From Candidatus Tenderia sp. (lineage in GTDB: Bacteria; Pseudomonadota; Gammaproteobacteria; Tenderiales; Tenderiaceae), in the NCBI GenBank assembly GCA_031416075.1, contig JANOSY010000093.1, positions 1 to 51,664 of the forward strand: DNA of 51,664 nucleotides, in the 5' to 3' direction. The position numbers were made by a program, and so were the translations under genes. Numbering within the stretch: position 1 is the stretch's first letter; every line of letters starts with the position of its first letter. The notes beneath the pieces are model-generated. The model saw only the letters and a program-made list of their open reading frames with translations. It did not search any database and had not been told where the DNA came from. Shown here piece after piece: positions 1 through 51,664 of the stretch.

Positions 1-40
1 AACTTTTTTGGGGGTTCATCTTGTTGGGCTTTGTTCATCA

Positions 41-143
41 GGCTAACTCACCAATCAACCGGACCCACTCCAGCGGCGGACCTGCTCACTCCGTCTTTGC
101 TTCGTGCGCCGCTTCCGTGGTCCGGTTATCAGAAACGTTAGCC
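41..143 (+). mobile_element. attC: Integron attC recombination site (103 bp)
   Basis: Inverse core GGCTAAC (41-47) and core GTTAGCC (137-143) are exact complements. Inner arms ATCAACCGGACCCAC / GTGGTCCGGTTAT pair with extra-helical C bases. An upstream reading frame (2-46) ends at the TAA inside the inverse core, as is typical of cassettes. Confidence 0.9.
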
Positions 144-160
144 ACCATAGACCATAGACC

Positions 161-784
161 ATGGGCGAGACCTCAAAAGATGTACTTTCACTGCTGACCC
201 AGCTAATGCCGGGGTTCTTGACTGCATGGGTTGTGTATGGACTTACCACTTATACAAAACCAGTTCAATTTGAGCGAGCTGTCCAAGCATTGATATATAG
301 CTTCATGGTCAATGCACTGGTAGTAGTAATTGAGCCAATGTTATTATTTTCTGGACGGTTTGTACGGTTAGGTATCTGGGATCGTTCAGCAGAGTTAATT
401 ACTTCCGCAGTGGTTGCCATTGCTCTTGGTTTATTGCTATCGTTTTTCATGACGAATGACGCCTTTTTTAGTCGCGCACGACGTCTTCGTATTACGTCGA
501 GAACGCCGTATCCTTCAGAATGGTATGGCGCATTCGCGACTAAATCCCGATATGTTGTATTGCACCTTGAAGGGGCGCGCCGAATATCAGGCTATCCGAT
601 TGAGTGGCCTACAGAGCCGATATCAGGACACTTCCGGCTAACTAACGCTGCGTGGCTAGATGATAAAAACCAGGAAATACCTCTTGATGGAAACGACTCT
701 ATCCTGATCTCTGCGAAGCAAGTAGGAATGGTCGAATTCTTAAAAAATACTGAGGAGTTGAAAGATGCCACAGAAACAACCTAA
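161..784 (+). CDS. DUF6338-like membrane protein (about 3 TM helices plus soluble C-terminal domain)
   Basis: 207-aa ORF with N-terminal LMPGF motif, three hydrophobic segments and a beta-rich C-terminus. Family recognised from memory. Confidence 0.7.
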   Translation: MGETSKDVLSLLTQLMPGFLTAWVVYGLTTYTKPVQFERAVQALIYSFMVNALVVVIEPMLLFSGRFVRLGIWDRSAELITSAVVAIALGLLLSFFMTNDAFFSRARRLRITSRTPYPSEWYGAFATKSRYVVLHLEGARRISGYPIEWPTEPISGHFRLTNAAWLDDKNQEIPLDGNDSILISAKQVGMVEFLKNTEELKDATETT

Positions 785-899
785 CCTCCCACCTCCTCGG
801 ATCCAAAAACCAGACAATGTACGAGGCAATGTTAATCCCCCTACAACCGGGTCACGGCCTCCGCCTCCGCCACCTCCCCCGGCTAAAAAAAGCGGCTAA
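765..899 (+). CDS. Small proline-rich peptide, 44 aa (MPQKQPNLPPPRIQKPDNVRGNVNPPTTGSRPPPPPPPPAKKSG)
   Basis: GAGGAG RBS at 752-757, ATG at 765, stop TAA inside the attC inverse core. Below the ORF-track size cut-off. Confidence 0.7.
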   Translation: MPQKQPNLPPPRIQKPDNVRGNVNPPTTGSRPPPPPPPPAKKSG

Positions 900-948
900 C
901 CCGGCGCTCAAGGGGACGGCTGCGCCGCCCCTTAGCTTTGCGTTGGGC
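894..948 (+). mobile_element. attC: Integron attC recombination site (55 bp)
   Basis: GGCTAAC ... GCTCAAGGGG-ACGGC TGC GCCG-CCCCTTAGC ... GTTGGGC. The L boxes pair with an extra-helical C, giving a canonical short attC. Confidence 0.9.
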
Positions 949-1095
949 GGCTAAGTCATGCATAGGCTCGTTTAATGGCGTTCTCAGACCCCTCACCATC
1001 TGTGGGCTACTGTACCGAATTCGCGCGGGACAAAAAGTGCGCTCAAGCGGCTGTGATCGTGTAATCTCTACCTACTCAGGTCCAAGAGCGCCGAA

Positions 1096-1884
1096 ATGTC
1101 CACCAAGCCCCAGCCCCAGCAGAATCATCTTCTGGCAGCCTTGTCGCCTGAAGTTCAAGGCCGTTTGTTTCCGTACCTAGAGCTGGTGCCACTGCCGTTG
1201 CGCGCGCTCCTATATGAATCCCGGCGCCCCATGCGTCACGTTTACTTTCCCACCGACTCCATAGTCTCGCTGCAGTACGTGATGGAAAACGGGGCATCGA
1301 CCGCGATCTCCGTGGTGGGCAACGAGGGATTGCTAGGCATCACTTTGTTTCTGGGCGGCGAGACCACACCGAGCCGGTCGCTGGTACAGAGCGCCGGTTA
1401 CGCCTATCGACTTCCCCGACTGCGGGTGAAAGAGGAGTTTAATCGCCACGGCCAGTTGCTGATGCTGATGCTGCGCTACACGCAGGCCCTGATCACGCAA
1501 GTCTCTCAGACCGCCGTTTGCAACCGGCACCATTCGATCGACCAGCAGATCTGCCGCTGGCTCCTGCTTTCCATGGATCGACTGTCACATAACCACTTGA
1601 CGATGACACAGGAATTCATCGGCAACATGCTCGGCGTTCGCCGCGAGGGCGTCACCCAGGCCGCGTTAAAATTGCAGCAGCTAGGCGTGATTACATATTC
1701 GCGCGGATTGATCAAGGTGATTGACCGGCCGAAACTTGAAACTCTGAGTTGCGAGTGCTACAGCGTGGTCAAGAAGGAAACAGAACTGCTGCTTCATTAC
1801 CTGCCGCAGCGCCACGTGATTACGAATACCGACTCCATCCCCACTGTGACGCTTGGAACACCGGAGGCAGTGAGAAGTCTATAA
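1096..1884 (+). CDS. Crp/Fnr family transcriptional regulator
   Basis: cNMP-binding-like domain (VYFPTDSIVSL, VGNEG) and C-terminal HTH (MTQEFIGNMLGVRREGVT). Confidence 0.92.
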   Translation: MSTKPQPQQNHLLAALSPEVQGRLFPYLELVPLPLRALLYESRRPMRHVYFPTDSIVSLQYVMENGASTAISVVGNEGLLGITLFLGGETTPSRSLVQSAGYAYRLPRLRVKEEFNRHGQLLMLMLRYTQALITQVSQTAVCNRHHSIDQQICRWLLLSMDRLSHNHLTMTQEFIGNMLGVRREGVTQAALKLQQLGVITYSRGLIKVIDRPKLETLSCECYSVVKKETELLLHYLPQRHVITNTDSIPTVTLGTPEAVRSL

Positions 1885-1899
1885 AAAAGTGGCAGCATT

Positions 1900-2010
1900 G
1901 GGGACAGACCACGGTTTATTAATAAGTCCTGCTACTCTCCCTTATCCGTTCTCAACTCGCCGGAGCCCTCTATGCCACGCCGTGCCCACATTACGTTGCC
2001 GAATATCCCC
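1900..2010 (+). pseudogene. Remnant of a REP-associated tyrosine transposase (RAYT/Y1) 5' end
   Basis: GGGGACAGACCAC motif (1900-1912), GGAG RBS and ATG at 1972 encoding MPRRAHITLPNIP, which resembles RAYT N-termini; similarity ends at the amtB terminator. Confidence 0.45.
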
Positions 2011-2021
2011 TCCCCACAAAT

Positions 2022-2049
2022 AAAAAAGCGCCCGATTTTCACCGGACGC
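2022..2049 (-). terminator. Intrinsic terminator of glnK-amtB
   Basis: Minus strand GCGTCCG-GTGAAAAT-CGGGCGC followed by TTTTTT. Confidence 0.7.
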
Positions 2050-2080
2050 CAAGCACCTTACCTGGGAGGAGTGGTGTTTA

Positions 2081-3484
2081 TTACAGGTTGTAAGCGCGCT
2101 CGCCGTGGCTTGCGGTATCCAGACCTTCACGCTCCTGCTCATCGGTAACACGCAGACCGATGGTGACATCGATCAGTTTGAACAGTACCAGACTGACAAC
2201 ACCTGACCAGACGATGGTAAGCAATACACCTGTGGCCTGTGTCATCACCTGCCCCATCATTGAATAGTCATCAACGCCCACACCACCCAGTGCCGGGGAG
2301 ACAAAGATACCGGTACCGATTGCGCCTACAATGCCGCCGATGCCATGGATACCAAACACATCCAAGCTATCGTCGTAACCCAGCGCTCGTTTCAATCCGG
2401 TCACACTCCACAGGCAGACCACACCTGCTACTGCGCCCAGAGCGATGGCTCCCATCGGCCCCACCAAGCCCGCCGCCGGTGTAACAGCCACCAAGCCGGT
2501 TATCACACCTGAAGCCACCCCCAGCATTGATGGTTTGCCACGCAACAGCCACTCAGCCAACATCCAAGCCATGCCACCCGCCGCTGTCGCCAAAATAGTG
2601 TTCAGGAAGGCCAGTGCCGCGCCGCCTGTTGCTTCCAGATTGGAACCGGCATTAAAGCCGAACCAGCCTACCCACAGTAACGAGGCACCGATCATGGTCA
2701 TTGGCAGATTGTGTGGCGGCATGGCGTCACGGCCGTAACCGATACGCTTGCCAAGCACAATTGCCCCTACCAGCGCGGCAATACCGGCGTTGATATGCAC
2801 CACCGTACCACCGGCAAAGTCGAGGTCACCCGCTTCGAAGAGGTAACCACCTGCAGCCCAAACCATGTGTGTGATAGGCAGGTATGAGAAGGTGAACCAG
2901 AGGGCACCAAAGATCATCAGAGCAGAAAATTTTACCCGCTCAGCCAGTCCGCCCACAATCAGTGCCACGGTAATGGCAGCAAAGGTCAACTGGAAGGCAA
3001 CAAAGACCAGCTCAGGGAGCACTACGCCGTCAGTAAAGGTCGCTACCGTACTATCGGGGGTAATGCCTGCCAGGAACATTTTCGACAGATCGCCAATCGC
3101 CCAGTTAAGGCTGCCGCCGTCACCAAATGCCAACGAGTAGCCATATATAGCCCAGAGAATGGAAACCATGCAGAAGATAGCCATCACCTGTGTCAGTACC
3201 GAGAGCATGTTTTTGGCACGCACCAGGCCGCCGTAAAACAGCGCCACGCCGGGCACAATCATCAATACAACCAACAACGTTGAGACCATCATCCAGGCCG
3301 TATCACCCTTATTGGGTAACGGCGCAACGGCCTTGGCAACCGGTGTTTCAGCCGCTGGCATCTCAATCACAGTCGCCGCAACCTGCACACTCTCCACCAT
3401 CGTGGCCACATCCTCTTCCGCCAGACTCAATGGCGAAACCAACAGCAGCACACTCAGGGCTACCCAACTCAATAGTCTATTCAT
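2081..3484 (-). CDS. amtB: Ammonium transporter AmtB
   Basis: DFAGGTVVH, LLWVGWFGFNAGS and DDSLDVFGIHG motifs; downstream of glnK. Confidence 0.97.
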   Translation of the reverse strand: MNRLLSWVALSVLLLVSPLSLAEEDVATMVESVQVAATVIEMPAAETPVAKAVAPLPNKGDTAWMMVSTLLVVLMIVPGVALFYGGLVRAKNMLSVLTQVMAIFCMVSILWAIYGYSLAFGDGGSLNWAIGDLSKMFLAGITPDSTVATFTDGVVLPELVFVAFQLTFAAITVALIVGGLAERVKFSALMIFGALWFTFSYLPITHMVWAAGGYLFEAGDLDFAGGTVVHINAGIAALVGAIVLGKRIGYGRDAMPPHNLPMTMIGASLLWVGWFGFNAGSNLEATGGAALAFLNTILATAAGGMAWMLAEWLLRGKPSMLGVASGVITGLVAVTPAAGLVGPMGAIALGAVAGVVCLWSVTGLKRALGYDDSLDVFGIHGIGGIVGAIGTGIFVSPALGGVGVDDYSMMGQVMTQATGVLLTIVWSGVVSLVLFKLIDVTIGLRVTDEQEREGLDTASHGERAYNL

Positions 3485-3501
3485 CGTTCTACCTCTCCTG
3501 C

Positions 3502-3849
<348 letters not shown>

Positions 3850-3923
3850 CTAGACTCAAATCCAAACACAGAGGCCACCGGCCCCGCTCACCCATATCTA
3901 CAATCCATTTGTGCGTTTTACAG

Positions 3924-3939
3924 AGCACAACCTGTGCCA
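3924..3939 (-). promoter_or_regulatory. Sigma-54 (-24/-12) promoter of glnK-amtB
   Basis: Minus strand TGGCACAGGTTGTGCT (GG-N10-GC) about 85 bp upstream of glnK, with an AT-rich IHF-like tract just upstream. Confidence 0.75.
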
Positions 3940-4002
3940 ATGAATAAAAATGATATATTTCAATTATATAAACAATAAAGAACGCCACGCCCAGCCACTC
4001 TC

Positions 4003-4049
4003 GCACCAAAAAACAACAGCCATCCCTCACCGCGCACCAAAACAGACCA
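4003..4049. promoter_or_regulatory. Putative tandem NtrC binding sites
   Basis: GCACCAAAA half-sites at 4003 and 4034 (31 bp apart) upstream of the sigma-54 promoter. Confidence 0.5.
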
Positions 4050-4115
4050 TTCATCTCGCCCGGAAAAATCCAGTAAAAATAACGTACACTTGGCCAATAA
4101 AACCAAAGGAGAGAC

Positions 4116-4382
4116 GTGGTGATAGACCCAAAAATATTTGATGACCTGACCCGCAAACTGGCAGACGCCGTACCCCCTGGCATAAAAGGGCTGCAAAGCG
4201 ATCTGGAGCGTAACTTCCACGCCATTTTGCAGAGCACATTCAACAAACTGGAGCTGGTCACCCGTGAGGAGTTTGAGGTACAAACCGCGCTGCTGGCCCG
4301 GACCCGCGCCAAACTGGATGCGCTGGAAAAAGCAGTGGCGGCGCTGGAACAGAAAGGCCCACCCCGTACAACCGCTGAATAA
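4116..4382 (+). CDS. ubiK: Ubiquinone biosynthesis accessory factor UbiK (YqiC/BMFP)
   Basis: LELVTREEFEVQ...LARTRAKLDALE motif; conserved position between glnK and comM. Confidence 0.88.
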   Translation: MVIDPKIFDDLTRKLADAVPPGIKGLQSDLERNFHAILQSTFNKLELVTREEFEVQTALLARTRAKLDALEKAVAALEQKGPPRTTAE

Positions 4383-4384
4383 CC

Positions 4385-5899
4385 ATGTCGCTTGCCATCG
4401 TTTACAGCCGTGCCGGCACTGGCATCGACGCCCCACTGGTCACGGTGGAGGTGCATCTGGCCAACGGCCTGCCGGGTCTGGCCATCGTGGGGTTACCAGA
4501 AGCGGCGGTTAAAGAGAGCAAAGACCGTGTCCGTGGCGCACTGCTGAATAGTCGCTTCGAGTTCCCGGCACGACGCATCACCATCAACCTCGCCCCCGCC
4601 GACCTACCCAAAGAGGGGGGCCGTTTTGATCTGCCCATTGCCCTTGGCATCCTGGCCGCCTCTGGGCAGATCCCTAAAAACCTGCTGGAACAGTATGAAT
4701 TTGCTGGCGAGCTGGCACTCAGCGGGGCACTGCGGCCAATCCGCGCCGTGCTGCCCGCCGCCAGCCAGTGCCGCAACGCTGGGCGGGCACTGATACTGCC
4801 ACTGGAGAGCAGTGCCGAGGCAACCCTGGCGGGCGACATCATCGTGTTTGGTGCCGGCCACCTGCTCGAAGTATGTGCCCACCTCAACGGCACAGCGTTG
4901 CTCACCCCACAGCCGCCTATGGCCATCCCCAACCATCCCAATACCCATCTCAACATCAATGATGTGCGTGGCCAACACCACGCCAAACGGGCCCTGGAGA
5001 TTGCCGCCGCTGGCGGTCACTCACTATTGATGGTCGGCCCGCCCGGCACCGGTAAAACCATGCTTGCCAGCCGCCTGCCCACCATTCTGCCCACCATGAC
5101 CGAAGATGAAGCGCTGGAGAGTGCCGCCGTGCAGAGCATCAGCCAAAATGGCTTTGATCCGGCCAACTGGAAACAGCGCCCATTTCGCTCCCCCCACCAC
5201 ACCGCCTCCGGCGTGGCGCTGGTGGGCGGTGGCAGCACACCGCGCCCCGGTGAAATCTCCCTCGCCCACAATGGTGTGATGTTTCTCGATGAACTGCCGG
5301 AGTTTGATCGCCGAGTACTGGAGGTACTGCGCGAACCGCTGGAGTCCGGCAAGGTCACCATCTCCCGCGCCGCACGACAGGCCGAGTTCCCCGCCCGTTT
5401 CCAGCTCATCGCCGCCATGAACCCCTGCCCCTGCGGCTACCTGGGCGATGCCAACGGTCGCTGCAAATGCACCATCGAACAGGTACAGCGGTATCGTGGT
5501 CGCATCTCCGGGCCGATCCTCGACCGCATCGACATGCACATTGAGGTCCCACCCCTGGCAAAAGAGCAGCTCTACGGCGAACGGGACAAGCAAGCCGAAG
5601 GGAGCGCCACCGTCAGGCAGCGGGTTGAAGCCGCCAGGGCGTTACAGCAGCAACGTGCTGGCAAAGCCAACCACCAGCTCAACAGCCGTGAAGTAGAACA
5701 GTTTTGTCTGTTGGAAAAAAAGGATCAGGCACTGTTAGAACAAGCGATTGATCGACTCGGACTCTCCGCCCGCGCCGCCCACCGCATCCTGCGCGTGGCT
5801 CGCACCATCGCCGATCTCGGCAACAACGAACAGATCACCACAGCACATTTAAGCGAGGCGATTAGCTATCGCCGTCTTGATCGCACTCTGCGCTCATGA
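4385..5899 (+). CDS. comM: YifB/ComM Mg-chelatase-like AAA+ ATPase
   Basis: INLAPADLPKEGGRFDLPIA, Walker A GPPGTGKT, FRSPHHTAS and AMNPCPCG motifs. Confidence 0.93.
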   Translation: MSLAIVYSRAGTGIDAPLVTVEVHLANGLPGLAIVGLPEAAVKESKDRVRGALLNSRFEFPARRITINLAPADLPKEGGRFDLPIALGILAASGQIPKNLLEQYEFAGELALSGALRPIRAVLPAASQCRNAGRALILPLESSAEATLAGDIIVFGAGHLLEVCAHLNGTALLTPQPPMAIPNHPNTHLNINDVRGQHHAKRALEIAAAGGHSLLMVGPPGTGKTMLASRLPTILPTMTEDEALESAAVQSISQNGFDPANWKQRPFRSPHHTASGVALVGGGSTPRPGEISLAHNGVMFLDELPEFDRRVLEVLREPLESGKVTISRAARQAEFPARFQLIAAMNPCPCGYLGDANGRCKCTIEQVQRYRGRISGPILDRIDMHIEVPPLAKEQLYGERDKQAEGSATVRQRVEAARALQQQRAGKANHQLNSREVEQFCLLEKKDQALLEQAIDRLGLSARAAHRILRVARTIADLGNNEQITTAHLSEAISYRRLDRTLRS

Positions 5900-6206
5900 G
5901 ATCAACCCGCGTCAGATAAAACTCAAATATGTTAATTTTTTTACATTTATCACCCATCCCCAAATATACCCATCACATCAGGCTTCTACCCCTACCCATT
6001 ACAGGGTCTTTTCAATACGCTGCACTTATTGGCCGCTGGCGTGCGGCTTACCACACTGTTCAACACCCATTTACAAATCTAACTCACGTTACCCATTTTG
6101 TTAGTCAGGAGACTGTTCAAGTTAAATGCTTCCCTTTTGGCAGAGCAATCGTTACCCTTTTGCCGTATGTTGGGGATGTAAATATAAAAATATGAAGGCG
6201 ATAATA

Positions 6207-8465
6207 ATGACAGAGGCTCCACAGAATGGCCTAAAGGGGATTAAACATTGGCGTTACGACCTGCTCGCGGGGATGCAGGTTGCCTTGGTTTCTCTTCCAC
6301 TCTCCTTGGGTATCGCGATTGCATCGGGGGCTCCTCCGGTGACCGGTCTAATTTCTGCAATTATTGCAGGGTTAATCTTTCCGTTCCTGGGTGGCGCTTA
6401 TGTCACTATCAGTGGCCCTGCTGCAGGCTTAGCGCCTGCGTTATTGGCCGGTATGTTGATGCTGGGGGGAGGAGATTTAGCTGCGGGTTATCCGCTGTTA
6501 CTAGTTGCTATTTGTATCACCGGGCTAGTGCAGATTGTGCTCGCCTTTATGAATGCCGGCCGCTTTGCCATATTTTTACCCGTCACGGTGGTGGAGGCCA
6601 TGCTCGCCGCCATCGGTTTAATCATCATCATTAAACAGCTACCGCCATTAATGGGAGCGATGCTTCCAGCAGCCTCCAACATATTGGGGTCTGTCACAAA
6701 GTTACCGCAGGCGGCGATGCAAATGCATCCGGGGGTGTTTGTCATCGGCGCGATCAGTCTGTTTCTGATTTTTTATCTCAACAAATGTCGTCATAACTGG
6801 GCACGTAAAGTGCCGCCACCGTTAGTGGTGGCGATTCTCGGTATCGTTCTCGGATATGTCTTCAATCTTGATGCTAAATACCTCATTACCATGCCGGAAG
6901 ACTTGTTGAAAAATGGCATTACTATGCCGGCATTTGGCGAAGCTTTTAATCGTCCAGAGCTATGGTGGGGCATCTTGGTGGTTGTGATTACGTTAACATT
7001 GATTGACGGCGTGGAGTCGCTGGCGACGATTAAGGCGATTGATAAAATCGACCCCTTTCAACGTAAGTCTGACCCCAATATCACCTTGCGGGCCATGGGG
7101 GTATCGAACTCTCTTTCCAGCATTTTTGGTGGTTTGACGATTATTCCGGGGGGCATTAAGAGCAGTACCAATGTCGATGCGGGGGGGCGTACGCTGTGGG
7201 CAAACTTCTACAATGCGATGTTCTTGCTGCTGTTCCTGTTTGTCGCCAGCGACATTATCGCACGCATCCCGTTAGCGGCGATTGCTGCAATTCTCATCTA
7301 TGTAGGATGGAAGCTCTGCGAATACAAGGTCTTCACAAAAACCTACGCCATTGGCCGAGATCAGATTGTGATCTTTGTGACGACGGTTGTGGCGATACTC
7401 GCCACCGATTTACTGGCGGGTATTTTGATCGGCATCGCAGCCGAGATATTGATACTGCTCTATTTATTAACCCCATCACTACGTTTTGTTCTGAATGGAC
7501 GACTGACGGCACAACAGTCATGGGGACTGTTGTGGGCAAATTTTCGGAGTTTGTTTGGCTCGCCTATTATCAACATCAAAGAGCAACAACAAAATGGCCA
7601 TCCTCACTACGAAATTACGCTGTCATCGGTGGTCTGTTTTAATTTGCTGGCACTGGATAAGATTTTGGCTAATTTGCCGGAAAAACATGGCGTCACACTG
7701 ATCATTACTGAATCCGGTCGCATCATTGACCATACAGGCATGGAGTATCTGCACCAGTTCAAAGAGGAGTGTCTGCGTGATGGTCGTGCTTTTGAGTTGC
7801 AAGGATTGGAAAACTTTTTTCAGTTCACGCAGCACTCACTCTCTGCCCGTATGCAGGATGCCACTTTACTGAAAGAGCAGGCCAAACGCAGTCAGCGTGA
7901 AGAGGAGATGGCAGCACTGGCGGCACAATACCAGCTGGCCTTTAAACCAGATACAGTCAGCATCGTAAACGAACATGACTTCATCTACTTGCGCCGCGGT
8001 ACAGACAAACAAGAGTATCACGTGATGCATGGCAGTTTTCTCGGGGGTGAAGTTCGGCTGTTTGACTATAGCCATACCGCCGCACCGGCTTATTACAGCA
8101 ACCATTGGCACACCATTATCACGCTGGATGTGCCTAATGCTCAAAACAGCGTGGCAGATTTCGTAATTGTGCCTGGGCATTATCTGGAACGTTATTTAGT
8201 CGACTTTAAAGAGCAAAAGCTTGAAGCGGATAATTATGGTTTTGCCGAACACTATCGACTCTATGGTAAAAATGAACAGGCCAAGCCAACACTGAGCAAT
8301 GATATGAAGCAGTATTTCATGCAGCATCAAAGCCTCTACTTGGAAGTGCGTAATGGCGTGATGATGGCGTTTCTACAGGATAAGGAGCTAGCCACGGCTA
8401 AAGAGATAGCAATGTTGTTTGATTTGGCCCGGCGCTTCAAGGAGGAGTATTTACAGCAGGTTTAA
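6207..8465 (+). CDS. SulP/SLC26 anion (sulfate/bicarbonate) transporter with C-terminal extension
   Basis: DLLAG..VALVSLPLSLGIAIASG and ISGPAAGL SulP motifs, then a STAS-like segment (IIDHT). Start chosen at ATG 6207; 6192 is an alternative. Confidence 0.88.
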   Translation: MTEAPQNGLKGIKHWRYDLLAGMQVALVSLPLSLGIAIASGAPPVTGLISAIIAGLIFPFLGGAYVTISGPAAGLAPALLAGMLMLGGGDLAAGYPLLLVAICITGLVQIVLAFMNAGRFAIFLPVTVVEAMLAAIGLIIIIKQLPPLMGAMLPAASNILGSVTKLPQAAMQMHPGVFVIGAISLFLIFYLNKCRHNWARKVPPPLVVAILGIVLGYVFNLDAKYLITMPEDLLKNGITMPAFGEAFNRPELWWGILVVVITLTLIDGVESLATIKAIDKIDPFQRKSDPNITLRAMGVSNSLSSIFGGLTIIPGGIKSSTNVDAGGRTLWANFYNAMFLLLFLFVASDIIARIPLAAIAAILIYVGWKLCEYKVFTKTYAIGRDQIVIFVTTVVAILATDLLAGILIGIAAEILILLYLLTPSLRFVLNGRLTAQQSWGLLWANFRSLFGSPIINIKEQQQNGHPHYEITLSSVVCFNLLALDKILANLPEKHGVTLIITESGRIIDHTGMEYLHQFKEECLRDGRAFELQGLENFFQFTQHSLSARMQDATLLKEQAKRSQREEEMAALAAQYQLAFKPDTVSIVNEHDFIYLRRGTDKQEYHVMHGSFLGGEVRLFDYSHTAAPAYYSNHWHTIITLDVPNAQNSVADFVIVPGHYLERYLVDFKEQKLEADNYGFAEHYRLYGKNEQAKPTLSNDMKQYFMQHQSLYLEVRNGVMMAFLQDKELATAKEIAMLFDLARRFKEEYLQQV

Positions 8466-8496
8466 TCACCCATTAACCGTATTTAATTGATGCCGG

Positions 8497-8530
8497 AAAG
8501 GGTTTGGTAGTGATCACCAGACCCTTTTTT
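8497..8530 (+). terminator. Intrinsic terminator
   Basis: AAAGGGTTTGGT-AGTGATC-ACCAGACCCTTTTTT. Confidence 0.75.
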
Positions 8531-9074
8531 GTGGGGCACATAATTAATACCCGCGTCTTAGGTATCGCTGCAACATGGGGAAATCCAGGCACGGGGGCTA
8601 TAAACAGCATCTCCATCCCAAACCCAAACTCTCATTGACTCTACCTCGCCTTTCACAGGGGCTATCGTGAAACAGATACTGGACACGGTAAGTTCAGCAC
8701 TCTTTTTGTACACACGAGGCACATCACGCCACCACTCGTTACATCAAATACCAAGCATTATTTATATACTGGCATTCGTTTAGTTTACAGATCCATCCGT
8801 TCATTTCCGCTTGGGCACAGAAAACGTGCCCACCCTTTAAATACTTTATCTGGCCTCCTCTAAAGAAAGGGACACTCATGCCGCTAATCACGTCTGGATG
8901 TCATCTTGCTAGCCTTGGAATCCCTCTCTTACGCTATCGCTATTGGTCATGGTTTGATCATTGTGGCTGCCGTGCCTGAAAATTGAGAGGTGAACATTTC
9001 CGGAGAAGTCATGGCCATCTGATAGTAAAGGATAGTCACTATTGAATCGTTAAAATTTTTGGGGAAGTTCTATC

Positions 9075-10640
9075 ATGATAAATAAATTCTGTTTGGCGAA
9101 AAGTTCGCCATTATTACTGTCGATATTACTGGGGGCTGCTCTCTCATTTTCCGCTGAAGCGGCAACATCGAAAGATAATAAAATGGTTGTCGATTCACAA
9201 TGCCCTCCTTTGGGATGGTCAGAAAACCTGGTTAGTTTTTTAAAACCGGATGCAAAACTACCTACTGAGAACACACCACTAGGAGCCAGTGATTGTGACT
9301 TTCATGAGTGGTCATGGGAGGCTTTTGTCTGGGCCACCGCACTCGACAAGGGAGGCGCTCCACGTTTTATGACACTTCCCACTCCAGACGATCTATTGAT
9401 CTCAAAAAAAATAAAGCCTGGTCAGTCACGGTCACTCAAACTTGGTCTTCGTGCCACCAAGGCTCATAACACCACCCCTTTTCTCGAAGTGGCGGGGGCA
9501 ATTGTTGAAGCCGATGGAAATATGCTGGTTGCAGCCAATGGTTACCCTGTATATGCCTCGGTGCACATGAACTCACCCTATTTTACGACGGCAAAAAAGA
9601 ATCTTATTTATGACGCCGGTTACATAAACGCCCCAGCGGATGATTATTTTGATGTGGGAGCTGCTGTGTTTAAAGCAACATGGTTGCGCTTAGACTCAGG
9701 GCAAGCAGCACCAGCAGGCGCATTTACCACTCAAGCCACTGTGCCTGTTTTAAAGGTGAATTCTGATCTGAATGTTGTGCCGAGCGGCAAAACTACACAG
9801 GCAACCGTAGCCCTGGTCGGAATGCATGTAGTGGGGTACACCATAAATCATCCTGAGTTTTTATGGGGGACATTTGAGCACAAAGTTAACGTACCGATGG
9901 TTCCAGATAACACCTTCAGTACAAGTGACAGCAGTCCTAACAATTACACTTTTTACTCGGCAGGAACCTCCTATGCAGATGTTAATCAGCAGAACAGCAA
10001 TCCTGCCACATTAACCTTTGATGAAAAAACGCAACGTTTCTCACCCCGCACCAATGCGGTTTTGGAAAATAAAACGGGAGGTGAAAATAATTCACCCAAT
10101 GGCCCCGCCAATATTGAAAGCCTAAATGTCTCCGCGCAGGAGTTTCTTGAAAACCAAAAAGGTAATCAATCAGTTTTCTCAAATTACAATCTTATAGGCA
10201 CACTATGGATGAAACCGAATACCTATGTGCTGCCAGGGGCGTTGAGTATGGGTGCAGCTAATGGTGTTGGTTCTGTGAATCTTGCCAATTCCACTGCTGA
10301 AACATTTGTACAGTATCCAAACAACAGTGATCAGGAAAAAGTACAAAACTGCTTCATGTGTCACAACGCCACCTCCTACTCATTTCAGCAGTTTCCACCA
10401 CCATTGGCTAATCGCAGAATTGCACTTAGTCATGTATTGAGCGTAGGAACCCCTTATAGTGTTGCCAATAAAATTCCAGTGGGAGCACAGTGTTCAGATG
10501 TCAATACTGGCCCTATCATGAGCAATAATGAGGCGCAAACCATCTGCCCCAAGGCGTGTGGGAAATTTTACAACTGGAATGGACAATGGCGCACCACTGT
10601 TCAAGGAAAACAGTCTGTGTGTGGTTGTTGCACCTATTAA
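9075..10640 (+). CDS. Secreted c-type cytochrome-like protein with C-terminal MVL-type (mannan-binding) lectin domain
   Basis: Signal peptide ending near AEA; one CXXCH (CFMCH); C-terminal GPIMSNNEAQTICP...WNGQWRTTVQGKQSVCGC matches the MVL lectin pattern. Confidence 0.75.
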   Translation: MINKFCLAKSSPLLLSILLGAALSFSAEAATSKDNKMVVDSQCPPLGWSENLVSFLKPDAKLPTENTPLGASDCDFHEWSWEAFVWATALDKGGAPRFMTLPTPDDLLISKKIKPGQSRSLKLGLRATKAHNTTPFLEVAGAIVEADGNMLVAANGYPVYASVHMNSPYFTTAKKNLIYDAGYINAPADDYFDVGAAVFKATWLRLDSGQAAPAGAFTTQATVPVLKVNSDLNVVPSGKTTQATVALVGMHVVGYTINHPEFLWGTFEHKVNVPMVPDNTFSTSDSSPNNYTFYSAGTSYADVNQQNSNPATLTFDEKTQRFSPRTNAVLENKTGGENNSPNGPANIESLNVSAQEFLENQKGNQSVFSNYNLIGTLWMKPNTYVLPGALSMGAANGVGSVNLANSTAETFVQYPNNSDQEKVQNCFMCHNATSYSFQQFPPPLANRRIALSHVLSVGTPYSVANKIPVGAQCSDVNTGPIMSNNEAQTICPKACGKFYNWNGQWRTTVQGKQSVCGCCTY

Positions 10641-10651
10641 CGGATGTGCAT

Positions 10652-10688
10652 AAAGGGGGCATGGCGATACTAATCGCCATGCCCTTTC
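10652..10688 (+). terminator. Intrinsic (possibly bidirectional) terminator
   Basis: Perfect 12-bp stem GGGCATGGCGAT-ACTA-ATCGCCATGCCC between convergent genes. Confidence 0.75.
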
Positions 10689-10784
10689 ATCTTTGTTTTA
10701 ATCACAGGAGAGATACACGGATGGTCACATCTTTTGCGCCCATTCGTAGCCTGCGTTTCATTTAGCAGGCTGCTGAAGATTTAT

Positions 10785-13166
<2,382 letters not shown>

Positions 13167-13438
13167 GGTGCCTACCCCCTTTGTCTGTGTCGCTGTCTGG
13201 ATGGCAATACCCACAAGATAGCAGCATAACCACATACAGCGTCACCCCCCCTCATAGTGGCGGATAATTTCAGTGCCCGGCGCAATAGCCCCATTAGGCT
13301 CTGCACTATGATTGATGAATGGGAATGGCACTGGCTTCTATTAGACGTTATCCGTCACGCAATCACCTCACGTTCAAGTGAACAGGACTGCCTAATAACG
13401 CTGAAGAGTAAAATGGAGCGGGTAGATGACTAAAAAGG

Positions 13439-13515
13439 TGGTGGCTACGCCCTGATTCGAACAGGGGACCCCATCATTATGAGTGATGTGCTCTAACCAG
13501 CTGAGCTACGTAGCC
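13439..13515 (-). tRNA. tRNA-Met (CAT), elongator type
   Basis: GGCTACGTAGCTCAGCTGGTTAGAGCACATCACTCATAATGATGGGGTCCCCTGTTCGAATCAGGGCGTAGCCACCA, 77 nt with encoded CCA. Confidence 0.97.
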
Positions 13516-13553
13516 ATTGCGGTTGGGTGATAACCCACTTACAAGGAGTGCGG

Positions 13554-13582
13554 ATTTTCCGGATTTAACGCCCCGCTGTCAA
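13554..13582 (-). promoter_or_regulatory. Sigma-70 promoter of tRNA-Met
   Basis: TTGACA-17 bp-GAAAAT followed by GC-rich discriminator CCGC. Confidence 0.6.
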
Positions 13583-13609
13583 GTATGACGTTAAATCCGG
13601 CACCAATAA

Positions 13610-14701
13610 TTACACGTTAAAACGGAAGTGGACCACATCACCATCTTTGACGATGTACTCTTTGCCTTCCAGACGCCACTTGCCGGCCTCTTTGGCGCCC
13701 TGCTCACCCTTACCGGCGATGAAGTCCTCGTAGGCGACCACTTCGGCGCGGATGAACCCTTTTTCAAAGTCAGTATGGATGACACCCGCGGCCTGCGGTG
13801 CAGTGGCGCCAATCTTAACTGTCCAGGCACGTACCTCTTTAACACCGGCGGTAAAGTAAGTTTGCAGCCCCAGCAATTTGTAACCGGCAAGGATGACACG
13901 ATTCAGGCCTGGCTCTTCCAGTCCCATCTCGGCGAGGAACATCTGTTTCTCTTCATCATCGAGTTCCGTCAGCTCAGACTCGATAGCGGCGCAGACCGGC
14001 ACCACCACCGCCCCTTCAGCTGCGGCCAGGGCGCGCACCTGATCGAGGTAGGGGTTGTTCTCAAAACCACCTTCAGCAACGTTGGCGATGTACATGGTGG
14101 GTTTGATGGTGAGCAGGTGCAGATCACGCAGCAGCAGTTGCTGCTCGACATCCAACTTCATGCTGTGCACCGGCTTGCCTTGATCCAGTACCAGCTTAAC
14201 CTGCTCACACATGGCCACCTGGGCCTTGGCCTCTTTGTCACCGCCCTTGGCGACACGGGCAATACGGGCGATGGCCTTGTCGACCGTCTCAAGGTCAGCA
14301 AGGCAGAGTTCAGTATTGATCACTTCGATATCATCAAGCGGGCTGATCTTGCCAGCAACATGAACAACGTTATCATCCTGAAAACAGCGCACTACATGGG
14401 CGATGGCGTCGGTCTCACGGATGTTGGCGAGGAACTTGTTGCCCAGCCCCTCACCCTTGGAGGCGCCTGCCACCAGTCCGGCGATGTCGACAAACTCCAT
14501 GGTGGCGGGCAGAACCCGCTCTGGCTTGACGATCTCGGCCAGCCTGTCCTGCCGCGCATCGGGCACCGGCACGATACCGACATTGGGCTCGATGGTGCAG
14601 AAGGGGTAGTTGGCCGCCTCAATACCTGCCTTGGTGAGGGCATTAAATAAGGTGGACTTACCAACATTTGGCAGGCCGACGATTCCGCATTTGATTCCCA
14701 T
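13610..14701 (-). CDS. ychF: Redox-regulated ribosome-binding ATPase YchF
   Basis: [23 protein letters not shown] and DIAGLV motifs plus C-terminal TGS domain. Confidence 0.97.
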
Positions 14702-14720
14702 GGTTTTATCCTGTGCTGTG

Positions 14721-14750
14721 TTGTAGGTGCGAATTTATTCGCACCTACAA
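14721..14750. repeat. GTAG-type REP palindrome that supplies the pth stop codon
   Basis: TTGTAGGTGCGAAT-TT-ATTCGCACCTACAA; the pth TAG lies at 14745-14747. Confidence 0.75.
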
Positions 14751-15335
14751 TTGTGTTGGCTGCGTATGCAGCGCATTCATCGCCTTCTGCAGCTCACCTG
14801 TCACCGCCTGCGGCAATACATTTAACGCACGCTCCAGCGACTCTTCAATCAACCGCTGCTCTTCCAGGCTGGCGCGGTGCAGTACAAAATCGGCGACCTG
14901 TTTGCTGTTGCCGGGATGGCCAATACCAACACGCAGGCGCAAAAAGTCATTGCCACCCGACTGCGCCACAATATCGCGCAGACCATTGTGGCCGCCATGA
15001 CCACCACCCTGTTTGAGACGGGCAGTGCCGGGCAGCAGGTCAAGTTCGTCATGAACGACAAGCGTATTCGCCAGCGGGATTTTATAAAAATTGGCCAGGG
15101 CGGCAACCGCCTGACCACTACGATTCATGTAGGTATTGGGTTTGAGCAGCCAGACCTGCTGACCACCGATGTTGACCTTGGCAACATCACCGAAGAATTT
15201 ACTCTCGGCACGAAACGGTTGCCCCTGACTGCGGGCAATCGCCTCCACAAACCAAAAACCGGCGTTGTGCCGGGTCTCCTCATATTGGGGGCCGGGATTT
15301 CCCAGCCCCACAATTAAAGCGACAACAGCAGACAA
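14745..15335 (-). CDS. pth: Peptidyl-tRNA hydrolase
   Basis: [16 protein letters not shown] and GGHGGHNGL motifs. Confidence 0.97.
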
Positions 15336-15374
15336 CGCCGGTCTCCTTCAGCTGCTATACAAAAAGGGCTGAAA

Positions 15375-16001
15375 TTACTCAGCAGCACCTTCTTCGGTTG
15401 CATCGTCATCAGAGACACCACCACGGGTAGCAACGATGGTGACCACTGGCAGGTCATGCTCTGGGCCGTGGCTCAGGTCAACGATCTCAACACCAGCAGG
15501 CAGTTTGATGTCTGACAGATGCAGTGAATCACCCAGCTCCATGGCAGAAACGTCCAGCTCGATGAACTCAGGCAGATTAGTCGCAAGACAGCTGACATCA
15601 ACACTGGTCAGCTGGTGGGTGAATACAGAGCCACTCTTGATACCCGGAGCAACATCTTCACCAATGAAGTGGATTGGCACATGCATGCGGATCACGGAAT
15701 TGGCATCAACTCGCAGGAAGTCGATGTGCATGATAATAGGTCTGAAGGGGTGCATCTGGAGATCCTTGACCACCGCCTTCTCGCTCTTGCCAGCGACGTT
15801 GATATCGAGGATGTGAGAGAAAAATGCCTCATGCTCAATGTGCTGCAGCATAACGTTCAGCGGCAGGGAGATGCTCTGCGGCTCTTTACTACCACCATAA
15901 ATAACGGCTGGTACCATACCGGTACGACGCAGGCGGCGGCTCGCACCCTTCCCCTCGTCGTTACGCAGTTGTGCATCAACCACAAAATTTTCAACTTTCA
16001 T
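15375..16001 (-). CDS. rplY: 50S ribosomal protein L25/Ctc
   Basis: GKGASRRLR, PAVIYG and HIDF motifs; two-domain form. Confidence 0.96.
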   Translation of the reverse strand: MKVENFVVDAQLRNDEGKGASRRLRRTGMVPAVIYGGSKEPQSISLPLNVMLQHIEHEAFFSHILDINVAGKSEKAVVKDLQMHPFRPIIMHIDFLRVDANSVIRMHVPIHFIGEDVAPGIKSGSVFTHQLTSVDVSCLATNLPEFIELDVSAMELGDSLHLSDIKLPAGVEIVDLSHGPEHDLPVVTIVATRGGVSDDDATEEGAAE

Positions 16002-16031
16002 TATCTGATCTCTCGTTACTGTTTAAGTAGC

Positions 16032-16055
16032 GCCACACCCGCGACCAAGTATGGC
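16032..16055 (-). promoter_or_regulatory. Putative L25 (rplY) leader hairpin
   Basis: Minus strand GCCATACTT-GGTCGC-GGGTGTGGC hairpin 30 nt upstream of the rplY start. Confidence 0.4.
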
Positions 16056-16102
16056 ATCGTTTACCGCCCCGCCAGTGTGTCCGGCCAGGGTAATAAATTC
16101 TT

Positions 16103-17062
16103 CTATTCAACAAACAGGGAGCTGACGGACTCTTCGTTGCTGATACGGCGAATGGTCTCACCCAGCAGCTCTGCCAGACTCAGCTGCCGTATACGGCTGC
16201 AGGCACTCGCCTCAGCCGACAGCGGGATGGTATCGGTCACCACCAGCTCATCCAGCTGTGAATTCTCAATATTGCTGACCGCCGGCCCGGAGAGCACCGG
16301 ATGGGTGCAGTAGGCCATCACCTTCTTGGCTCCCCGATCTTTTAGGGCCGCAGCCGCCTGACAAAGAGTGCCGGCAGTATCCACCAGGTCATCGATCAGG
16401 ATACAGCTGCGTCCTTCAACCTCGCCGATGATATTCATCACCCGCGCCTCATTGGGTTTGGGGCGGCGTTTGTCGATAATCGCCAGCTCCGCATCATCAA
16501 GACGCTTGGCCAGCGCCCGGGCACGTACCACACCCCCCACATCAGGCGAGACCACCACGATGTGGTCCTCTTTTTTATGACGCCGCCAGATATCACCCAA
16601 CAAAATCGGTGAGGCGTAGATGTTATCCACCGGCAGATCAAAAAAGCCCTGAATCTGGTCAGCGTGCAGGTCCACGGTCAAAATGCGGTTGGCACCACTG
16701 ACAGTCAACATATCCGCCACCACACGGGCGGTGATCGGGACACGGGCCGAACGGGTGCGGCGATCCTGGCGTGAATAACCAAAATAGGGGATGACCGCTG
16801 TGATGCGCGCCGCAGAAGCACGTCGCATCGCGTCAATCATGACGCACAGCTCCATCAGATTGTCATTGGTCGGGGCACATGTGGATTGAACAATAAAGAC
16901 ATCGCGACCACGGACATTCTCCATGATCTCAACCATGATCTCGCCATCGCTAAAACGGCCAACAACCGCCTTACCAAGGTGGGTATCAAGGTAACGAACA
17001 ACATCTTGGGCGAGTTGCGGATTAGCATTCCCGGTGAACAGCATCATCCTGCTATCAGACAC
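16103..17062 (-). CDS. prs: Ribose-phosphate pyrophosphokinase
   Basis: [24 protein letters not shown] and [10 protein letters not shown] motifs. Confidence 0.97.
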
Positions 17063-17101
17063 GCCACTTACCTCTTAACGTTTTGACAAGGGAGAAAAAT
17101 A

Positions 17102-17176
17102 TGGCTGGGGCGCCAGGATTCGAACCTGGGTATGCTGGAATCAAAATCCAGTGCCTTACCGCTTGGCGACGCCCCA
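17102..17176 (-). tRNA. tRNA-Gln (TTG)
   Basis: TGGGGCGTCGCCAAGCGGTAAGGCACTGGATTTTGATTCCAGCATACCCAGGTTCGAATCCTGGCGCCCCAGCCA, 75 nt, at the conserved ispE-prs position. Confidence 0.97.
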
Positions 17177-17196
17177 ATAATAAACAAAAAAACAAC

Positions 17197-18063
17197 TCAG
17201 ACCGCAATCATGCGAGCCTGCAAGGGCGAACGGTTCAACCCTTTGGCAACAAAACCACTCCACTGTGGTGGTAGTTGCGCCAACACCTGTCTGGCCAACA
17301 CTTCATCATCAAAGGCGGCAAACACCGATGCACCTGAACCACTCATTCTGGCCTGGGCAAAATTACCAAGCCATTTCAGCGCTTTATCAACATCAGGGTA
17401 ACGCTGCCGAACAACCGGCTCAAAGACGTTCACCCACTGTTCAGACCTAAGCCCTGAAAGAAAGGCCGGTATTTTGCTTCTTTGCACGTCCCGTGTCAAT
17501 TCCGGCGCAGCAAAGATCTCGGCAGTAGAGACATGGCAACCAGGGATCAGCACCAGAAACCACGGCTCCGGCAGCAGCAGCGGGGTTAAATCCTCACCCA
17601 CACCCTCCGCCCAGGCCGCATCACCACGAACAAAGACCGGCACGTCCGCCCCCAGCTGCAAACCCGCAGCGGCCAACGCATCATCAGACAGCGCCAGCCC
17701 CCAGAGTCTATTAAGCGCCACCAGGGTGGTCGCCGCATCGGAGCTTCCCCCGCCCAGCCCTCCGCCCATCGGCAATCGCTTTTCTATGCCGATATCCACC
17801 CCCAGCGACGAGCCTGTCAAACGCTGCAGCAGCCGGGCGGCACGCACCGTCAGGTCGCTATCAGAGTGAACTCCATCAATATCACTGACCCGCCGGACAA
17901 CCCCATCCTGCCGCACCCTAAACGTCAGGGTGTCGCCATAATCAAGAAACTGAAAGACCGTCTGCAACAGATGGTAACCGTCCGCACGACGGCCGATGAT
18001 ATGGAGAAAAAGATTGATCTTGGCTGGCGCTGGCCAGCACTCACTACCACGTTCAAACGTCAT
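17197..18063 (-). CDS. ispE: 4-diphosphocytidyl-2-C-methyl-D-erythritol kinase
   Basis: PAPAKINLFL, PMGGGLGGGSSDAA and LGADVP motifs. Confidence 0.97.
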   Translation of the reverse strand: MTFERGSECWPAPAKINLFLHIIGRRADGYHLLQTVFQFLDYGDTLTFRVRQDGVVRRVSDIDGVHSDSDLTVRAARLLQRLTGSSLGVDIGIEKRLPMGGGLGGGSSDAATTLVALNRLWGLALSDDALAAAGLQLGADVPVFVRGDAAWAEGVGEDLTPLLLPEPWFLVLIPGCHVSTAEIFAAPELTRDVQRSKIPAFLSGLRSEQWVNVFEPVVRQRYPDVDKALKWLGNFAQARMSGSGASVFAAFDDEVLARQVLAQLPPQWSGFVAKGLNRSPLQARMIAV

Positions 18064-18700
18064 CCAAACCGCCCAGCGTCCACCGGTCGATCACCAAACG
18101 CACCCGCAAACGGGGATTACTCATCTCCATTTTGTCAGGCAGGGCCAGGGCATCGACCTCTGTATAACGGTTATAAGCCACCGCCCAACCCACCTGCTGC
18201 AGGCGACTCAGCCGCCCCAACCCATCCACCACCTGCAACTCCAGCGGGCGTGGTTCAGGACGGCCAGTCAGCCAGTATTTCAGCCCGCCCACCGGCACAT
18301 GCCAACCCAGCGCTTCGTCCATCAACGCCTCAGGGTTGGCGGCAAAGCGGGGCGGTTGATCGGCACTCTCCATGATGGCCAGGGCGGCGTCGCCATGAAT
18401 GCGCACGGCCCCCTGCCCCAGTGCACCCGAGAGGCGGATATCGAAATGGTCGCCCTGCTGCTGCCAGCGCAGTGAGGCGCTCCAACCATCACTTTGTGCG
18501 TCACGCACCGCAATGCGTCCATTAAAAGACCAGTCCACAAGCTGTTCCAGCTGCTGCTGGTGGAGCTGCCACGCCACCATATCCGGCGCAGCCGCTATCT
18601 TTTCAGGGACGGTACTACACGCAGCAAGCCCCATGCAGGCGAGGGCAGTGATCACTACACGCCAGGCCTGCACCGAGCGCTGGTATAGAGATAAAAACAT
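18053..18700 (-). CDS. lolB: Outer-membrane lipoprotein insertion protein LolB
   Basis: Lipobox LAAC, LGWHVP...WLTGRP motif, synteny with ispE. Confidence 0.92.
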   Translation of the reverse strand: MFLSLYQRSVQAWRVVITALACMGLAACSTVPEKIAAAPDMVAWQLHQQQLEQLVDWSFNGRIAVRDAQSDGWSASLRWQQQGDHFDIRLSGALGQGAVRIHGDAALAIMESADQPPRFAANPEALMDEALGWHVPVGGLKYWLTGRPEPRPLELQVVDGLGRLSRLQQVGWAVAYNRYTEVDALALPDKMEMSNPRLRVRLVIDRWTLGGLDDV

Positions 18701-20439
18701 TATGGATCCAGACGTTTGATGACACCCTGCAACATTTTGTTATCCGGAAACTGCTCCAGGCCGCGCTTCCAGGTGGCACGGGCCTCTTCACGGTCGCCCG
18801 ACACCCACAACACCTCCCCCAGATGTGCGACAACTTCAACGTCATTGCTCAAAGTGATGGCGCGGCGCAGATAGTCAAGCGCCCCGGGCAGGTTACCCCT
18901 GCGATACTGCAGCCACCCCATGCTGTCGAGGATGTAAAAGCTATCCGGCTTCAGCTCCAGGGCACGTTTAATATAGTTCTCCGCCTCGTCAAAGCGGTTG
19001 GTGCGGTCAGCCAGGGTATAACCGATAGAGTTCAGGGCGTCGACATTGTCAGGCTCCAGCTCAAGGATCGCCAGCAGATCCCGCTCCAGCCAGTCGATGC
19101 GCCCCAGCTTCTCGGCCACCATGGCCCGCGCATATAACAACTCTGTATTGTCTGGCAGATCCTGCAGGGCGTGATCGTAGATTTTGACAGCATCGTCATA
19201 ACGTTCGATGTCCCGCAGGATTTCACCCTCAGCAAGATAGAGGCGATGGCTCTGCTCAGGCACACGGGCCTGTACGGCACCCAGACGGGCACGTGCCGCA
19301 TCCACATCCCCCAAACGTGCCTGCAGCAGCGCACTGCGAATCTGGCCATTCAGGTAGTTTTCACCACGATCGATCTTGTCATACCACTGAATGGCACCTT
19401 TGAAGTTGCCGCGCACCTCTTCAATACGACCCAAATAGTACCCCGTCTCTTCGGCACGCACCCCCTTACGGTTCAGACGCAGGAAATAGGTCTCAGCATC
19501 CTTGGGTTGCTCCAGCCGCAAGGCCACCAGCGCAGCGGCAAAGGTGATGTCATCATTATCCGGCTGGGCCTTCAGCACCCTTTTAAACTGGGCTTGCGCC
19601 TCTTCCGGACGATCCAGATCCACCAACATGCGACCGTAGGCCACACGCAGCTCCATGTCATCACCATTGCGTTTGACCATCTGCCCGATATATTCAACCG
19701 CCTCGGCCTGACGCCCAGAGCCATACAGGACGCGGCTGCGCAGTATCATCGCCTGGGTCAGCTCCGGACGCAGCTGCAACAGCCGATCCACTGCCTTTTC
19801 GGACTCGTCCAGCTTGCCGGCACGAAGTGCCAGCTGGCTGTGGGCATAAAGCCCGGCGGGATCCTCCGGGTGGCGCACCATAAACCGCTGAATCACCTCC
19901 AGCGCCCCCTCTTTATCCTGCTCACGGCTGAGCAGCCGAATCATCAACTGGTAGCGGTTCTGCTCATCCCCCTGGGCCTGCTCCAGGACTGGCTCTAACG
20001 AGGTGACGGCGGCATCATAGTCATTGGCCTTGATCAGCAGTGCAGTCAAGATCTGCTGCCCTTCGGCATCGGCTGGCGAAAGCTCCTGCCAGATCTTTGC
20101 CAGCTCCAACCCGACCGGGTATTCGCGGGCAAAAATGGCAATGCGCGTAGCACGCTCGGCAATACGTGGGTCACGGGTCTGCTGCGTTAACCGGGCATAG
20201 AGCTGCACCGCCGCCGCATATTGCGCCCGCTGCAACGCCACCTCCGCCACCAGCAGCTCATTCAAAATGCCCGTGCTAAGTTCAACATTGGGAAGCACCG
20301 GTGCTGGCGGCGCACGCTCAGCAACCGTCAGTGCACTCGCCCCTACCCCTTGTGGTGACATTGAGGCACAGCCCGACAACAGGGCCACACCAAACGATAT
20401 TCCAGCCAAAGATAATAATAAACGTGCTACAGGCCTCAT
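18700..20439 (-). CDS. Tetratricopeptide-repeat lipoprotein
   Basis: Lipobox LSGC, many TPRs (ALNSIGYTLAD, ILDSMGW), conserved position between hemA and lolB. Confidence 0.9.
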   Translation of the reverse strand: MRPVARLLLSLAGISFGVALLSGCASMSPQGVGASALTVAERAPPAPVLPNVELSTGILNELLVAEVALQRAQYAAAVQLYARLTQQTRDPRIAERATRIAIFAREYPVGLELAKIWQELSPADAEGQQILTALLIKANDYDAAVTSLEPVLEQAQGDEQNRYQLMIRLLSREQDKEGALEVIQRFMVRHPEDPAGLYAHSQLALRAGKLDESEKAVDRLLQLRPELTQAMILRSRVLYGSGRQAEAVEYIGQMVKRNGDDMELRVAYGRMLVDLDRPEEAQAQFKRVLKAQPDNDDITFAAALVALRLEQPKDAETYFLRLNRKGVRAEETGYYLGRIEEVRGNFKGAIQWYDKIDRGENYLNGQIRSALLQARLGDVDAARARLGAVQARVPEQSHRLYLAEGEILRDIERYDDAVKIYDHALQDLPDNTELLYARAMVAEKLGRIDWLERDLLAILELEPDNVDALNSIGYTLADRTNRFDEAENYIKRALELKPDSFYILDSMGWLQYRRGNLPGALDYLRRAITLSNDVEVVAHLGEVLWVSGDREEARATWKRGLEQFPDNKMLQGVIKRLDP

Positions 20440-20595
20440 CTGCCCTCCATCACCCCAGGCAGTGCCTGGACGCTAAATCCGTTGAATCGTTATACTACAC
20501 CAGAAAATTCCCAGTGCACTGCTCTACTTGCCAACTGGCCCCATTTACATGCAAAATCACCGGTCCCTTCGATTTGGTAGCGCGTTGTAAGTTTC

Positions 20596-21849
20596 ATGGC
20601 CCTCATAGCTGTTGGTGTAAACCACAAAACTGCCCCCGTCAGTATTCGCGAGCGTGTCTCCTTTGCGCCCGAACGTCTGGCCGATGCGCTTAAGGAGCTC
20701 ACGTCAACACCTGAGGTCAGCGAAGCGGCCATTCTCTCGACCTGCAACCGCACCGAACTGGTCTGTTACAGCAACAGCGGCGAGACCGACACTATCATCG
20801 ACTGGTTTGAGCATTACCATAAGCTCAATACTCAGGAGGTCCGCCCCTACATCTATATATATCCTGATCAGCTGGCAGTACGCCACGTGCTGCGGGTCGC
20901 CAGCGGCCTCGACTCCCTGATCCTCGGCGAACCGCAGATCCTCGGCCAGATCAAGGATGCCTACAGCAAGGCGGAGCAGGCCGGCACCATCGGCAAACTG
21001 CTCAACCGCCTGTTCCAGCACACCTTTTCTGTCGCCAAACAGGTCCGCACTGACACCGCCATCGGCTCCAGCCCGGTCTCGGTCGCCTTTGCCGCCGTCA
21101 GTCTGGCGAAGCAGATCTTCAGCAACATGGGCGAGCGCACCGCCCTGCTGATTGGCGCGGGCGAGACCATCGAACTGGCAGCGCGCCATCTGCACGCCAG
21201 TGGCGTCGGCCGCATCATCATTGCCAACCGCACCGTCGAAAAGGCCCACACCCTGGCCGGAGAGTTTGGTGGCTACGCCATCGCCCTCAAAGAGATCCCC
21301 AACCATCTGGCCGAGGCCGACATCGTCATCTCCTCCACCGCCAGCCAGCTGCCGATCCTCGGCAAAGGGGCGGCCGAGACCGCCATCAAGCAGCGCAAAC
21401 ACCGCCCGATGCTGATGATCGACATCGCCGTGCCACGCGACATTGAGTCTGAGGTTGGCGAGCTGGAGGATATCTATCTCTACACCGTTGACGATCTGCA
21501 GGAGATCATCCAGGAGGGGTTGAAGTCGCGCCAGGAGGCCGCCGTCCAAGCGGAAGAGATCATCGACACCCAGGTAGCCCACTTCATGGGCTGGATCCAG
21601 TCCCAGGACGCCTTTACCGTCATCCGCCAGTTCCGTGACCATGCCCAACAGATCCGCGACACCGAGATAGAGAAGGCACTACGCCAGCTCGGCAACGGCG
21701 AAAACAGCGAGCAGGTGCTGCAAAAACTCGCCCACGCACTGACCAACAAACTGACCCACGCCCCCAGCGCCCAAATCCGTCAGGCCGGTTTCGATGGCCG
21801 CATTGAACTACTGGACGCGGCGCGGGAACTCTTCGAACTGAAAAACTAA
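20596..21849 (+). CDS. hemA: Glutamyl-tRNA reductase
   Basis: STCNRTE, GLDSLILGEPQILGQ, IGAGE and DIAVPRD motifs. Confidence 0.97.
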   Translation: MALIAVGVNHKTAPVSIRERVSFAPERLADALKELTSTPEVSEAAILSTCNRTELVCYSNSGETDTIIDWFEHYHKLNTQEVRPYIYIYPDQLAVRHVLRVASGLDSLILGEPQILGQIKDAYSKAEQAGTIGKLLNRLFQHTFSVAKQVRTDTAIGSSPVSVAFAAVSLAKQIFSNMGERTALLIGAGETIELAARHLHASGVGRIIIANRTVEKAHTLAGEFGGYAIALKEIPNHLAEADIVISSTASQLPILGKGAAETAIKQRKHRPMLMIDIAVPRDIESEVGELEDIYLYTVDDLQEIIQEGLKSRQEAAVQAEEIIDTQVAHFMGWIQSQDAFTVIRQFRDHAQQIRDTEIEKALRQLGNGENSEQVLQKLAHALTNKLTHAPSAQIRQAGFDGRIELLDAARELFELKN

Positions 21850-21863
21850 CTATCTAGGCCCCC

Positions 21864-22940
21864 GTGAAACCATCCATACGCAGCAAACTGGAGTCTCTCT
21901 CCGAACGGTTGCAGGAGCTAAGCGCGCTCCTGTCCGAACCCAGCATCATCAATGACCAGAACAAGTTTCGCAGCCTGTCGCAGGAGTATGCCGAGCTCAA
22001 CCCGGTGATCGCCTGTTTTGAGCGCTACAGCCAGACACTCGACGACATCGACACCGCCGAAGAGATGGTCAAAGACCCGGAGATGCGCGAACTCGGATAT
22101 GAAGAGCTTGAGTCCGCCCGCAGCCAGCAGGTGCTGCTGGAGAAAGAGCTACAGACCCTGCTGCTGCCGACCGATCCCAACGACAACCGCAACATCTTCC
22201 TTGAGATCCGCGCCGGCACCGGCGGTGATGAGGCGGCCATCTTTGCCGGCGACCTGTTCCGCATGTACTCCCGTTATGCCGAGACCCAAGGGTGGCAGGT
22301 GGAGATCATCAACGAAAACTTTGGCGAACACGGTGGCTACAAAGAGGTGATCAGCCGCCTGATCGGCCGCGCCGCCTACTCCCGGCTCAAGTTCGAATCG
22401 GGCGTCCATAGGGTCCAGCGGGTGCCCGAGACCGAGGCCCAGGGGCGCATCCACACCTCCGCCTGCACCGTGGCGGTGATGCCCGAGGCCGACGAGATCG
22501 AAGCGATCGACCTCAACCCCGCCGATCTCAAGACCGACACCTACCGCGCCTCGGGCGCCGGTGGTCAGCACATCAACAAAACCGACTCAGCGGTCCGCAT
22601 CACCCACATCCCCAGCGGCATCGTGGTGGAGTGCCAGGATGAGCGCTCGCAGCACAAAAACCGCGCCCGCGCCCTGTCACTGCTGAAGGCAAAACTGCTC
22701 AACCAGCAGATCGACAAACAGGCCGCCGAAGAGGCGCAGACCCGCCGCTCACTGGTGGGATCGGGCGACCGCTCCGAACGCATCCGCACCTACAACTACC
22801 CGCAAGGACGCCTCACCGACCACCGCATCGGCCTCACGCTCTACAAACTAGACGACGTCATGCAGGGCAATCTCGACCCGGTGATCAACCCGCTCATCAA
22901 CGAACATCAGGCCGACCTGCTCGCCGCCATGGGTGAATAA
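21864..22940 (+). CDS. prfA: Peptide chain release factor 1
   Basis: PET and GGQ motifs; between hemA and prmC. Confidence 0.97.
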
Positions 22941-22941
22941 G

Positions 22942-23012
22942 GTAGCCTGGATGAAACGCAGTGGAATCCGGGACCGCAACCCCCGGATTCCGCTGCGTTT
23001 CATCCGGGCTAC
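22942..23012. repeat. GTAG-type REP doublet (inverted pair)
   Basis: GTAGCCTGGATGAAACGCAGTGGAATCCGGG ... CCCGGATTCCGCTGCGTTTCATCCGGGCTAC, 31-bp near-perfect arms. Confidence 0.85.
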
Positions 23013-23021
23013 AGTGAAACC

Positions 23022-23843
23022 ATGAACATCACCACTGTCATCCTGCAAGCAACAACACAGATCGACCGCCTCGACGCCGAGGCACTGCTCTGCCACCTGC
23101 TGCAACGCGACCGCAGCTACCTGCGCACCTGGCCCGAGCGTGAAGTGGCGGACAACCTGATTGCACAGTTCAATGCACTGGTGGCGCGCCGCCAGCAGGG
23201 CGAACCACTCGCCTACCTCATCGGCTGGCGCGAGTTCTGGTCACTCCGGCTCCACGTCACCCCCGCCACCCTGATCCCGCGCCCCGAGACCGAGCTGCTG
23301 GTAGAACAAGCGCTAGAACGCATCCCCCGCACCGCCCAGTGGCAGATCGCCGACCTCGGCACCGGCTCCGGCGCCATCGCCCTGGCCATCGCCAGCGAAC
23401 GGCCAAACTGCCAGCTGGTCGCCACCGACTTCAGCCCGACAGCATTGCAAGTAGCCGCAGGCAACGCCACGCAACTCGGCATCCACAACATTGAATTTCG
23501 TCACTGCAGCTGGTGTGAAGCGCTGGCCAACAACAGATACCAGATGATCGTCTCCAACCCGCCCTACATCGACGCCAGCGACCACCACCTGCAACATGAC
23601 GGCCTGCCCTTTGAGCCGCAAAGCGCCCTTACTCCTGGTGGCGACGGCCTGGCCGCATTGCGTATTATCATCGATCACGCCCGCCCACACCTCGCCACCC
23701 CCGGCTGGCTGCTGCTGGAACATGGCTACAATCAGGGCGAGATGGTGCGTGAACTGCTGCAACAAGCGGGCTATCATGGGGCAATCACCCTTCAGGACCT
23801 TGGTGGCCAGGAGCGCCTTACCCTGGCCCAACTCACTGTATAA
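23022..23843 (+). CDS. prmC: Release factor glutamine methyltransferase
   Basis: LIPRPETE, DLGTGSGAI and SNPPYI motifs. Confidence 0.97.
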   Translation: MNITTVILQATTQIDRLDAEALLCHLLQRDRSYLRTWPEREVADNLIAQFNALVARRQQGEPLAYLIGWREFWSLRLHVTPATLIPRPETELLVEQALERIPRTAQWQIADLGTGSGAIALAIASERPNCQLVATDFSPTALQVAAGNATQLGIHNIEFRHCSWCEALANNRYQMIVSNPPYIDASDHHLQHDGLPFEPQSALTPGGDGLAALRIIIDHARPHLATPGWLLLEHGYNQGEMVRELLQQAGYHGAITLQDLGGQERLTLAQLTV

Positions 23844-23863
23844 CCACTAAAACAGGCCCCCTA

Positions 23864-24271
23864 ATGGACAGACTCAGACTCCCCCGCCCCCTGGTCAACC
23901 AGATATTGACCCAGGCGCAACACTCACCCGAGGCCGAAATCTGCGGCCTGATCGCTGCCAAAAATGGCGCCGCCAGCCGCTGCTACCCCGTGCACAACGC
24001 CGCCGCCGACCCCGTGCACCGCTACCGGATGGAGCCACAGGCGCAGATCGAAGCACTGCGGCAGATGCGCGAGGCGGGAGAAGAGCTGCTGGCGATCTAC
24101 CACTCCCACCCCCATACACCGCCCACCCCCTCCAGCAGCGACATCGAAGAGGCCAACTATCCTGATGCGGTCTACCTGATCATCTCGCTCGACATCAAAG
24201 GGGTGTTGCAGATCTCCGCCTTTTGCATTGCCAATGGTACCGCCAGCCCGCTGGTGCTGGAGCTGCTCTGA
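23864..24271 (+). CDS. JAB/Mov34 (M67) metallopeptidase
   Basis: E-ICG...YHSHP....PS..D JAMM motif. Confidence 0.9.
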   Translation: MDRLRLPRPLVNQILTQAQHSPEAEICGLIAAKNGAASRCYPVHNAAADPVHRYRMEPQAQIEALRQMREAGEELLAIYHSHPHTPPTPSSSDIEEANYPDAVYLIISLDIKGVLQISAFCIANGTASPLVLELL

Positions 24272-24317
24272 TCCAACCCTACCTATTTGATTTATCACTC
24301 ATAACCACGGAACAGCG

Positions 24318-25949
24318 ATGCTCGACGATATTAAAAAAACCCTCTGGGCAGCCGCCGACAAGCTGCGCGCCAACATGGATGCCGCCGAATACAAACACCT
24401 CGTGCTGGGGCTGATCTTCCTCAAGTACGTCTCCGACACCTTTGCCGCCCGCCGGGCGGAGCTGGAGCGGCGCTTTGCGGACGAGGCCGACGACTACTTT
24501 CTGCCCGATTGCACCCCTGAACTGCTGGCGGCCGAACTGGAAGACCGCGACTACTACACCGAAGTGAACGTCTTCTGGGTGCCGGAGACCGCCCGCTGGG
24601 AGGCGCTGCGCGCCGCCGCCAAACAGCCCGACATCGGCAAACGTATCGACGATGCACTGGTCGTCATCGAGGTAGAGAACCCCAAGCTCAAGGGCATACT
24701 CGACAAGCGCTACGCCCGCGCCCAGCTGCCGGACGGCAAGCTCGGCGAGCTGGTGGACCTCGTCTCCACGATCGGCTTTGGTGACGATCCCGGCAAGGCC
24801 CGCGACGTGTTGGGACAGGTCTATGAATACTTCCTCGGCCAGTTCGCCAGCGCCGAAGGCAAACGCGGCGGCAATGATCTCACGCCGCGAAGCGTTGACT
24901 GGCTATTGGTCTCTGTTCTCGCCCCACTTCGCGGCAAAGTGTATGACCCCTGCTGTGGCGTTGGTAGCACGCTTGCGCTCTCTTCAATATATTCAAAATC
25001 GCACGGTGGCAAGCTCGGTGATGTTGCGTTATTCGGGCAGGAATCCAACCCCACCACTTGGCAGTTGGCGACAATGAGTTTCGCTATTCGCGGCATCGAC
25101 TGCAACCTGGGGCGCGAACCGGGCGATACCTTCACCAAAAACCAGCACCCCGACCTGCGCGCCGACTTCATCGTGGCAGGCCCGCCGTTCAACACCAGCA
25201 ACTGGTGGCACGGCAGCCTCACCGGCGACCCGCGCTGGGAGTTCGGCGACCCACCCGCCGGCAACGCCAACTACGCCTGGTTGCAGCACATGCTCTACCA
25301 CCTCAAACCCAGCGGCCGCGCCGGGATTGTGCTCGCCAACGGCTCCATGAGCTCCAGCCAGAACAGCGAAGGCGACATCCGCCGCGCCATGGTCGAGGCC
25401 GACGTGGTGGAGGTGATGATCGCCCTGCCCGGCCAGCTCTTCTTCAACACCCAGATCCCCGCCTGCCTCTGGTTTCTGGCCAAACAGAAGAGCAGCCGCA
25501 AGGGCGAGGTGCTGTTCATCGACGCCCGCAAGCTCGGCACCATGATCAGCCGGGTACAGACAGAGCTGGCCGACACGGTGATAGAGCGCATCGCCACCAC
25601 CGTGGCCGCATGGCGTGGCGAAATCCCCCTCAATCCCCCTTTTGCAAAGGGGGAGGCAACCATTCCTGCGACTGAACACGTTCCCCCCTTTGAAAAAGGG
25701 GGGCCAGGGGGGATTTACCAGGACACCCCCGGCTATTGCCGCAGCGTCAAGCTGGCGGAGATTGCCGAACACGGCCACGTGCTCACCCCCGGCCGCTATG
25801 TCGGTGCCGAGGCGGTGGAAGATAACGACGAAGCCTTTGCCGACAAGATGCAGGCCCTCACGGAGAAGCTGGGGGAGCAGATGGCGAAGGGGGCAGAGCT
25901 TGACCAGTTGATCCGGCAGAAGCTGGGAGGGTTGGGGTATGAGTTCTGA
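24318..25949 (+). CDS. hsdM: Type I RM modification subunit HsdM with non-canonical SAM-binding and catalytic motifs
   Basis: LWAAADKLR, LGLIFLKY, YDPCCG, GQESN, GNANYAWLQH and LTPGRYVG motifs; motif IV reads GPPF (25179-25190). Confidence 0.92.
   Translation: MLDDIKKTLWAAADKLRANMDAAEYKHLVLGLIFLKYVSDTFAARRAELERRFADEADDYFLPDCTPELLAAELEDRDYYTEVNVFWVPETARWEALRAAAKQPDIGKRIDDALVVIEVENPKLKGILDKRYARAQLPDGKLGELVDLVSTIGFGDDPGKARDVLGQVYEYFLGQFASAEGKRGGNDLTPRSVDWLLVSVLAPLRGKVYDPCCGVGSTLALSSIYSKSHGGKLGDVALFGQESNPTTWQLATMSFAIRGIDCNLGREPGDTFTKNQHPDLRADFIVAGPPFNTSNWWHGSLTGDPRWEFGDPPAGNANYAWLQHMLYHLKPSGRAGIVLANGSMSSSQNSEGDIRRAMVEADVVEVMIALPGQLFFNTQIPACLWFLAKQKSSRKGEVLFIDARKLGTMISRVQTELADTVIERIATTVAAWRGEIPLNPPFAKGEATIPATEHVPPFEKGGPGGIYQDTPGYCRSVKLAEIAEHGHVLTPGRYVGAEAVEDNDEAFADKMQALTEKLGEQMAKGAELDQLIRQKLGGLGYEF
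25621..25716. repeat. 96-bp palindromic miniature element inserted in frame in hsdM
   Basis: Terminal IR AAATCCCCC/GGGGGATTT enclosing two CCCCCTTT..AAAGGGGG hairpins; exactly 32 codons long. Confidence 0.75.
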
Positions 25950-25950
25950 G
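25933..25950 (+). repeat. Direct repeat copy 1 of the hsdM-stop/hsdS-start junction (copy 2 at 27065-27082)
   Basis: TGGGGTATGAGTTCTGAG is identical at both positions and flanks the first DUF1016 gene. Confidence 0.85.
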
Positions 25951-25982
25951 CAACAACATAATCCAAAAGTGGAGGATGAATC

Positions 25983-27074
25983 ATGAGTGATGAGCTGACA
26001 CCATTGCCTGACTCCCCCGTCGCATCAGCCGTGCCTAGTGGTTACGGCGATTTCCTGCTGGAAATAAAAGCACAAATACGCCAGCGCCAGTTTCAGGCAT
26101 TACGCGCCGCCAATCGCGAGCTGCTGCAACTGTATTGGTGGCTGGGCGAAAACATCAGCCGCCGCCAAGCCGAGCAAGGTTGGGGCAAAGCGGTGGTCGA
26201 GAATCTGGCGCGTGACCTGCAAGCCGAGTTCCCCGGACGTAATGGTTTCTCGACCCAAAACCTCTGGGCGATGCGGCAGTTTTTTAACGAATACCGCGAG
26301 AAACCAAATCTCCAATCGTTGATAGGAGAAATTAGCTGGGCTAAAAATCTGCTCATCATCGCGCGCTGCAAGGACGATCTAGAGCGTGAATTTTACCTCC
26401 GCGCCACCGCCCGTTTCGGCTGGACAACCAAAGTATTGCAACACCAGCTCGACAACCACAGCTACGCCCAATACCTCAACGGCCAAACCAACTTTGATAA
26501 AACCTTACCCGGCACCATCAAAGCACAAGCCATGCTGGCGGTTAAAGACCACTACACCTTCGACTTTCTTGGCCTCTCCGAAGCCCATTCCGAGCGTGAA
26601 CTGGAAGAAGCCCTCGTGCGTAACCTGCGCCGCTTCCTTGCCGAAATGGGCGGCGCATTCACCTTCGTCGGCAACCAATATCGCCTCGAAGTGGACGGCA
26701 AAGAATACTTCATCGACCTGCTGCTATTTCACCGTCGCCTGCGTTGCCTCGTCGCCATCGAACTCAAAATCGGCGAATTCAAACCCGAGCACAAAGGCCA
26801 AATCGAGTTTTATCTGGACACCCTCGACCAACAACACCGCATCGAAGGCGAAAACCCAGCCATCGGCATCGTCATCTGCCGCAGCAAAGCCAAAACCATG
26901 GTCGAGTACGCCCTGCGCACCGCTAACCATGCACTCGGCATCGCCACCTATACCGTCACCCCGCAACTCCCCGCCAGCTACCGCGATGACCTGCCCAGCC
27001 CGGAACAAATTGTTGCACGCTTGCAAGGCTGGGCGGGGGATAGTGATGATGAAGATGAGGGGGCTGGGGTATGA
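25983..27074 (+). CDS. DUF1016/YhcG PD-(D/E)XK nuclease-domain protein (copy 1)
   Basis: N.ELL.LYW..G, WGK.VV..LA.DL, KD.Y.FDFL and YFIDLL...VAIELK motifs. Confidence 0.92.
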   Translation: MSDELTPLPDSPVASAVPSGYGDFLLEIKAQIRQRQFQALRAANRELLQLYWWLGENISRRQAEQGWGKAVVENLARDLQAEFPGRNGFSTQNLWAMRQFFNEYREKPNLQSLIGEISWAKNLLIIARCKDDLEREFYLRATARFGWTTKVLQHQLDNHSYAQYLNGQTNFDKTLPGTIKAQAMLAVKDHYTFDFLGLSEAHSERELEEALVRNLRRFLAEMGGAFTFVGNQYRLEVDGKEYFIDLLLFHRRLRCLVAIELKIGEFKPEHKGQIEFYLDTLDQQHRIEGENPAIGIVICRSKAKTMVEYALRTANHALGIATYTVTPQLPASYRDDLPSPEQIVARLQGWAGDSDDEDEGAGV

Positions 27075-28306
27075 GTTCTGAGTGGGTAGAAACAACATGG
27101 GGTGATGTTGCAACGCTTGAGTACGGCAAAGCTATACGTGATTACCAGAACGCTAAAGGTGAGTTTCCAGTGTATGGCACCAATGGGGCGATTGGCTGGC
27201 ATCACGCTCCATTGTGCAATTCAGCCGGGGTTGTGATTGGAAGGAAGGGAGCATATCGAGGCATTCATTACAGCAAAAAACCGTTTTTTGTTATCAACAC
27301 AGCTTTTTACCTAAAGCCGAAGACTCAAGTAAATATGAAGTGGGCTTATTACTGTCTGCTTACTTATGACATCAATGGCATGGATTCTGGATCGGCGATT
27401 CCGTCCACAAGTCGAGATGAGTTTTATAAGCTGCCCGTCAGACTTCCAAGTTTGAATGAACAAGAACGAATCGCCGAAGTATTGAGCATATTCGACGACC
27501 GCATCGCCCTCCTGCGTGAAACCAACGCCACCCTTGAAGCCATCGCCCAGGCGCTGTTCAAATCATGGTTTGTCGATTTCGACCCCGTGCACGCCAAGCA
27601 ACAAGGCATCGCGCCGGTAGGGCTGGACGAGGCGACTGCTGCGCTCTTTCCTGACAGCTTCGAGGAGTCGGCGCTGGGGTTGGTGCCGAAGGGGTGGCGG
27701 GTAGCGCCGGTTGGTGATGTTGTGGAAAGCGTTGGCGGTGGCACACCTGATACCAAGGAGCCAAGCTATTGGGAATCCGGCATACATTGCTGGACAACCC
27801 CCAAGGACTTGTCTGGTATCCATGCTCCAGTACTGATGACCACTGAACGCAAACTTACAATCAAGGGGCTGGCAAAAGTAAGTTCGGGTCTTCTGCCTAC
27901 TGGGACACTGCTGATGTCCTCGCGTGCCCCAATTGGCTACCTCGCCATTGCGCAAGTTCCGCTGGCTATTAATCAGGGCTACATTGCCATACTGCCCAAT
28001 AGCCAGCTTCCGCCGCTATATATGCTGTTCTGGTGCAGGCAGAACATGGAAATCATCAAGGGTCGGGCGAATGGTTCCACTTTCATGGAAATCAGCAAGA
28101 AAGCCTTTCGACCAATTCCTGCACTTGTGCCACCCATGCCAGTGATTGAGGCATTTGTCGGTGTAGCTGGCACTCTGTTTAACCGCCTTGTCGAAAACGA
28201 GAAACAAGCCCAAACCCTCGCCACCCTCCGCGACACCCTGCTCCCCCGCCTGATCTCCGGCCAACTGCGCCTGCCGGAGGCCGAGGCCCTGCTGGAGAAG
28301 GCTTGA
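27071..28306 (+). CDS. hsdS: Type I RM specificity subunit HsdS
   Basis: Two TRDs with conserved spacers (EQERIA...LFKSWFVDF; VPKGW; LRDTLLPRLISG). Confidence 0.93.
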   Translation: MSSEWVETTWGDVATLEYGKAIRDYQNAKGEFPVYGTNGAIGWHHAPLCNSAGVVIGRKGAYRGIHYSKKPFFVINTAFYLKPKTQVNMKWAYYCLLTYDINGMDSGSAIPSTSRDEFYKLPVRLPSLNEQERIAEVLSIFDDRIALLRETNATLEAIAQALFKSWFVDFDPVHAKQQGIAPVGLDEATAALFPDSFEESALGLVPKGWRVAPVGDVVESVGGGTPDTKEPSYWESGIHCWTTPKDLSGIHAPVLMTTERKLTIKGLAKVSSGLLPTGTLLMSSRAPIGYLAIAQVPLAINQGYIAILPNSQLPPLYMLFWCRQNMEIIKGRANGSTFMEISKKAFRPIPALVPPMPVIEAFVGVAGTLFNRLVENEKQAQTLATLRDTLLPRLISGQLRLPEAEALLEKA

Positions 28307-28520
28307 GATGTTGCCGCTGCGCTTATTCAAGTTTTCTTTCATAACCTCGCGACATATTAAAGACCGCTTTAATATGGCCAGGATTCATGGAAGAACCCTT
28401 GCCAGCTTGGTGGCGGCGGATCGGCAGCGCCTGCTAGAGGATTACTGAGATGGTGATCCTACATTTGGTCAGCCGCTTGCTGGCCCATTCGGCACTCAGG
28501 CAGTAGGCTGCTGCCCGATC

Positions 28521-28609
28521 TATACATGTCGCAGTCGATCTGTATAGAAAAAACCGGATTTCTATACACGTCGCTGGCAATATGTATAAAAAATAGGACT
28601 TTCTATACA
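28521..28609. repeat. Tandem array of TGTATA...TATACA palindromes with 41-42 bp period (related copy at 29733-29785)
   Basis: TATACA at 28521, 28563 and 28604; TGTATA at 28541 and 28583; TTTCTATACACGTC is shared with the fic upstream region. Confidence 0.75.
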
Positions 28610-28633
28610 AGTCGCATCCTGGGATTCACTGAA

Positions 28634-29689
28634 ATGACGCCACGTAATGCCCCTTTTATTCTGCCCGATGGCTACACCGACTGGTTGAATCAGCTCAAGC
28701 AGGATATCGCCAAAACCCAGCAACGTGCCGCGCTGGCAGTGAATGCCGAACTGGTGCAGCTATACGGGCGGATTGGACAGGAGATTTTGAACCGGCAGGA
28801 GAGACAGGGCTGGGGGGCGAAGGTGATTGATCGTTTGGCGCATGATTTGAAAGATGCGTTTCCGAACATGCGCGGCTGGTCATCCAGCAACCTCAAGTAC
28901 ATGCGTTTTTTCGCCCAGCATTGCCCAAACGGGCTAATTGGTCAGCAGCCTGCTGACCAATTGCCGTGGTTCCATATTGTGACGCTGCTGACCAAGCTGG
29001 ACGATGCTGCCGAACGGGAGTGGTATGCCCTGCAAACCGTGCAGCAGGGGTGGTCACGCATGACACTGGAACTGAATATCAAGAACCGTCTGCAACAGCG
29101 CCAGGGCGTGGCCGTGACCAATTTTGTGGCGCGTTTGCCATCTGCCGATTCGGCCTTGGCACACGAAACACTGAAAGATCCTTACCTGTTCGATTTTCTC
29201 GGCTTGGGCAATGACGCACATGAGCGGGAGATCGAAGATGGCCTGATCCGCCATATCACCCGTTTTCTGCTGGAGTTGGGTGCGGGCTTCGCCTTTGTCG
29301 GGCGGCAGTTCCGGCTGGAGGTGGCTGGCGATGAGTTCTTCATTAATCTGCTCTTCTATCACACGCGCTTGAAGTGCTACGTGGTGGTGGAGCTGAAAGC
29401 CACCGCTTTCAAACCTGAACACGCTGGACAGCTCAACTTTTACCTTGCTGCTGTGGATGCCCAAGTCAAAGCCGATGATGACAAACCGACCATCGGTCTG
29501 TTGCTGTGCAAGCAACAGAACCGGCTGGTAGCGGAATATGCGCTGTCCGGCATCGAAAAACCCATCGGCGTGGCCGAATATCAATTGCTGCGCGATCTGC
29601 CAGAAACGCTGGGGCGTAGCCTGCCCAGCATTGAAGAGATTGAAGCCGAATTGGCAGAAGATTTAAACATGCCGGATACGCTGGAATGA
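28634..29689 (+). CDS. DUF1016/YhcG PD-(D/E)XK nuclease-domain protein (copy 2)
   Basis: Same family motifs as copy 1; start set at ATG 28634 because the longer ORF only reads through the palindrome array. Confidence 0.9.
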   Translation: MTPRNAPFILPDGYTDWLNQLKQDIAKTQQRAALAVNAELVQLYGRIGQEILNRQERQGWGAKVIDRLAHDLKDAFPNMRGWSSSNLKYMRFFAQHCPNGLIGQQPADQLPWFHIVTLLTKLDDAAEREWYALQTVQQGWSRMTLELNIKNRLQQRQGVAVTNFVARLPSADSALAHETLKDPYLFDFLGLGNDAHEREIEDGLIRHITRFLLELGAGFAFVGRQFRLEVAGDEFFINLLFYHTRLKCYVVVELKATAFKPEHAGQLNFYLAAVDAQVKADDDKPTIGLLLCKQQNRLVAEYALSGIEKPIGVAEYQLLRDLPETLGRSLPSIEEIEAELAEDLNMPDTLE

Positions 29690-29711
29690 CCGAAGACCAA
29701 CTCGAACAGGA
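29686..29711 (+). repeat. Direct repeat of the hsdR 5' end (true copy at 30995-31020)
   Basis: ATGACCGAAGACCAACTCGAACAGGA is identical (26 bp) at both positions and flanks fic. Confidence 0.9.
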
Positions 29712-29804
29712 AGCACTACACGTCACTTCCAGATTTTCTATACACGTCCCCCTCGATGTGTATAAAAATACCGATTTTCTATACATAACCTCTACGGTGA
29801 GTGA

Positions 29805-30887
29805 ATGATCAACTTCGACCGGGCCAAGCCTTATAACGATCTCCCCTTGTTACCCCCTGCTTTTGAACTGGAAAGCAAGGCGGTTTTGAAGCAGACCATT
29901 GCGGCGCGGGCGGCATTGGCCGACTTGAAAGGCGCGGCTCACAGGCTGCCGAATCAAGGTGTACTGATTCAGGCGGTGGGGTTGCAGGAGGCCAAGCTCT
30001 CTTCTGAAATTGAAAACATTGTGACGACCAACGATGCGTTGTTTCGCGGCTTTGCCAATGACGGTGAGGGTTCAGATCCGATGACCAAGGAGGTACTCCA
30101 CTACAAGGATGCGCTGTGGTCTGGATTTGCCTCGGTCAAAGAGGGAATGCCGCTGACGACACGCTTGTTTGAGACGCTGTATCGCACCGTCAAGCAGGCG
30201 GATGATGGTGTGCGACGCTTGCCCGGTACGCGTTTGTCTAATCCATTCGGAGAGACGATCTACACGCCACCAGAAGGCGAAACGGTTATTCGCGATAAGC
30301 TGGCGGACCTGGAGCGCTTCATCAACGAGCCATCCGATCTCGATCCATTGGTGCGGCTGGCGGTGATGCATTACCAGTTCGAGGCGATTCACCCTTTCCC
30401 GGATGGCAATGGTCGCGTGGGGCGGATTCTTAATATCCTCTATCTGCTTTCTGAACGCTTACTGGATGTGCCTATTCTTTATCTCTCCCGCCACATCATC
30501 GAGAACAAGGCCGATTATTATCGAGGGCTGGCTGGCGTAACCGAGCGCGAAGAGTGGGAACAGTGGGTTATGTATATTCTGCGGGCCATCGAGAGTACCG
30601 CCAATACGACCCGTGATCGAATTCTGGCCATCGTGGCGTTGATGGAAGAGGCGACTACCAAAGCAGAGGCGGTGCTGCCCAAGGTGCAGGTCCCCGCCAT
30701 TCTGGGGGTCGTGTTCCGTCACCCCTACTGTAAAGTGCGTTTTCTGGAAGAGGCTGGACTTGGCTCCCGACCCACTTGCACCAAGTATTTGAAGGCGTTG
30801 TCTGGCATCGGCTTGCTGCGTGAACAGGCTGTCTGGCGTGAGAACTACTATATCAACGATGCATTTTTCAATGTTTTGGTGGAGTAG
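29805..30887 (+). CDS. fic: Fic/DOC family protein (class II, probable AMP transferase with C-terminal wHTH-like region)
   Basis: Fic motif HPFPDGNGRVGR and N-terminal autoinhibitory SSEIEN motif. Confidence 0.92.
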   Translation: MINFDRAKPYNDLPLLPPAFELESKAVLKQTIAARAALADLKGAAHRLPNQGVLIQAVGLQEAKLSSEIENIVTTNDALFRGFANDGEGSDPMTKEVLHYKDALWSGFASVKEGMPLTTRLFETLYRTVKQADDGVRRLPGTRLSNPFGETIYTPPEGETVIRDKLADLERFINEPSDLDPLVRLAVMHYQFEAIHPFPDGNGRVGRILNILYLLSERLLDVPILYLSRHIIENKADYYRGLAGVTEREEWEQWVMYILRAIESTANTTRDRILAIVALMEEATTKAEAVLPKVQVPAILGVVFRHPYCKVRFLEEAGLGSRPTCTKYLKALSGIGLLREQAVWRENYYINDAFFNVLVE

Positions 30888-30994
30888 CCCGATGGCTCAT
30901 GTTAAAAATAGTTACATGAGCTGTTCATCATGTAAAAAATGTAGCGATTTCTTTACATGACAAAGCGATCATGTAAAAACTTAGTGAGTAACAG

Positions 30995-33900
30995 ATGACC
31001 GAAGACCAACTCGAACAGGAGACACTGGGCTGGCTGGCCGATGTGGGCTATACGGTACAGTACGGCCCTGATATTGCGCCCGACAGGGTGACTGGCGAGA
31101 TCAGAGAGGTTGCCATCAGTTATGGCAACAGCCAAACGCGCAGTGACTACCGCCAGGTGGTGCTGCTGGAACGGCTGCGGGCGGCGGTCAATAAGCTCAA
31201 CCCCACCATCCCTGTTGCCGCCCGTGAAGATGCGATCAAGCAGGTGGTTGATCTGGGCACTCCTGTGCTGCTCTGCGCCAACCGCCGCTTCCACCAGCTG
31301 CTGGTGACGGGTGTGCCGGTGCAGTATCAGAGGGAGAGCGAGACCCGCGGTGACTTTGTGCGGCTGGTGGATTGGGCAGAACCTGCCAAAAACGAGTGGC
31401 TGGCGATCAACCAGTTTTCCATCAAAGGCCCGCGCCATACCCGCCGCCCGGACATTATCCTGTTCGTGAACGGCCTGCCGCTGGTACTGCTGGAGCTGAA
31501 GAACCCCGCCGACAAAAACGCCGACATCTGGAAGGCGTTTGACCAGATTCAGACCTACAAGGCGCAGATCCCCGACCTGTTCCAGTACAACGAACTGCTG
31601 GTGATATCCGATGGCAGCGAGGCACGCCTGGGCGGTCTATCGAGCAGTGCCGAGCGCTTCATGCAGTGGCGCACCATTGATGGCGTGGCGCTGGACCCGC
31701 TGGGACAGTTCAACGAACTGGAGACGCTGGTGCGCGGGCTGCTGGCCCCGGCCACTCTGCTGGACTATCTGCGTTTCTTCGTGCTGTTCGAGGATGACGG
31801 CACGCTGGTGAAGAAGATTGCCGGCTATCACCAGTTTCACGCGGTGCGGGCGGCCATCACGCAGGTGGTGGCGGCCTCGCGCCCCGGCGGCAGCCACAAG
31901 GGCGGCGTGGTCTGGCATACCCAGGGCAGCGGCAAGAGCATCACCATGACCTGCTTTGCTGCACGGGTGATGCAGGAAGCGGCGCTGGAGAACCCGACCA
32001 TCGTGGTGATCACGGACCGCAACGATCTGGACGGGCAGCTGTTCGGGGTCTTCTCCCTGGCGCAGGATCTGCTGCGTGAACAGCCGGTGCAGGTGGAGAC
32101 GCGCCAGGATCTACGCGCCAAGCTCGGCAATCGCCCCTCGGGCGGCATCGTCTTTGCCACCATCCAGAAGTTTATGCCCGGCGCGAATGAAGATACCTTC
32201 CCGCTGCTCTCTGAGCGCCACAACATCGTGGTGATTGCCGATGAGGCGCACAGAACACAGTACGGCTTCGAGGCGACCCTGAAGGGCAAGCCCGGTCAGG
32301 AGAAGTATCAGGTCGGATATGCGCAGCATCTGCGCGATGCGCTGCCCAACGCCACCTTTGTCGCCTTCACCGGCACGCCGGTCTCGTCGGAAGACCGCGA
32401 CACCCGCGCCGTCTTTGGCAACTACATCCACATCTACGACATGCAGCAGGCCAAGGAGGATGGCGCCACCGTTGCCATCTACTTTGAATCCCGGCTGGCC
32501 AAGCTGGCGCTCAATCCCGAAGAGCTGCCGCTGATCGATGCTGAGGTCGATGAGCTGGCCGAGGATGAGGAAGAGAGCCAGCAGGCCAGACTGAAGAGCC
32601 GTTGGGCGGCGCTGGAAAAGGTGGTGGGGGCCGCGCCGCGCATCACCCGTGTGGCCGCCGATCTGGTCGCCCACTTCGAGGAGCGCAACAAGGCACAGAG
32701 CGGCAAGGCGATGGTGGTCGCCATGAGCCGCGAGATCTGCGTCCACCTCTACGATGAGATCATCAAGCTGCGCCCGGAGTGGCACGACGCCGATCCGGAA
32801 AAGGGGGCGATCAAGATCGTGATGACCGGCTCGGCCAGTGACAAGGCGCTGCTGCGCCCGCACATCTACAGCGGCCAGATCAAGAAGCGGTTGGAGAAGC
32901 GGTTCAAAGACCCCGCCGACCCGCTGCGGCTGGTGATCGTGCGTGACATGTGGCTGACCGGCTTCGACGCCCCCTGCGTCCATACGCTCTACGTCGACAA
33001 GCCGATGAAGGGGCACAACCTGATGCAGGCCATCGCCCGCGTCAACCGTGTCTTCAAGGATAAACAGGGCGGGCTGGTGGTGGACTACATCGGCATCGCC
33101 AACGAGCTGCGCAGCGCACTGAAGGAGTACACCAACAGCCAGGGGCGCGGCCGCCCCACCGTGGACGCCGCCGAAGCCTATGCCGTGCTGGCGGAGAAGC
33201 TCGACATACTGCGTGGCATGTTGCATGGCTACGACTACAGCGACTTCCTCACCACCGGCCACAAACGGTTGGCCGGTGCTGCCAACCATGTGCTGGGCGA
33301 GAAGGATGGCAAGAAGCGTTTTGCCGACACCGCACTGGCGATGAGCAAGGCCTTCACGCTCTGCTGCACGCTCGATGAAGCCAAGGCGGTGCGCGAGGAG
33401 GTGGCCTTCTTCCAGGCCGTGAAAATAATCCTGACCAAGCGTGACATCAGCCAGCAGAAGCGCACGGATGAGGAGCGTGAACTGGCGATCCGCCAGATCA
33501 TCAACTCCGCCGTGGTCTCGGAAGAGGTGGTCGATATTTTCGATGCCGTGGGGCTGGATAAACCCAACATCGGCATCCTCGACGATGCCTTCCTCGCTGA
33601 GGTGCGCAACCTGCCCGAACGTAATCTGGCGGTGGAGCTGCTGGAGCGGTTGCTGGAAGGGGAGATCAAGAGCCGCTTTGCGGGCAATGTGGTGCAGGGG
33701 AGAAAATTCTCCGATCTGCTCAGCAACGTCATCAAGCGCTATCAGAACCGCGCCATCGAAACGGCCCAGGTGATCGAAGAGCTGATCGAGATGGCCAGGA
33801 ACTTCCGTGCCGTTGCCGAGCGCGGCGAAGCGCTGGGCCTGACAGATGACGAGATCCGTTTCTACGATGCACTGGCAGATAACGAATCCGCCGTGCGTGA

Positions 33901-34120
33901 ACTGAACGACGAAACCCTGAAAAAGATCGCCCATGAACTGACCGAAAACCTGCGCCAGAACCTGAGCGTAGACTGGTCAGAGCGCGAAAGCGTCCGCGCC
34001 AAGCTGCGACTGATGGTCAAGCGCATCCTGCGCAAGTACAAGTACCCGCCCGACCAGCAGGAAGCAGCGGTGGAGCTGGTGTTGCAGCAGGCACAGGCGT
34101 TGGGGGAGGCGTGGTTTTAG
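30995..34120 (+). CDS. hsdR: Type I RM restriction subunit HsdR
   Basis: Nuclease RPD...ELK and Q...Y motifs, Walker [13 protein letters not shown] box, FTGTP, MWLTGFD and QAIARVNR. Confidence 0.96.
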
Positions 34121-34195
34121 GGGGAACCCCCTATTACCCCGCACAACAACGCCCTGACTAAAGCCCATTATTCGCTGCGCCGATACCCTTTTTAG

Positions 34196-34224
34196 TTGCG
34201 GCAGAAAATATAAACATCTATTAT
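34196..34224 (+). promoter_or_regulatory. Putative sigma-70 promoter of the TA operon
   Basis: TTGCGG-17 bp-TATTAT, 30 bp before the antitoxin ATG. Confidence 0.45.
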
Positions 34225-34254
34225 TGCTGTAGACACTCTTTGGAGCGTGTAACC

Positions 34255-34641
34255 ATGTATAGAAACAGCGCGATTAATATCGATGTAACTCACCAGCGCC
34301 AGCGGGTTTTAACAGAGGCGGTCATCAATGCCGCCGAGATCATGGGGCTGAATCAGGCCCTGCTGGCACAAACGATTGGTGTCAGCGGCTCCTCTGTCTC
34401 ACGCATGAAGACGGGGGATTATCTGCTCAAAGAGAAGAGCAAGGAGTGGGAGCTGGCCGCACTCCTGGTCCGGCTCTTCCGCAGTCTGGATGCCATTGTG
34501 GCGGGGGATGAGCGCTCGCTGCGGTCATGGCTTAAAGGCTACAACACCGCACTCAAAGAGATACCGCTGAACATCATTACCACCGTTTCAGGACTGGCAA
34601 AAACTGTTGATTATGTGGACGCCTACCGCGCTCGCGTCTGA
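34255..34641 (+). CDS. Xre/MbcA/ParS-type antitoxin
   Basis: HTH (LAQTIGVSGSSVSR) plus C-terminal WL...N..L...P...GL..V.YVDA; GGAG RBS before ATG 34255; overlaps the RES gene. Confidence 0.88.
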   Translation: MYRNSAINIDVTHQRQRVLTEAVINAAEIMGLNQALLAQTIGVSGSSVSRMKTGDYLLKEKSKEWELAALLVRLFRSLDAIVAGDERSLRSWLKGYNTALKEIPLNIITTVSGLAKTVDYVDAYRARV

Positions 34642-35344
34642 GGTTCGCCGCCGCGTGGGGGCGGCATGGCGGGTGGTCGAGGGGCAACATACCGTCTCAA
34701 CACGCAAACTTGTGGCCACCCAAGATGATCAGGCGCTGCTGGAGGATATTCTGGAGGCGACAAAACCACCGGTGCCCCAGGAGGCAGCAGGGCTCCACTA
34801 CCTGTTACACACCCCCTTCCGCTACGATGCCCCCTATCCGATTGGCTCACGTTTTCGCCGTGCCGGCTCCACTGAAGGTGTCTTTTACGCCTCTGAGCAG
34901 ATCCGCACTGCCCTGGCCGAGTATTGCAACTACCGAATCCGGTTTTTCAACGAGTCTCCCGCCACCATTTTGCCCTGCAATCAGGAGTGTTTGTCACTCT
35001 TTTCAGTGGATTACAGCTCTACCCGGACGGTGGATCTCACCCAGCCACCGTTTTTAAATGACAGGCAGCGCTGGACCCATGCCACGGATTACCTGCCCAC
35101 ACAGGCGTTTGCTGATACGGCCCGGCAGGCCGGTGTTGAGATAATCCGCTATGAGTCGGTGAGAGATATTGAACCCGGGATTAATATTGCCCTGCTCTCC
35201 CCCGCTGCGTTTGCATCAAAGCAGCCCAAAACGGTGCAGACCTGGTTTCTCTATCTGTCAGAGGCCGAGGCTAACTGCAAACGTGCCAATGCCAATAACC
35301 ACAACGAGCAGTGGACATTTAAACAGACGCAGTTTGCGGTTTAA
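34613..35344 (+). CDS. RES-domain toxin (putative NAD+ phosphorylase)
   Basis: GSRFR...GVFYAS....ALAE...Y.SVR RES signature; paired with the antitoxin. Confidence 0.88.
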   Translation: MWTPTALASEVRRRVGAAWRVVEGQHTVSTRKLVATQDDQALLEDILEATKPPVPQEAAGLHYLLHTPFRYDAPYPIGSRFRRAGSTEGVFYASEQIRTALAEYCNYRIRFFNESPATILPCNQECLSLFSVDYSSTRTVDLTQPPFLNDRQRWTHATDYLPTQAFADTARQAGVEIIRYESVRDIEPGINIALLSPAAFASKQPKTVQTWFLYLSEAEANCKRANANNHNEQWTFKQTQFAV

Positions 35345-35371
35345 GGGCGGGGACGATCAACGTCACGAGGA

Positions 35372-35418
35372 GCGGGAGCTGGCGTGGTTGATTGAGCAAT
35401 CCACCACGCCACTCCCGC
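35372..35418. terminator. Long GC-rich hairpin between convergent RES and gatB genes
   Basis: GCGGGAGCTGGCGTGGTTGATTG-AG-CAATCCACCACGCCACTCCCGC; no U-tract. Confidence 0.4.
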
Positions 35419-35430
35419 CATCCAGCTCCG

Positions 35431-36861
<1,431 letters not shown>

Positions 36862-36922
36862 ATCTGTTACCTCATCCAATTATTTTTAACGTGGCACCAA
36901 GCGCCACAGCGAGTGCAACCGC

Positions 36923-38377
36923 CTATTTAAACCCATCAGGCAGACGGCTGTGCCAGTCGCTCACCTGTTGATACTGATGGGCCACATTGAGCAGCCGCGC
37001 CTCATCAAAGTAGTTGCCGATCAACTGCAGGCCAACGGGACGATTACCAACAAAACCCGCCGGGATCGACATGCCGGGCAGCCCGGCCAGATTGGCGGCG
37101 ATGGTGTAGATATCAGAAAGGTACATGGTGACCGGGTCACTGCTCTTTTCGCCAAGATTAAAGGCGACCGTTGGCGCGGTGGGGCCCATGATCACATCCA
37201 CCTGTTCAAAGGCGCGCTTGAAATCATTGCTGATAAGCTGGCGCGCCTTCTGCGCCTTGAGATAATAAGCGTCGTAGTAGCCGGCGGAGAGTACGTAGGT
37301 GCCGATCATGATGCGGCGTTTGACCTCCGGGCCAAACCCTTCGCCACGGGAGCGTTTGTAGAGATCCATCAGATCCTTGGGATCTTCACAGCGGTAACCA
37401 AACCGCACCCCGTCAAAACGTGACAGGTTGGAGGAGCACTCGGCCGGGGCCACCACGTAGTAGACCGGTACCGCCAGATGGGTATTGGGCAGGCTGATAT
37501 CGATCACCTCCGCCCCCAGCTTTTTGTATTCGGCAATCGCCGCTTCAACCACGCGTGCGACATCCGCATCCAGCCCGTCGCCAAAATACTCCTTGGGCAG
37601 ACCGATCTTCAGCCCGGCAAGGGAGTTGTTGAGACCCGCACGATAATCAGCCGCAGGCCGCTCAACACTGGTGGAGTCGCGTTCATCAAAGCCCGCCATG
37701 GCACCCAGCATGATGGCGCAATCTTCGGCGCTCTGCGCCATCGGCCCGGCCTGGTCGAGGCTGGAGGCAAAGGCGATCATGCCGTAGCGCGATACCAGAC
37801 CATAGGTAGGTTTGAGGCCGGTGATGCCGCAGAGCGCGGCGGGCTGGCGGATCGAACCGCCGGTATCAGTGCCGGTGGATGCCGCCGCAAGGCGCGCCGC
37901 CACCACCGCCGCCGAACCGCCGGAGGAGCCACCGGGCACGGCGTTGAGATCCCATGGGTTGCGCACCGGGCCGTAGTAGCTGGTCTCGTTGGAGGAGCCC
38001 ATGGCAAATTCATCCATGTTGGTCTTGCCCAGCATCACCACACCGGCATCCTTAAAACGGCTCACCACGGTGGCATCGTAGGGGGCGACAAAGTTGTCGA
38101 GCATCTTCGAACCACAGCTGGTACGGACACCGTCGGTGCAGAAGATATCCTTGTGGGCTATGGGGATACCGGTGAGTGGTCCGGCAGTACCGGCCTTGAT
38201 GCGGGCATCCGCCGCTCTGGCCGCCACCAGCGCCTGCTCTGCCGTTACCGTGACGTAGGCGTTGACCTGACCATCGAGCTTTTCGATGCGCTCAAGATAG
38301 GCGGTGGTCAGCTCTACGCTGGAAAATTCGCCCTGTTGCAGGCCTTGCGCCAATTGCGCGACTGTTTTTGTATGCAT
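36923..38377 (-). CDS. gatA: Asp/Glu-tRNA amidotransferase subunit A
   Basis: Amidase signature GGSSGGSAA and [10 protein letters not shown]. Confidence 0.97.
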
Positions 38378-38428
38378 TTGAGACTCTTTAAAAGTATTCG
38401 TTAAATCGGTACGGGGCTACCCAGCCAC

Positions 38429-38716
38429 TCAATCAAGCACTTTGGGGACCAGATAGAGTCCGTCGGCCACTTTGGGGGCGATCTGTTGAAAATGGTCACG
38501 CTGATTGGACTCTGTCACCTCATCGGCACGCAGCCGCTGCACCGCGTCAAAGGGATGGGCCATCGGTTTAACACCGTCGGTATCTACCGCCTCCAGCTGC
38601 GCTACCAAGCCAAAAATATTGGAGAGGTTGCGGGCATATTCGGGGATATCATTATCAGCCACATCCAGCCGTGCCAGATGGGCAATTCTCTCCACATCAC
38701 TGCGCTCAAGGCTCAT
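38429..38716 (-). CDS. gatC: Asp/Glu-tRNA amidotransferase subunit C
   Basis: IAHLARL, PMAHP, LRAD and YLVPKV motifs. Confidence 0.96.
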
Positions 38717-38947
38717 TTTTCAGACTCCAGACATTAATATAGTGGGCAAGGGTGGCAAAGTTACCATAATTCCCCCCTCCTGCTCACCACTGATCTGCAT
38801 CTGTTTGGGGGAGTCACACCACTCCAAGCGCTGCTGGCGGCGGTGAAATGGGGCAAATACCCTTTTGACTTATCAGGTAAAATGGCCGCACATGTTACTC
38901 TGCTTTTACCGTGAGTCACTGACAACCGCTCCCCCGAGGTTAACGTC

Positions 38948-39724
38948 ATGAATCAACGTTTTACCCTGCACTTCTCCCACCTGCCGATTGTGCAACGGCT
39001 GCTCTATACCGGCGCGATTGGTGTGCTCAGCTTTGGCTACCTGTTTGCAATGATCTACATCTTTGAGTCGCACCACAACCGAGACGGCAAACCGGGGCTG
39101 TCGGTGCAGGACATCGTCATCGCCTACAGCGGCAGCAAAACCGGCACCAAGCTGGAGGCGGCGCTTAAGGGGCCGATGTCGGGCATGTTGCCCGCCGAGG
39201 AGAACGTGAGGATCATCGCCTGGCTGCACGAAGGGGCGAAGCAGGAGCCGTATGAGTCTGATCTGAAAAACATTTTTAATGACCGTTGCATCACCTGTCA
39301 CAACAGCCGTAACCCGCACCTCCCCTCGCTGGAGAGTTACGATGGGATCAAAAAAATGGCGGCCGAGGATACCGGGGCCGACATATTCACCCTGGTGCGG
39401 GTCTCCCACATCCATCTGTTTGGCCTGACCTTTATCTTTTTTGTGGTCAGCATGGTCTTCATTCACGCCTACATGCGCCATGAGTGGCTTAAGATCACGC
39501 TGATTGTGATCCCGTTTGTATCGATCATTTTTGACATCCTCTCCTGGTACCTCACCAAGATCTACCAGCCCTTTGCCTGGGTCGTGGTGGGCAGTGGCGC
39601 ACTGATGGGGCTGAGTTTTGCCGCCCAAGTGCTGATCTCCCTCTACCAGATGTGGTTTTACAAACTGCCGGACGAGGTGCAGCAGCAGTTCTACTGCGCT
39701 ATGCCCCAACGCAACCCCCGGTGA
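38948..39724 (+). CDS. Membrane protein with one periplasmic CXXCH heme site
   Basis: N-terminal TM, CITCH, then three TM helices with SHIHLFG; stop overlaps the next gene's GTG. Confidence 0.8.
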   Translation: MNQRFTLHFSHLPIVQRLLYTGAIGVLSFGYLFAMIYIFESHHNRDGKPGLSVQDIVIAYSGSKTGTKLEAALKGPMSGMLPAEENVRIIAWLHEGAKQEPYESDLKNIFNDRCITCHNSRNPHLPSLESYDGIKKMAAEDTGADIFTLVRVSHIHLFGLTFIFFVVSMVFIHAYMRHEWLKITLIVIPFVSIIFDILSWYLTKIYQPFAWVVVGSGALMGLSFAAQVLISLYQMWFYKLPDEVQQQFYCAMPQRNPR

Positions 39725-41448
39725 TACCTGTGATACCGGTTCGGCGCGGTGTCTGGGCATGGATCGTAACGCTACTGCTAATCAGCGGCTGTGACACCGC
39801 CCCCATACCCAGCCACTCAACAAACCCGCCCGTCAGCGGCAAGGCCCGTGTTGGCGACCCCGTCGCAGGCAAGGTGCTGGCTGAACGGTGCGCCACCTGC
39901 CACGGCCTGGAGGGGGCGGACGCCCGCAGCGGTGCCCCCTTTATTGCCGGGCTGGAGCAGGAGTATCTAGTCCGTTCACTGCTTGCCTACCAGGTAGGTG
40001 CACGCCAGGATCTGGCCATGCAGGCGGTGGCCAGCGCCCTCAATCCGCTTCAGCTTGCCGACGTCACCGCCTGGTACGCCACCCTTGAGACCCCCTGGCG
40101 CGGCGCGGTGGCCGACGACAAATCCAAAGCTGTGCTCAAGGACAAACAGGCACGGGCCGCCGCCCGAACACTTGCCGCCGTCTGTGACTCCTGCCACGAC
40201 CGCGCACCGCTCTACCGCCAGCAGCAGGCGATCCCGACACTGGCGGGCATGCCGCTGGAGTATTTTGTGCCGAGCCTGAAGAGTTACCTCAACGGCAAAC
40301 GCCACGACCCGATCATGGAGCAGTTTCATCTCTCACTGAGTGACCGGGATATCTACAATTTGGGTGTCTGGTATGCCCATCAAACCCCCGTTAAGGCGCC
40401 ACCGCCCAGCCAGGGCAACGCCACGGCGGGCAAAACGGCCGCGCGCCACTGCGCCGGTTGCCACGGTTATGATGGCAACAGCCTGAACCCAAACGTGCCC
40501 AACCTTGCGGGCCAGAGCGCCGACTATCTGCGTAAGGCGCTGACACAATATCGTGACGGCCAACGCAACAGCCCCCTGATGAAAGGGCCCGTCAAAAACC
40601 TCAGCAATACCACCATTACCAATCTTGCCGCCTACTACGCCCAGCAGCAGCCGGAGTCGCCGCTGCACAAAACCGTCGACCAGCCCCAGGCATTCAACCC
40701 GCTGGCCGACGGCAAACGTATCGCAACCAACTGCGACAGCTGCCACGGCGCTAACCGCAACGCTGTTGTGCCCGCGCTCACCGGACTGAGTGTTCCCTAT
40801 CTGGTGAGTGCAACACTCGCCTACCAGACCGGCGAACGCCAACACGCCACCATGCAGCAGATGGTCGCCTACCTGAGTGATACCGACATCGAAAAGGTCG
40901 CCTACCACTACGCCCTGCAGCCACTCACCCCACCCCCTCCGACCAGCGCTGGCGATACCCGTACGGGTGAGGCACTGAGCAGCGCCTGCACCCTCTGCCA
41001 CGGCGAACGGGGCATCAGCCCGACGTCCGAGACCACCCCCAGCCTGGCCGGGCAGAGCGCCGCCTATCTGGTCAGCGCCGTTCATGCCTACGGTAACGGC
41101 AAGCGGGCAAATGAGGCCATGGCCAAAGTAGCCGCTGAAACCGACACGGCCACGTTGCAGCAGATTGCCCACTATTTTGCTGCACAGGCACCACAGCAGG
41201 TGCAGACCTGGCTGCCGGAAGAGGCAGAGATAATCGTGGAAAAAAGGTGCAGCCGCTGCCACGGTGACGGCGGTATCAGCACCACCCCCGGTGTGCCACG
41301 GCTGGCGGGGCAGAGCGAACCTTATATAGTGGTCGCCATGAAGCAGTATCAGCAGGGGATACGCAAAGATACCGAGATGGAGGCGATGGCCTACGGCCTG
41401 AGCCTGATTGAGATGAAAGCAATTGCTGCCTATTACGCCAGACAGTAA
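39721..41448 (+). CDS. Hexaheme c4/c553-type cytochrome lipoprotein
   Basis: Lipobox LISGC; six CXXCH (CATCH, CDSCH, CAGCH, CDSCH, CTLCH, CSRCH), each followed by P.L.G and a distal Met. Confidence 0.88.
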   Translation: MIPVIPVRRGVWAWIVTLLLISGCDTAPIPSHSTNPPVSGKARVGDPVAGKVLAERCATCHGLEGADARSGAPFIAGLEQEYLVRSLLAYQVGARQDLAMQAVASALNPLQLADVTAWYATLETPWRGAVADDKSKAVLKDKQARAAARTLAAVCDSCHDRAPLYRQQQAIPTLAGMPLEYFVPSLKSYLNGKRHDPIMEQFHLSLSDRDIYNLGVWYAHQTPVKAPPPSQGNATAGKTAARHCAGCHGYDGNSLNPNVPNLAGQSADYLRKALTQYRDGQRNSPLMKGPVKNLSNTTITNLAAYYAQQQPESPLHKTVDQPQAFNPLADGKRIATNCDSCHGANRNAVVPALTGLSVPYLVSATLAYQTGERQHATMQQMVAYLSDTDIEKVAYHYALQPLTPPPPTSAGDTRTGEALSSACTLCHGERGISPTSETTPSLAGQSAAYLVSAVHAYGNGKRANEAMAKVAAETDTATLQQIAHYFAAQAPQQVQTWLPEEAEIIVEKRCSRCHGDGGISTTPGVPRLAGQSEPYIVVAMKQYQQGIRKDTEMEAMAYGLSLIEMKAIAAYYARQ

Positions 41449-41549
41449 CCAGACAGTCCCCATGACTCGGGGCACAATTTGCCCTACACTGCCAATCCGT
41501 GCGTTACATTGCACCAGCCAGACGACTTTCGACACCAAAGCGAACAACC

Positions 41550-42653
41550 ATGGCCTATTTCACCAAAAACTACCACCCGCCCGGCACTTCGCCCGGCACC
41601 CTCACGGCACGCGAGGGCGATGCCACGTCGCTCCACTTTCATCTGATAGACTACAGCGATGGCCACTTCACCGAATTACAGCTCGACAGCGCCGCCGCCT
41701 GCAAAGAGTATCTGACCCACGAGGCGACCACCTGGATCCATATTCCGGGACAGGTGCAACCAGAGCTGCTGCGCGAGCTGGGGACGCTGTTTGGTCTGCA
41801 CCCGCTGGCGCTGGAGGATGTGCTCAACACTGGCCAACGCCCCAAGATCGACGAGTATGATGAACAGCTCTTCATCACCCTGGCGGTGCCGATAGGCAAC
41901 GCCGACAACATCGAGATCGAGCAGCTCTCACTGTTCCTCGGCAGCAACTATCTCATCAGTTTCTATCCCGGCAGCGATACACTGCTGGAGCCGATCCGCA
42001 AACGGCTGCGCAACCATGGCGACCGGCTCCAGACCCAGAAGGCCGACTACCTGCTCTACACCGTGCTAGATCTGGTGGTCGACATGGGGTTTCCACTGCT
42101 GGAAGAGTTTGGCGACGCCATCGAGACCCTCGAAGATACACTGCTTGAATCCCCCAGCCGCAGCACCCTGGGGCAGATTCACACCATCCGCCGCGAGCTG
42201 CTGCAACTGCGACGCATGATCTGGCCACAGCGCGAGGTGATCAACCGCCTGCTGCATGATGACCACCCGCTGATCCAACCCAGCAGCCACATCTATCTGC
42301 GCGACTGTTACGACCACAACATCCAGATCATGGACCTGCTGGAGAACTACCGCGACATGGCCAGCAGCATGCTCGATGTCTACCTCTCCTCCGTCAGCAA
42401 TCGCCTCAACGACACCATGCGGGTGCTGACACTCATCGCCACCATCTTCATGCCGCTCACCTTTGTTGCCGGTGTCTACGGCATGAACTTTGGCAACAAC
42501 AGCGCCCATAGCCCTTGGGCCATGCCCGAACTCAGCTGGTACTACGGCTACCCGATGGCGTGGGGCATCATGATCAGCATCGCCATCGTCATGCTCATCT
42601 TCTTCAAACGCAAAGGCTGGTTACAGCGCAACAGTGACATCAATGACAGATAG
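41550..42653 (+). CDS. corA: Magnesium/cobalt transporter CorA
   Basis: [12 protein letters not shown] and GVYGMNF motifs with two C-terminal TM helices. Confidence 0.95.
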
Positions 42654-43113
42654 TCTGATTACCGTCGGTTGGCGTGAATGGCTGGCACTCCCGGAGTTGA
42701 GTCTCCCTTGGATTAAAGCCAAGGTAGACAGTGGTGCCCGCACCTCTGCCCTGCACGCCTTTTTCATCGAACCTTACAATGACAACGGTATCGCCATGGT
42801 CCGGTTTGGCATTCACCCACGACAGCGCCGCCGGGACAGTGAGGTGATCTGCCACGCGCCGGTTGTAGACGAGCGCAATGTTACCGACTCTGGCGGCCAC
42901 AAAGAGCGCCGCTATGTCATTACTACCCTGCTCGCTGCAAGCAGTGAGACCTGGCCCATTGAGCTGACACTTACCAACCGCGATACCATGCGGTTTCGCA
43001 TGTTGCTGGGGCGCACTGCCATGCAGACACGTATGCAGATCGACCCCGGGGCCGCCTACCTGCTGGGCAAACCTAGCCGTGAGCAGCTCCGCAACCCCAT
43101 CATCACACCATAA
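42643..43113 (+). CDS. RimK-associated putative aspartic/zinc protease (RimB-like)
   Basis: [19 protein letters not shown] and MRFRMLLGR motifs; upstream of rimK. Confidence 0.88.
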
Positions 43114-43166
43114 TTACACAAGACTATGCTGGCTTCAGCCAACAGCCACACTATAAGGGAATATCT

Positions 43167-44072
43167 ATGAAAATCGGCGTCTTATCCTGCAACCCCAATC
43201 TCTACTCCACCCACCGGTTAGTTGAGGCAGGGACTCAGCGTGGCCACGAGATGCACGTCATCAATACCCTGCGCTGCTACATGAATCTTGCTGCCGATAA
43301 ACCGAGCATTCACTACAAAGGGGCCGATCTGGTGGGATACGACGCCATCATCCCGCGCATCGGGGCCTCTATCACCTTCTATGGTACCGCCGTGGTACGC
43401 CAGTTTGAGATGATGGGGGTCTACTCCATCAATGAGTCGGTGGCCATCAGCCGGTCCCGTGACAAACTGCGCTCCCTGCAACTGCTGTCACGCAAAGGGG
43501 TGGGTATGCCCATCACCAGTTTTGCCCACTCCCCTGATGATGTGGAGGATCTGATCAAGATGGTCGGTGGCGCACCGCTGGTGATCAAACTATTGGAAGG
43601 CACACAAGGGATTGGCGTAGTGCTGGCCGAGACCAAAAAGGCCGCCGAGAGTGTCATCGAGGCCTTTATGGGGCTGAAGGCCAATATTCTGGTACAAGAG
43701 TTCATCAAAGAGGCGGGCGGTGCCGACATCCGCTGTCTGGTTGTTGGTGGCAAGGTGGTCGCCGCCATGGAACGTCGTGCTCAGGAAGGGGAGTTCCGCT
43801 CCAATCTGCATCGTGGCGGCAGCGCTACCCTCATCAAGATCTCCCCCAAAGAGCGCTCCATGGCGATTCGCGCCGCCACCACCCTAGGCCTGAATGTTGC
43901 CGGTGTTGACCTGCTGCGCTCCAGCCGTGGTCCACTGATCATGGAGGTTAACTCCTCACCCGGCCTTGAGGGGATTGAGGCCGCCACCAGCAAAAACATC
44001 GCCAGCATCATTATTGAACTCATCGAAAACAACGCCAAACCGCACAAGACACGCACCAAGGGCAAAGGTTAA
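43167..44072 (+). CDS. rimK: Ribosomal protein S6 glutamate ligase RimK
   Basis: ATP-grasp motifs [27 protein letters not shown] and [10 protein letters not shown]. Confidence 0.96.
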
Positions 44073-45115
44073 TGCAATCGATCACCATCAACGGCACGGA
44101 GGTCAAACCCGGCAGCCGCATCACCATCGATCTGCCCGTGGGCAAACTCTATACCCACACCCCCATGTCAATGCCGGTGCATGTAATCCATAGCCGCAAA
44201 CCCGGGCCGAGCCTGTTTATCAGTGCCGCCATCCATGGTGATGAGATCAACGGCGTTGAGATCATCCGTCGCCTGCTCAAGCTAAGCGCACTCAAACAGA
44301 TGCACGGCAGCCTCATCGCCGTGCCCATCGTCAACGTACACGGTTTTATCAACCAGTCGCGCTACCTGCCCGACCGCCGCGACCTTAACCGGGTCTTTCC
44401 CGGCAGCGAAACCGGTTCACTGGCAGCGCGACTGGCCAGCATCTTCATGCGTGAGATCGTCGCCAACAGCACCCACGGCATCGATATCCACACCGGTGCC
44501 ATCCACCGCAGCAATCTGCCACAGATTCGCGCCAACCTCGACGACCCGGAGACCGAAAAACTGGCGCGGGTCTTTGGCACCCCGGTGATCATCTCCTCTT
44601 CCCTGCGCGATGGCTCACTGCGCGAAGCCGCCGCCGAAGCTGGCATCCCCACACTGCTCTACGAGGCGGGTGAGGCGTTACGCTTCGACGAAATAGCCAT
44701 CCGCGCTGGCGTCCGGGGGGTGGTTGAGGTGATGCGCACCTTGGGTATGTTGCCCGCCAGCCGCCGCCATCCGGGCCAGATTGATCCGATCATCACTAAT
44801 ACCACCAACTGGGTCCGTGCCGCCAGCAGCGGTATCCTACGCCCCATGGTCAAACTGGGCGGCCATGTGGCCAAAGAGAGCCTGCTGGGGGTCATCTCCG
44901 ACCCATTTGGTGAAAAAGAGGTCCAGGTCAAATCCCCCTACAACGGCATCATCATCGGCCGCACCAATCTGCCGCTGGCAAACGAAGGTGATGCACTTTT
45001 CCACATTGCCCGTTTTAAAGAACATCATGAGACAGCGGCGCTGGTGGAAGAGTTTAACGACCACCCTCTGCCAGAGGCCAACGAGCCATTAGGACTCGAG
45101 GGGTCCATCATGTAA
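44072..45115 (+). CDS. Succinylglutamate desuccinylase/aspartoacylase family (M14-like) protein
   Basis: HGDE, DLNR.FPG, DIHTG and YEAGE motifs. Confidence 0.92.
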   Translation: MQSITINGTEVKPGSRITIDLPVGKLYTHTPMSMPVHVIHSRKPGPSLFISAAIHGDEINGVEIIRRLLKLSALKQMHGSLIAVPIVNVHGFINQSRYLPDRRDLNRVFPGSETGSLAARLASIFMREIVANSTHGIDIHTGAIHRSNLPQIRANLDDPETEKLARVFGTPVIISSSLRDGSLREAAAEAGIPTLLYEAGEALRFDEIAIRAGVRGVVEVMRTLGMLPASRRHPGQIDPIITNTTNWVRAASSGILRPMVKLGGHVAKESLLGVISDPFGEKEVQVKSPYNGIIIGRTNLPLANEGDALFHIARFKEHHETAALVEEFNDHPLPEANEPLGLEGSIM

Positions 45116-45233
45116 CAGGTATGTCTGTGAGGATTAGGGAGATGGACGAACTCCTACACCTACTTACCTTAATACTGGGCAAATGTTAGGTGGCAATAAT
45201 CATCTCACCACACAAGTATAAGGATGAAGAACA

Positions 45234-45674
45234 GTGAACGACGCCAAAAACAACCAGATCCTGATCACCATTCTTGAAAAAAGCAGCTACCTGACTCATC
45301 TGATCATCAGTATCGCCCTGATGATTGCCACCGTGCTCATATCACTCTATTTTTTTCAGCAACTCTATCAGGCGGTCGCGTCACACACCCTGATTGACGG
45401 CTTTCTACACGCACTGGGCATACTGCTGTTGCTCTGGACTATATCGGAGCTAATCGTCACCGAAATCCGTTTTTTACGGGGTGAAGATGTCAATTTTGCC
45501 GTTTTTGTCGAAGTCGCGTTAGTGGTAATGGTGCGTGAGATCATCATGCTCCCCATCGAAAACAAACACCCCGCCCCAACTGAAGTGGGCATTTGGGTGG
45601 GCGCAGCCACACTACTGGGACTAACCTACCTGTTTATCCGCCTGGGGCAGCAGGACAACAAGCCTCCTAAATAA
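45234..45674 (+). CDS. PsiE-like four-TM membrane protein
   Basis: LLL...EL...F..VALV..VREII pattern. Confidence 0.7.
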   Translation: MNDAKNNQILITILEKSSYLTHLIISIALMIATVLISLYFFQQLYQAVASHTLIDGFLHALGILLLLWTISELIVTEIRFLRGEDVNFAVFVEVALVVMVREIIMLPIENKHPAPTEVGIWVGAATLLGLTYLFIRLGQQDNKPPK

Positions 45675-45950
45675 TCTCCACCGCAGGCAATCACATTTAA
45701 ACGCACTGCCAACAGACTCAGAGCAGACTAAGCATCACCACCCTCCTGCCGTTACAGAAATAGAGACAGTGTCAATCCAAGGGGTAATAATCGCTACAGA
45801 TAAAAACAGCCGGTATATGTTCAGCAATGTAAAAACGGCGTGACATTTGAGACAAATTAAGGTCTATTTAAGCAAATATTAATATACTCAACCAATCAGA
45901 AACTTAACGTAACAACTGCGGGGGCGGATGTTGCAAACAAATGAAGTGAT

Positions 45951-47066
45951 ATGCCAGACGCCAATAACAAACGACCTACAAATAAGATATATGGCAACCC
46001 CACTCCCCCTCCCGGCCTAGTGGACGAGCGTAGTGAACGCTGGGCATTTTTTTTATTTTTATCATTCCTATTAGTACTCTTTGGCACCGCCATATGGCTG
46101 GTATTTGGCGACCACACCGCTCCGGAACCTCCGCAACCTGAAATATCACTCTCAGGCACCGAGCAGCTCATCACCATTCATGAACCAATCCAGCCTCTGC
46201 CTTTAACCGTCAAACTCAACCCCGACAAAGTTGCGTTAGGTAAAATGCTATTTTCTGATACCCGTCTCTCTCAGGACAACACCATGGCCTGCGTCAGTTG
46301 CCACAACTTAAGTTCTGGCGGGGCAGATGGCAAACAGGTCTCAACAGGGGCAGGAGGCGCACGGGGCCAAGTTAATACATTGTCAGTATTTAACTCCGCC
46401 TACCAGATTGCCTGGTTCTGGGATGGCCGCGCCGCCACTTTAAACGAACAGATCGATGGCCCCATACACAACCCCCTGGAGATGGGGATGACATGGGACC
46501 GACTGGAAAAAAAGTTACAACAGATCACCGAATATGAGACATTCTTCAACAAAATCTATGCCGATGGGATTAACGAAGACAACATAAAAGACGCCATCGT
46601 TACCTTTGAACGATCTTTAATCACCCCTAACGCCCGTTTTGACCGTTATCTTCGCGGCGAAACAGACGCCATTAGTGAAAACGAAAAAACCGGCTACCAG
46701 CTCTTCAAAGATTACGGCTGTATTGCCTGCCACCAGGGCATGAACATCGGCGGCAATATGTTCCAGATTTTTGGTGTTGCTAAAAACTATTTTGAGAACC
46801 GGGGTAACATAACACGTGCCGATTTAGGACGTTTTAATGTCACGGGCCGGAAAGAGGACAAATATCGATTCCGGGTACCCAGTCTGCGTAACGTTGCACT
46901 CACCGCGCCCTATTTTCATGACGGCTCAAGGAACACCCTGGAACAGGCGGTACACATCATGGCCGAATATCAGCTTGGCCGCACCATCCCTGATACCGAT
47001 GTTGCACTCATTGTTAATTTTTTAAATACCTTGACCGGAGAATACCCCTACGAAGGGATAAAATGA
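45951..47066 (+). CDS. Membrane-anchored di-heme cytochrome c peroxidase/MauG family protein
   Basis: LGKMLF.D.RLS, CVSCH, FWDGRA, CIACH and FRVPSLRNVALTAPYFHDG motifs. Confidence 0.92.
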   Translation: MPDANNKRPTNKIYGNPTPPPGLVDERSERWAFFLFLSFLLVLFGTAIWLVFGDHTAPEPPQPEISLSGTEQLITIHEPIQPLPLTVKLNPDKVALGKMLFSDTRLSQDNTMACVSCHNLSSGGADGKQVSTGAGGARGQVNTLSVFNSAYQIAWFWDGRAATLNEQIDGPIHNPLEMGMTWDRLEKKLQQITEYETFFNKIYADGINEDNIKDAIVTFERSLITPNARFDRYLRGETDAISENEKTGYQLFKDYGCIACHQGMNIGGNMFQIFGVAKNYFENRGNITRADLGRFNVTGRKEDKYRFRVPSLRNVALTAPYFHDGSRNTLEQAVHIMAEYQLGRTIPDTDVALIVNFLNTLTGEYPYEGIK

Positions 47067-50028
47067 GCAGTGTATTCCGACAGATCGCCATTATCCTGGT
47101 TGCCTCAGCAGCACTGGCATTCCTCTATATTAATACTCAGGATAACCATACACAGCGATACAATCAGGTCATTGAACTCTTAGGAACAATAGAACAGACC
47201 GACGCCACCTTTAATCAGGACATTTTAAAGGTACGTTATAACCTGTTAATGCATTATGACACTCTCAAAAACGAACAGGTCAAGATGTTGGCGCTGCTCC
47301 AACAACTTCAGATCCATGAATTTAATACTCAACATCACGGCGCGGAATACAGCGACCAACATATCAATGCACTTGAGACTCTGATTAAAAATAAAATCGA
47401 CGTCGTCGAAACCTTCAAATCAAGAAATGCCATTCTAAAAAACTCCTCACGCTATCTGCCCGCAGGCGTTGAAAGCATGATTAAAAAAATGATTGAACAA
47501 AATGTCAGCACAACATTAATCAACCAGATATACGGCTTGCTCAGCAACACCTTAAGTTATAGCGTCACCGCTGATGACGCATTCAAAATGCAGGTTCTTC
47601 AGATAATAGATATCATCAATGCGAGCCGCTCACATTATCCAAATGAACTTCAGCAGACACTCGATCACTTGCTGCTACATACCCATATGATCCTTAACGA
47701 AAACCCCATCGTAGACGATCTGGTCGGGCAAGCCACCAATGCCAACATCGCCCAACAACTCAACAATCTATCAAGCAACTACAGCTACTACCACAAAATA
47801 AAAAATGACGAAAAACGTATCTACCAACGTTATCTGTACGTCTTTACACTGGCGCTATTAGGTTATATCAGCTACATCGTTTTACGCCTACGCAACAGTG
47901 CGGCAAAATTAAAACGAACCGTTACCGATCTCAACTACCAGAAATTTGCCATGGACCAACACTCCATCGTCAGCATCTCCGACGTTACCGGGGCAATCCT
48001 TTATGTAAATGACCGGCTTATAGATGTCAGCCAGTACTCACGCGATGAGCTGCAGGGAAAAAACCATAACATTCTCAGCTCTGGGCACCATTCACCAGAG
48101 TTCTTCGAGGCAATGTGGCGCACCATCTCCAACGGCAAAGTCTGGAATGGTCAGATAAAAAATCGCACTAAAAATAATAACTACTATTGGGTCGATTCCA
48201 CCATCGTTCCCTTTATGGACGAAAACAACAACCCCTATCAATACATCTCCATTCGCACCGACATTACCGAACACAAAAATCTGGAAGAGGCACTGTTCCG
48301 TGAAAAAGAGCAAGCTTTAGTTACACTACAAGCCATTGCTGATGGTGTTATCACTACCGACATACATGGCAAGATTGAGTACATCAATCCCCAGGCAGAA
48401 CATCTCACCGGCTGGGGCCATACCCAGGCAAAAGGCCTCGATCTGAGCCAGATATTTTCCATTCACGACCAGATCAACGCCACACCCATTACCAATCTGG
48501 TAGAACTCTGCCTGAAAGGTGAAAACAACCTTTTAGAACCTAACGTCATCCTCACCAACCGTCACGGTCATAACTACGCCATCGAAATTGCAATTACACC
48601 ACTGCTCAACCGTGATAACCGCGCCATCGGTGCTGTTGTTATAATGCACGATGTCACTGCTGTACGTGCGCTGGCGAGTCAGATGAACTATCAAGCCTCA
48701 CACGACGCCCTGACAGAACTGATTAATCGACGGGAATTTGAACGCCGCCTCAATCTGTTACTGGAAAGCACCCAGACATATAATTACGAACATGCACTCT
48801 GCTATCTTGACCTTGATCAATTCAAACTGGTCAATGATACCTGCGGCCACATTGCCGGTGACGAACTACTACGCCAATTAGCCACCGTGCTATCGAGCAA
48901 CATACGTGATCGCGACACACTGGCGCGGCTGGGTGGCGATGAGTTTGGAATACTGCTGGGGGAGTGCTCACTATCAAAGGCCAAAGAGATTGCTAAAAAA
49001 ATCTGTGCCATTGTTAAAGATTTTCGTTTCGTCTGGGGCGACAAGGCGTTTGAACTCGGCGTCAGCATCGGCCTGGTAGCCATTACCAAATCCAGTGAAA
49101 ACATCACCAGTGTCATGAGTGCCGCAGATACCGCATGTTATGCCGCTAAAGATAAAGGCCGCAACCGAGTACACGTCTACCATTCAGATGATAAAGAACT
49201 GCAACAGCGTTATGGTGAAATGCAGTGGGTACCCCGGTTGACTCAGGCACTCACAGACAACCGTTTCATACTCTATTGCCAGCCTATCGTACCCACCTAC
49301 GACAACGATAAAATAGGTGCCCATTACGAAGTACTATTACGAATGATGGATGAAAACAACCAGCTGGTACCGCCCGGAGCCTTTATACCCGCGGCAGAAC
49401 GCTACAACCTGATGCCAACAATAGACCGTTGGGTCATCCGTGAAACATTTTCCATCTACCGGAAATACGCCCACCACAACCCCGATATGCAACATGATAT
49501 ATGCTGCATCAATTTATCCGGCGCATCGCTCAACGATGAGCCGTTTCTGCAGTTTCTGCATGAACAGATCGACCACTGGCAGATCCCCCTGAGGTGATCT
49601 GCTTTGAAATTACCGAAACCATCGCCATCGCAAATCTTGCCAAGGCAGTACACCTCATCAAAGAGCTAAAGCGGCGCGGCTGTCGGTTTGCGCTAGACGA
49701 CTTTGGCAGCGGACTCTCCTCCTTTGCCTATCTAAAAAACCTGCCCGTCGACTATCTGAAGATAGACGGCAATTTCATCGTCGACATCGTTGACGACCCC
49801 ATCGACTTCGCCATGGTCCGCTCCATCAACGAAATCGGCCACGTCATGGGCATCAACACCATCGCCGAATATGTGGAGAACGAAAAGATAGCCACCAAAC
49901 TCCGCGAGATCGGCGTCGACTACCTGCAAGGCTACGCCATCTCCATACCACTCCCCATCAACGACTATTTACAGCAACGTCCCCTTACAAACAGAGCCAC
50001 CCAGATGAGTCTGCACGGAAAACTGTAA
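47063..50028 (+). pseudogene. Periplasmic helical sensor (DAHL-like)-PAS-PAS-GGDEF-EAL protein, frameshifted within EAL
   Basis: ORF 47063-49597 (GGDEF, RxxD I-site, EVLLR) and ORF 49594-50028 (FEITE, DDFGSG, LKID, AEYVE, QGY) join if one C is added to the C5 run at 49585-49589. Confidence 0.85.
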
Positions 50029-50614
50029 TCTCCCGCCAACAAACCACCATCACCGCCCCCTCACAATCAACGCCCAATGCAGCTACAACCCATCTGAAAA
50101 GAATTGTAAACAGTTACCGCCAGGCGCTTCTTTTTCCACCCCATCATGGTACCTTGCGGCCACTAATAATGGTGATGCAGGCAGATCCATATAAACCAAC
50201 GTCTGCGCCCATGAAAGCTTGCCAACATCAGAACATTTGAACTGAAAAACCCATACCCGATGGAAAAATATGGCACCATTAACTATAACCATAAACAAAG
50301 GGTCAGCCAGGCCAGTGATGCGTCACCTGCGGATAACAGCGAAAAACAGAGCCTCCAGGAGCACCAGATTACACCTCACCATCGAAAATTAAACTATCAT
50401 AAAGCGCAATACGGCAAGAACAAGGGGAGAGATATTGTTGTAAATACCCGCCTTCCGCAACATCAGACAGGCACATCTCCGCTCAACGTTATGCGTATTT
50501 ATTGTTCAAATTTTCAGCTACAAAAAAGGAGTGAATCGTTCAGCAACGATAACAATTGTAAAACAGGTCCGTCATTCAAAAATTAATTAGCCTAAAATTT
50601 AGCCGAGGAAAAAC

Positions 50615-51022
50615 ATGATGAGCATAATAAAAGAATTTAAAGATTTTGCAGTAAAGGGCAATGTCGTTGACATGGCCGTGGGTGTCATTATCGGTGCCGC
50701 ATTCGGTAAAATTGTCTCATCCCTGGTTGGCGATGTCATCATGCCGCCGATTGGCGTACTTTTAGGCGGCGTCGATTTTTCTAGCCTGGCATTAATCGTT
50801 AAAGAAGCCGTCGGCGAAGCTCCCGCCGTTGTCATCAGTTACGGAAAATTCATCCAGACACTGATCGATTTCACGATCATCGCATTTGCCATATTTATGG
50901 CAGTAAAGGCCATCAACTCCACCAAGAAAAAAGCAGAGGAAGCACCCGCAGCACCACCCGCACCTTCGAAAGAAGAAATGCTGCTGACAGAAATCCGCGA
51001 CCTGCTTAAAGAGAAGAAGTAG
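50615..51022 (+). CDS. mscL: Large-conductance mechanosensitive channel
   Basis: [18 protein letters not shown] and LLTEIRDLL motifs. Confidence 0.97.
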
Positions 51023-51043
51023 ATTCTCTTGATAACGTTCGAC

Positions 51044-51105
51044 ACATAACAAATGTGTCAACTCGACCCGCCAAAAGCCGCACATTTTTCTGCGCGGCTT
51101 TTGGC
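51044..51105 (+). mobile_element. Truncated attC-like site / terminator-like hairpin after mscL
   Basis: ACATAAC-AAATGT-GTCAACTCGACC followed by the 12-bp stem GCCAAAAGCCGC/GCGGCTTTTGGC; right-hand L and R boxes are missing. Confidence 0.45.
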
Positions 51106-51190
51106 AGCCAGCCATCCAATACAGAATCAGATACAGCATCGATCAACCAGATCAAGTCTCAACCACCACAGACCATACCAACCCGCTACC

Positions 51191-51382
51191 GCTTCAATGA
51201 AGCCGTAGCGTTTCGCTACAGATAACATCACCGACCAATAAATCCGGTGAAGACTTCATAACTTTTCAATGATGCCCATACCGGCACCCTAAGCTCAAAA
51301 GTGAAGCAACCAACCCTCCGTCAACCCGATCTTTTCTCAAGTATTATTTCAATCCGCTCCCACCGTTGTTGGTGGGAGTAAC
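51191..51382 (-). CRISPR. Orphan mini-array of three non-identical CRISPR-repeat-like units
   Basis: Minus strand: GTTACTCCCACCAACAACGGTGGGAGCGGATTGAAAT (51382-51346); ...GGTGCCGGTATGGGCATCATTGAAAA (ends 51263); GTTATCTGTAGCGAAACGCTACGGCTTCATTGAAGC (51226-51191). Each has a hairpin and an ATTGAA-NN 3' handle. Confidence 0.65.
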
Positions 51383-51552
51383 GCAACGGCGGATTCAACA
51401 GGTGCACCGAGAAAATCCTGCATATAGCTGATGATGCGAACGATAGTGCCACGTTTGCACTCCAAGTCTTGTTCGATGCGTGTGCGTGGCACGGGATGAC
51501 GTGCTGCGCTCAGCAGCTTGTGCAGCGCATAGATGCGATCAAATTTATCCAA
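51349..51552 (-). pseudogene. N-terminal HTH of a YafY/WYL-family regulator, truncated (WYL/WCX domains absent)
   Basis: DKFDRIYALHKLL...LECKRGTIVRII.YMQDFLGAPVE resembles WYL-regulator N-termini; TTG start at 51552; the frame stops inside the first repeat. Confidence 0.65.
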
Positions 51553-51664
51553 ACCACCCCCGTGATTCATATTTTTTGCCTACCGCCGGATAGTACCGCA
51601 CCCTATATGGCTGGTGCGCCTAATTTATTTTCAATAATCAAACAATGAATAACTAATCTGCTCT

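Follow-up and report, generated by a model that had tools for sequence, protein, structure and literature searches.

A mobile integron cassette pairs a DUF6338 membrane protein, predicted to carry an Sm/LSm-fold barrel, with a proline-rich microprotein

Near the start of the 51,664-nucleotide stretch of Candidatus Tenderia sp. DNA analysed here (the window), a gene for a DUF6338 membrane protein is overlapped by a small open reading frame that encodes 44 residues, 16 of which are proline. The original prediction, made from the sequence alone, was that the two constitute a mobile peptide/membrane-partner module of toxin–antitoxin, signal-receptor or phage-defence type. This raises the question of whether the small frame is a gene at all, whether it belongs to its neighbor, and what the pair might do.

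Both frames lie on the forward strand within an integron gene cassette of 805 bp (138–942), the last one ahead of chromosomal genes, with a GC content of 48.6% compared with 52.8% for the genome. The upstream attC (41–143, forward strand; inverse core 41–47, core GTTAGCC 137–143) is part of the preceding cassette, which, together with the array, is interrupted at the contig start; its bottom strand folds with a z-score of −3.7 relative to shuffles, full-length copies of 93–96% identity are found on contigs C73, C24 and C61 and a partial one on C3, and the summed depth across it is very high in metagenome contigs. The downstream attC (894–948, forward strand) has its inverse core GGCTAAC at 894–900 and the crossover GTT at 942–944, and a 96% identical copy is located on contig C70. 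Alone in the integrated form, this site folds no better than shuffles (z −0.9). The 5' core of the cassette (137–143) is the exact complement of the 3' inverse core, and in the excised form all seven core pairs are formed (−18.5 kcal/mol). Metagenome contigs from four runs diverge from the window at 894–898 and 944–949, i.e., at the edges of the site, and one run joins position 140 to 908; this junction, with just 26 nt on one side and possibly chimeric between attC copies, was given no weight. ORF1, the DUF6338 gene, and ORF2, the small frame, together occupy one integron cassette bounded by attC sites with complementary cores. A search of the 95-contig assembly, in which the array is truncated where the contig begins, returned no match to the integron integrase model TIGR02249 above cut-off.

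Other attC-bounded cassettes are scattered at several contig ends of this genome (C73, C24, C61, C3, C70, C58 and C74); the one at C73:191–723 resembles, by eye, a toxin–antitoxin cassette of what we take to be the DUF433/DUF5615 type, and that at C74:174–902 is GIY-YIG nuclease-like. Directly 3' of the cassette in the window is a gene for a Crp/Fnr-family regulator (1096–1884), near whose start the reads reveal a variable 6-bp repeat, and beyond it lie, as assigned by eye, glnK-amtB and then a comM-like gene. Elsewhere in the window, at 28514–29802, two blocks 1176 nt apart carry repeated TTTCTATACA motifs and are 78% alike across 51 nt, and a 32-nt gene-start duplication is located at 29686 and 30995.

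ORF1 (161–784, forward strand, 207 residues) starts 17 nt after the upstream core, and this spacer holds neither a promoter nor a Shine–Dalgarno motif; no promoter was found inside the cassette ahead of ORF1, the sole promoter-like match being internal and at chance level. ORF2 (765–899, forward strand) is read in another frame, overlaps ORF1 by 20 nt, and has its ribosome-binding site, GAGGAG (752–757, forward strand), within ORF1 codons, 7 nt before the ATG. Its product comprises an N-terminal KxPNPPP-type motif, a central GNVNPP, a C-terminal RP8 run (858–881) and the basic tail AKKSG, and the TAA stop (897–899) falls inside the attC inverse core. The ribosome-binding site inside ORF1, the 16 prolines, the mixed codons of the Pro8 run (CCT CCG CCT CCG CCA CCT CCC CCG), the basic tail and the stop in the inverse core are present as originally described. 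Fifty peptides yield the consensus MxQKxPNPPPxRP...RGNVNPPxTxxRPPPPPxPPxKK. The peptide consists of 35% proline and has almost no hydrophobic residues. ORF2 matches no family in Pfam, PADLOC, NCBIfam or PHROG, and in a collection of 15 billion proteins the exact ORF1 is present and the exact ORF2 absent; profile searching returned at least 2 peptide relatives compared with 377 close DUF6338 relatives. The listing of sequencing runs contains no RNA run with the cassette, which is uninformative either way.

The mixed codons had been put forward as a sign of selection at the protein level, for which they are weak evidence on their own; it is the cross-species comparison of substitution rates that settles the matter in favor of the claim. 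In the peptide frame, pN/pS across 21 codons outside the overlap in 19 close sequences (one skipped because of an indel) amounts to 0.185, compared with 2.5 and 3.9 in the other two frames, the value being rough since pS is saturated and the alignment block is anchored on a motif. Third codon positions of the peptide frame vary at 0.54, compared with 0.10 and 0.09 at the other two positions. ORF2 is, as judged from this substitution pattern, a real gene under selection at the level of its protein. A DNA-repeat origin of the proline run was considered and rejected, because the variation is concentrated at third codon positions.

Homologous loci were collected from species genomes, metagenomes, a plasmid and viral contigs. 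After removal of same-place duplicates, of loci without a profile match, and of those without the C-terminus or with less than 200 nt of sequence beyond the gene, 70 loci remained, and 54 after a rough dereplication that left some near-identical pairs. A partner was called as an ORF of 35–70 residues that starts −75 to +70 nt from the DUF6338 stop and passes an RBS score and a proline threshold, all thresholds being chosen after the data had been seen. At ≥20% proline, a partner of the kind anticipated beside homologues is found at 58 of the 70 loci (44/54 dereplicated), compared with 1 of 146 ORFs in the flanks and, among the long ORFs of the host genome, 11 of 2309, the same caller being used throughout; at ≥12% proline the corresponding counts are 66/70 and 51/54 for the loci, and 8/146 and 69/2309 for the controls. 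Each of the three dereplicated loci that are missed has its own peculiarity: L066 has a Gly/Ser-rich partner with 10% proline, inserted DNA interrupts DUF6338 in L020 at about residue 187, before the last strand, and both genes of L093 are frameshifted, possibly through an assembly error. In the reverse direction, among the matches listed for a peptide profile in 400 class-level genomes, eight of eight adjoin DUF6338, six of these eight having helped to build the profile; all fall within the 13 DUF6338-bearing genomes, and none is listed in the other 387. The two genes form a near-obligate unit with a small partner, as type II toxin–antitoxin systems do. The notion of a mobile module is borne out in that the pair is under selection, tightly linked and carried on a cassette; its assignment to toxin–antitoxin, signaling or defence functions is a matter of inference.

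DUF6338 comprises 902 representatives (clusters at 50% identity, E ≤ 0.001) and is patchily distributed, being present in 13 genomes of a class-level set of 400 and in 17 of a phylum-level set of 401; PF19865 scores above cut-off in the control genome of Haloferax volcanii, and the family thus reaches archaea. Matches include none in phage records, one in plasmids and two loci in viral contigs, and an insensitive attC detector flagged few of the homologous DUF6338 loci. In the second, phylum-level sample, L112, L113 and L114 have partners, and L111 has an RBS, the contig breaking off at the start of its partner. L115, a distant DUF6338 with a barrel that by eye is non-acidic, has no peptide downstream and an acidic low-complexity ORF of 50 residues directly upstream. 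A distant clade (L058–L066, L069, L112 and L113) has partners of a different type, 56–65 residues long and rich in Gly, Ser and Pro, in which GYQP-like and PPKGGSGVP-like motifs occur and a PPP run is mostly absent. Arrays also occur, with two peptides in tandem at L055:532–992, and one proline-rich gene on each side of DUF6338 in the viral contig locus L099:3860–4737.

One published study already offers a glimpse of the pairing. According to the accessible text of this study of Pseudomonas stutzeri ATCC 14405 (PMC10433244), predicted operon 9 contains the DUF6338 gene Pstu14405_RS12030 and, behind it, SEP1, SEP5 and SEP2, three basic proline-rich small proteins of 36–47 residues, compared with a single peptide here, and that text gives no fold or mechanism. 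The three peptides were detected by mass spectrometry in uninfected cells (44–114 spectra, 98–100% coverage), so that translation is documented for similar peptides in another species; the DUF6338 protein was undetected, and membrane fractions were not analysed there. Its authors regarded the peptides as confined to P. stutzeri and as possible de novo genes, and raised an antimicrobial possibility. By eye and unscored, SEP5 has the NVNPP motif and all three SEPs end in a proline run followed by K. On this homologous appearance, the SEPs of that report would be members of a conserved two-gene DUF6338 module and not species-specific genes. Both grounds set for rejecting the original proposal, a lack of proline-rich small frames beside homologues and a lack of evidence for translation, are contradicted by the data, the second through these similar peptides of another species.

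ORF1 is a DUF6338 member by profile (PF19865; E = 2e-12, 47.5 bits compared with a cut-off of 26.5, positions 4–204 of the 205 in the Pfam model), and its three hydrophobic helices, at about residues 2–28, 36–64 and 75–98, agree with the DUF6338-like membrane protein originally proposed. An AlphaFold2 model computed from 126 sequences (pLDDT 94.9, pTM 0.82) contains helices at 2–28, 36–64, 75–98, 100–108 (short) and 120–127 plus a five-strand barrel, and the chain ends one helix past the barrel. Foldseek and VIA fold searches assign residues 115–195 of the model (503–745, forward strand) to the Sm/LSm fold, with Z 10.7 and an rmsd of 1.7 Å across 71 residues for the heptameric archaeal Sm protein 1i8f. 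Sm/LSm/SmAP proteins and Hfq (e.g., PDB codes 1i8f and 1th7; Z 10.3–10.7, rmsd 1.7–2.5 Å) share the N-terminal helix and the β2 glycine with the modeled domain, which displays the helix and five-stranded bent barrel that define the Sm fold. The computed structure thereby presents DUF6338 as an Sm/LSm barrel preceded by three membrane helices. Mean Lys+Arg counts in the family (2.2 in loop 1, 1.3 in loop 2 and 4.0 after helix 3) predict, by the positive-inside principle, an N-out topology with the barrel in the cytoplasm. Residues of the barrel that are 91–100% conserved are W121, R140, R141, G144, W149, P150, G156, W165 and E192.

At the sequence level, no LSM or Hfq Pfam match to ORF1 was obtained at E 0.1, and the family profile, run against the sequences of solved structures, gave no significant match. 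In PADLOC 2.0, NCBIfam and PHROG neither ORF1 nor the peptide matches any family, and the PADLOC scan of ORF1 returned just ZorA at E 0.038, across hydrophobic residues. Atlas matches for ORF1 are confined to DUF6338 or unnamed clusters, and for the peptide consist of one lead at 0.76 that carries no weight. A 197-residue Siphoviridae protein (BFVD A0A8S5PTE5) matches the whole model with TM 0.55 and 13% identity, and is a possible remote full-length relative.

The top structural matches of the barrel are RNA-binding Sm/LSm proteins, which suggests an Hfq-like ring that is tethered to the membrane, binds RNA and is modulated by the peptide. R140 and R141 are 91–95% conserved and align, in a weak in-register hhalign comparison with Hfq of the host genome, with positions that we take to belong to the distal RNA face. 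However, compared with Sm/LSm/Hfq proteins, DUF6338 is fused behind three membrane helices, shares 11–18% identity, and lacks both their sequence profile and the uridine pocket as judged from the residues that presumably line it. Canonical uridine binding is unlikely, because P150 aligns with the Asp of the Hfq β2–β3 loop and almost every homologue has a domain with a net negative charge. Together with the lack of any YKH-like or RG motif apparent by eye in ORF1, and of the Pfam matches mentioned above, this makes an RNA-binding ring a quite unlikely function.

MscS has three membrane helices and assumes an N-out, C-in orientation, and DUF6338 resembles it in having three helices followed by an Sm-like domain, with the same orientation predicted. 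In MscS, membrane helices lead into an Sm-like domain, and the protein forms a heptameric channel (PMC3710371; bioRxiv 10.1101/140376), the accessible portions of the two sources differing on whether the Sm-like domain makes ring contacts. DUF6338 differs from MscS in the absence of a C-terminal α/β cage, in its extra Sm helix, and in being mobile, patchily distributed and tied to an obligate peptide partner. The profile probability compared with the MscS of the host genome is 0.1%, i.e., there is no similarity of the PF00924 type, and MscS is not among the top 50 matches listed in PDB fold searches, three in all, the list being filled by Sm-domain matches. A stripe of small residues on helix 3 (S82/A86/G90/S94; 84, 99, 99 and 88% G/A/S in the family) could hint at a pore, or alternatively reflect packing within the subunit.

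Several features hint indirectly at contact between the two proteins. The median net charge is −6 for the Sm domain and +6 for the peptide, and across 54 pairs the two charges are inversely correlated (Spearman −0.45). Independent contrasts give an r of −0.24 (p 0.04 in a one-sided permutation test; opposite sign in 31 of 44 contrasts), compared with −0.07 for the N-terminal half as control; with unit branch lengths the values are −0.44 and −0.24, respectively. The charge comparison was chosen post hoc, after the data had been seen. In the natural fusions P0123 and P0127, the latter present on nine contigs, a whole peptide follows DUF6338; an alignment-free fold of P0127 has a mean pLDDT of 47 and is uninformative. 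The charge co-variation and the fusions hint at a protein partner for the peptide. Furthermore, of 42 starts of each gene, 36 for the peptide and 6 for DUF6338 have an SD-like motif ahead of them, the former number being inflated since peptide starts were picked partly by their RBS. This asymmetry and the peptide spectra in the available P. stutzeri data fit a peptide made in excess over DUF6338.

These observations also bear on the possibility that the small ORF acts mainly in cis. A Pro8 run needs EF-P for its translation and efp is present in the host genome, and the predicted EF-P dependence thus follows for this allele. As a property of the family it does not hold, because PPP is absent in 7 of the 51 partner peptides; EF-P sensing cannot be general, and could at most concern most alleles. 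The Pro8 run, the PPP present in 44 of 51 partners, and a stop codon within the attC core are compatible with an EF-P-sensing regulator based on polyproline stalling, or with translation that melts the attC hairpin for the benefit of downstream cassettes. However, the small ORF is located downstream of the gene it accompanies, and the motifs and position of the peptide are kept in homologous loci, many of which have no recognizable attC. Full-length products accumulate in P. stutzeri as far as the accessible data go (PMC10433244). With the partner suggested by charge co-variation and fusions added to this, a main role in cis is highly improbable.

Alternatively, the peptide could be the active product, as a ribosome-binding antimicrobial, a decoy or a signal, with DUF6338 as its export channel, receptor or immunity protein. 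Its basic Pro/Arg-rich makeup is like that of proline-rich antimicrobial peptides, an idea that the P. stutzeri text also raises (PMC10433244), multiple diverged copies and a strong RBS would suit such a product, and a ring could pass an unfolded chain. We nevertheless consider this unlikely. The peptide has no signal peptide, leader or hydrophobic segment of the kind that marks secreted peptides and bacteriocins, none of the 149 flanking ORFs recurs as a third gene, and no conserved peptidase or transporter is nearby. The P. stutzeri peptides are nearly full length in the cell proteome (98–100% coverage in the same partial source, PMC10433244), and such high constitutive levels would ill suit a product that poisons ribosomes. 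In the fused forms the peptide would be tethered, and among the matches listed for the 400 genomes there is no peptide gene without DUF6338. The evidence speaks more for an intracellular peptide, with the cytoplasmic Sm-fold domain as its target, than for a signal that is secreted.

How the peptide would act on this domain can be envisaged in two ways. In one, DUF6338 is a non-lethal membrane scaffold or sensor whose Sm domain would hold the peptide as a "tail in trans" with a regulatory role, akin to an SH3–polyproline adaptor, and thereby recruit or block a host or phage protein or RNA, for example in blocking DNA injection or in stress tuning. Sm and SH3 domains are both small β-barrels, and SH3 domains bind basic polyproline through acidic loops and aromatics, as described in the part of the source available (bioRxiv 10.1101/140376); DUF6338 likewise combines a small barrel, acidic loops and a conserved Trp/Tyr/Pro cluster with a basic proline-rich chain. 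It differs in being bacterial, membrane-anchored and of Sm type by fold search, the binding in this case being putative. The fusions carry the peptide as a C-terminal tail, insertions in highly expressed housekeeping operons are tolerated, and the peptides are abundant in normal growth in the accessible P. stutzeri data (PMC10433244). However, an adaptor function does not alone explain why a small partner is almost always present where DUF6338 is intact, it leaves unexplained the arrays of two to three diverged peptides (L055, L099, and three in the published P. stutzeri operon), and there is no conserved third gene as target. Overall, we regard the adaptor as possible but somewhat doubtful.

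In the other, which we tentatively prefer as a serious possibility that falls short of probable, the pair is a toxin–antitoxin-like phage defence in which an Sm-ring membrane effector is restrained by an excess of unstructured polyproline peptide. The Sm barrel, on the cytoplasmic side, would assemble into a six- or seven-membered ring like those of Sm proteins and Hfq, and gather the membrane helices into a potential pore with the order of elements seen in MscS. The basic, unstructured peptide, present in excess, would bind the acidic Trp/Pro-rich barrel and keep the ring shut or unassembled. Release would follow either from a phage-induced arrest of host expression or from a phage protein that eliminates or displaces the peptide, and the freed membrane protein would then depolarize the cell in an abortive infection. 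The two-way linkage, the peptide excess, the charge hints, the fusions, the pore stripe and the genomic context were counted in favor of this reading, and L115, which has no downstream peptide, together with the absence of MscS from the listed fold matches and the lack of profile similarity to it, against it. Furthermore, some Sm-fold domains are not rings, which counts against the ring and pore step. A specific variant, doubtful in our estimate, is a minimal MscS-like Sm ring gated by a separate polyproline microprotein. In this bacterial module for polyproline recognition, ongoing synthesis of the peptide, sensitive to EF-P in most alleles, would report translation health, its loss would open a suicide pore, and arrays of diverged peptides would widen the sensing.

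The surroundings of the pair lend modest support to a defence function. Among 149 of 201 listed flanking ORF entries, scanned after leaving out duplicates, the plasmid locus that carries annotation and the ORFs lying farthest away, 23 match PADLOC profiles, compared with 8 of 117 control ORFs (Fisher p 0.034, about 2.3-fold); the control, 20 arbitrary regions in 10 DUF6338-bearing genomes, is imperfect, both sets contain housekeeping look-alikes, and the loci are non-independent. Clear defence neighbors include CBASS TRIP13–Cap17 (L035), Septu (L026), BREX-type PglW (L059), type I/IV restriction (L095), HEC-07 (L014), PDC-S52 (L006 and L020) and SoFic (L022). The pair is found in an integron cassette, in prophages and in islands, with L024, L052, L099 and L100 being prophage-like. 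The absence of a PADLOC, NCBIfam or PHROG family for either protein was counted against defence, as were the several loci in housekeeping operons together with an enrichment of only about 2.3-fold.

At L035:715–3787, 190 nt separate the pair from a CBASS-type TRIP13 and a Cap17-like effector, which precede it on the same strand, and in a Planctomycetota plasmid (L098:2472–6717, NZ_CP019084.1) it is directly 3' of an ATPase and S8 peptidase pair, which we take to be of IetAS-type architecture. It is also found co-oriented in or beside housekeeping operons, i.e., grpE-dnaK (L058, L063 and L064), infB-rbfA (L092) and the region from pyk to fba (L091), after argG (L088) and guaA (L061), and beside dusA (L040 and L044). 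For L063 and L064, dnaK was deduced from an antisense NAD-GH Pfam match, which we take to be an artefact. These housekeeping and hotspot insertions mostly have no adjoining recombinase, and around seven operon insertions no convincing flanking direct repeats or duplicated gene starts were found.

Type II toxin–antitoxin systems in phage defence are a general class that includes fused forms such as CapRel. The pair resembles them in its small, coupled and overlapping genes, its unstructured partner apparently in excess, its mobility and its occasional fusion, and differs from them in having no known toxin or antitoxin fold and in its arrays of diverged partners; the cassette contains no autoregulated promoter and no DNA-binding antitoxin domain. 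Most addiction cassettes have their own promoter and do not place the toxin first, and a cassette without a promoter of its own, in which the putative toxin, a membrane protein, is encoded first, was counted against a toxin–antitoxin reading. The pair is a DUF6338 member by profile and an Sm protein by fold; it is not a profile match to MscS, to the anti-phage systems catalogued in PADLOC 2.0 or to a known toxin–antitoxin family. According to the available portion of a preprint, at least one third of the integron cassettes without known function that were tested conferred phage resistance (bioRxiv 10.1101/2024.07.02.601719), which raises the prior for defence here. Among these BRiCs, BrcWGS21/Deva is, like the present pair, a cassette with a small membrane protein predicted to oligomerize. 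In contrast to the pair, no proline-rich partner or Sm domain is described for BRiCs in that portion (10.1101/2024.07.02.601719), the comparison being by description and not by sequence.

In the literature searched, subscription papers and bioRxiv supplements (tables of defence candidates) lying outside its coverage, no membrane Sm protein with a proline-rich partner was found described, no mention of PF19865 was found in the text, and DUF6338 was found in a single paper. To the pairing already in print in the P. stutzeri report, as far as that is accessible (PMC10433244), the present analysis adds the Sm fold, the two-way linkage and the charge co-variation. DUF6338 emerges as a widespread family whose partner gene is almost always missed by annotation, and gains a predicted fold, a membrane-anchored Sm barrel, that was not found described in the literature searched; the published possible de novo peptides are recast, within the limits of the accessible text, as members of a conserved two-gene module. 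If the adaptor reading is true, the pair would be a bacterial counterpart of SH3–polyproline recognition; if the preferred toxin–antitoxin-like reading is true, it would represent a new effector and a new class of antidote in anti-phage immunity.

Follow-up and report, generated by a model that had tools for sequence, protein, structure and literature searches.

A rare, recombination-spread subfamily of Type I M subunits with an altered methyltransferase pocket beside an intact HsdR

Introduction

How does a Type I restriction-modification system tell its own DNA from foreign DNA when its M subunit lacks the residues with which the mark is normally written? In the classical view of Type I systems a single subunit both marks self DNA and reads the mark, and the question is raised by a locus in a stretch of 51,664 nucleotides from Candidatus Tenderia sp. 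(contig JANOSY010000093.1, here called the window). Based on Pfam and NCBIfam searches, hsdM, hsdS and hsdR lie there together in one locus on the + strand (24318-34120). An earlier sequence-only reading had pointed to altered motifs in the hsdM product and had proposed selected repurposing of the subunit. The features of hsdM are as follows.

24318..25949, + strand: hsdM, variant M subunit (P0001), 543 aa; Pfam N6_Mtase 6.5e-92, HsdM_N 2.7e-23
24864..25085, + strand: dense part of the variant patch, codons 183-256, spanning motifs X, I and II
24870..24887, + strand: motif X, G185-N-D-L-T-P190 (canonical GQFYTP; aromatic-cage Phe replaced by D187)
24945..24974, + strand: motif I, D210-PCCGVGSTL219 (canonical DPCCGSGGMF)
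25068..25082, + strand: A251-TMSF255 (canonical AAMNL)
25173..25190, + strand: motif IV, V286-AGPPF291 (canonical LANPPF; catalytic Asn replaced by G288)
25612..25724, + strand: in-frame insert of two 36-bp REP-like units in the hsdM linker before the C-terminal helix, outside the patch

Results

The altered motifs X, I, AAMNL and IV were all found in the translation of 24318-25949, and the canonical strings that the sequence-only reading had quoted proved to be the exact consensus of the clade (GQFYTP, DPCCGSGGMF, AAMNL and LANPPF). The best solved relative of the hsdM product was 3khk_A (E 2.5e-139). Against the NCBIfam equivalog TIGR00497 hsdM the product scored 149 bits, below the cut-off of 242.75, a shortfall that may be a property of the clade instead of the patch. 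Among 23 close homologues (79-92% identical) 21 were canonical and two (P0004 and P0015) had the variant motifs. Motif IV of the window's hsdM, GPPF, falls outside the amino-methyltransferase pattern (D/N/S)PP(Y/F/W), and the pocket-forming Phe of motif X (AGEF/GGQF type) is absent, with D187 at its position.

Changes in motif I had been taken to bear on SAM binding. A loss of SAM binding is not readable from this motif, as D210, G214, T189-P190, PPF and F375 are conserved in the variants and the two acidic cofactor contacts change only conservatively, with E (21) or D (14) at position 242 and D (31) or N (4) at position 270 of the variant sequences. Active methyltransferases of other families differ in motif I, which also counts against the non-methylating reading. 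Given that the E/D and D/N exchanges are conservative, the adenosyl cofactor is probably still bound. An AlphaFold2 model from the alignment of 33 variant sequences had a mean pLDDT of 44, too poor for pocket geometry.

The aromatic cage and motif IV are more informative. The HMMER alignment to PacII M1 (7vru_A) placed F171 opposite D187 and N276 opposite G288. According to the available part of the PacII structure paper, the PacII cage is formed by F180, P287, Y288 and F373, and the target amine is hydrogen-bonded by the side chain of N285; m4C was absent in F180A, and m6A was impaired in F171A and in N276A/F279A. NPPF-to-APPA mutants are likewise described as being without methylation in the part of the literature that was accessible. 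In this homologous Type I methyltransferase, as far as these sources go, methyl transfer requires the cage Phe and the Asn, which hold the flipped base in position. The joint loss of Phe187 and Asn288 is a stronger argument against ordinary catalysis than motif I, and by homology with PacII we infer that methyl transfer would be lost in the variant. We consider it about an even chance (probability roughly 0.5) that the M subunit of this locus does not methylate, or acts in some other way, within a system still able to restrict.

The main rival, less probable but well worth weighing, is an active methyltransferase with a re-engineered pocket, in which D187 would position the target amine opposite a space-making G288 and m6A, or another mark on those adenines, would protect the host. 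The retained D210, E/D242, D/N270, T189-P190, PPF and F375 fit a SAM-binding pocket, and the target chemistry of Type I M subunits has shifted before, as in the m4C M2 subunits described in the accessible part of the literature. However, the PacII mutants in the cage Phe, or in the Asn together with the motif IV aromatic residue, lose methylation or have it strongly reduced according to the sections available, and our literature search found no active amino-methyltransferase with Gly at the first position of motif IV.

The patch could also come from the decay of a silent gene, or from a chimera made in assembly or binning. The assembly that contains the window has 95 contigs, and the reported loss of GC3 was borne out: GC3 was 0.58 at codons 183-256, as compared to 0.82 and 0.91 in the flanks and 0.91 in the same codons of a canonical allele (L024). 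The changes are also multi-nucleotide when compared with L024, for example AAT/CAG, GAT/TTC, TGG/AAA, GTT/TCC and GGC/AAC. However, the frame is open and the patch was supported by contigs from runs of three studies, each crossing the patch or its left border. Contig X1, which may be the source sample, covered 24708-25169 with 0 differences, X5 covered 24835-25017 with 0 differences and X4 covered 24944-25085 with 1 difference. At the REP-like insert the contig depth was 1,500-8,900, in comparison to at most 1,700 elsewhere, and loose ends lay at 25621, 25654 and 25716. The 36-bp unit has eight further copies in the genome, and its copy number differs among hsdM homologues.

The variant is no singleton. 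The search for further GPPF-type HsdM proteins that had been called for showed that the patch is carried by 35 of the 210 fetched homologue clusters, 30 of them with GPPF and 5 with NPPF; NPPF was found in all of the other homologues (175/175). The variant substitutions were Q186D/N, F187D, I193V, V194D, K195W, T196L, A199S, M218T, F219L, Q221L, I226S and N288G, at sites that are invariant in 151 canonical sequences. F187D, I193V, V194D, K195W, T196L and Q221L were each present in 35/35 variants and N288G in 30/35, and ten residues were invariant or nearly so (D187, V193, D194, W195, L196, S199, T218, L219, L221 and S226). Position 254, which is N in 151/151 canonical sequences, was H in 19 variants, N in 14 and S in 2. 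Position 288 was only G or N, and G288 showed no drift. The variant pocket thus occurs with NPPF (5/35), whereas GPPF was never found in a canonical pocket (0/175 sequences). This suggests that Gly288 is tolerated only alongside the patch and speaks for an active enzyme, as does the invariance of Asp187 (35/35) together with the restriction of position 288 to G or N, since Asp187 could be a relocated catalytic residue.

The patch occurs in 9 species genomes, one subfamily member is present on 157 contigs, and at least one cultured isolate bears the variant, as judged by the title of its record. A plasmid search gave no variant in the 846 matching records of 72,556, the top identity being 65%. 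All metagenome loci that were returned were canonical (80/80); the search patterns were generic, so that these loci give no frequency estimate, and they were used as controls. Literature searches on GPPF/NPPF, inactive or decoy HsdM, Ronin, modification-dependent Type I enzymes and a Methylovulum methylome found no description of the subfamily.

Within residues 186-288, the 151 canonical relatives have 71 positions with an invariance of 99% or more; in the variants 7 of these are fixed for another residue and 28 are variable. The equivalent counts in the flanks were 0/80 and 0/78. The departure of the pocket is far beyond chance. Mean entropy of residues 186-288 was 0.651 in the variants, as compared to 0.145 (range 0.096-0.178) in size-matched canonical samples, and was equal in the flanks. 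The ratio of patch pN to flank pN was about 1.4 in the variants and about 0.6 in canonical genes. Many pocket sites at which canonical enzymes do not vary, even at identities as low as about 50%, are variable in the variants, which is unusual for a precise active site and counts against an active enzyme. The dN/dS check between variant loci gave 0.02-0.17 inside the patch, wherever dS was measurable. It was thus shown that the patch is under purifying selection, while the old pocket positions show relaxed constraint.

The proposal that the change was selected and not a product of decay was thereby upheld, by at least 35 clusters, near-invariant substitutions, the low dN/dS and the constant company of hsdS and an intact hsdR. 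A silent decaying gene or a chimera is extremely improbable, as the patch is present in 35 protein clusters and 9 species genomes, its dN/dS is far below 1, and identical substitutions are invariant across lineages. The subfamily is a rare, old and selectively maintained group of Type I M subunits.

The patch has a history different from that of the gene around it. In the patch tree the variants formed one clade (33/33, support 0.998), a monophyly that is partly circular, as it was the patch that served to define the variant groups; in the flank tree the same variants fell into 17 separate clades. A same-genus genome (G006) carries the canonical allele L024 at the equivalent prmC-JAB-hsdM locus, and the differences between the window and L024 were limited to codons 183-256 and motif IV. 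Nucleotide identity to L024 was 52-73% in the densest 20-codon windows (starts 181-221) and 78-83% elsewhere in the patch, in comparison to about 88-95% in most flank windows. Windowed GC3 in this comparison was 0.45-0.70 in the patch versus 0.75-0.95. The stretch of low GC3 is therefore a tract that was exchanged by recombination and has a separate genealogy. One origin of the patch in 17 gene backgrounds means spread via intragenic recombination, and the subfamily was thus shown to have a single origin and to be spread by recombination. Such cassette-like spread means that catalytic pockets, and not specificity domains alone, are exchanged between Type I alleles. If the variant is an active enzyme, the cassette might spread via changed cofactor affinity, resistance to phage countermeasures, or a mark missing on phages from canonical neighbours.

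Downstream of hsdM the operon continues with the following genes, all on the same strand.

25983..27074, + strand: DUF1016/YhcG PD-(D/E)xK nuclease gene (PADLOC candidate PDC-S02), cargo between hsdM and hsdS
27071..28306, + strand: hsdS; Methylase_S 7.5e-33 in two stretches; PADLOC Specificity_I 1e-115
28526..29689, + strand: second DUF1016/YhcG nuclease gene (PDC-S02)
29805..30887, + strand: SoFic-like Fic protein gene; NF046030 5.4e-132, under its cut-off; PADLOC SoFic 1.2e-110
30995..34120, + strand: hsdR, intact, 1041 aa; TIGR00348 616.7 bits; GSGKS, DEAH

The HsdR of the window retains Walker A GSGKS, DEAH and the D...ELK nuclease block, in line with what the sequence-only reading had seen of its nuclease and helicase motifs. 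The D...ELK block aligns to EcoR124I HsdR, and the residues of D...ELK, GSGKS and DEAH are, as we assume, the catalytic residues of that protein. An hsdS and a full-length hsdR were found in the window and in 5/5 extended variant loci (6/6 in total), and GSGKS and DEAH were present in 6/6 HsdRs of variant systems. HsdR pN/pS was 0.171 in variant and 0.188 in canonical systems. In a search for co-adaptation, neither a variant-specific residue nor a common clade was found in the HsdRs.

The operon has one M gene, and an NPPY subunit is absent. The cargo between hsdM and hsdR in variant loci varies, with Schlafen/AlbA_2, AAA_21 with DUF4276, toxin-antitoxin-like genes, a zeta-like kinase, Fic and DUF1016, and no methyltransferase was found among these genes. 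As the genes between hsdM and hsdR differ from one variant locus to another, a conserved extra partner gene was rejected.

Such cargo could mean that phage anti-restriction proteins are met by an M2S core serving as decoy or guard, in which binding of a DNA mimic would lead to abortive infection by the two DUF1016 nucleases, SoFic or HsdR, and methylation would be dispensable. The operon does hold defence-candidate genes (PADLOC), and a DUF1016 gene after hsdM was enriched, being found in 6/9 assessable variant loci as compared to 3/65 canonical metagenome loci with 1.5 kb or more of downstream sequence, although the variant loci are related and do not represent independent events. Precedents exist in the available part of the literature, where Ronin is independent of HsdM catalysis (F287G mutant) and EcoR22I couples restriction with cell death. 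However, the same-genus canonical allele likewise has a DUF1016 gene after hsdM, three variant loci lack one, the cargo is locus-dependent, and canonical loci are equally cargo-rich (hsdM-hsdR gap above 1.4 kb in 26/34). Ronin, moreover, is without hsdR and has NPPF, whereas hsdR is always present in variant loci, and a decoy leaves the fixation of ten specific residues unexplained. We regard this explanation as quite improbable.

The absence of a second DNA methyltransferase from the island was confirmed between prmC and gatB. The window's genome has one further complete Type I system, the HsdM of which is 33% identical, and the search for a trans-acting hsdM found no M subunit of the same family elsewhere in that genome. 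In five other variant genomes the next-best HsdM was 56% identical in one and at most 41% in four. With an intact, normally constrained HsdR and no other M subunit of the family, the cell needs some self-protection, and the simplest source would be this M subunit still modifying DNA, which counts against the non-methylating reading. An active enzyme is further favored by the equal constraint on the intact HsdR in 6/6 systems and by the entry of the cassette into restriction-capable canonical backgrounds without killing the lineage. The earlier argument that restriction without modification is self-toxic held only in part: it need not kill in Type I systems, where restriction alleviation exists, according to the portions of reviews that were available.

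Discussion

Our preferred reading, that the M subunit is non-methylating or acts differently, would work as follows. A cassette of about 75-105 codons, with motifs X, I, II and IV, has been rebuilt and moves among otherwise ordinary hsdM genes through homologous recombination. A pocket with F187D and N288G would no longer do ordinary N6-adenine methylation, but the subunit would still fold, probably bind the adenosyl cofactor and assemble with HsdS and an unchanged, functional HsdR, to be the clamp and sensor of a restriction-capable complex. Discrimination between self and non-self would then rest on something besides its own m6A mark. Modification might be replaced by a pocket engaging only altered adenines, which would make the system act as a modification-dependent one, by restriction alleviation, or by a link to the effector genes embedded in the operon.

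A more far-reaching version, which we think unlikely, is a new kind of self/foreign discrimination, either by a sequence-specific modification-dependent Type I enzyme or by a writer and reader of a non-m6A mark, with a portable cassette of about 100 codons that converts resident systems through recombination. In the modification-dependent form the M subunit would ignore plain and N6-methyl adenine, engage altered phage adenines and then license HsdR.

The loss of two marking residues, together with a constrained nuclease-motor subunit and no helper methylase, leads either to an undescribed methylating pocket or to restriction split from its own modification. Either outcome would alter the annotation of genes now called SAM-dependent DNA methyltransferases and the assignment of methylomes to genes. 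As a cultured isolate carries the variant, the question of self-protection is directly testable.

METTL14 is a known case of a pseudo-methyltransferase domain that keeps its fold for substrate binding. The pseudo-methyltransferase N-terminal domain of RsmC, as described in the accessible part of its literature, is similar to the variant in having lost the motif IV catalytic residue but neither the fold nor the function as a partner. However, such pseudo-domains work beside an active paralogue, whereas the variant HsdM has no active paralogue of the same family.

Among restriction systems, Ronin, EcoR22I and PrrC-type guards are alike in using Type I parts without methyl transfer, with effectors embedded or adjacent, as far as the available sources describe them. 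Ronin, in these sources, is without hsdR, has NPPF and needs the 61-aa RonA; the variant has an intact hsdR in 6/6 loci and a rebuilt pocket. The arrangement that marks a Ronin-type system, hsdM and hsdS without hsdR, was not found in the window, where hsdR is present and intact. PacII-type systems (M1 NPPF for m6A, M2 NPPY for m4C; PDB 7VRU) share with the variant an evolutionarily altered Type I M pocket, according to the part of the PacII work available. They have two M genes, both with the Asn and the cage Phe, whereas the window has one M gene with neither.

The closest comparison is the canonical HsdM of the clade itself (L024 of G006; PDB 3KHK), which has the same locus, length class and N- and C-terminal parts. 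Outside the patch L024 and the window share about 90% nucleotide identity, and they have hsdS, hsdR and the downstream DUF1016 gene in common as partners. They differ in codons 183-256 and motif IV, in the lower GC3 of the window, and in a variant pocket that evolves faster than its flanks.

Variant motifs in the window HsdM

The window hsdM was located in a plus-strand defence island between prmC and gatB, with the following genes:

23022-23843, prmC, island boundary
23864-24271, plus strand, JAB-domain gene (Prok-JAB), directly upstream of hsdM
24318-25949, plus strand, hsdM, with the flagged stretch in the catalytic domain of the encoded HsdM
25983-27074, plus strand, first DUF1016/YhcG nuclease gene, between hsdM and hsdS
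27071-28306, plus strand, hsdS
28526-29689, plus strand, second DUF1016 gene
29805-30887, plus strand, SoFic-like Fic gene
30995-34120, plus strand, hsdR
34607-35344, plus strand, RES-domain toxin gene, directly downstream of hsdR

The Prok-JAB gene, 93% conserved in a same-genus genome, and the RES-domain toxin gene are the bounds of the island between prmC and gatB.

Translation of hsdM gave GNDLTP, DPCCGVGSTL, ATMSF and VAGPPF. The nearest database proteins were 79-92% identical, and in an alignment of 23 of these, 21 carried GQFYTP, DPCCGSGGMF, AAMNL and LANPPF, exactly the canonical strings given in the sequence-only reading; the variant was common to two (P0004 and P0015). The altered sites are also canonical in 3khk_A, the best relative of known structure, and in PacII M1 and M2 (7vru). 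Genome G006, of the same genus, has the same prmC-JAB-hsdM order with a canonical allele (locus L024). Compared codon by codon with this allele, nucleotide identity was about 88-95% in most flank windows and 52-83% in codons 183-256 (24864-25085), the dense part of the patch, where many codons differ at two or all three bases. Beyond this stretch the differences are sparser and reach codon 295; one of them is AAC to GGC at codon 288. Over codons 183-256 the window allele has a GC3 of 0.58 and L024 one of 0.91, and the flanks of the window hsdM had 0.82 and 0.91. Contigs from public runs of three studies carried the patch or crossed its left border with 0-1 differences; the best-matching read sample may be the source sample of the window assembly. 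One metagenome with the patch also had the canonical continuation at the same junction. The altered motifs, their multi-nucleotide nature, the loss of GC3 bias and the read support for the patch were thus all confirmed, the motifs by translation, homologue alignment and public-run contigs.

At 25612-25724 hsdM contains two in-frame copies of a 36-bp REP-like unit, encoding PPF-x-KG-type peptide repeats. The genome has eight further copies, some of which form inverted pairs, and HsdM homologues had 0 to 3 copies. Contig depth over this region in four metagenomes was tens of times that of most of the gene, with loose contig ends at the unit borders.

A rare but widespread subfamily

Homologues were gathered by a search limited to residues 183-292, and all 210 fetched proteins were classified. 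The patch was present in 35 of 210 clusters, window included, so the variant is not the singleton that had been considered. By alignment count, motif IV was GPPF in 30 of the 35 and NPPF in five; non-variant homologues had NPPF throughout (175/175). With 151 canonical sequences, 500-560 residues long, as the reference, F187D, I193V, V194D, K195W, T196L and Q221L occurred in 35/35 variants, M218T, F219L and I226S in 34 each, A199S in 33, A191R in 32 and N288G in 30. Members of one variant cluster were found on 157 and on 51 contigs.

The variant-motif DNA pattern gave nine loci among 185,579 species genomes, in Methylococcaceae, one of them a cultured Methylovulum isolate, and in Comamonadaceae and Burkholderiales assemblies. 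With these nine scattered loci, and no variant among 80 metagenome loci or 846 matching plasmid records, the subfamily is rare but widespread.

Recombination and selection

In the tree of the patch (residues 183-260) all 33 usable variants formed one clade (support 0.998), a result that is partly circular, since it was by the patch that variants were told from canonical sequences. The flank tree, whose split is not circular, placed the variants in 17 separate clades among canonical sequences. The nearest relative of the window HsdR, at 89%, came from a canonical system, and the HsdRs of other variant systems were only about 80% identical to it. Because of this disagreement between patch, flanks and HsdR, the patch is taken to have a single origin, and it moves between hsdM alleles by recombination. 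Five proteins (P0095, P0112, P0124, P0138 and P0142) were natural hybrids, in which canonical FILANPPF follows a variant patch in motifs X and I. From their dispersal over the patch clade they appear to have arisen by recombination, with breakpoints between codons 257 and 285. Patch GC3 was below flank GC3 in every variant locus, as expected of a tract with a separate history; GC-biased conversion of more often recombining flanks would also account for it.

Within the patch, dN/dS between variant loci was 0.02-0.17 where dS was measurable; the patch is therefore under purifying selection, in keeping with the selection proposed earlier. Constraint on it is nevertheless far weaker in the variants than among canonical genes. 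Over residues 186-288 the column entropy averaged 0.651 for the variants and 0.145 for canonical samples of matched size, with equal flanks. At canonical-invariant positions (at least 99% invariant in 151 canonical relatives) 28 of 71 in the patch were variable in variants and 7 of 71 fixed to a new residue, and the flanks had changes at 0/80 and 0/78. The ratio of patch pN to flank pN was about 1.4 in variants and 0.6 in canonical genes (DNA of 9 variant and 26 canonical loci). Decay or an artefact is very improbable beside the low dN/dS and the public-run contigs.

Partner subunits and embedded genes

Both hsdS and hsdR, the latter at full length, were present in the window and in all five variant loci that were extended. 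GSGKS and DEAH were present in the HsdR of six of six variant systems, and the nuclease block aligned to EcoR124I HsdR, so HsdR is intact as described from the sequence. HsdR pN/pS was 0.171 in variant and 0.188 in canonical systems, and no variant-specific residues were found in HsdR.

The window genome, an assembly of 95 contigs, has a completeness of 99.98%. Its one other N6_Mtase match was the canonical HsdM, 33% identical, of a complete second Type I system (contig C8, locus L003, 1-7715, minus strand). When five other variant genomes were queried with a canonical sequence, the next best relative was 56% identical in one and at most 41% in four. By these identities no same-family M subunit acting in trans was found in the window genome or the five others. 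The second system adjoins ferrochelatase and htpG genes, and its HsdM has 888 aa, canonical motifs and a long coiled-coil-like C-terminal extension.

Gene content between hsdM and hsdR varied by locus, with no methyltransferase among these genes in variant loci. A gene for a DUF1016/YhcG nuclease (PADLOC candidate PDC-S02) came after hsdM in six of nine assessable variant loci (L005/L014, L006/L015, L007/L016, L009, L011 and the window) and in 3 of 65 canonical metagenome loci whose downstream sequence was at least 1.5 kb long; the variant loci are related to one another. A role as decoy or guard, linked to such embedded effectors, would draw on this association; we consider it improbable, as hsdM-hsdR cargo was equally frequent in canonical loci and the same-genus canonical allele also has a DUF1016 gene after hsdM.

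The last 18 bases of hsdM (25933-25950) overlap an hsdS-type start, ATGAGTTCTGA, and are repeated exactly at 27065-27082, the end of the first DUF1016 gene, whose product therefore ends in GLGYEF like HsdM. The 18-bp duplication looks like a scar of cassette insertion at the hsdM/hsdS junction. L024 has the same kind of duplication flanking its own DUF1016 gene.

Pocket residues and mechanism

HMMER alignment to PacII M1 placed F171 (AGEF motif) on D187 and N276 (NPPF) on G288. In the available part of the PacII study (PMC9613975) the target base lies in an aromatic cage of F180, P287, Y288 and F373, the methylated amine is held by the Asn side chain and the carbonyl of the next Pro, F180A gives no m4C, and F171A and N276A/F279A impair m6A. 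The accessible part of the m4C paper (PMC5100572) reports that the corresponding mark is lost when NPPF or NPPY is replaced by APPA. As D187 and G288 align with F171 and N276, two pocket determinants are gone in the variant, which keeps PPF and F375, the equivalent of PacII F373. D210 of motif I was conserved in variants; position 242 (motif II) was E in 21 and D in 14, and position 270 (GDTF motif) D in 31 and N in four, both conservative exchanges. From general knowledge of the methyltransferase class, we take D210, E242 and D270 to be cofactor contacts. Our reading of these residues is that the pocket probably binds the adenosyl cofactor, yet is not shaped for ordinary N6-adenine methyl transfer.

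The variant pocket occurred with NPPF in 5/35 and the canonical pocket with GPPF in 0/175, an asymmetry suggesting that bare loss of the Asn would not be tolerated. The patch itself may supply whatever makes Gly288 acceptable, through a different catalytic arrangement or, alternatively, a pocket that would no longer engage ordinary adenine.

Judged by biochemical homology and by the relaxed constraint on the pocket, ordinary methylation has probably been lost. We favour, with a probability of about one half, an M subunit that is non-methylating or acts non-canonically in a complex still able to restrict. The intact, constrained HsdR points towards some surviving self-protection, as does a cassette placeable into canonical systems; an active methyltransferase with a rebuilt pocket would provide this, and is a tentative second possibility set against the missing pocket determinants. 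Restriction without modification had been called self-toxic. With restriction alleviation, as described in the available part of a review, an unmodified chromosome need not be fatal to a cell that has a Type I system. Viability alone is therefore not decisive between the mechanisms.

Comparison with known systems

No description of such an HsdM subfamily was found in the library of papers searched. As a cultured carrier exists and the same-genus canonical allele is a natural control, the question is readily open to direct experiment, and the five natural hybrids could be ready-made test proteins. Identity with Ronin was rejected: in the accessible part of its description Ronin is without hsdR and keeps NPPF, whereas the window system has hsdR and GPPF. 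A PacII-type M1M2S system was also rejected, having two M genes, both with Asn and Phe, in the part of the source available. The window system has the gene content and the HsdR of Type I restriction-modification, whereas its HsdM departs from that class in two M-subunit sequence criteria. We regard it as a known kind of system with a new form of M subunit, and there is a genuine possibility that it is more unusual than that.

Follow-up and report, generated by a model that had tools for sequence, protein, structure and literature searches.

Probable leftovers of earlier CRISPR arrays at the trailer end of a type I-C CRISPR-Cas site in Candidatus Tenderia

Three repeat-like units and their families

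The window, by which we mean the whole stretch of DNA analysed here, is the entire contig C93 (JANOSY010000093.1; 51,664 nucleotides), one of the 95 contigs of a 3.49-Mb Candidatus Tenderia genome (assembly GCA_031416075.1, here G000) with a completeness rating of 99.98%. The genes that flank the units described below are chromosomal and encode a MauG-like haem enzyme, a GGDEF-EAL protein and MscL. Between mscL and the contig end, three repeat-like units (A, B and C) follow one another on the minus strand. The original prediction, made from the letters of the window, had described three unlike units on that strand, and their order, their lengths, their stems and the 36-nt spacer between B and C are all exactly as it gave them. 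The features of this region are as follows:

50615..51022, plus strand: mscL (NCBIfam MscL, 220.7 bits), the conserved right-hand flank of the CRISPR site
51070..51105: hairpin I1, 15 bp, 93% complementary, between mscL and the relics
51184..51210: imperfect palindrome I2, 13 bp, 92% complementary, overlapping the 3' half of unit C and extending 7 nt past it
51226..51191, minus strand: unit C, stem GTAGCG/CGCTAC, 3' end GCTTCATTGAAGC, a nearly intact repeat of a type I-G family
51262..51227, minus strand: relic spacer between B and C, 36 nt
51298..51263, minus strand: unit B, 3' end ATTGAAAA, a decayed repeat of the same type I-G family
51345..51299, minus strand: unique stretch of 47 nt between A and B, a probable trailer
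51382..51346, minus strand: unit A, 37 nt, 8-bp stem CTCCCACC/GGTGGGAG, 3' end GGATTGAAAT

Unit B is separated from A by 47 nt and from C by 36 nt, which gives a spacing of 83 nt from A to B and of 72 nt from B to C. The three do not make up a canonical array, that is, at least three near-identical direct repeats at regular spacing; the sole array found by a periodic-repeat scan is on another contig, C69. Neither the 47 nt nor B, the spacer or C has a second copy in the G000 genome, so these elements are not dispersed repeats of the REP type.

The array on C69 lies at the end of that contig and consists of at least 16 repeats, all identical and 37 nt long, with spacers of 32-35 nt. It closes a cassette in the order WYL regulator, cas3, cas5c, cas8c, cas7c, cas4, cas1c, cas2, leader and array; every cas gene in it passes the cut-off of an NCBIfam model, either one for type I-C or a general Cas one. 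The regulator at the head of the operon is 322 aa long, has WYL and WCX domains and is divergent from an aminotransferase gene. Unit A shares 36 of its 37 positions with these repeats, which follow a type I-C cas operon and its leader; the last base of A is T in place of C. The type I-C character that had been ascribed to A is borne out, and the proposed search of the genome for cas loci with a matching array led to the operon and array on C69, for A only. The further statement that the units lie there without cas genes holds for the window, i.e. for contig C93, and fails for the genome, which has a full I-C operon on C69. The cas-less look is due to the contig boundary, unless the junction of A with a truncated regulator described below belongs to a cas-less allele.

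Among the Rfam families, the nearest to A is CRISPR-DR9 (27.9 bits, E 0.0011, under the gathering score of 45), and its hairpin folds at -15.9 kcal/mol. The 47 nt after A exceed the I-C array's spacers in length and are most plausibly a trailer. According to a review (PMC8047081), differences at the 3' end are common in terminal repeats, and arrays may collapse to one repeat. As A is changed at its last base only, and a 3' change is usual in terminal repeats, A is of the terminal-repeat type, and it is most likely a terminal-type copy of the repeat of G000's own type I-C system. It may instead be a relic of a separate, earlier I-C cassette or, if the population is a mixed one, part of a cas-less allele; what stands before A in this assembly is the regulator stump and not a spacer with a repeat.

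Unit C is nearest to Rfam CRISPR-DR16 (19.5 bits, E 0.27, under the gathering score of 35), a family for which copies of C in the genomes G004 and G010 score 30.4 and 25.1 bits against the same gathering score. In the attempt to place the units in known families, both A and C therefore have a nearest family and both stay under its gathering threshold. Of 151 genomes of the same class searched with the DR16 model, 13 gave matches at E <=0.001 and 7 had arrays above the cut-off; among these seven, G055 and G157 are unpublished and were left out, and five public ones remain. Repeats of the family in six public genomes are 36-37 nt long and end in CATTGAAGC at the 3' side, the ending being GGCCTCATTGAAGC in five of the six. 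As the family repeats share this ending, that of C is normal for the family and not degenerate. The cas genes beside family arrays were inspected in two of the five public genomes above the cut-off: the arrays adjoin cas7g, cas3g and cas4g/cas1g in G124, and cas3g, csx17, cas7g, csb2 and cas4g/cas1g in G145. The suggested resemblance of C to type I-G repeats was correct in this sense.

Gapless identity to the repeats of G124, G101 and G145 is 28/36 for unit C, and the G004 copy of C reaches 32/36 against the G101 repeat; compared with the family repeats in the same gapless way, A has 15-18/36 and B 15-17/36. Against five family repeats, C is the top 36-mer of the whole 3.49-Mb genome, with a runner-up at 24/36. 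An alignment of the six real repeats, three C-type relics (from G000, G004 and G010) and B supports a 7-bp stem, in which 95.7% of the 70 cells pair, a value that 0 of 500 shuffles reach, and in which three of the seven pairs change on both sides. Unit C has the sequence and the hairpin that are common to repeats flanking type I-G cas genes, and on this footing it is assigned to the type I-G repeat family (Rfam CRISPR-DR16 type).

For unit B, the case is made by the 3' end. The last 12 nt match those of C at 11 positions and lie exactly 72 nt upstream of them; a 12-mer match of this quality occurs at 14 of 6,979,766 genome positions, and 1.6e-5 would be expected in an 8-nt register window. Set into the family register, B retains five of the seven stem pairs (read by eye from its alignment row), and it keeps the 3' handle core ATTGAA. 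The motif in register and the remaining stem pairs together argue that B is a decayed repeat of C's family, with its 3' motif kept and its stem weakened. Both B and the spacer, the latter at 34 of 36 positions, are also present in G004. Type I-G cas genes were absent from G000 in a tblastn search with five I-G proteins of G145, the sole matches being the cas4 and cas1 genes of the I-C operon, with 33-35% identity; tblastn found no I-E or I-F cas genes in G000 either.

The CRISPR-Cas site in related genomes

In G001, a genome of the same genus, the aminotransferase gene and mscL are adjacent, about 250 nt apart. In G000, the aminotransferase gene lies on C69 beside the regulator, and mscL lies in the window beside unit C. 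The adjacency in the one genome and the split of the two genes in the other indicate that C69 and C93 end on opposite sides of one site. CRISPR-like units at E <=1 were found neither in the empty site of G001 nor near mscL in G007 and G035.

Other genomes have other occupants. The aminotransferase of G003 is 99.7% identical to that of G000, and its regulator only 87%; this genome has a type I-E operon with 70 I-E repeats. About 65 nt after the last, degenerate I-E repeat, G003 carries an exact 26-nt fragment of unit A, and in a scan of contigs of species genomes, the first 26 nt of A were found on this G003 contig only. In G004, one contig ends in the aminotransferase gene, the regulator, I-E-like cas genes and an I-E array. 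Another G004 contig has a piece of the G003-type I-E repeat (19/21; score 17 versus a shuffle maximum of 13), followed after about 300 nt by B, spacer, C, hairpin and mscL at 94% identity to the window, the homology beginning at 51304, 6 nt before B. In G010, from another genus, the regulator is followed by a type I-F operon with an array of 51 repeats; about 1.1 kb past the I-F repeats stands a solitary C-type unit with its own compensated stem, and then a 23/27 piece of an I-E repeat. G002 and G005 have I-F genes behind the same WYL regulator. The I-F cassettes of G002, G005 and G010 may belong to this site, to judge by the regulator that leads them. Rfam flagged neither the I-E repeats nor the I-E relics at E <=1, and the latter were identified by local alignment with shuffle controls.

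The site is consequently empty in G001, occupied by type I-C in G000 and by type I-E in G003 and G004, and relics of a foreign subtype lie at the trailer ends in G003, G004 and G010, each order being read within one contig. Stacked relics of successive CRISPR systems at one hotspot had been one of the two interpretations offered by the original prediction, and the comparison of occupants and the trailer-end relics in three relatives speak for it.

Together, these data suggest a model in which the stretch forms the trailer end of a CRISPR-Cas site on the chromosome and holds leftovers of earlier occupants beside a live I-C system, and we consider this reading probably correct. The working I-C cassette of C69 would, as judged from the gene order, have the aminotransferase gene on one side and the A-B-C end of the window on the other, and the assembly, in which the two contigs are not joined, would have split a working CRISPR-Cas locus over C69 and C93. 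Unit B, the 36-nt spacer and unit C would be what remains of an older type I-G array after the loss of its cas genes, namely its last two repeats and the spacer between them. Whole cassettes of WYL regulator, cas genes and array would be gained, lost and replaced at the one site by recombination; repeats at the trailer end would survive as replacement and deletion stop short of them, and would decay afterwards. The units most likely do not represent a novel RNA device but genomic fossils of an ordinary, known kind: they are a new example of a known feature type, and no new mechanism is demonstrated.

A bolder version of this model would have cassettes of at least four type I subtypes (I-C, I-E, I-F and, as a relic, I-G) exchanged as units at one docking site, each exchange leaving behind the last repeat of the previous array, with the trailer as a layered record. 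We hold this stronger claim to be improbable.

Precedents for the preferred reading, i.e. worn array ends beside a current cassette, exist in enterobacteria. In the parts of the literature cited here, cas loci of Escherichia and Salmonella are described as having moved repeatedly into the same place, and arrays are proposed to outlive their cas genes (PMC2886076); a related case is that of the orphan I-F arrays of E. coli (PMC8616872). Shared with these cases are the single site that holds varying cassettes or none and the repeats that outlive cas genes. The present site differs from these cases, as far as the cited parts describe them, in that a stack of relics from as many as three repeat families lies behind the current array, and in that I-C, I-E and I-F cassettes occur within one family, each starting with an orthologous WYL regulator. 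In an anti-cas orphan array (E. coli CRISPR4 type), a relic spacer would match cas genes of the lost subtype; the relic spacer here has no anti-cas match in the two I-G loci compared.

A truncated regulator and its junction with unit A

Beyond unit A, the window ends with parts of a second WYL-type regulator gene, on the minus strand:

51383..51392, minus strand: junction segment, 10 unassigned nt between the last regulator-homologous base and A
51393..51570, minus strand: WYL2 fragment, the 5' remnant of a second WYL-type regulator gene, with codons 1-59 complete and only the first base of codon 60
51349..51570, minus strand: open frame of 73 aa, made up of 59 aa of HTH and 14 aa from the junction and unit A
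51571..51664, minus strand: region upstream of the regulator fragment, homologous to the upstream region of the full C69 regulator and reaching the contig end

The fragment is 83% identical (44/53 aa) to the N-terminus, i.e. the HTH part, of the 322-aa regulator on C69, and the remainder of the second gene is absent from the whole assembly. The stop codon of the 73-aa frame falls within the GATTGAAAT end of the repeat; the frame matches Pfam HTH_11 at E 0.0035, which is sub-threshold. The junction is the scar of a lost cassette, at which a deletion joined codon 60 of the second regulator to the repeat; this deletion would have removed the remaining regulator, the cas operon, the leader and the array.

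A search of metagenome contigs gave 0 matches each for the regulator/A junction and the spacer/C boundary. The junction was checked on Logan contigs from four metagenome runs of four studies (X1, X3, X5 and X7). Two contigs, X3 record 3 (893 nt) and X5 record 8 (2421 nt), span positions 51382/51383 free of gaps. In X1, the sequence equals the window over 50600-51382 with 0 differences in 783 nt, and A then runs into the last 30 nt of the C69 leader; X1 has no cover of 51392-51664, although gaps in contig cover prove nothing. A second X3 contig has the same leader-repeat link with one difference, and X3 as a whole holds the junction, the intact regulator and the leader-repeat contig together. 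In X7, a spacer-like sequence stands before A, and the regulator homologue is intact past 51393, reading YDSKANGWYY like the C69 regulator. Three natural states are found before the repeat: a leader (a collapsed array or a short-word assembly path), a spacer and the regulator stump. The Logan contigs of these runs were presumably built with words shorter than the 37-nt repeat; if so, the junction of regulator and repeat is proven by them and the identity of the repeat is not.

The regulator part of the X3 contig differs from G000 at about 10% of positions (20 in about 195 nt, 51383-51577) and the rest of the contig at about 1.4%. Between the X3 and G000 stumps there are 11 synonymous and 6 non-synonymous codon changes. 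The X3 stump equals the allele that is intact in X7, and X5 has six of the same differences in the part that it covers. This divergence of the X3 and X5 stumps is not predicted by a single inherited scar, and it may stem from mis-phased short-word contigs, gene conversion or recurrent truncation. Integration of a circular cassette by one crossover in the 5' region of the regulator was considered and rejected, the C69 regulator having the X3/X7-type allele at only 4 of the 20 variant positions.

It is possible, if doubtful, that the scar marks a cas-less allele: some cells would have lost the whole I-C cassette and kept the aminotransferase gene, the stump, A, B, C and mscL, and the C69 cassette would come from other cells. 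A junction between codon 60 and a repeat is the expected remnant of an internal deletion from the regulator through cas genes and leader into the array. The leader before A and the absent stump cover in X1 point the same way, as do the three contigs found side by side in X3 and the fact that the end of C93 and the start of C69 are both dead ends of the assembly graph. However, not one 21-mer from the final 200 nt of C93 recurs on C69 or on another contig, so that no merge into a shared aminotransferase region is seen, the hole in the contig cover of X1 carries no weight, and the stacked order of current cassette and then relics is read in G003, G004 and G010 on one contig each.

Still less likely, and in our estimate quite improbable, is an assembly artefact at the junction, in which case A would just be the final repeat of the array on C69. 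Exactly 282 nt lie beyond A; this length, double the 141 nt by which G000 contig ends overlap, is the one to be expected of a minimal surviving assembly tip, and in X1 and X7 leader or spacer-like sequence stands before A. On the other hand, the gap-free contigs of X3 and X5 come from two other studies, and the 141-nt overlaps (134 of 190 contig ends have a terminal 25-mer in common with another contig) imply that the assembly words exceeded the 37-nt repeat in length, which favours a true link between the stump, A and the 47 nt.

With regard to worn trailer ends, which we continue to prefer as the explanation of the stretch, the closest parallel is that of polymorphic terminal repeats and stable trailer ends, as treated in the cited passages of PMC8047081. 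Unit A resembles them in being altered only at its 3' last base and in its leader-distal position, with the older, decayed B and C beyond it; here, unlike in the cases cited from that source, a truncated regulator stands before A and the units beyond it come from another subtype. The breaks lie at the 5' edges of repeats and within the first 60 codons of the regulator, and the same junction occurs in two other studies, which could speak for a directed process and not random deletion. Candidates could be recombination anchored on the 5' region of the regulator, a long-range deletion by Cas3 or an aberrant integrase reaction. The 73-aa frame, which is HTH-only and has its own upstream region, could encode a sensor-less competitor of the full regulator. 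Both ideas, the directed process and the competitor, go with the bolder version of the model and are likewise improbable.

Tests for function

The other interpretation of the original prediction was a locus of crRNA mimics, either RNA anti-CRISPRs or guides of the CreA/CreR type, and comparisons of the spacers with cas promoters and with phage and plasmid databases had been proposed as tests. Neither comparison yielded a target. With seeds of 10 or 12 nt in which every sixth position was disregarded, neither spacer has a PAM-proximal match in positions 1-11500 of C69 or in the window end. The best matches in the whole genome, 23/36 for the 36-nt and 27/47 for the 47-nt sequence, are at chance level. 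A blastn search with 119 nt comprising both spacers and B had 0 matches in 50,697 phage and 72,556 plasmid records. Over 310 kb of loci from other genomes, including the two I-G cas loci of G124 and G145, the only match of the relic spacer above chance was its orthologous copy in G004. Promoter-like sites numbered 0 in 50900-51664 (a weak test), and the one terminator-like site lies inside mscL; these results are no better than those of shuffles.

According to the part of a preprint cited here (bioRxiv 10.1101/2024.10.29.618823), CreR and CreA RNAs typically lie upstream of cas genes, have pseudo-spacers of mostly 23-27 nt and show at least about 9 PAM-proximal matches to the promoter of a cas or toxin gene. 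It is very unlikely that the stretch is a regulatory mini-array of this kind, in which B-spacer-C, or A with the 47 nt, would pair in part with a promoter, direct the I-C complex to it and repress cas or toxin genes. The layout does agree with what such an RNA needs, namely a degenerate repeat, a spacer and a repeat with intact hairpin, B retains its ATTGAA handle core, and the block is conserved at 94% in G004. This last figure, however, describes a single G004 match that runs from B to mscL (query 361-1065) and by itself indicates no extra constraint. More directly, the seed search found no promoter match, and the genome-wide best matches are those expected by chance; B and C are repeats of the I-G type, the wrong subtype for a genome whose Cas proteins are only I-C; and the block lies past the array's trailer end, neither upstream of the cas operon nor within it, with a full-length spacer of 36 nt and a stretch of 47 nt in place of the lengths described in the preprint.

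For the RNA anti-CRISPRs, the passages cited from PMC10651486 define solitary repeat units as lying on viruses and plasmids with no full or partial repeat within 100 bp; most of those described match the subtype of their host, and the published finder discards cases with a nearby repeat as arrays or mini-arrays. The least credible reading of all is that solitary repeats from a mobile element soak up Cas proteins of several subtypes here: A does match the host's own subtype and has, as the solitary units described there do, the hairpin of the host repeat, and mutually unlike units would be skipped by array finders, but the units stand less than 100 nt apart and adjoin the host's own CRISPR site, their flanks are chromosomal and not those of a virus, prophage or plasmid, the 119-nt query is without phage or plasmid match, no promoter-like site was seen in a scan that is a weak test, similar relics lie at the array trailer ends of G003, G004 and G010, and no inhibitory role is indicated.

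The absence of targets and of I-G genes leads us to infer that the relics, as worn ends of former arrays, are without sign of any function. The most they might do is to offer Cas5c, in read-through transcripts, a cleavage site at A. The proposal of a crRNA-mimic locus found no support in these comparisons, given the lack of a mobile context, a seed match or a phage or plasmid match and the position at a trailer end.

What looks on one contig like a chimeric, cas-less mini-array can be the worn end of an ordinary locus that was split by assembly, which is a caution for scans that seek RNA anti-CRISPRs or regulatory mini-arrays. The site is also a clear natural example of the turnover of CRISPR-Cas cassettes at a fixed place, and its relics could help to order past gains and losses of immune systems within the lineage.

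Two smaller features accompany the relics. Hairpin I1 is terminator-like in look, is without a call in the terminator scan and is kept in both G004 and G001. Palindrome I2 competes with the repeat hairpin when the extended unit C is folded.

WYL regulators and cas cassettes

Within one family, orthologous WYL+WCX regulators that are 60-87% identical stand at the head of cas operons of three subtypes.

Locations of the WYL+WCX regulator orthologues
C69:8962-9930, in G000, the genome of the window (C69 is the contig with its type I-C cas operon)
L013:2639-3607, locus from a related genome
L015:10190-11155, locus from a related genome
L020, L036 and L037, further loci from related genomes

Subtype behind the regulator
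I-C: G000
I-E: related genomes G003 and G004
I-F: related genomes G002, G005 and G010

The regulators of G000 and G003 are only 87% identical, whereas the aminotransferases next to them are 99.7% identical. The regulator seems to move together with the cas cassette.

The regulator fragment and the contig ends

The 5' stump of a second WYL-regulator gene lies just upstream of unit A, the relic I-C-type repeat. Sequences of public metagenome runs were compared over window 51383-51577. In run X3 the gene is likewise truncated, and this fragment carries the same set of variants as the intact gene of run X7, a set that amounts to 6 non-synonymous and 11 synonymous codon changes relative to the window. 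Six of these variants are present in run X5, within the stretch that its contig covers. The adjoining part from A to mscL shows much less difference than the fragment does.

The contig beyond unit A (window 51383-51664) is exactly 282 nt long, which is twice the 141-nt overlap between contig ends of this assembly. In the assembly graph this window end is a dead end, as is the start of C69. C69 stops 36 nt past the 16th repeat of its array (C69:1-36), and if the final spacer has the 34-nt length of the adjacent ones, the two terminal bases (GT) would be the start of a 17th repeat, which would put the contig break right at a repeat start.

Further features of the window and of other sequences

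Two further features were located in the window.
51184-51210, imperfect 13-bp palindrome that covers part of unit C (a relic repeat of the I-G family), in its 3' half, and reaches 7 nt past it
47063-50028, plus strand, split PAS-GGDEF-EAL signalling gene (frames 47063-49597 and 49594-50028)

When unit C is folded in extended form, the palindrome outcompetes the repeat hairpin. The two signalling frames overlap by 4 nt and jointly match successive parts (513-975, then 979-1105) of one diguanylate cyclase/phosphodiesterase model; the split could reflect a frameshift, a pseudogene or a sequencing error.

Outside the window, a periodic-repeat scan detected a 72-bp unit repeated five times in tandem on another G000 contig (C85:28773-29132), which was rejected as a CRISPR array because it has no unique spacers. 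At L019:1780-2100, a locus of G010, the stretch that separates the I-F array's end from the solitary C-type unit contains two small frames, both on the opposite strand.
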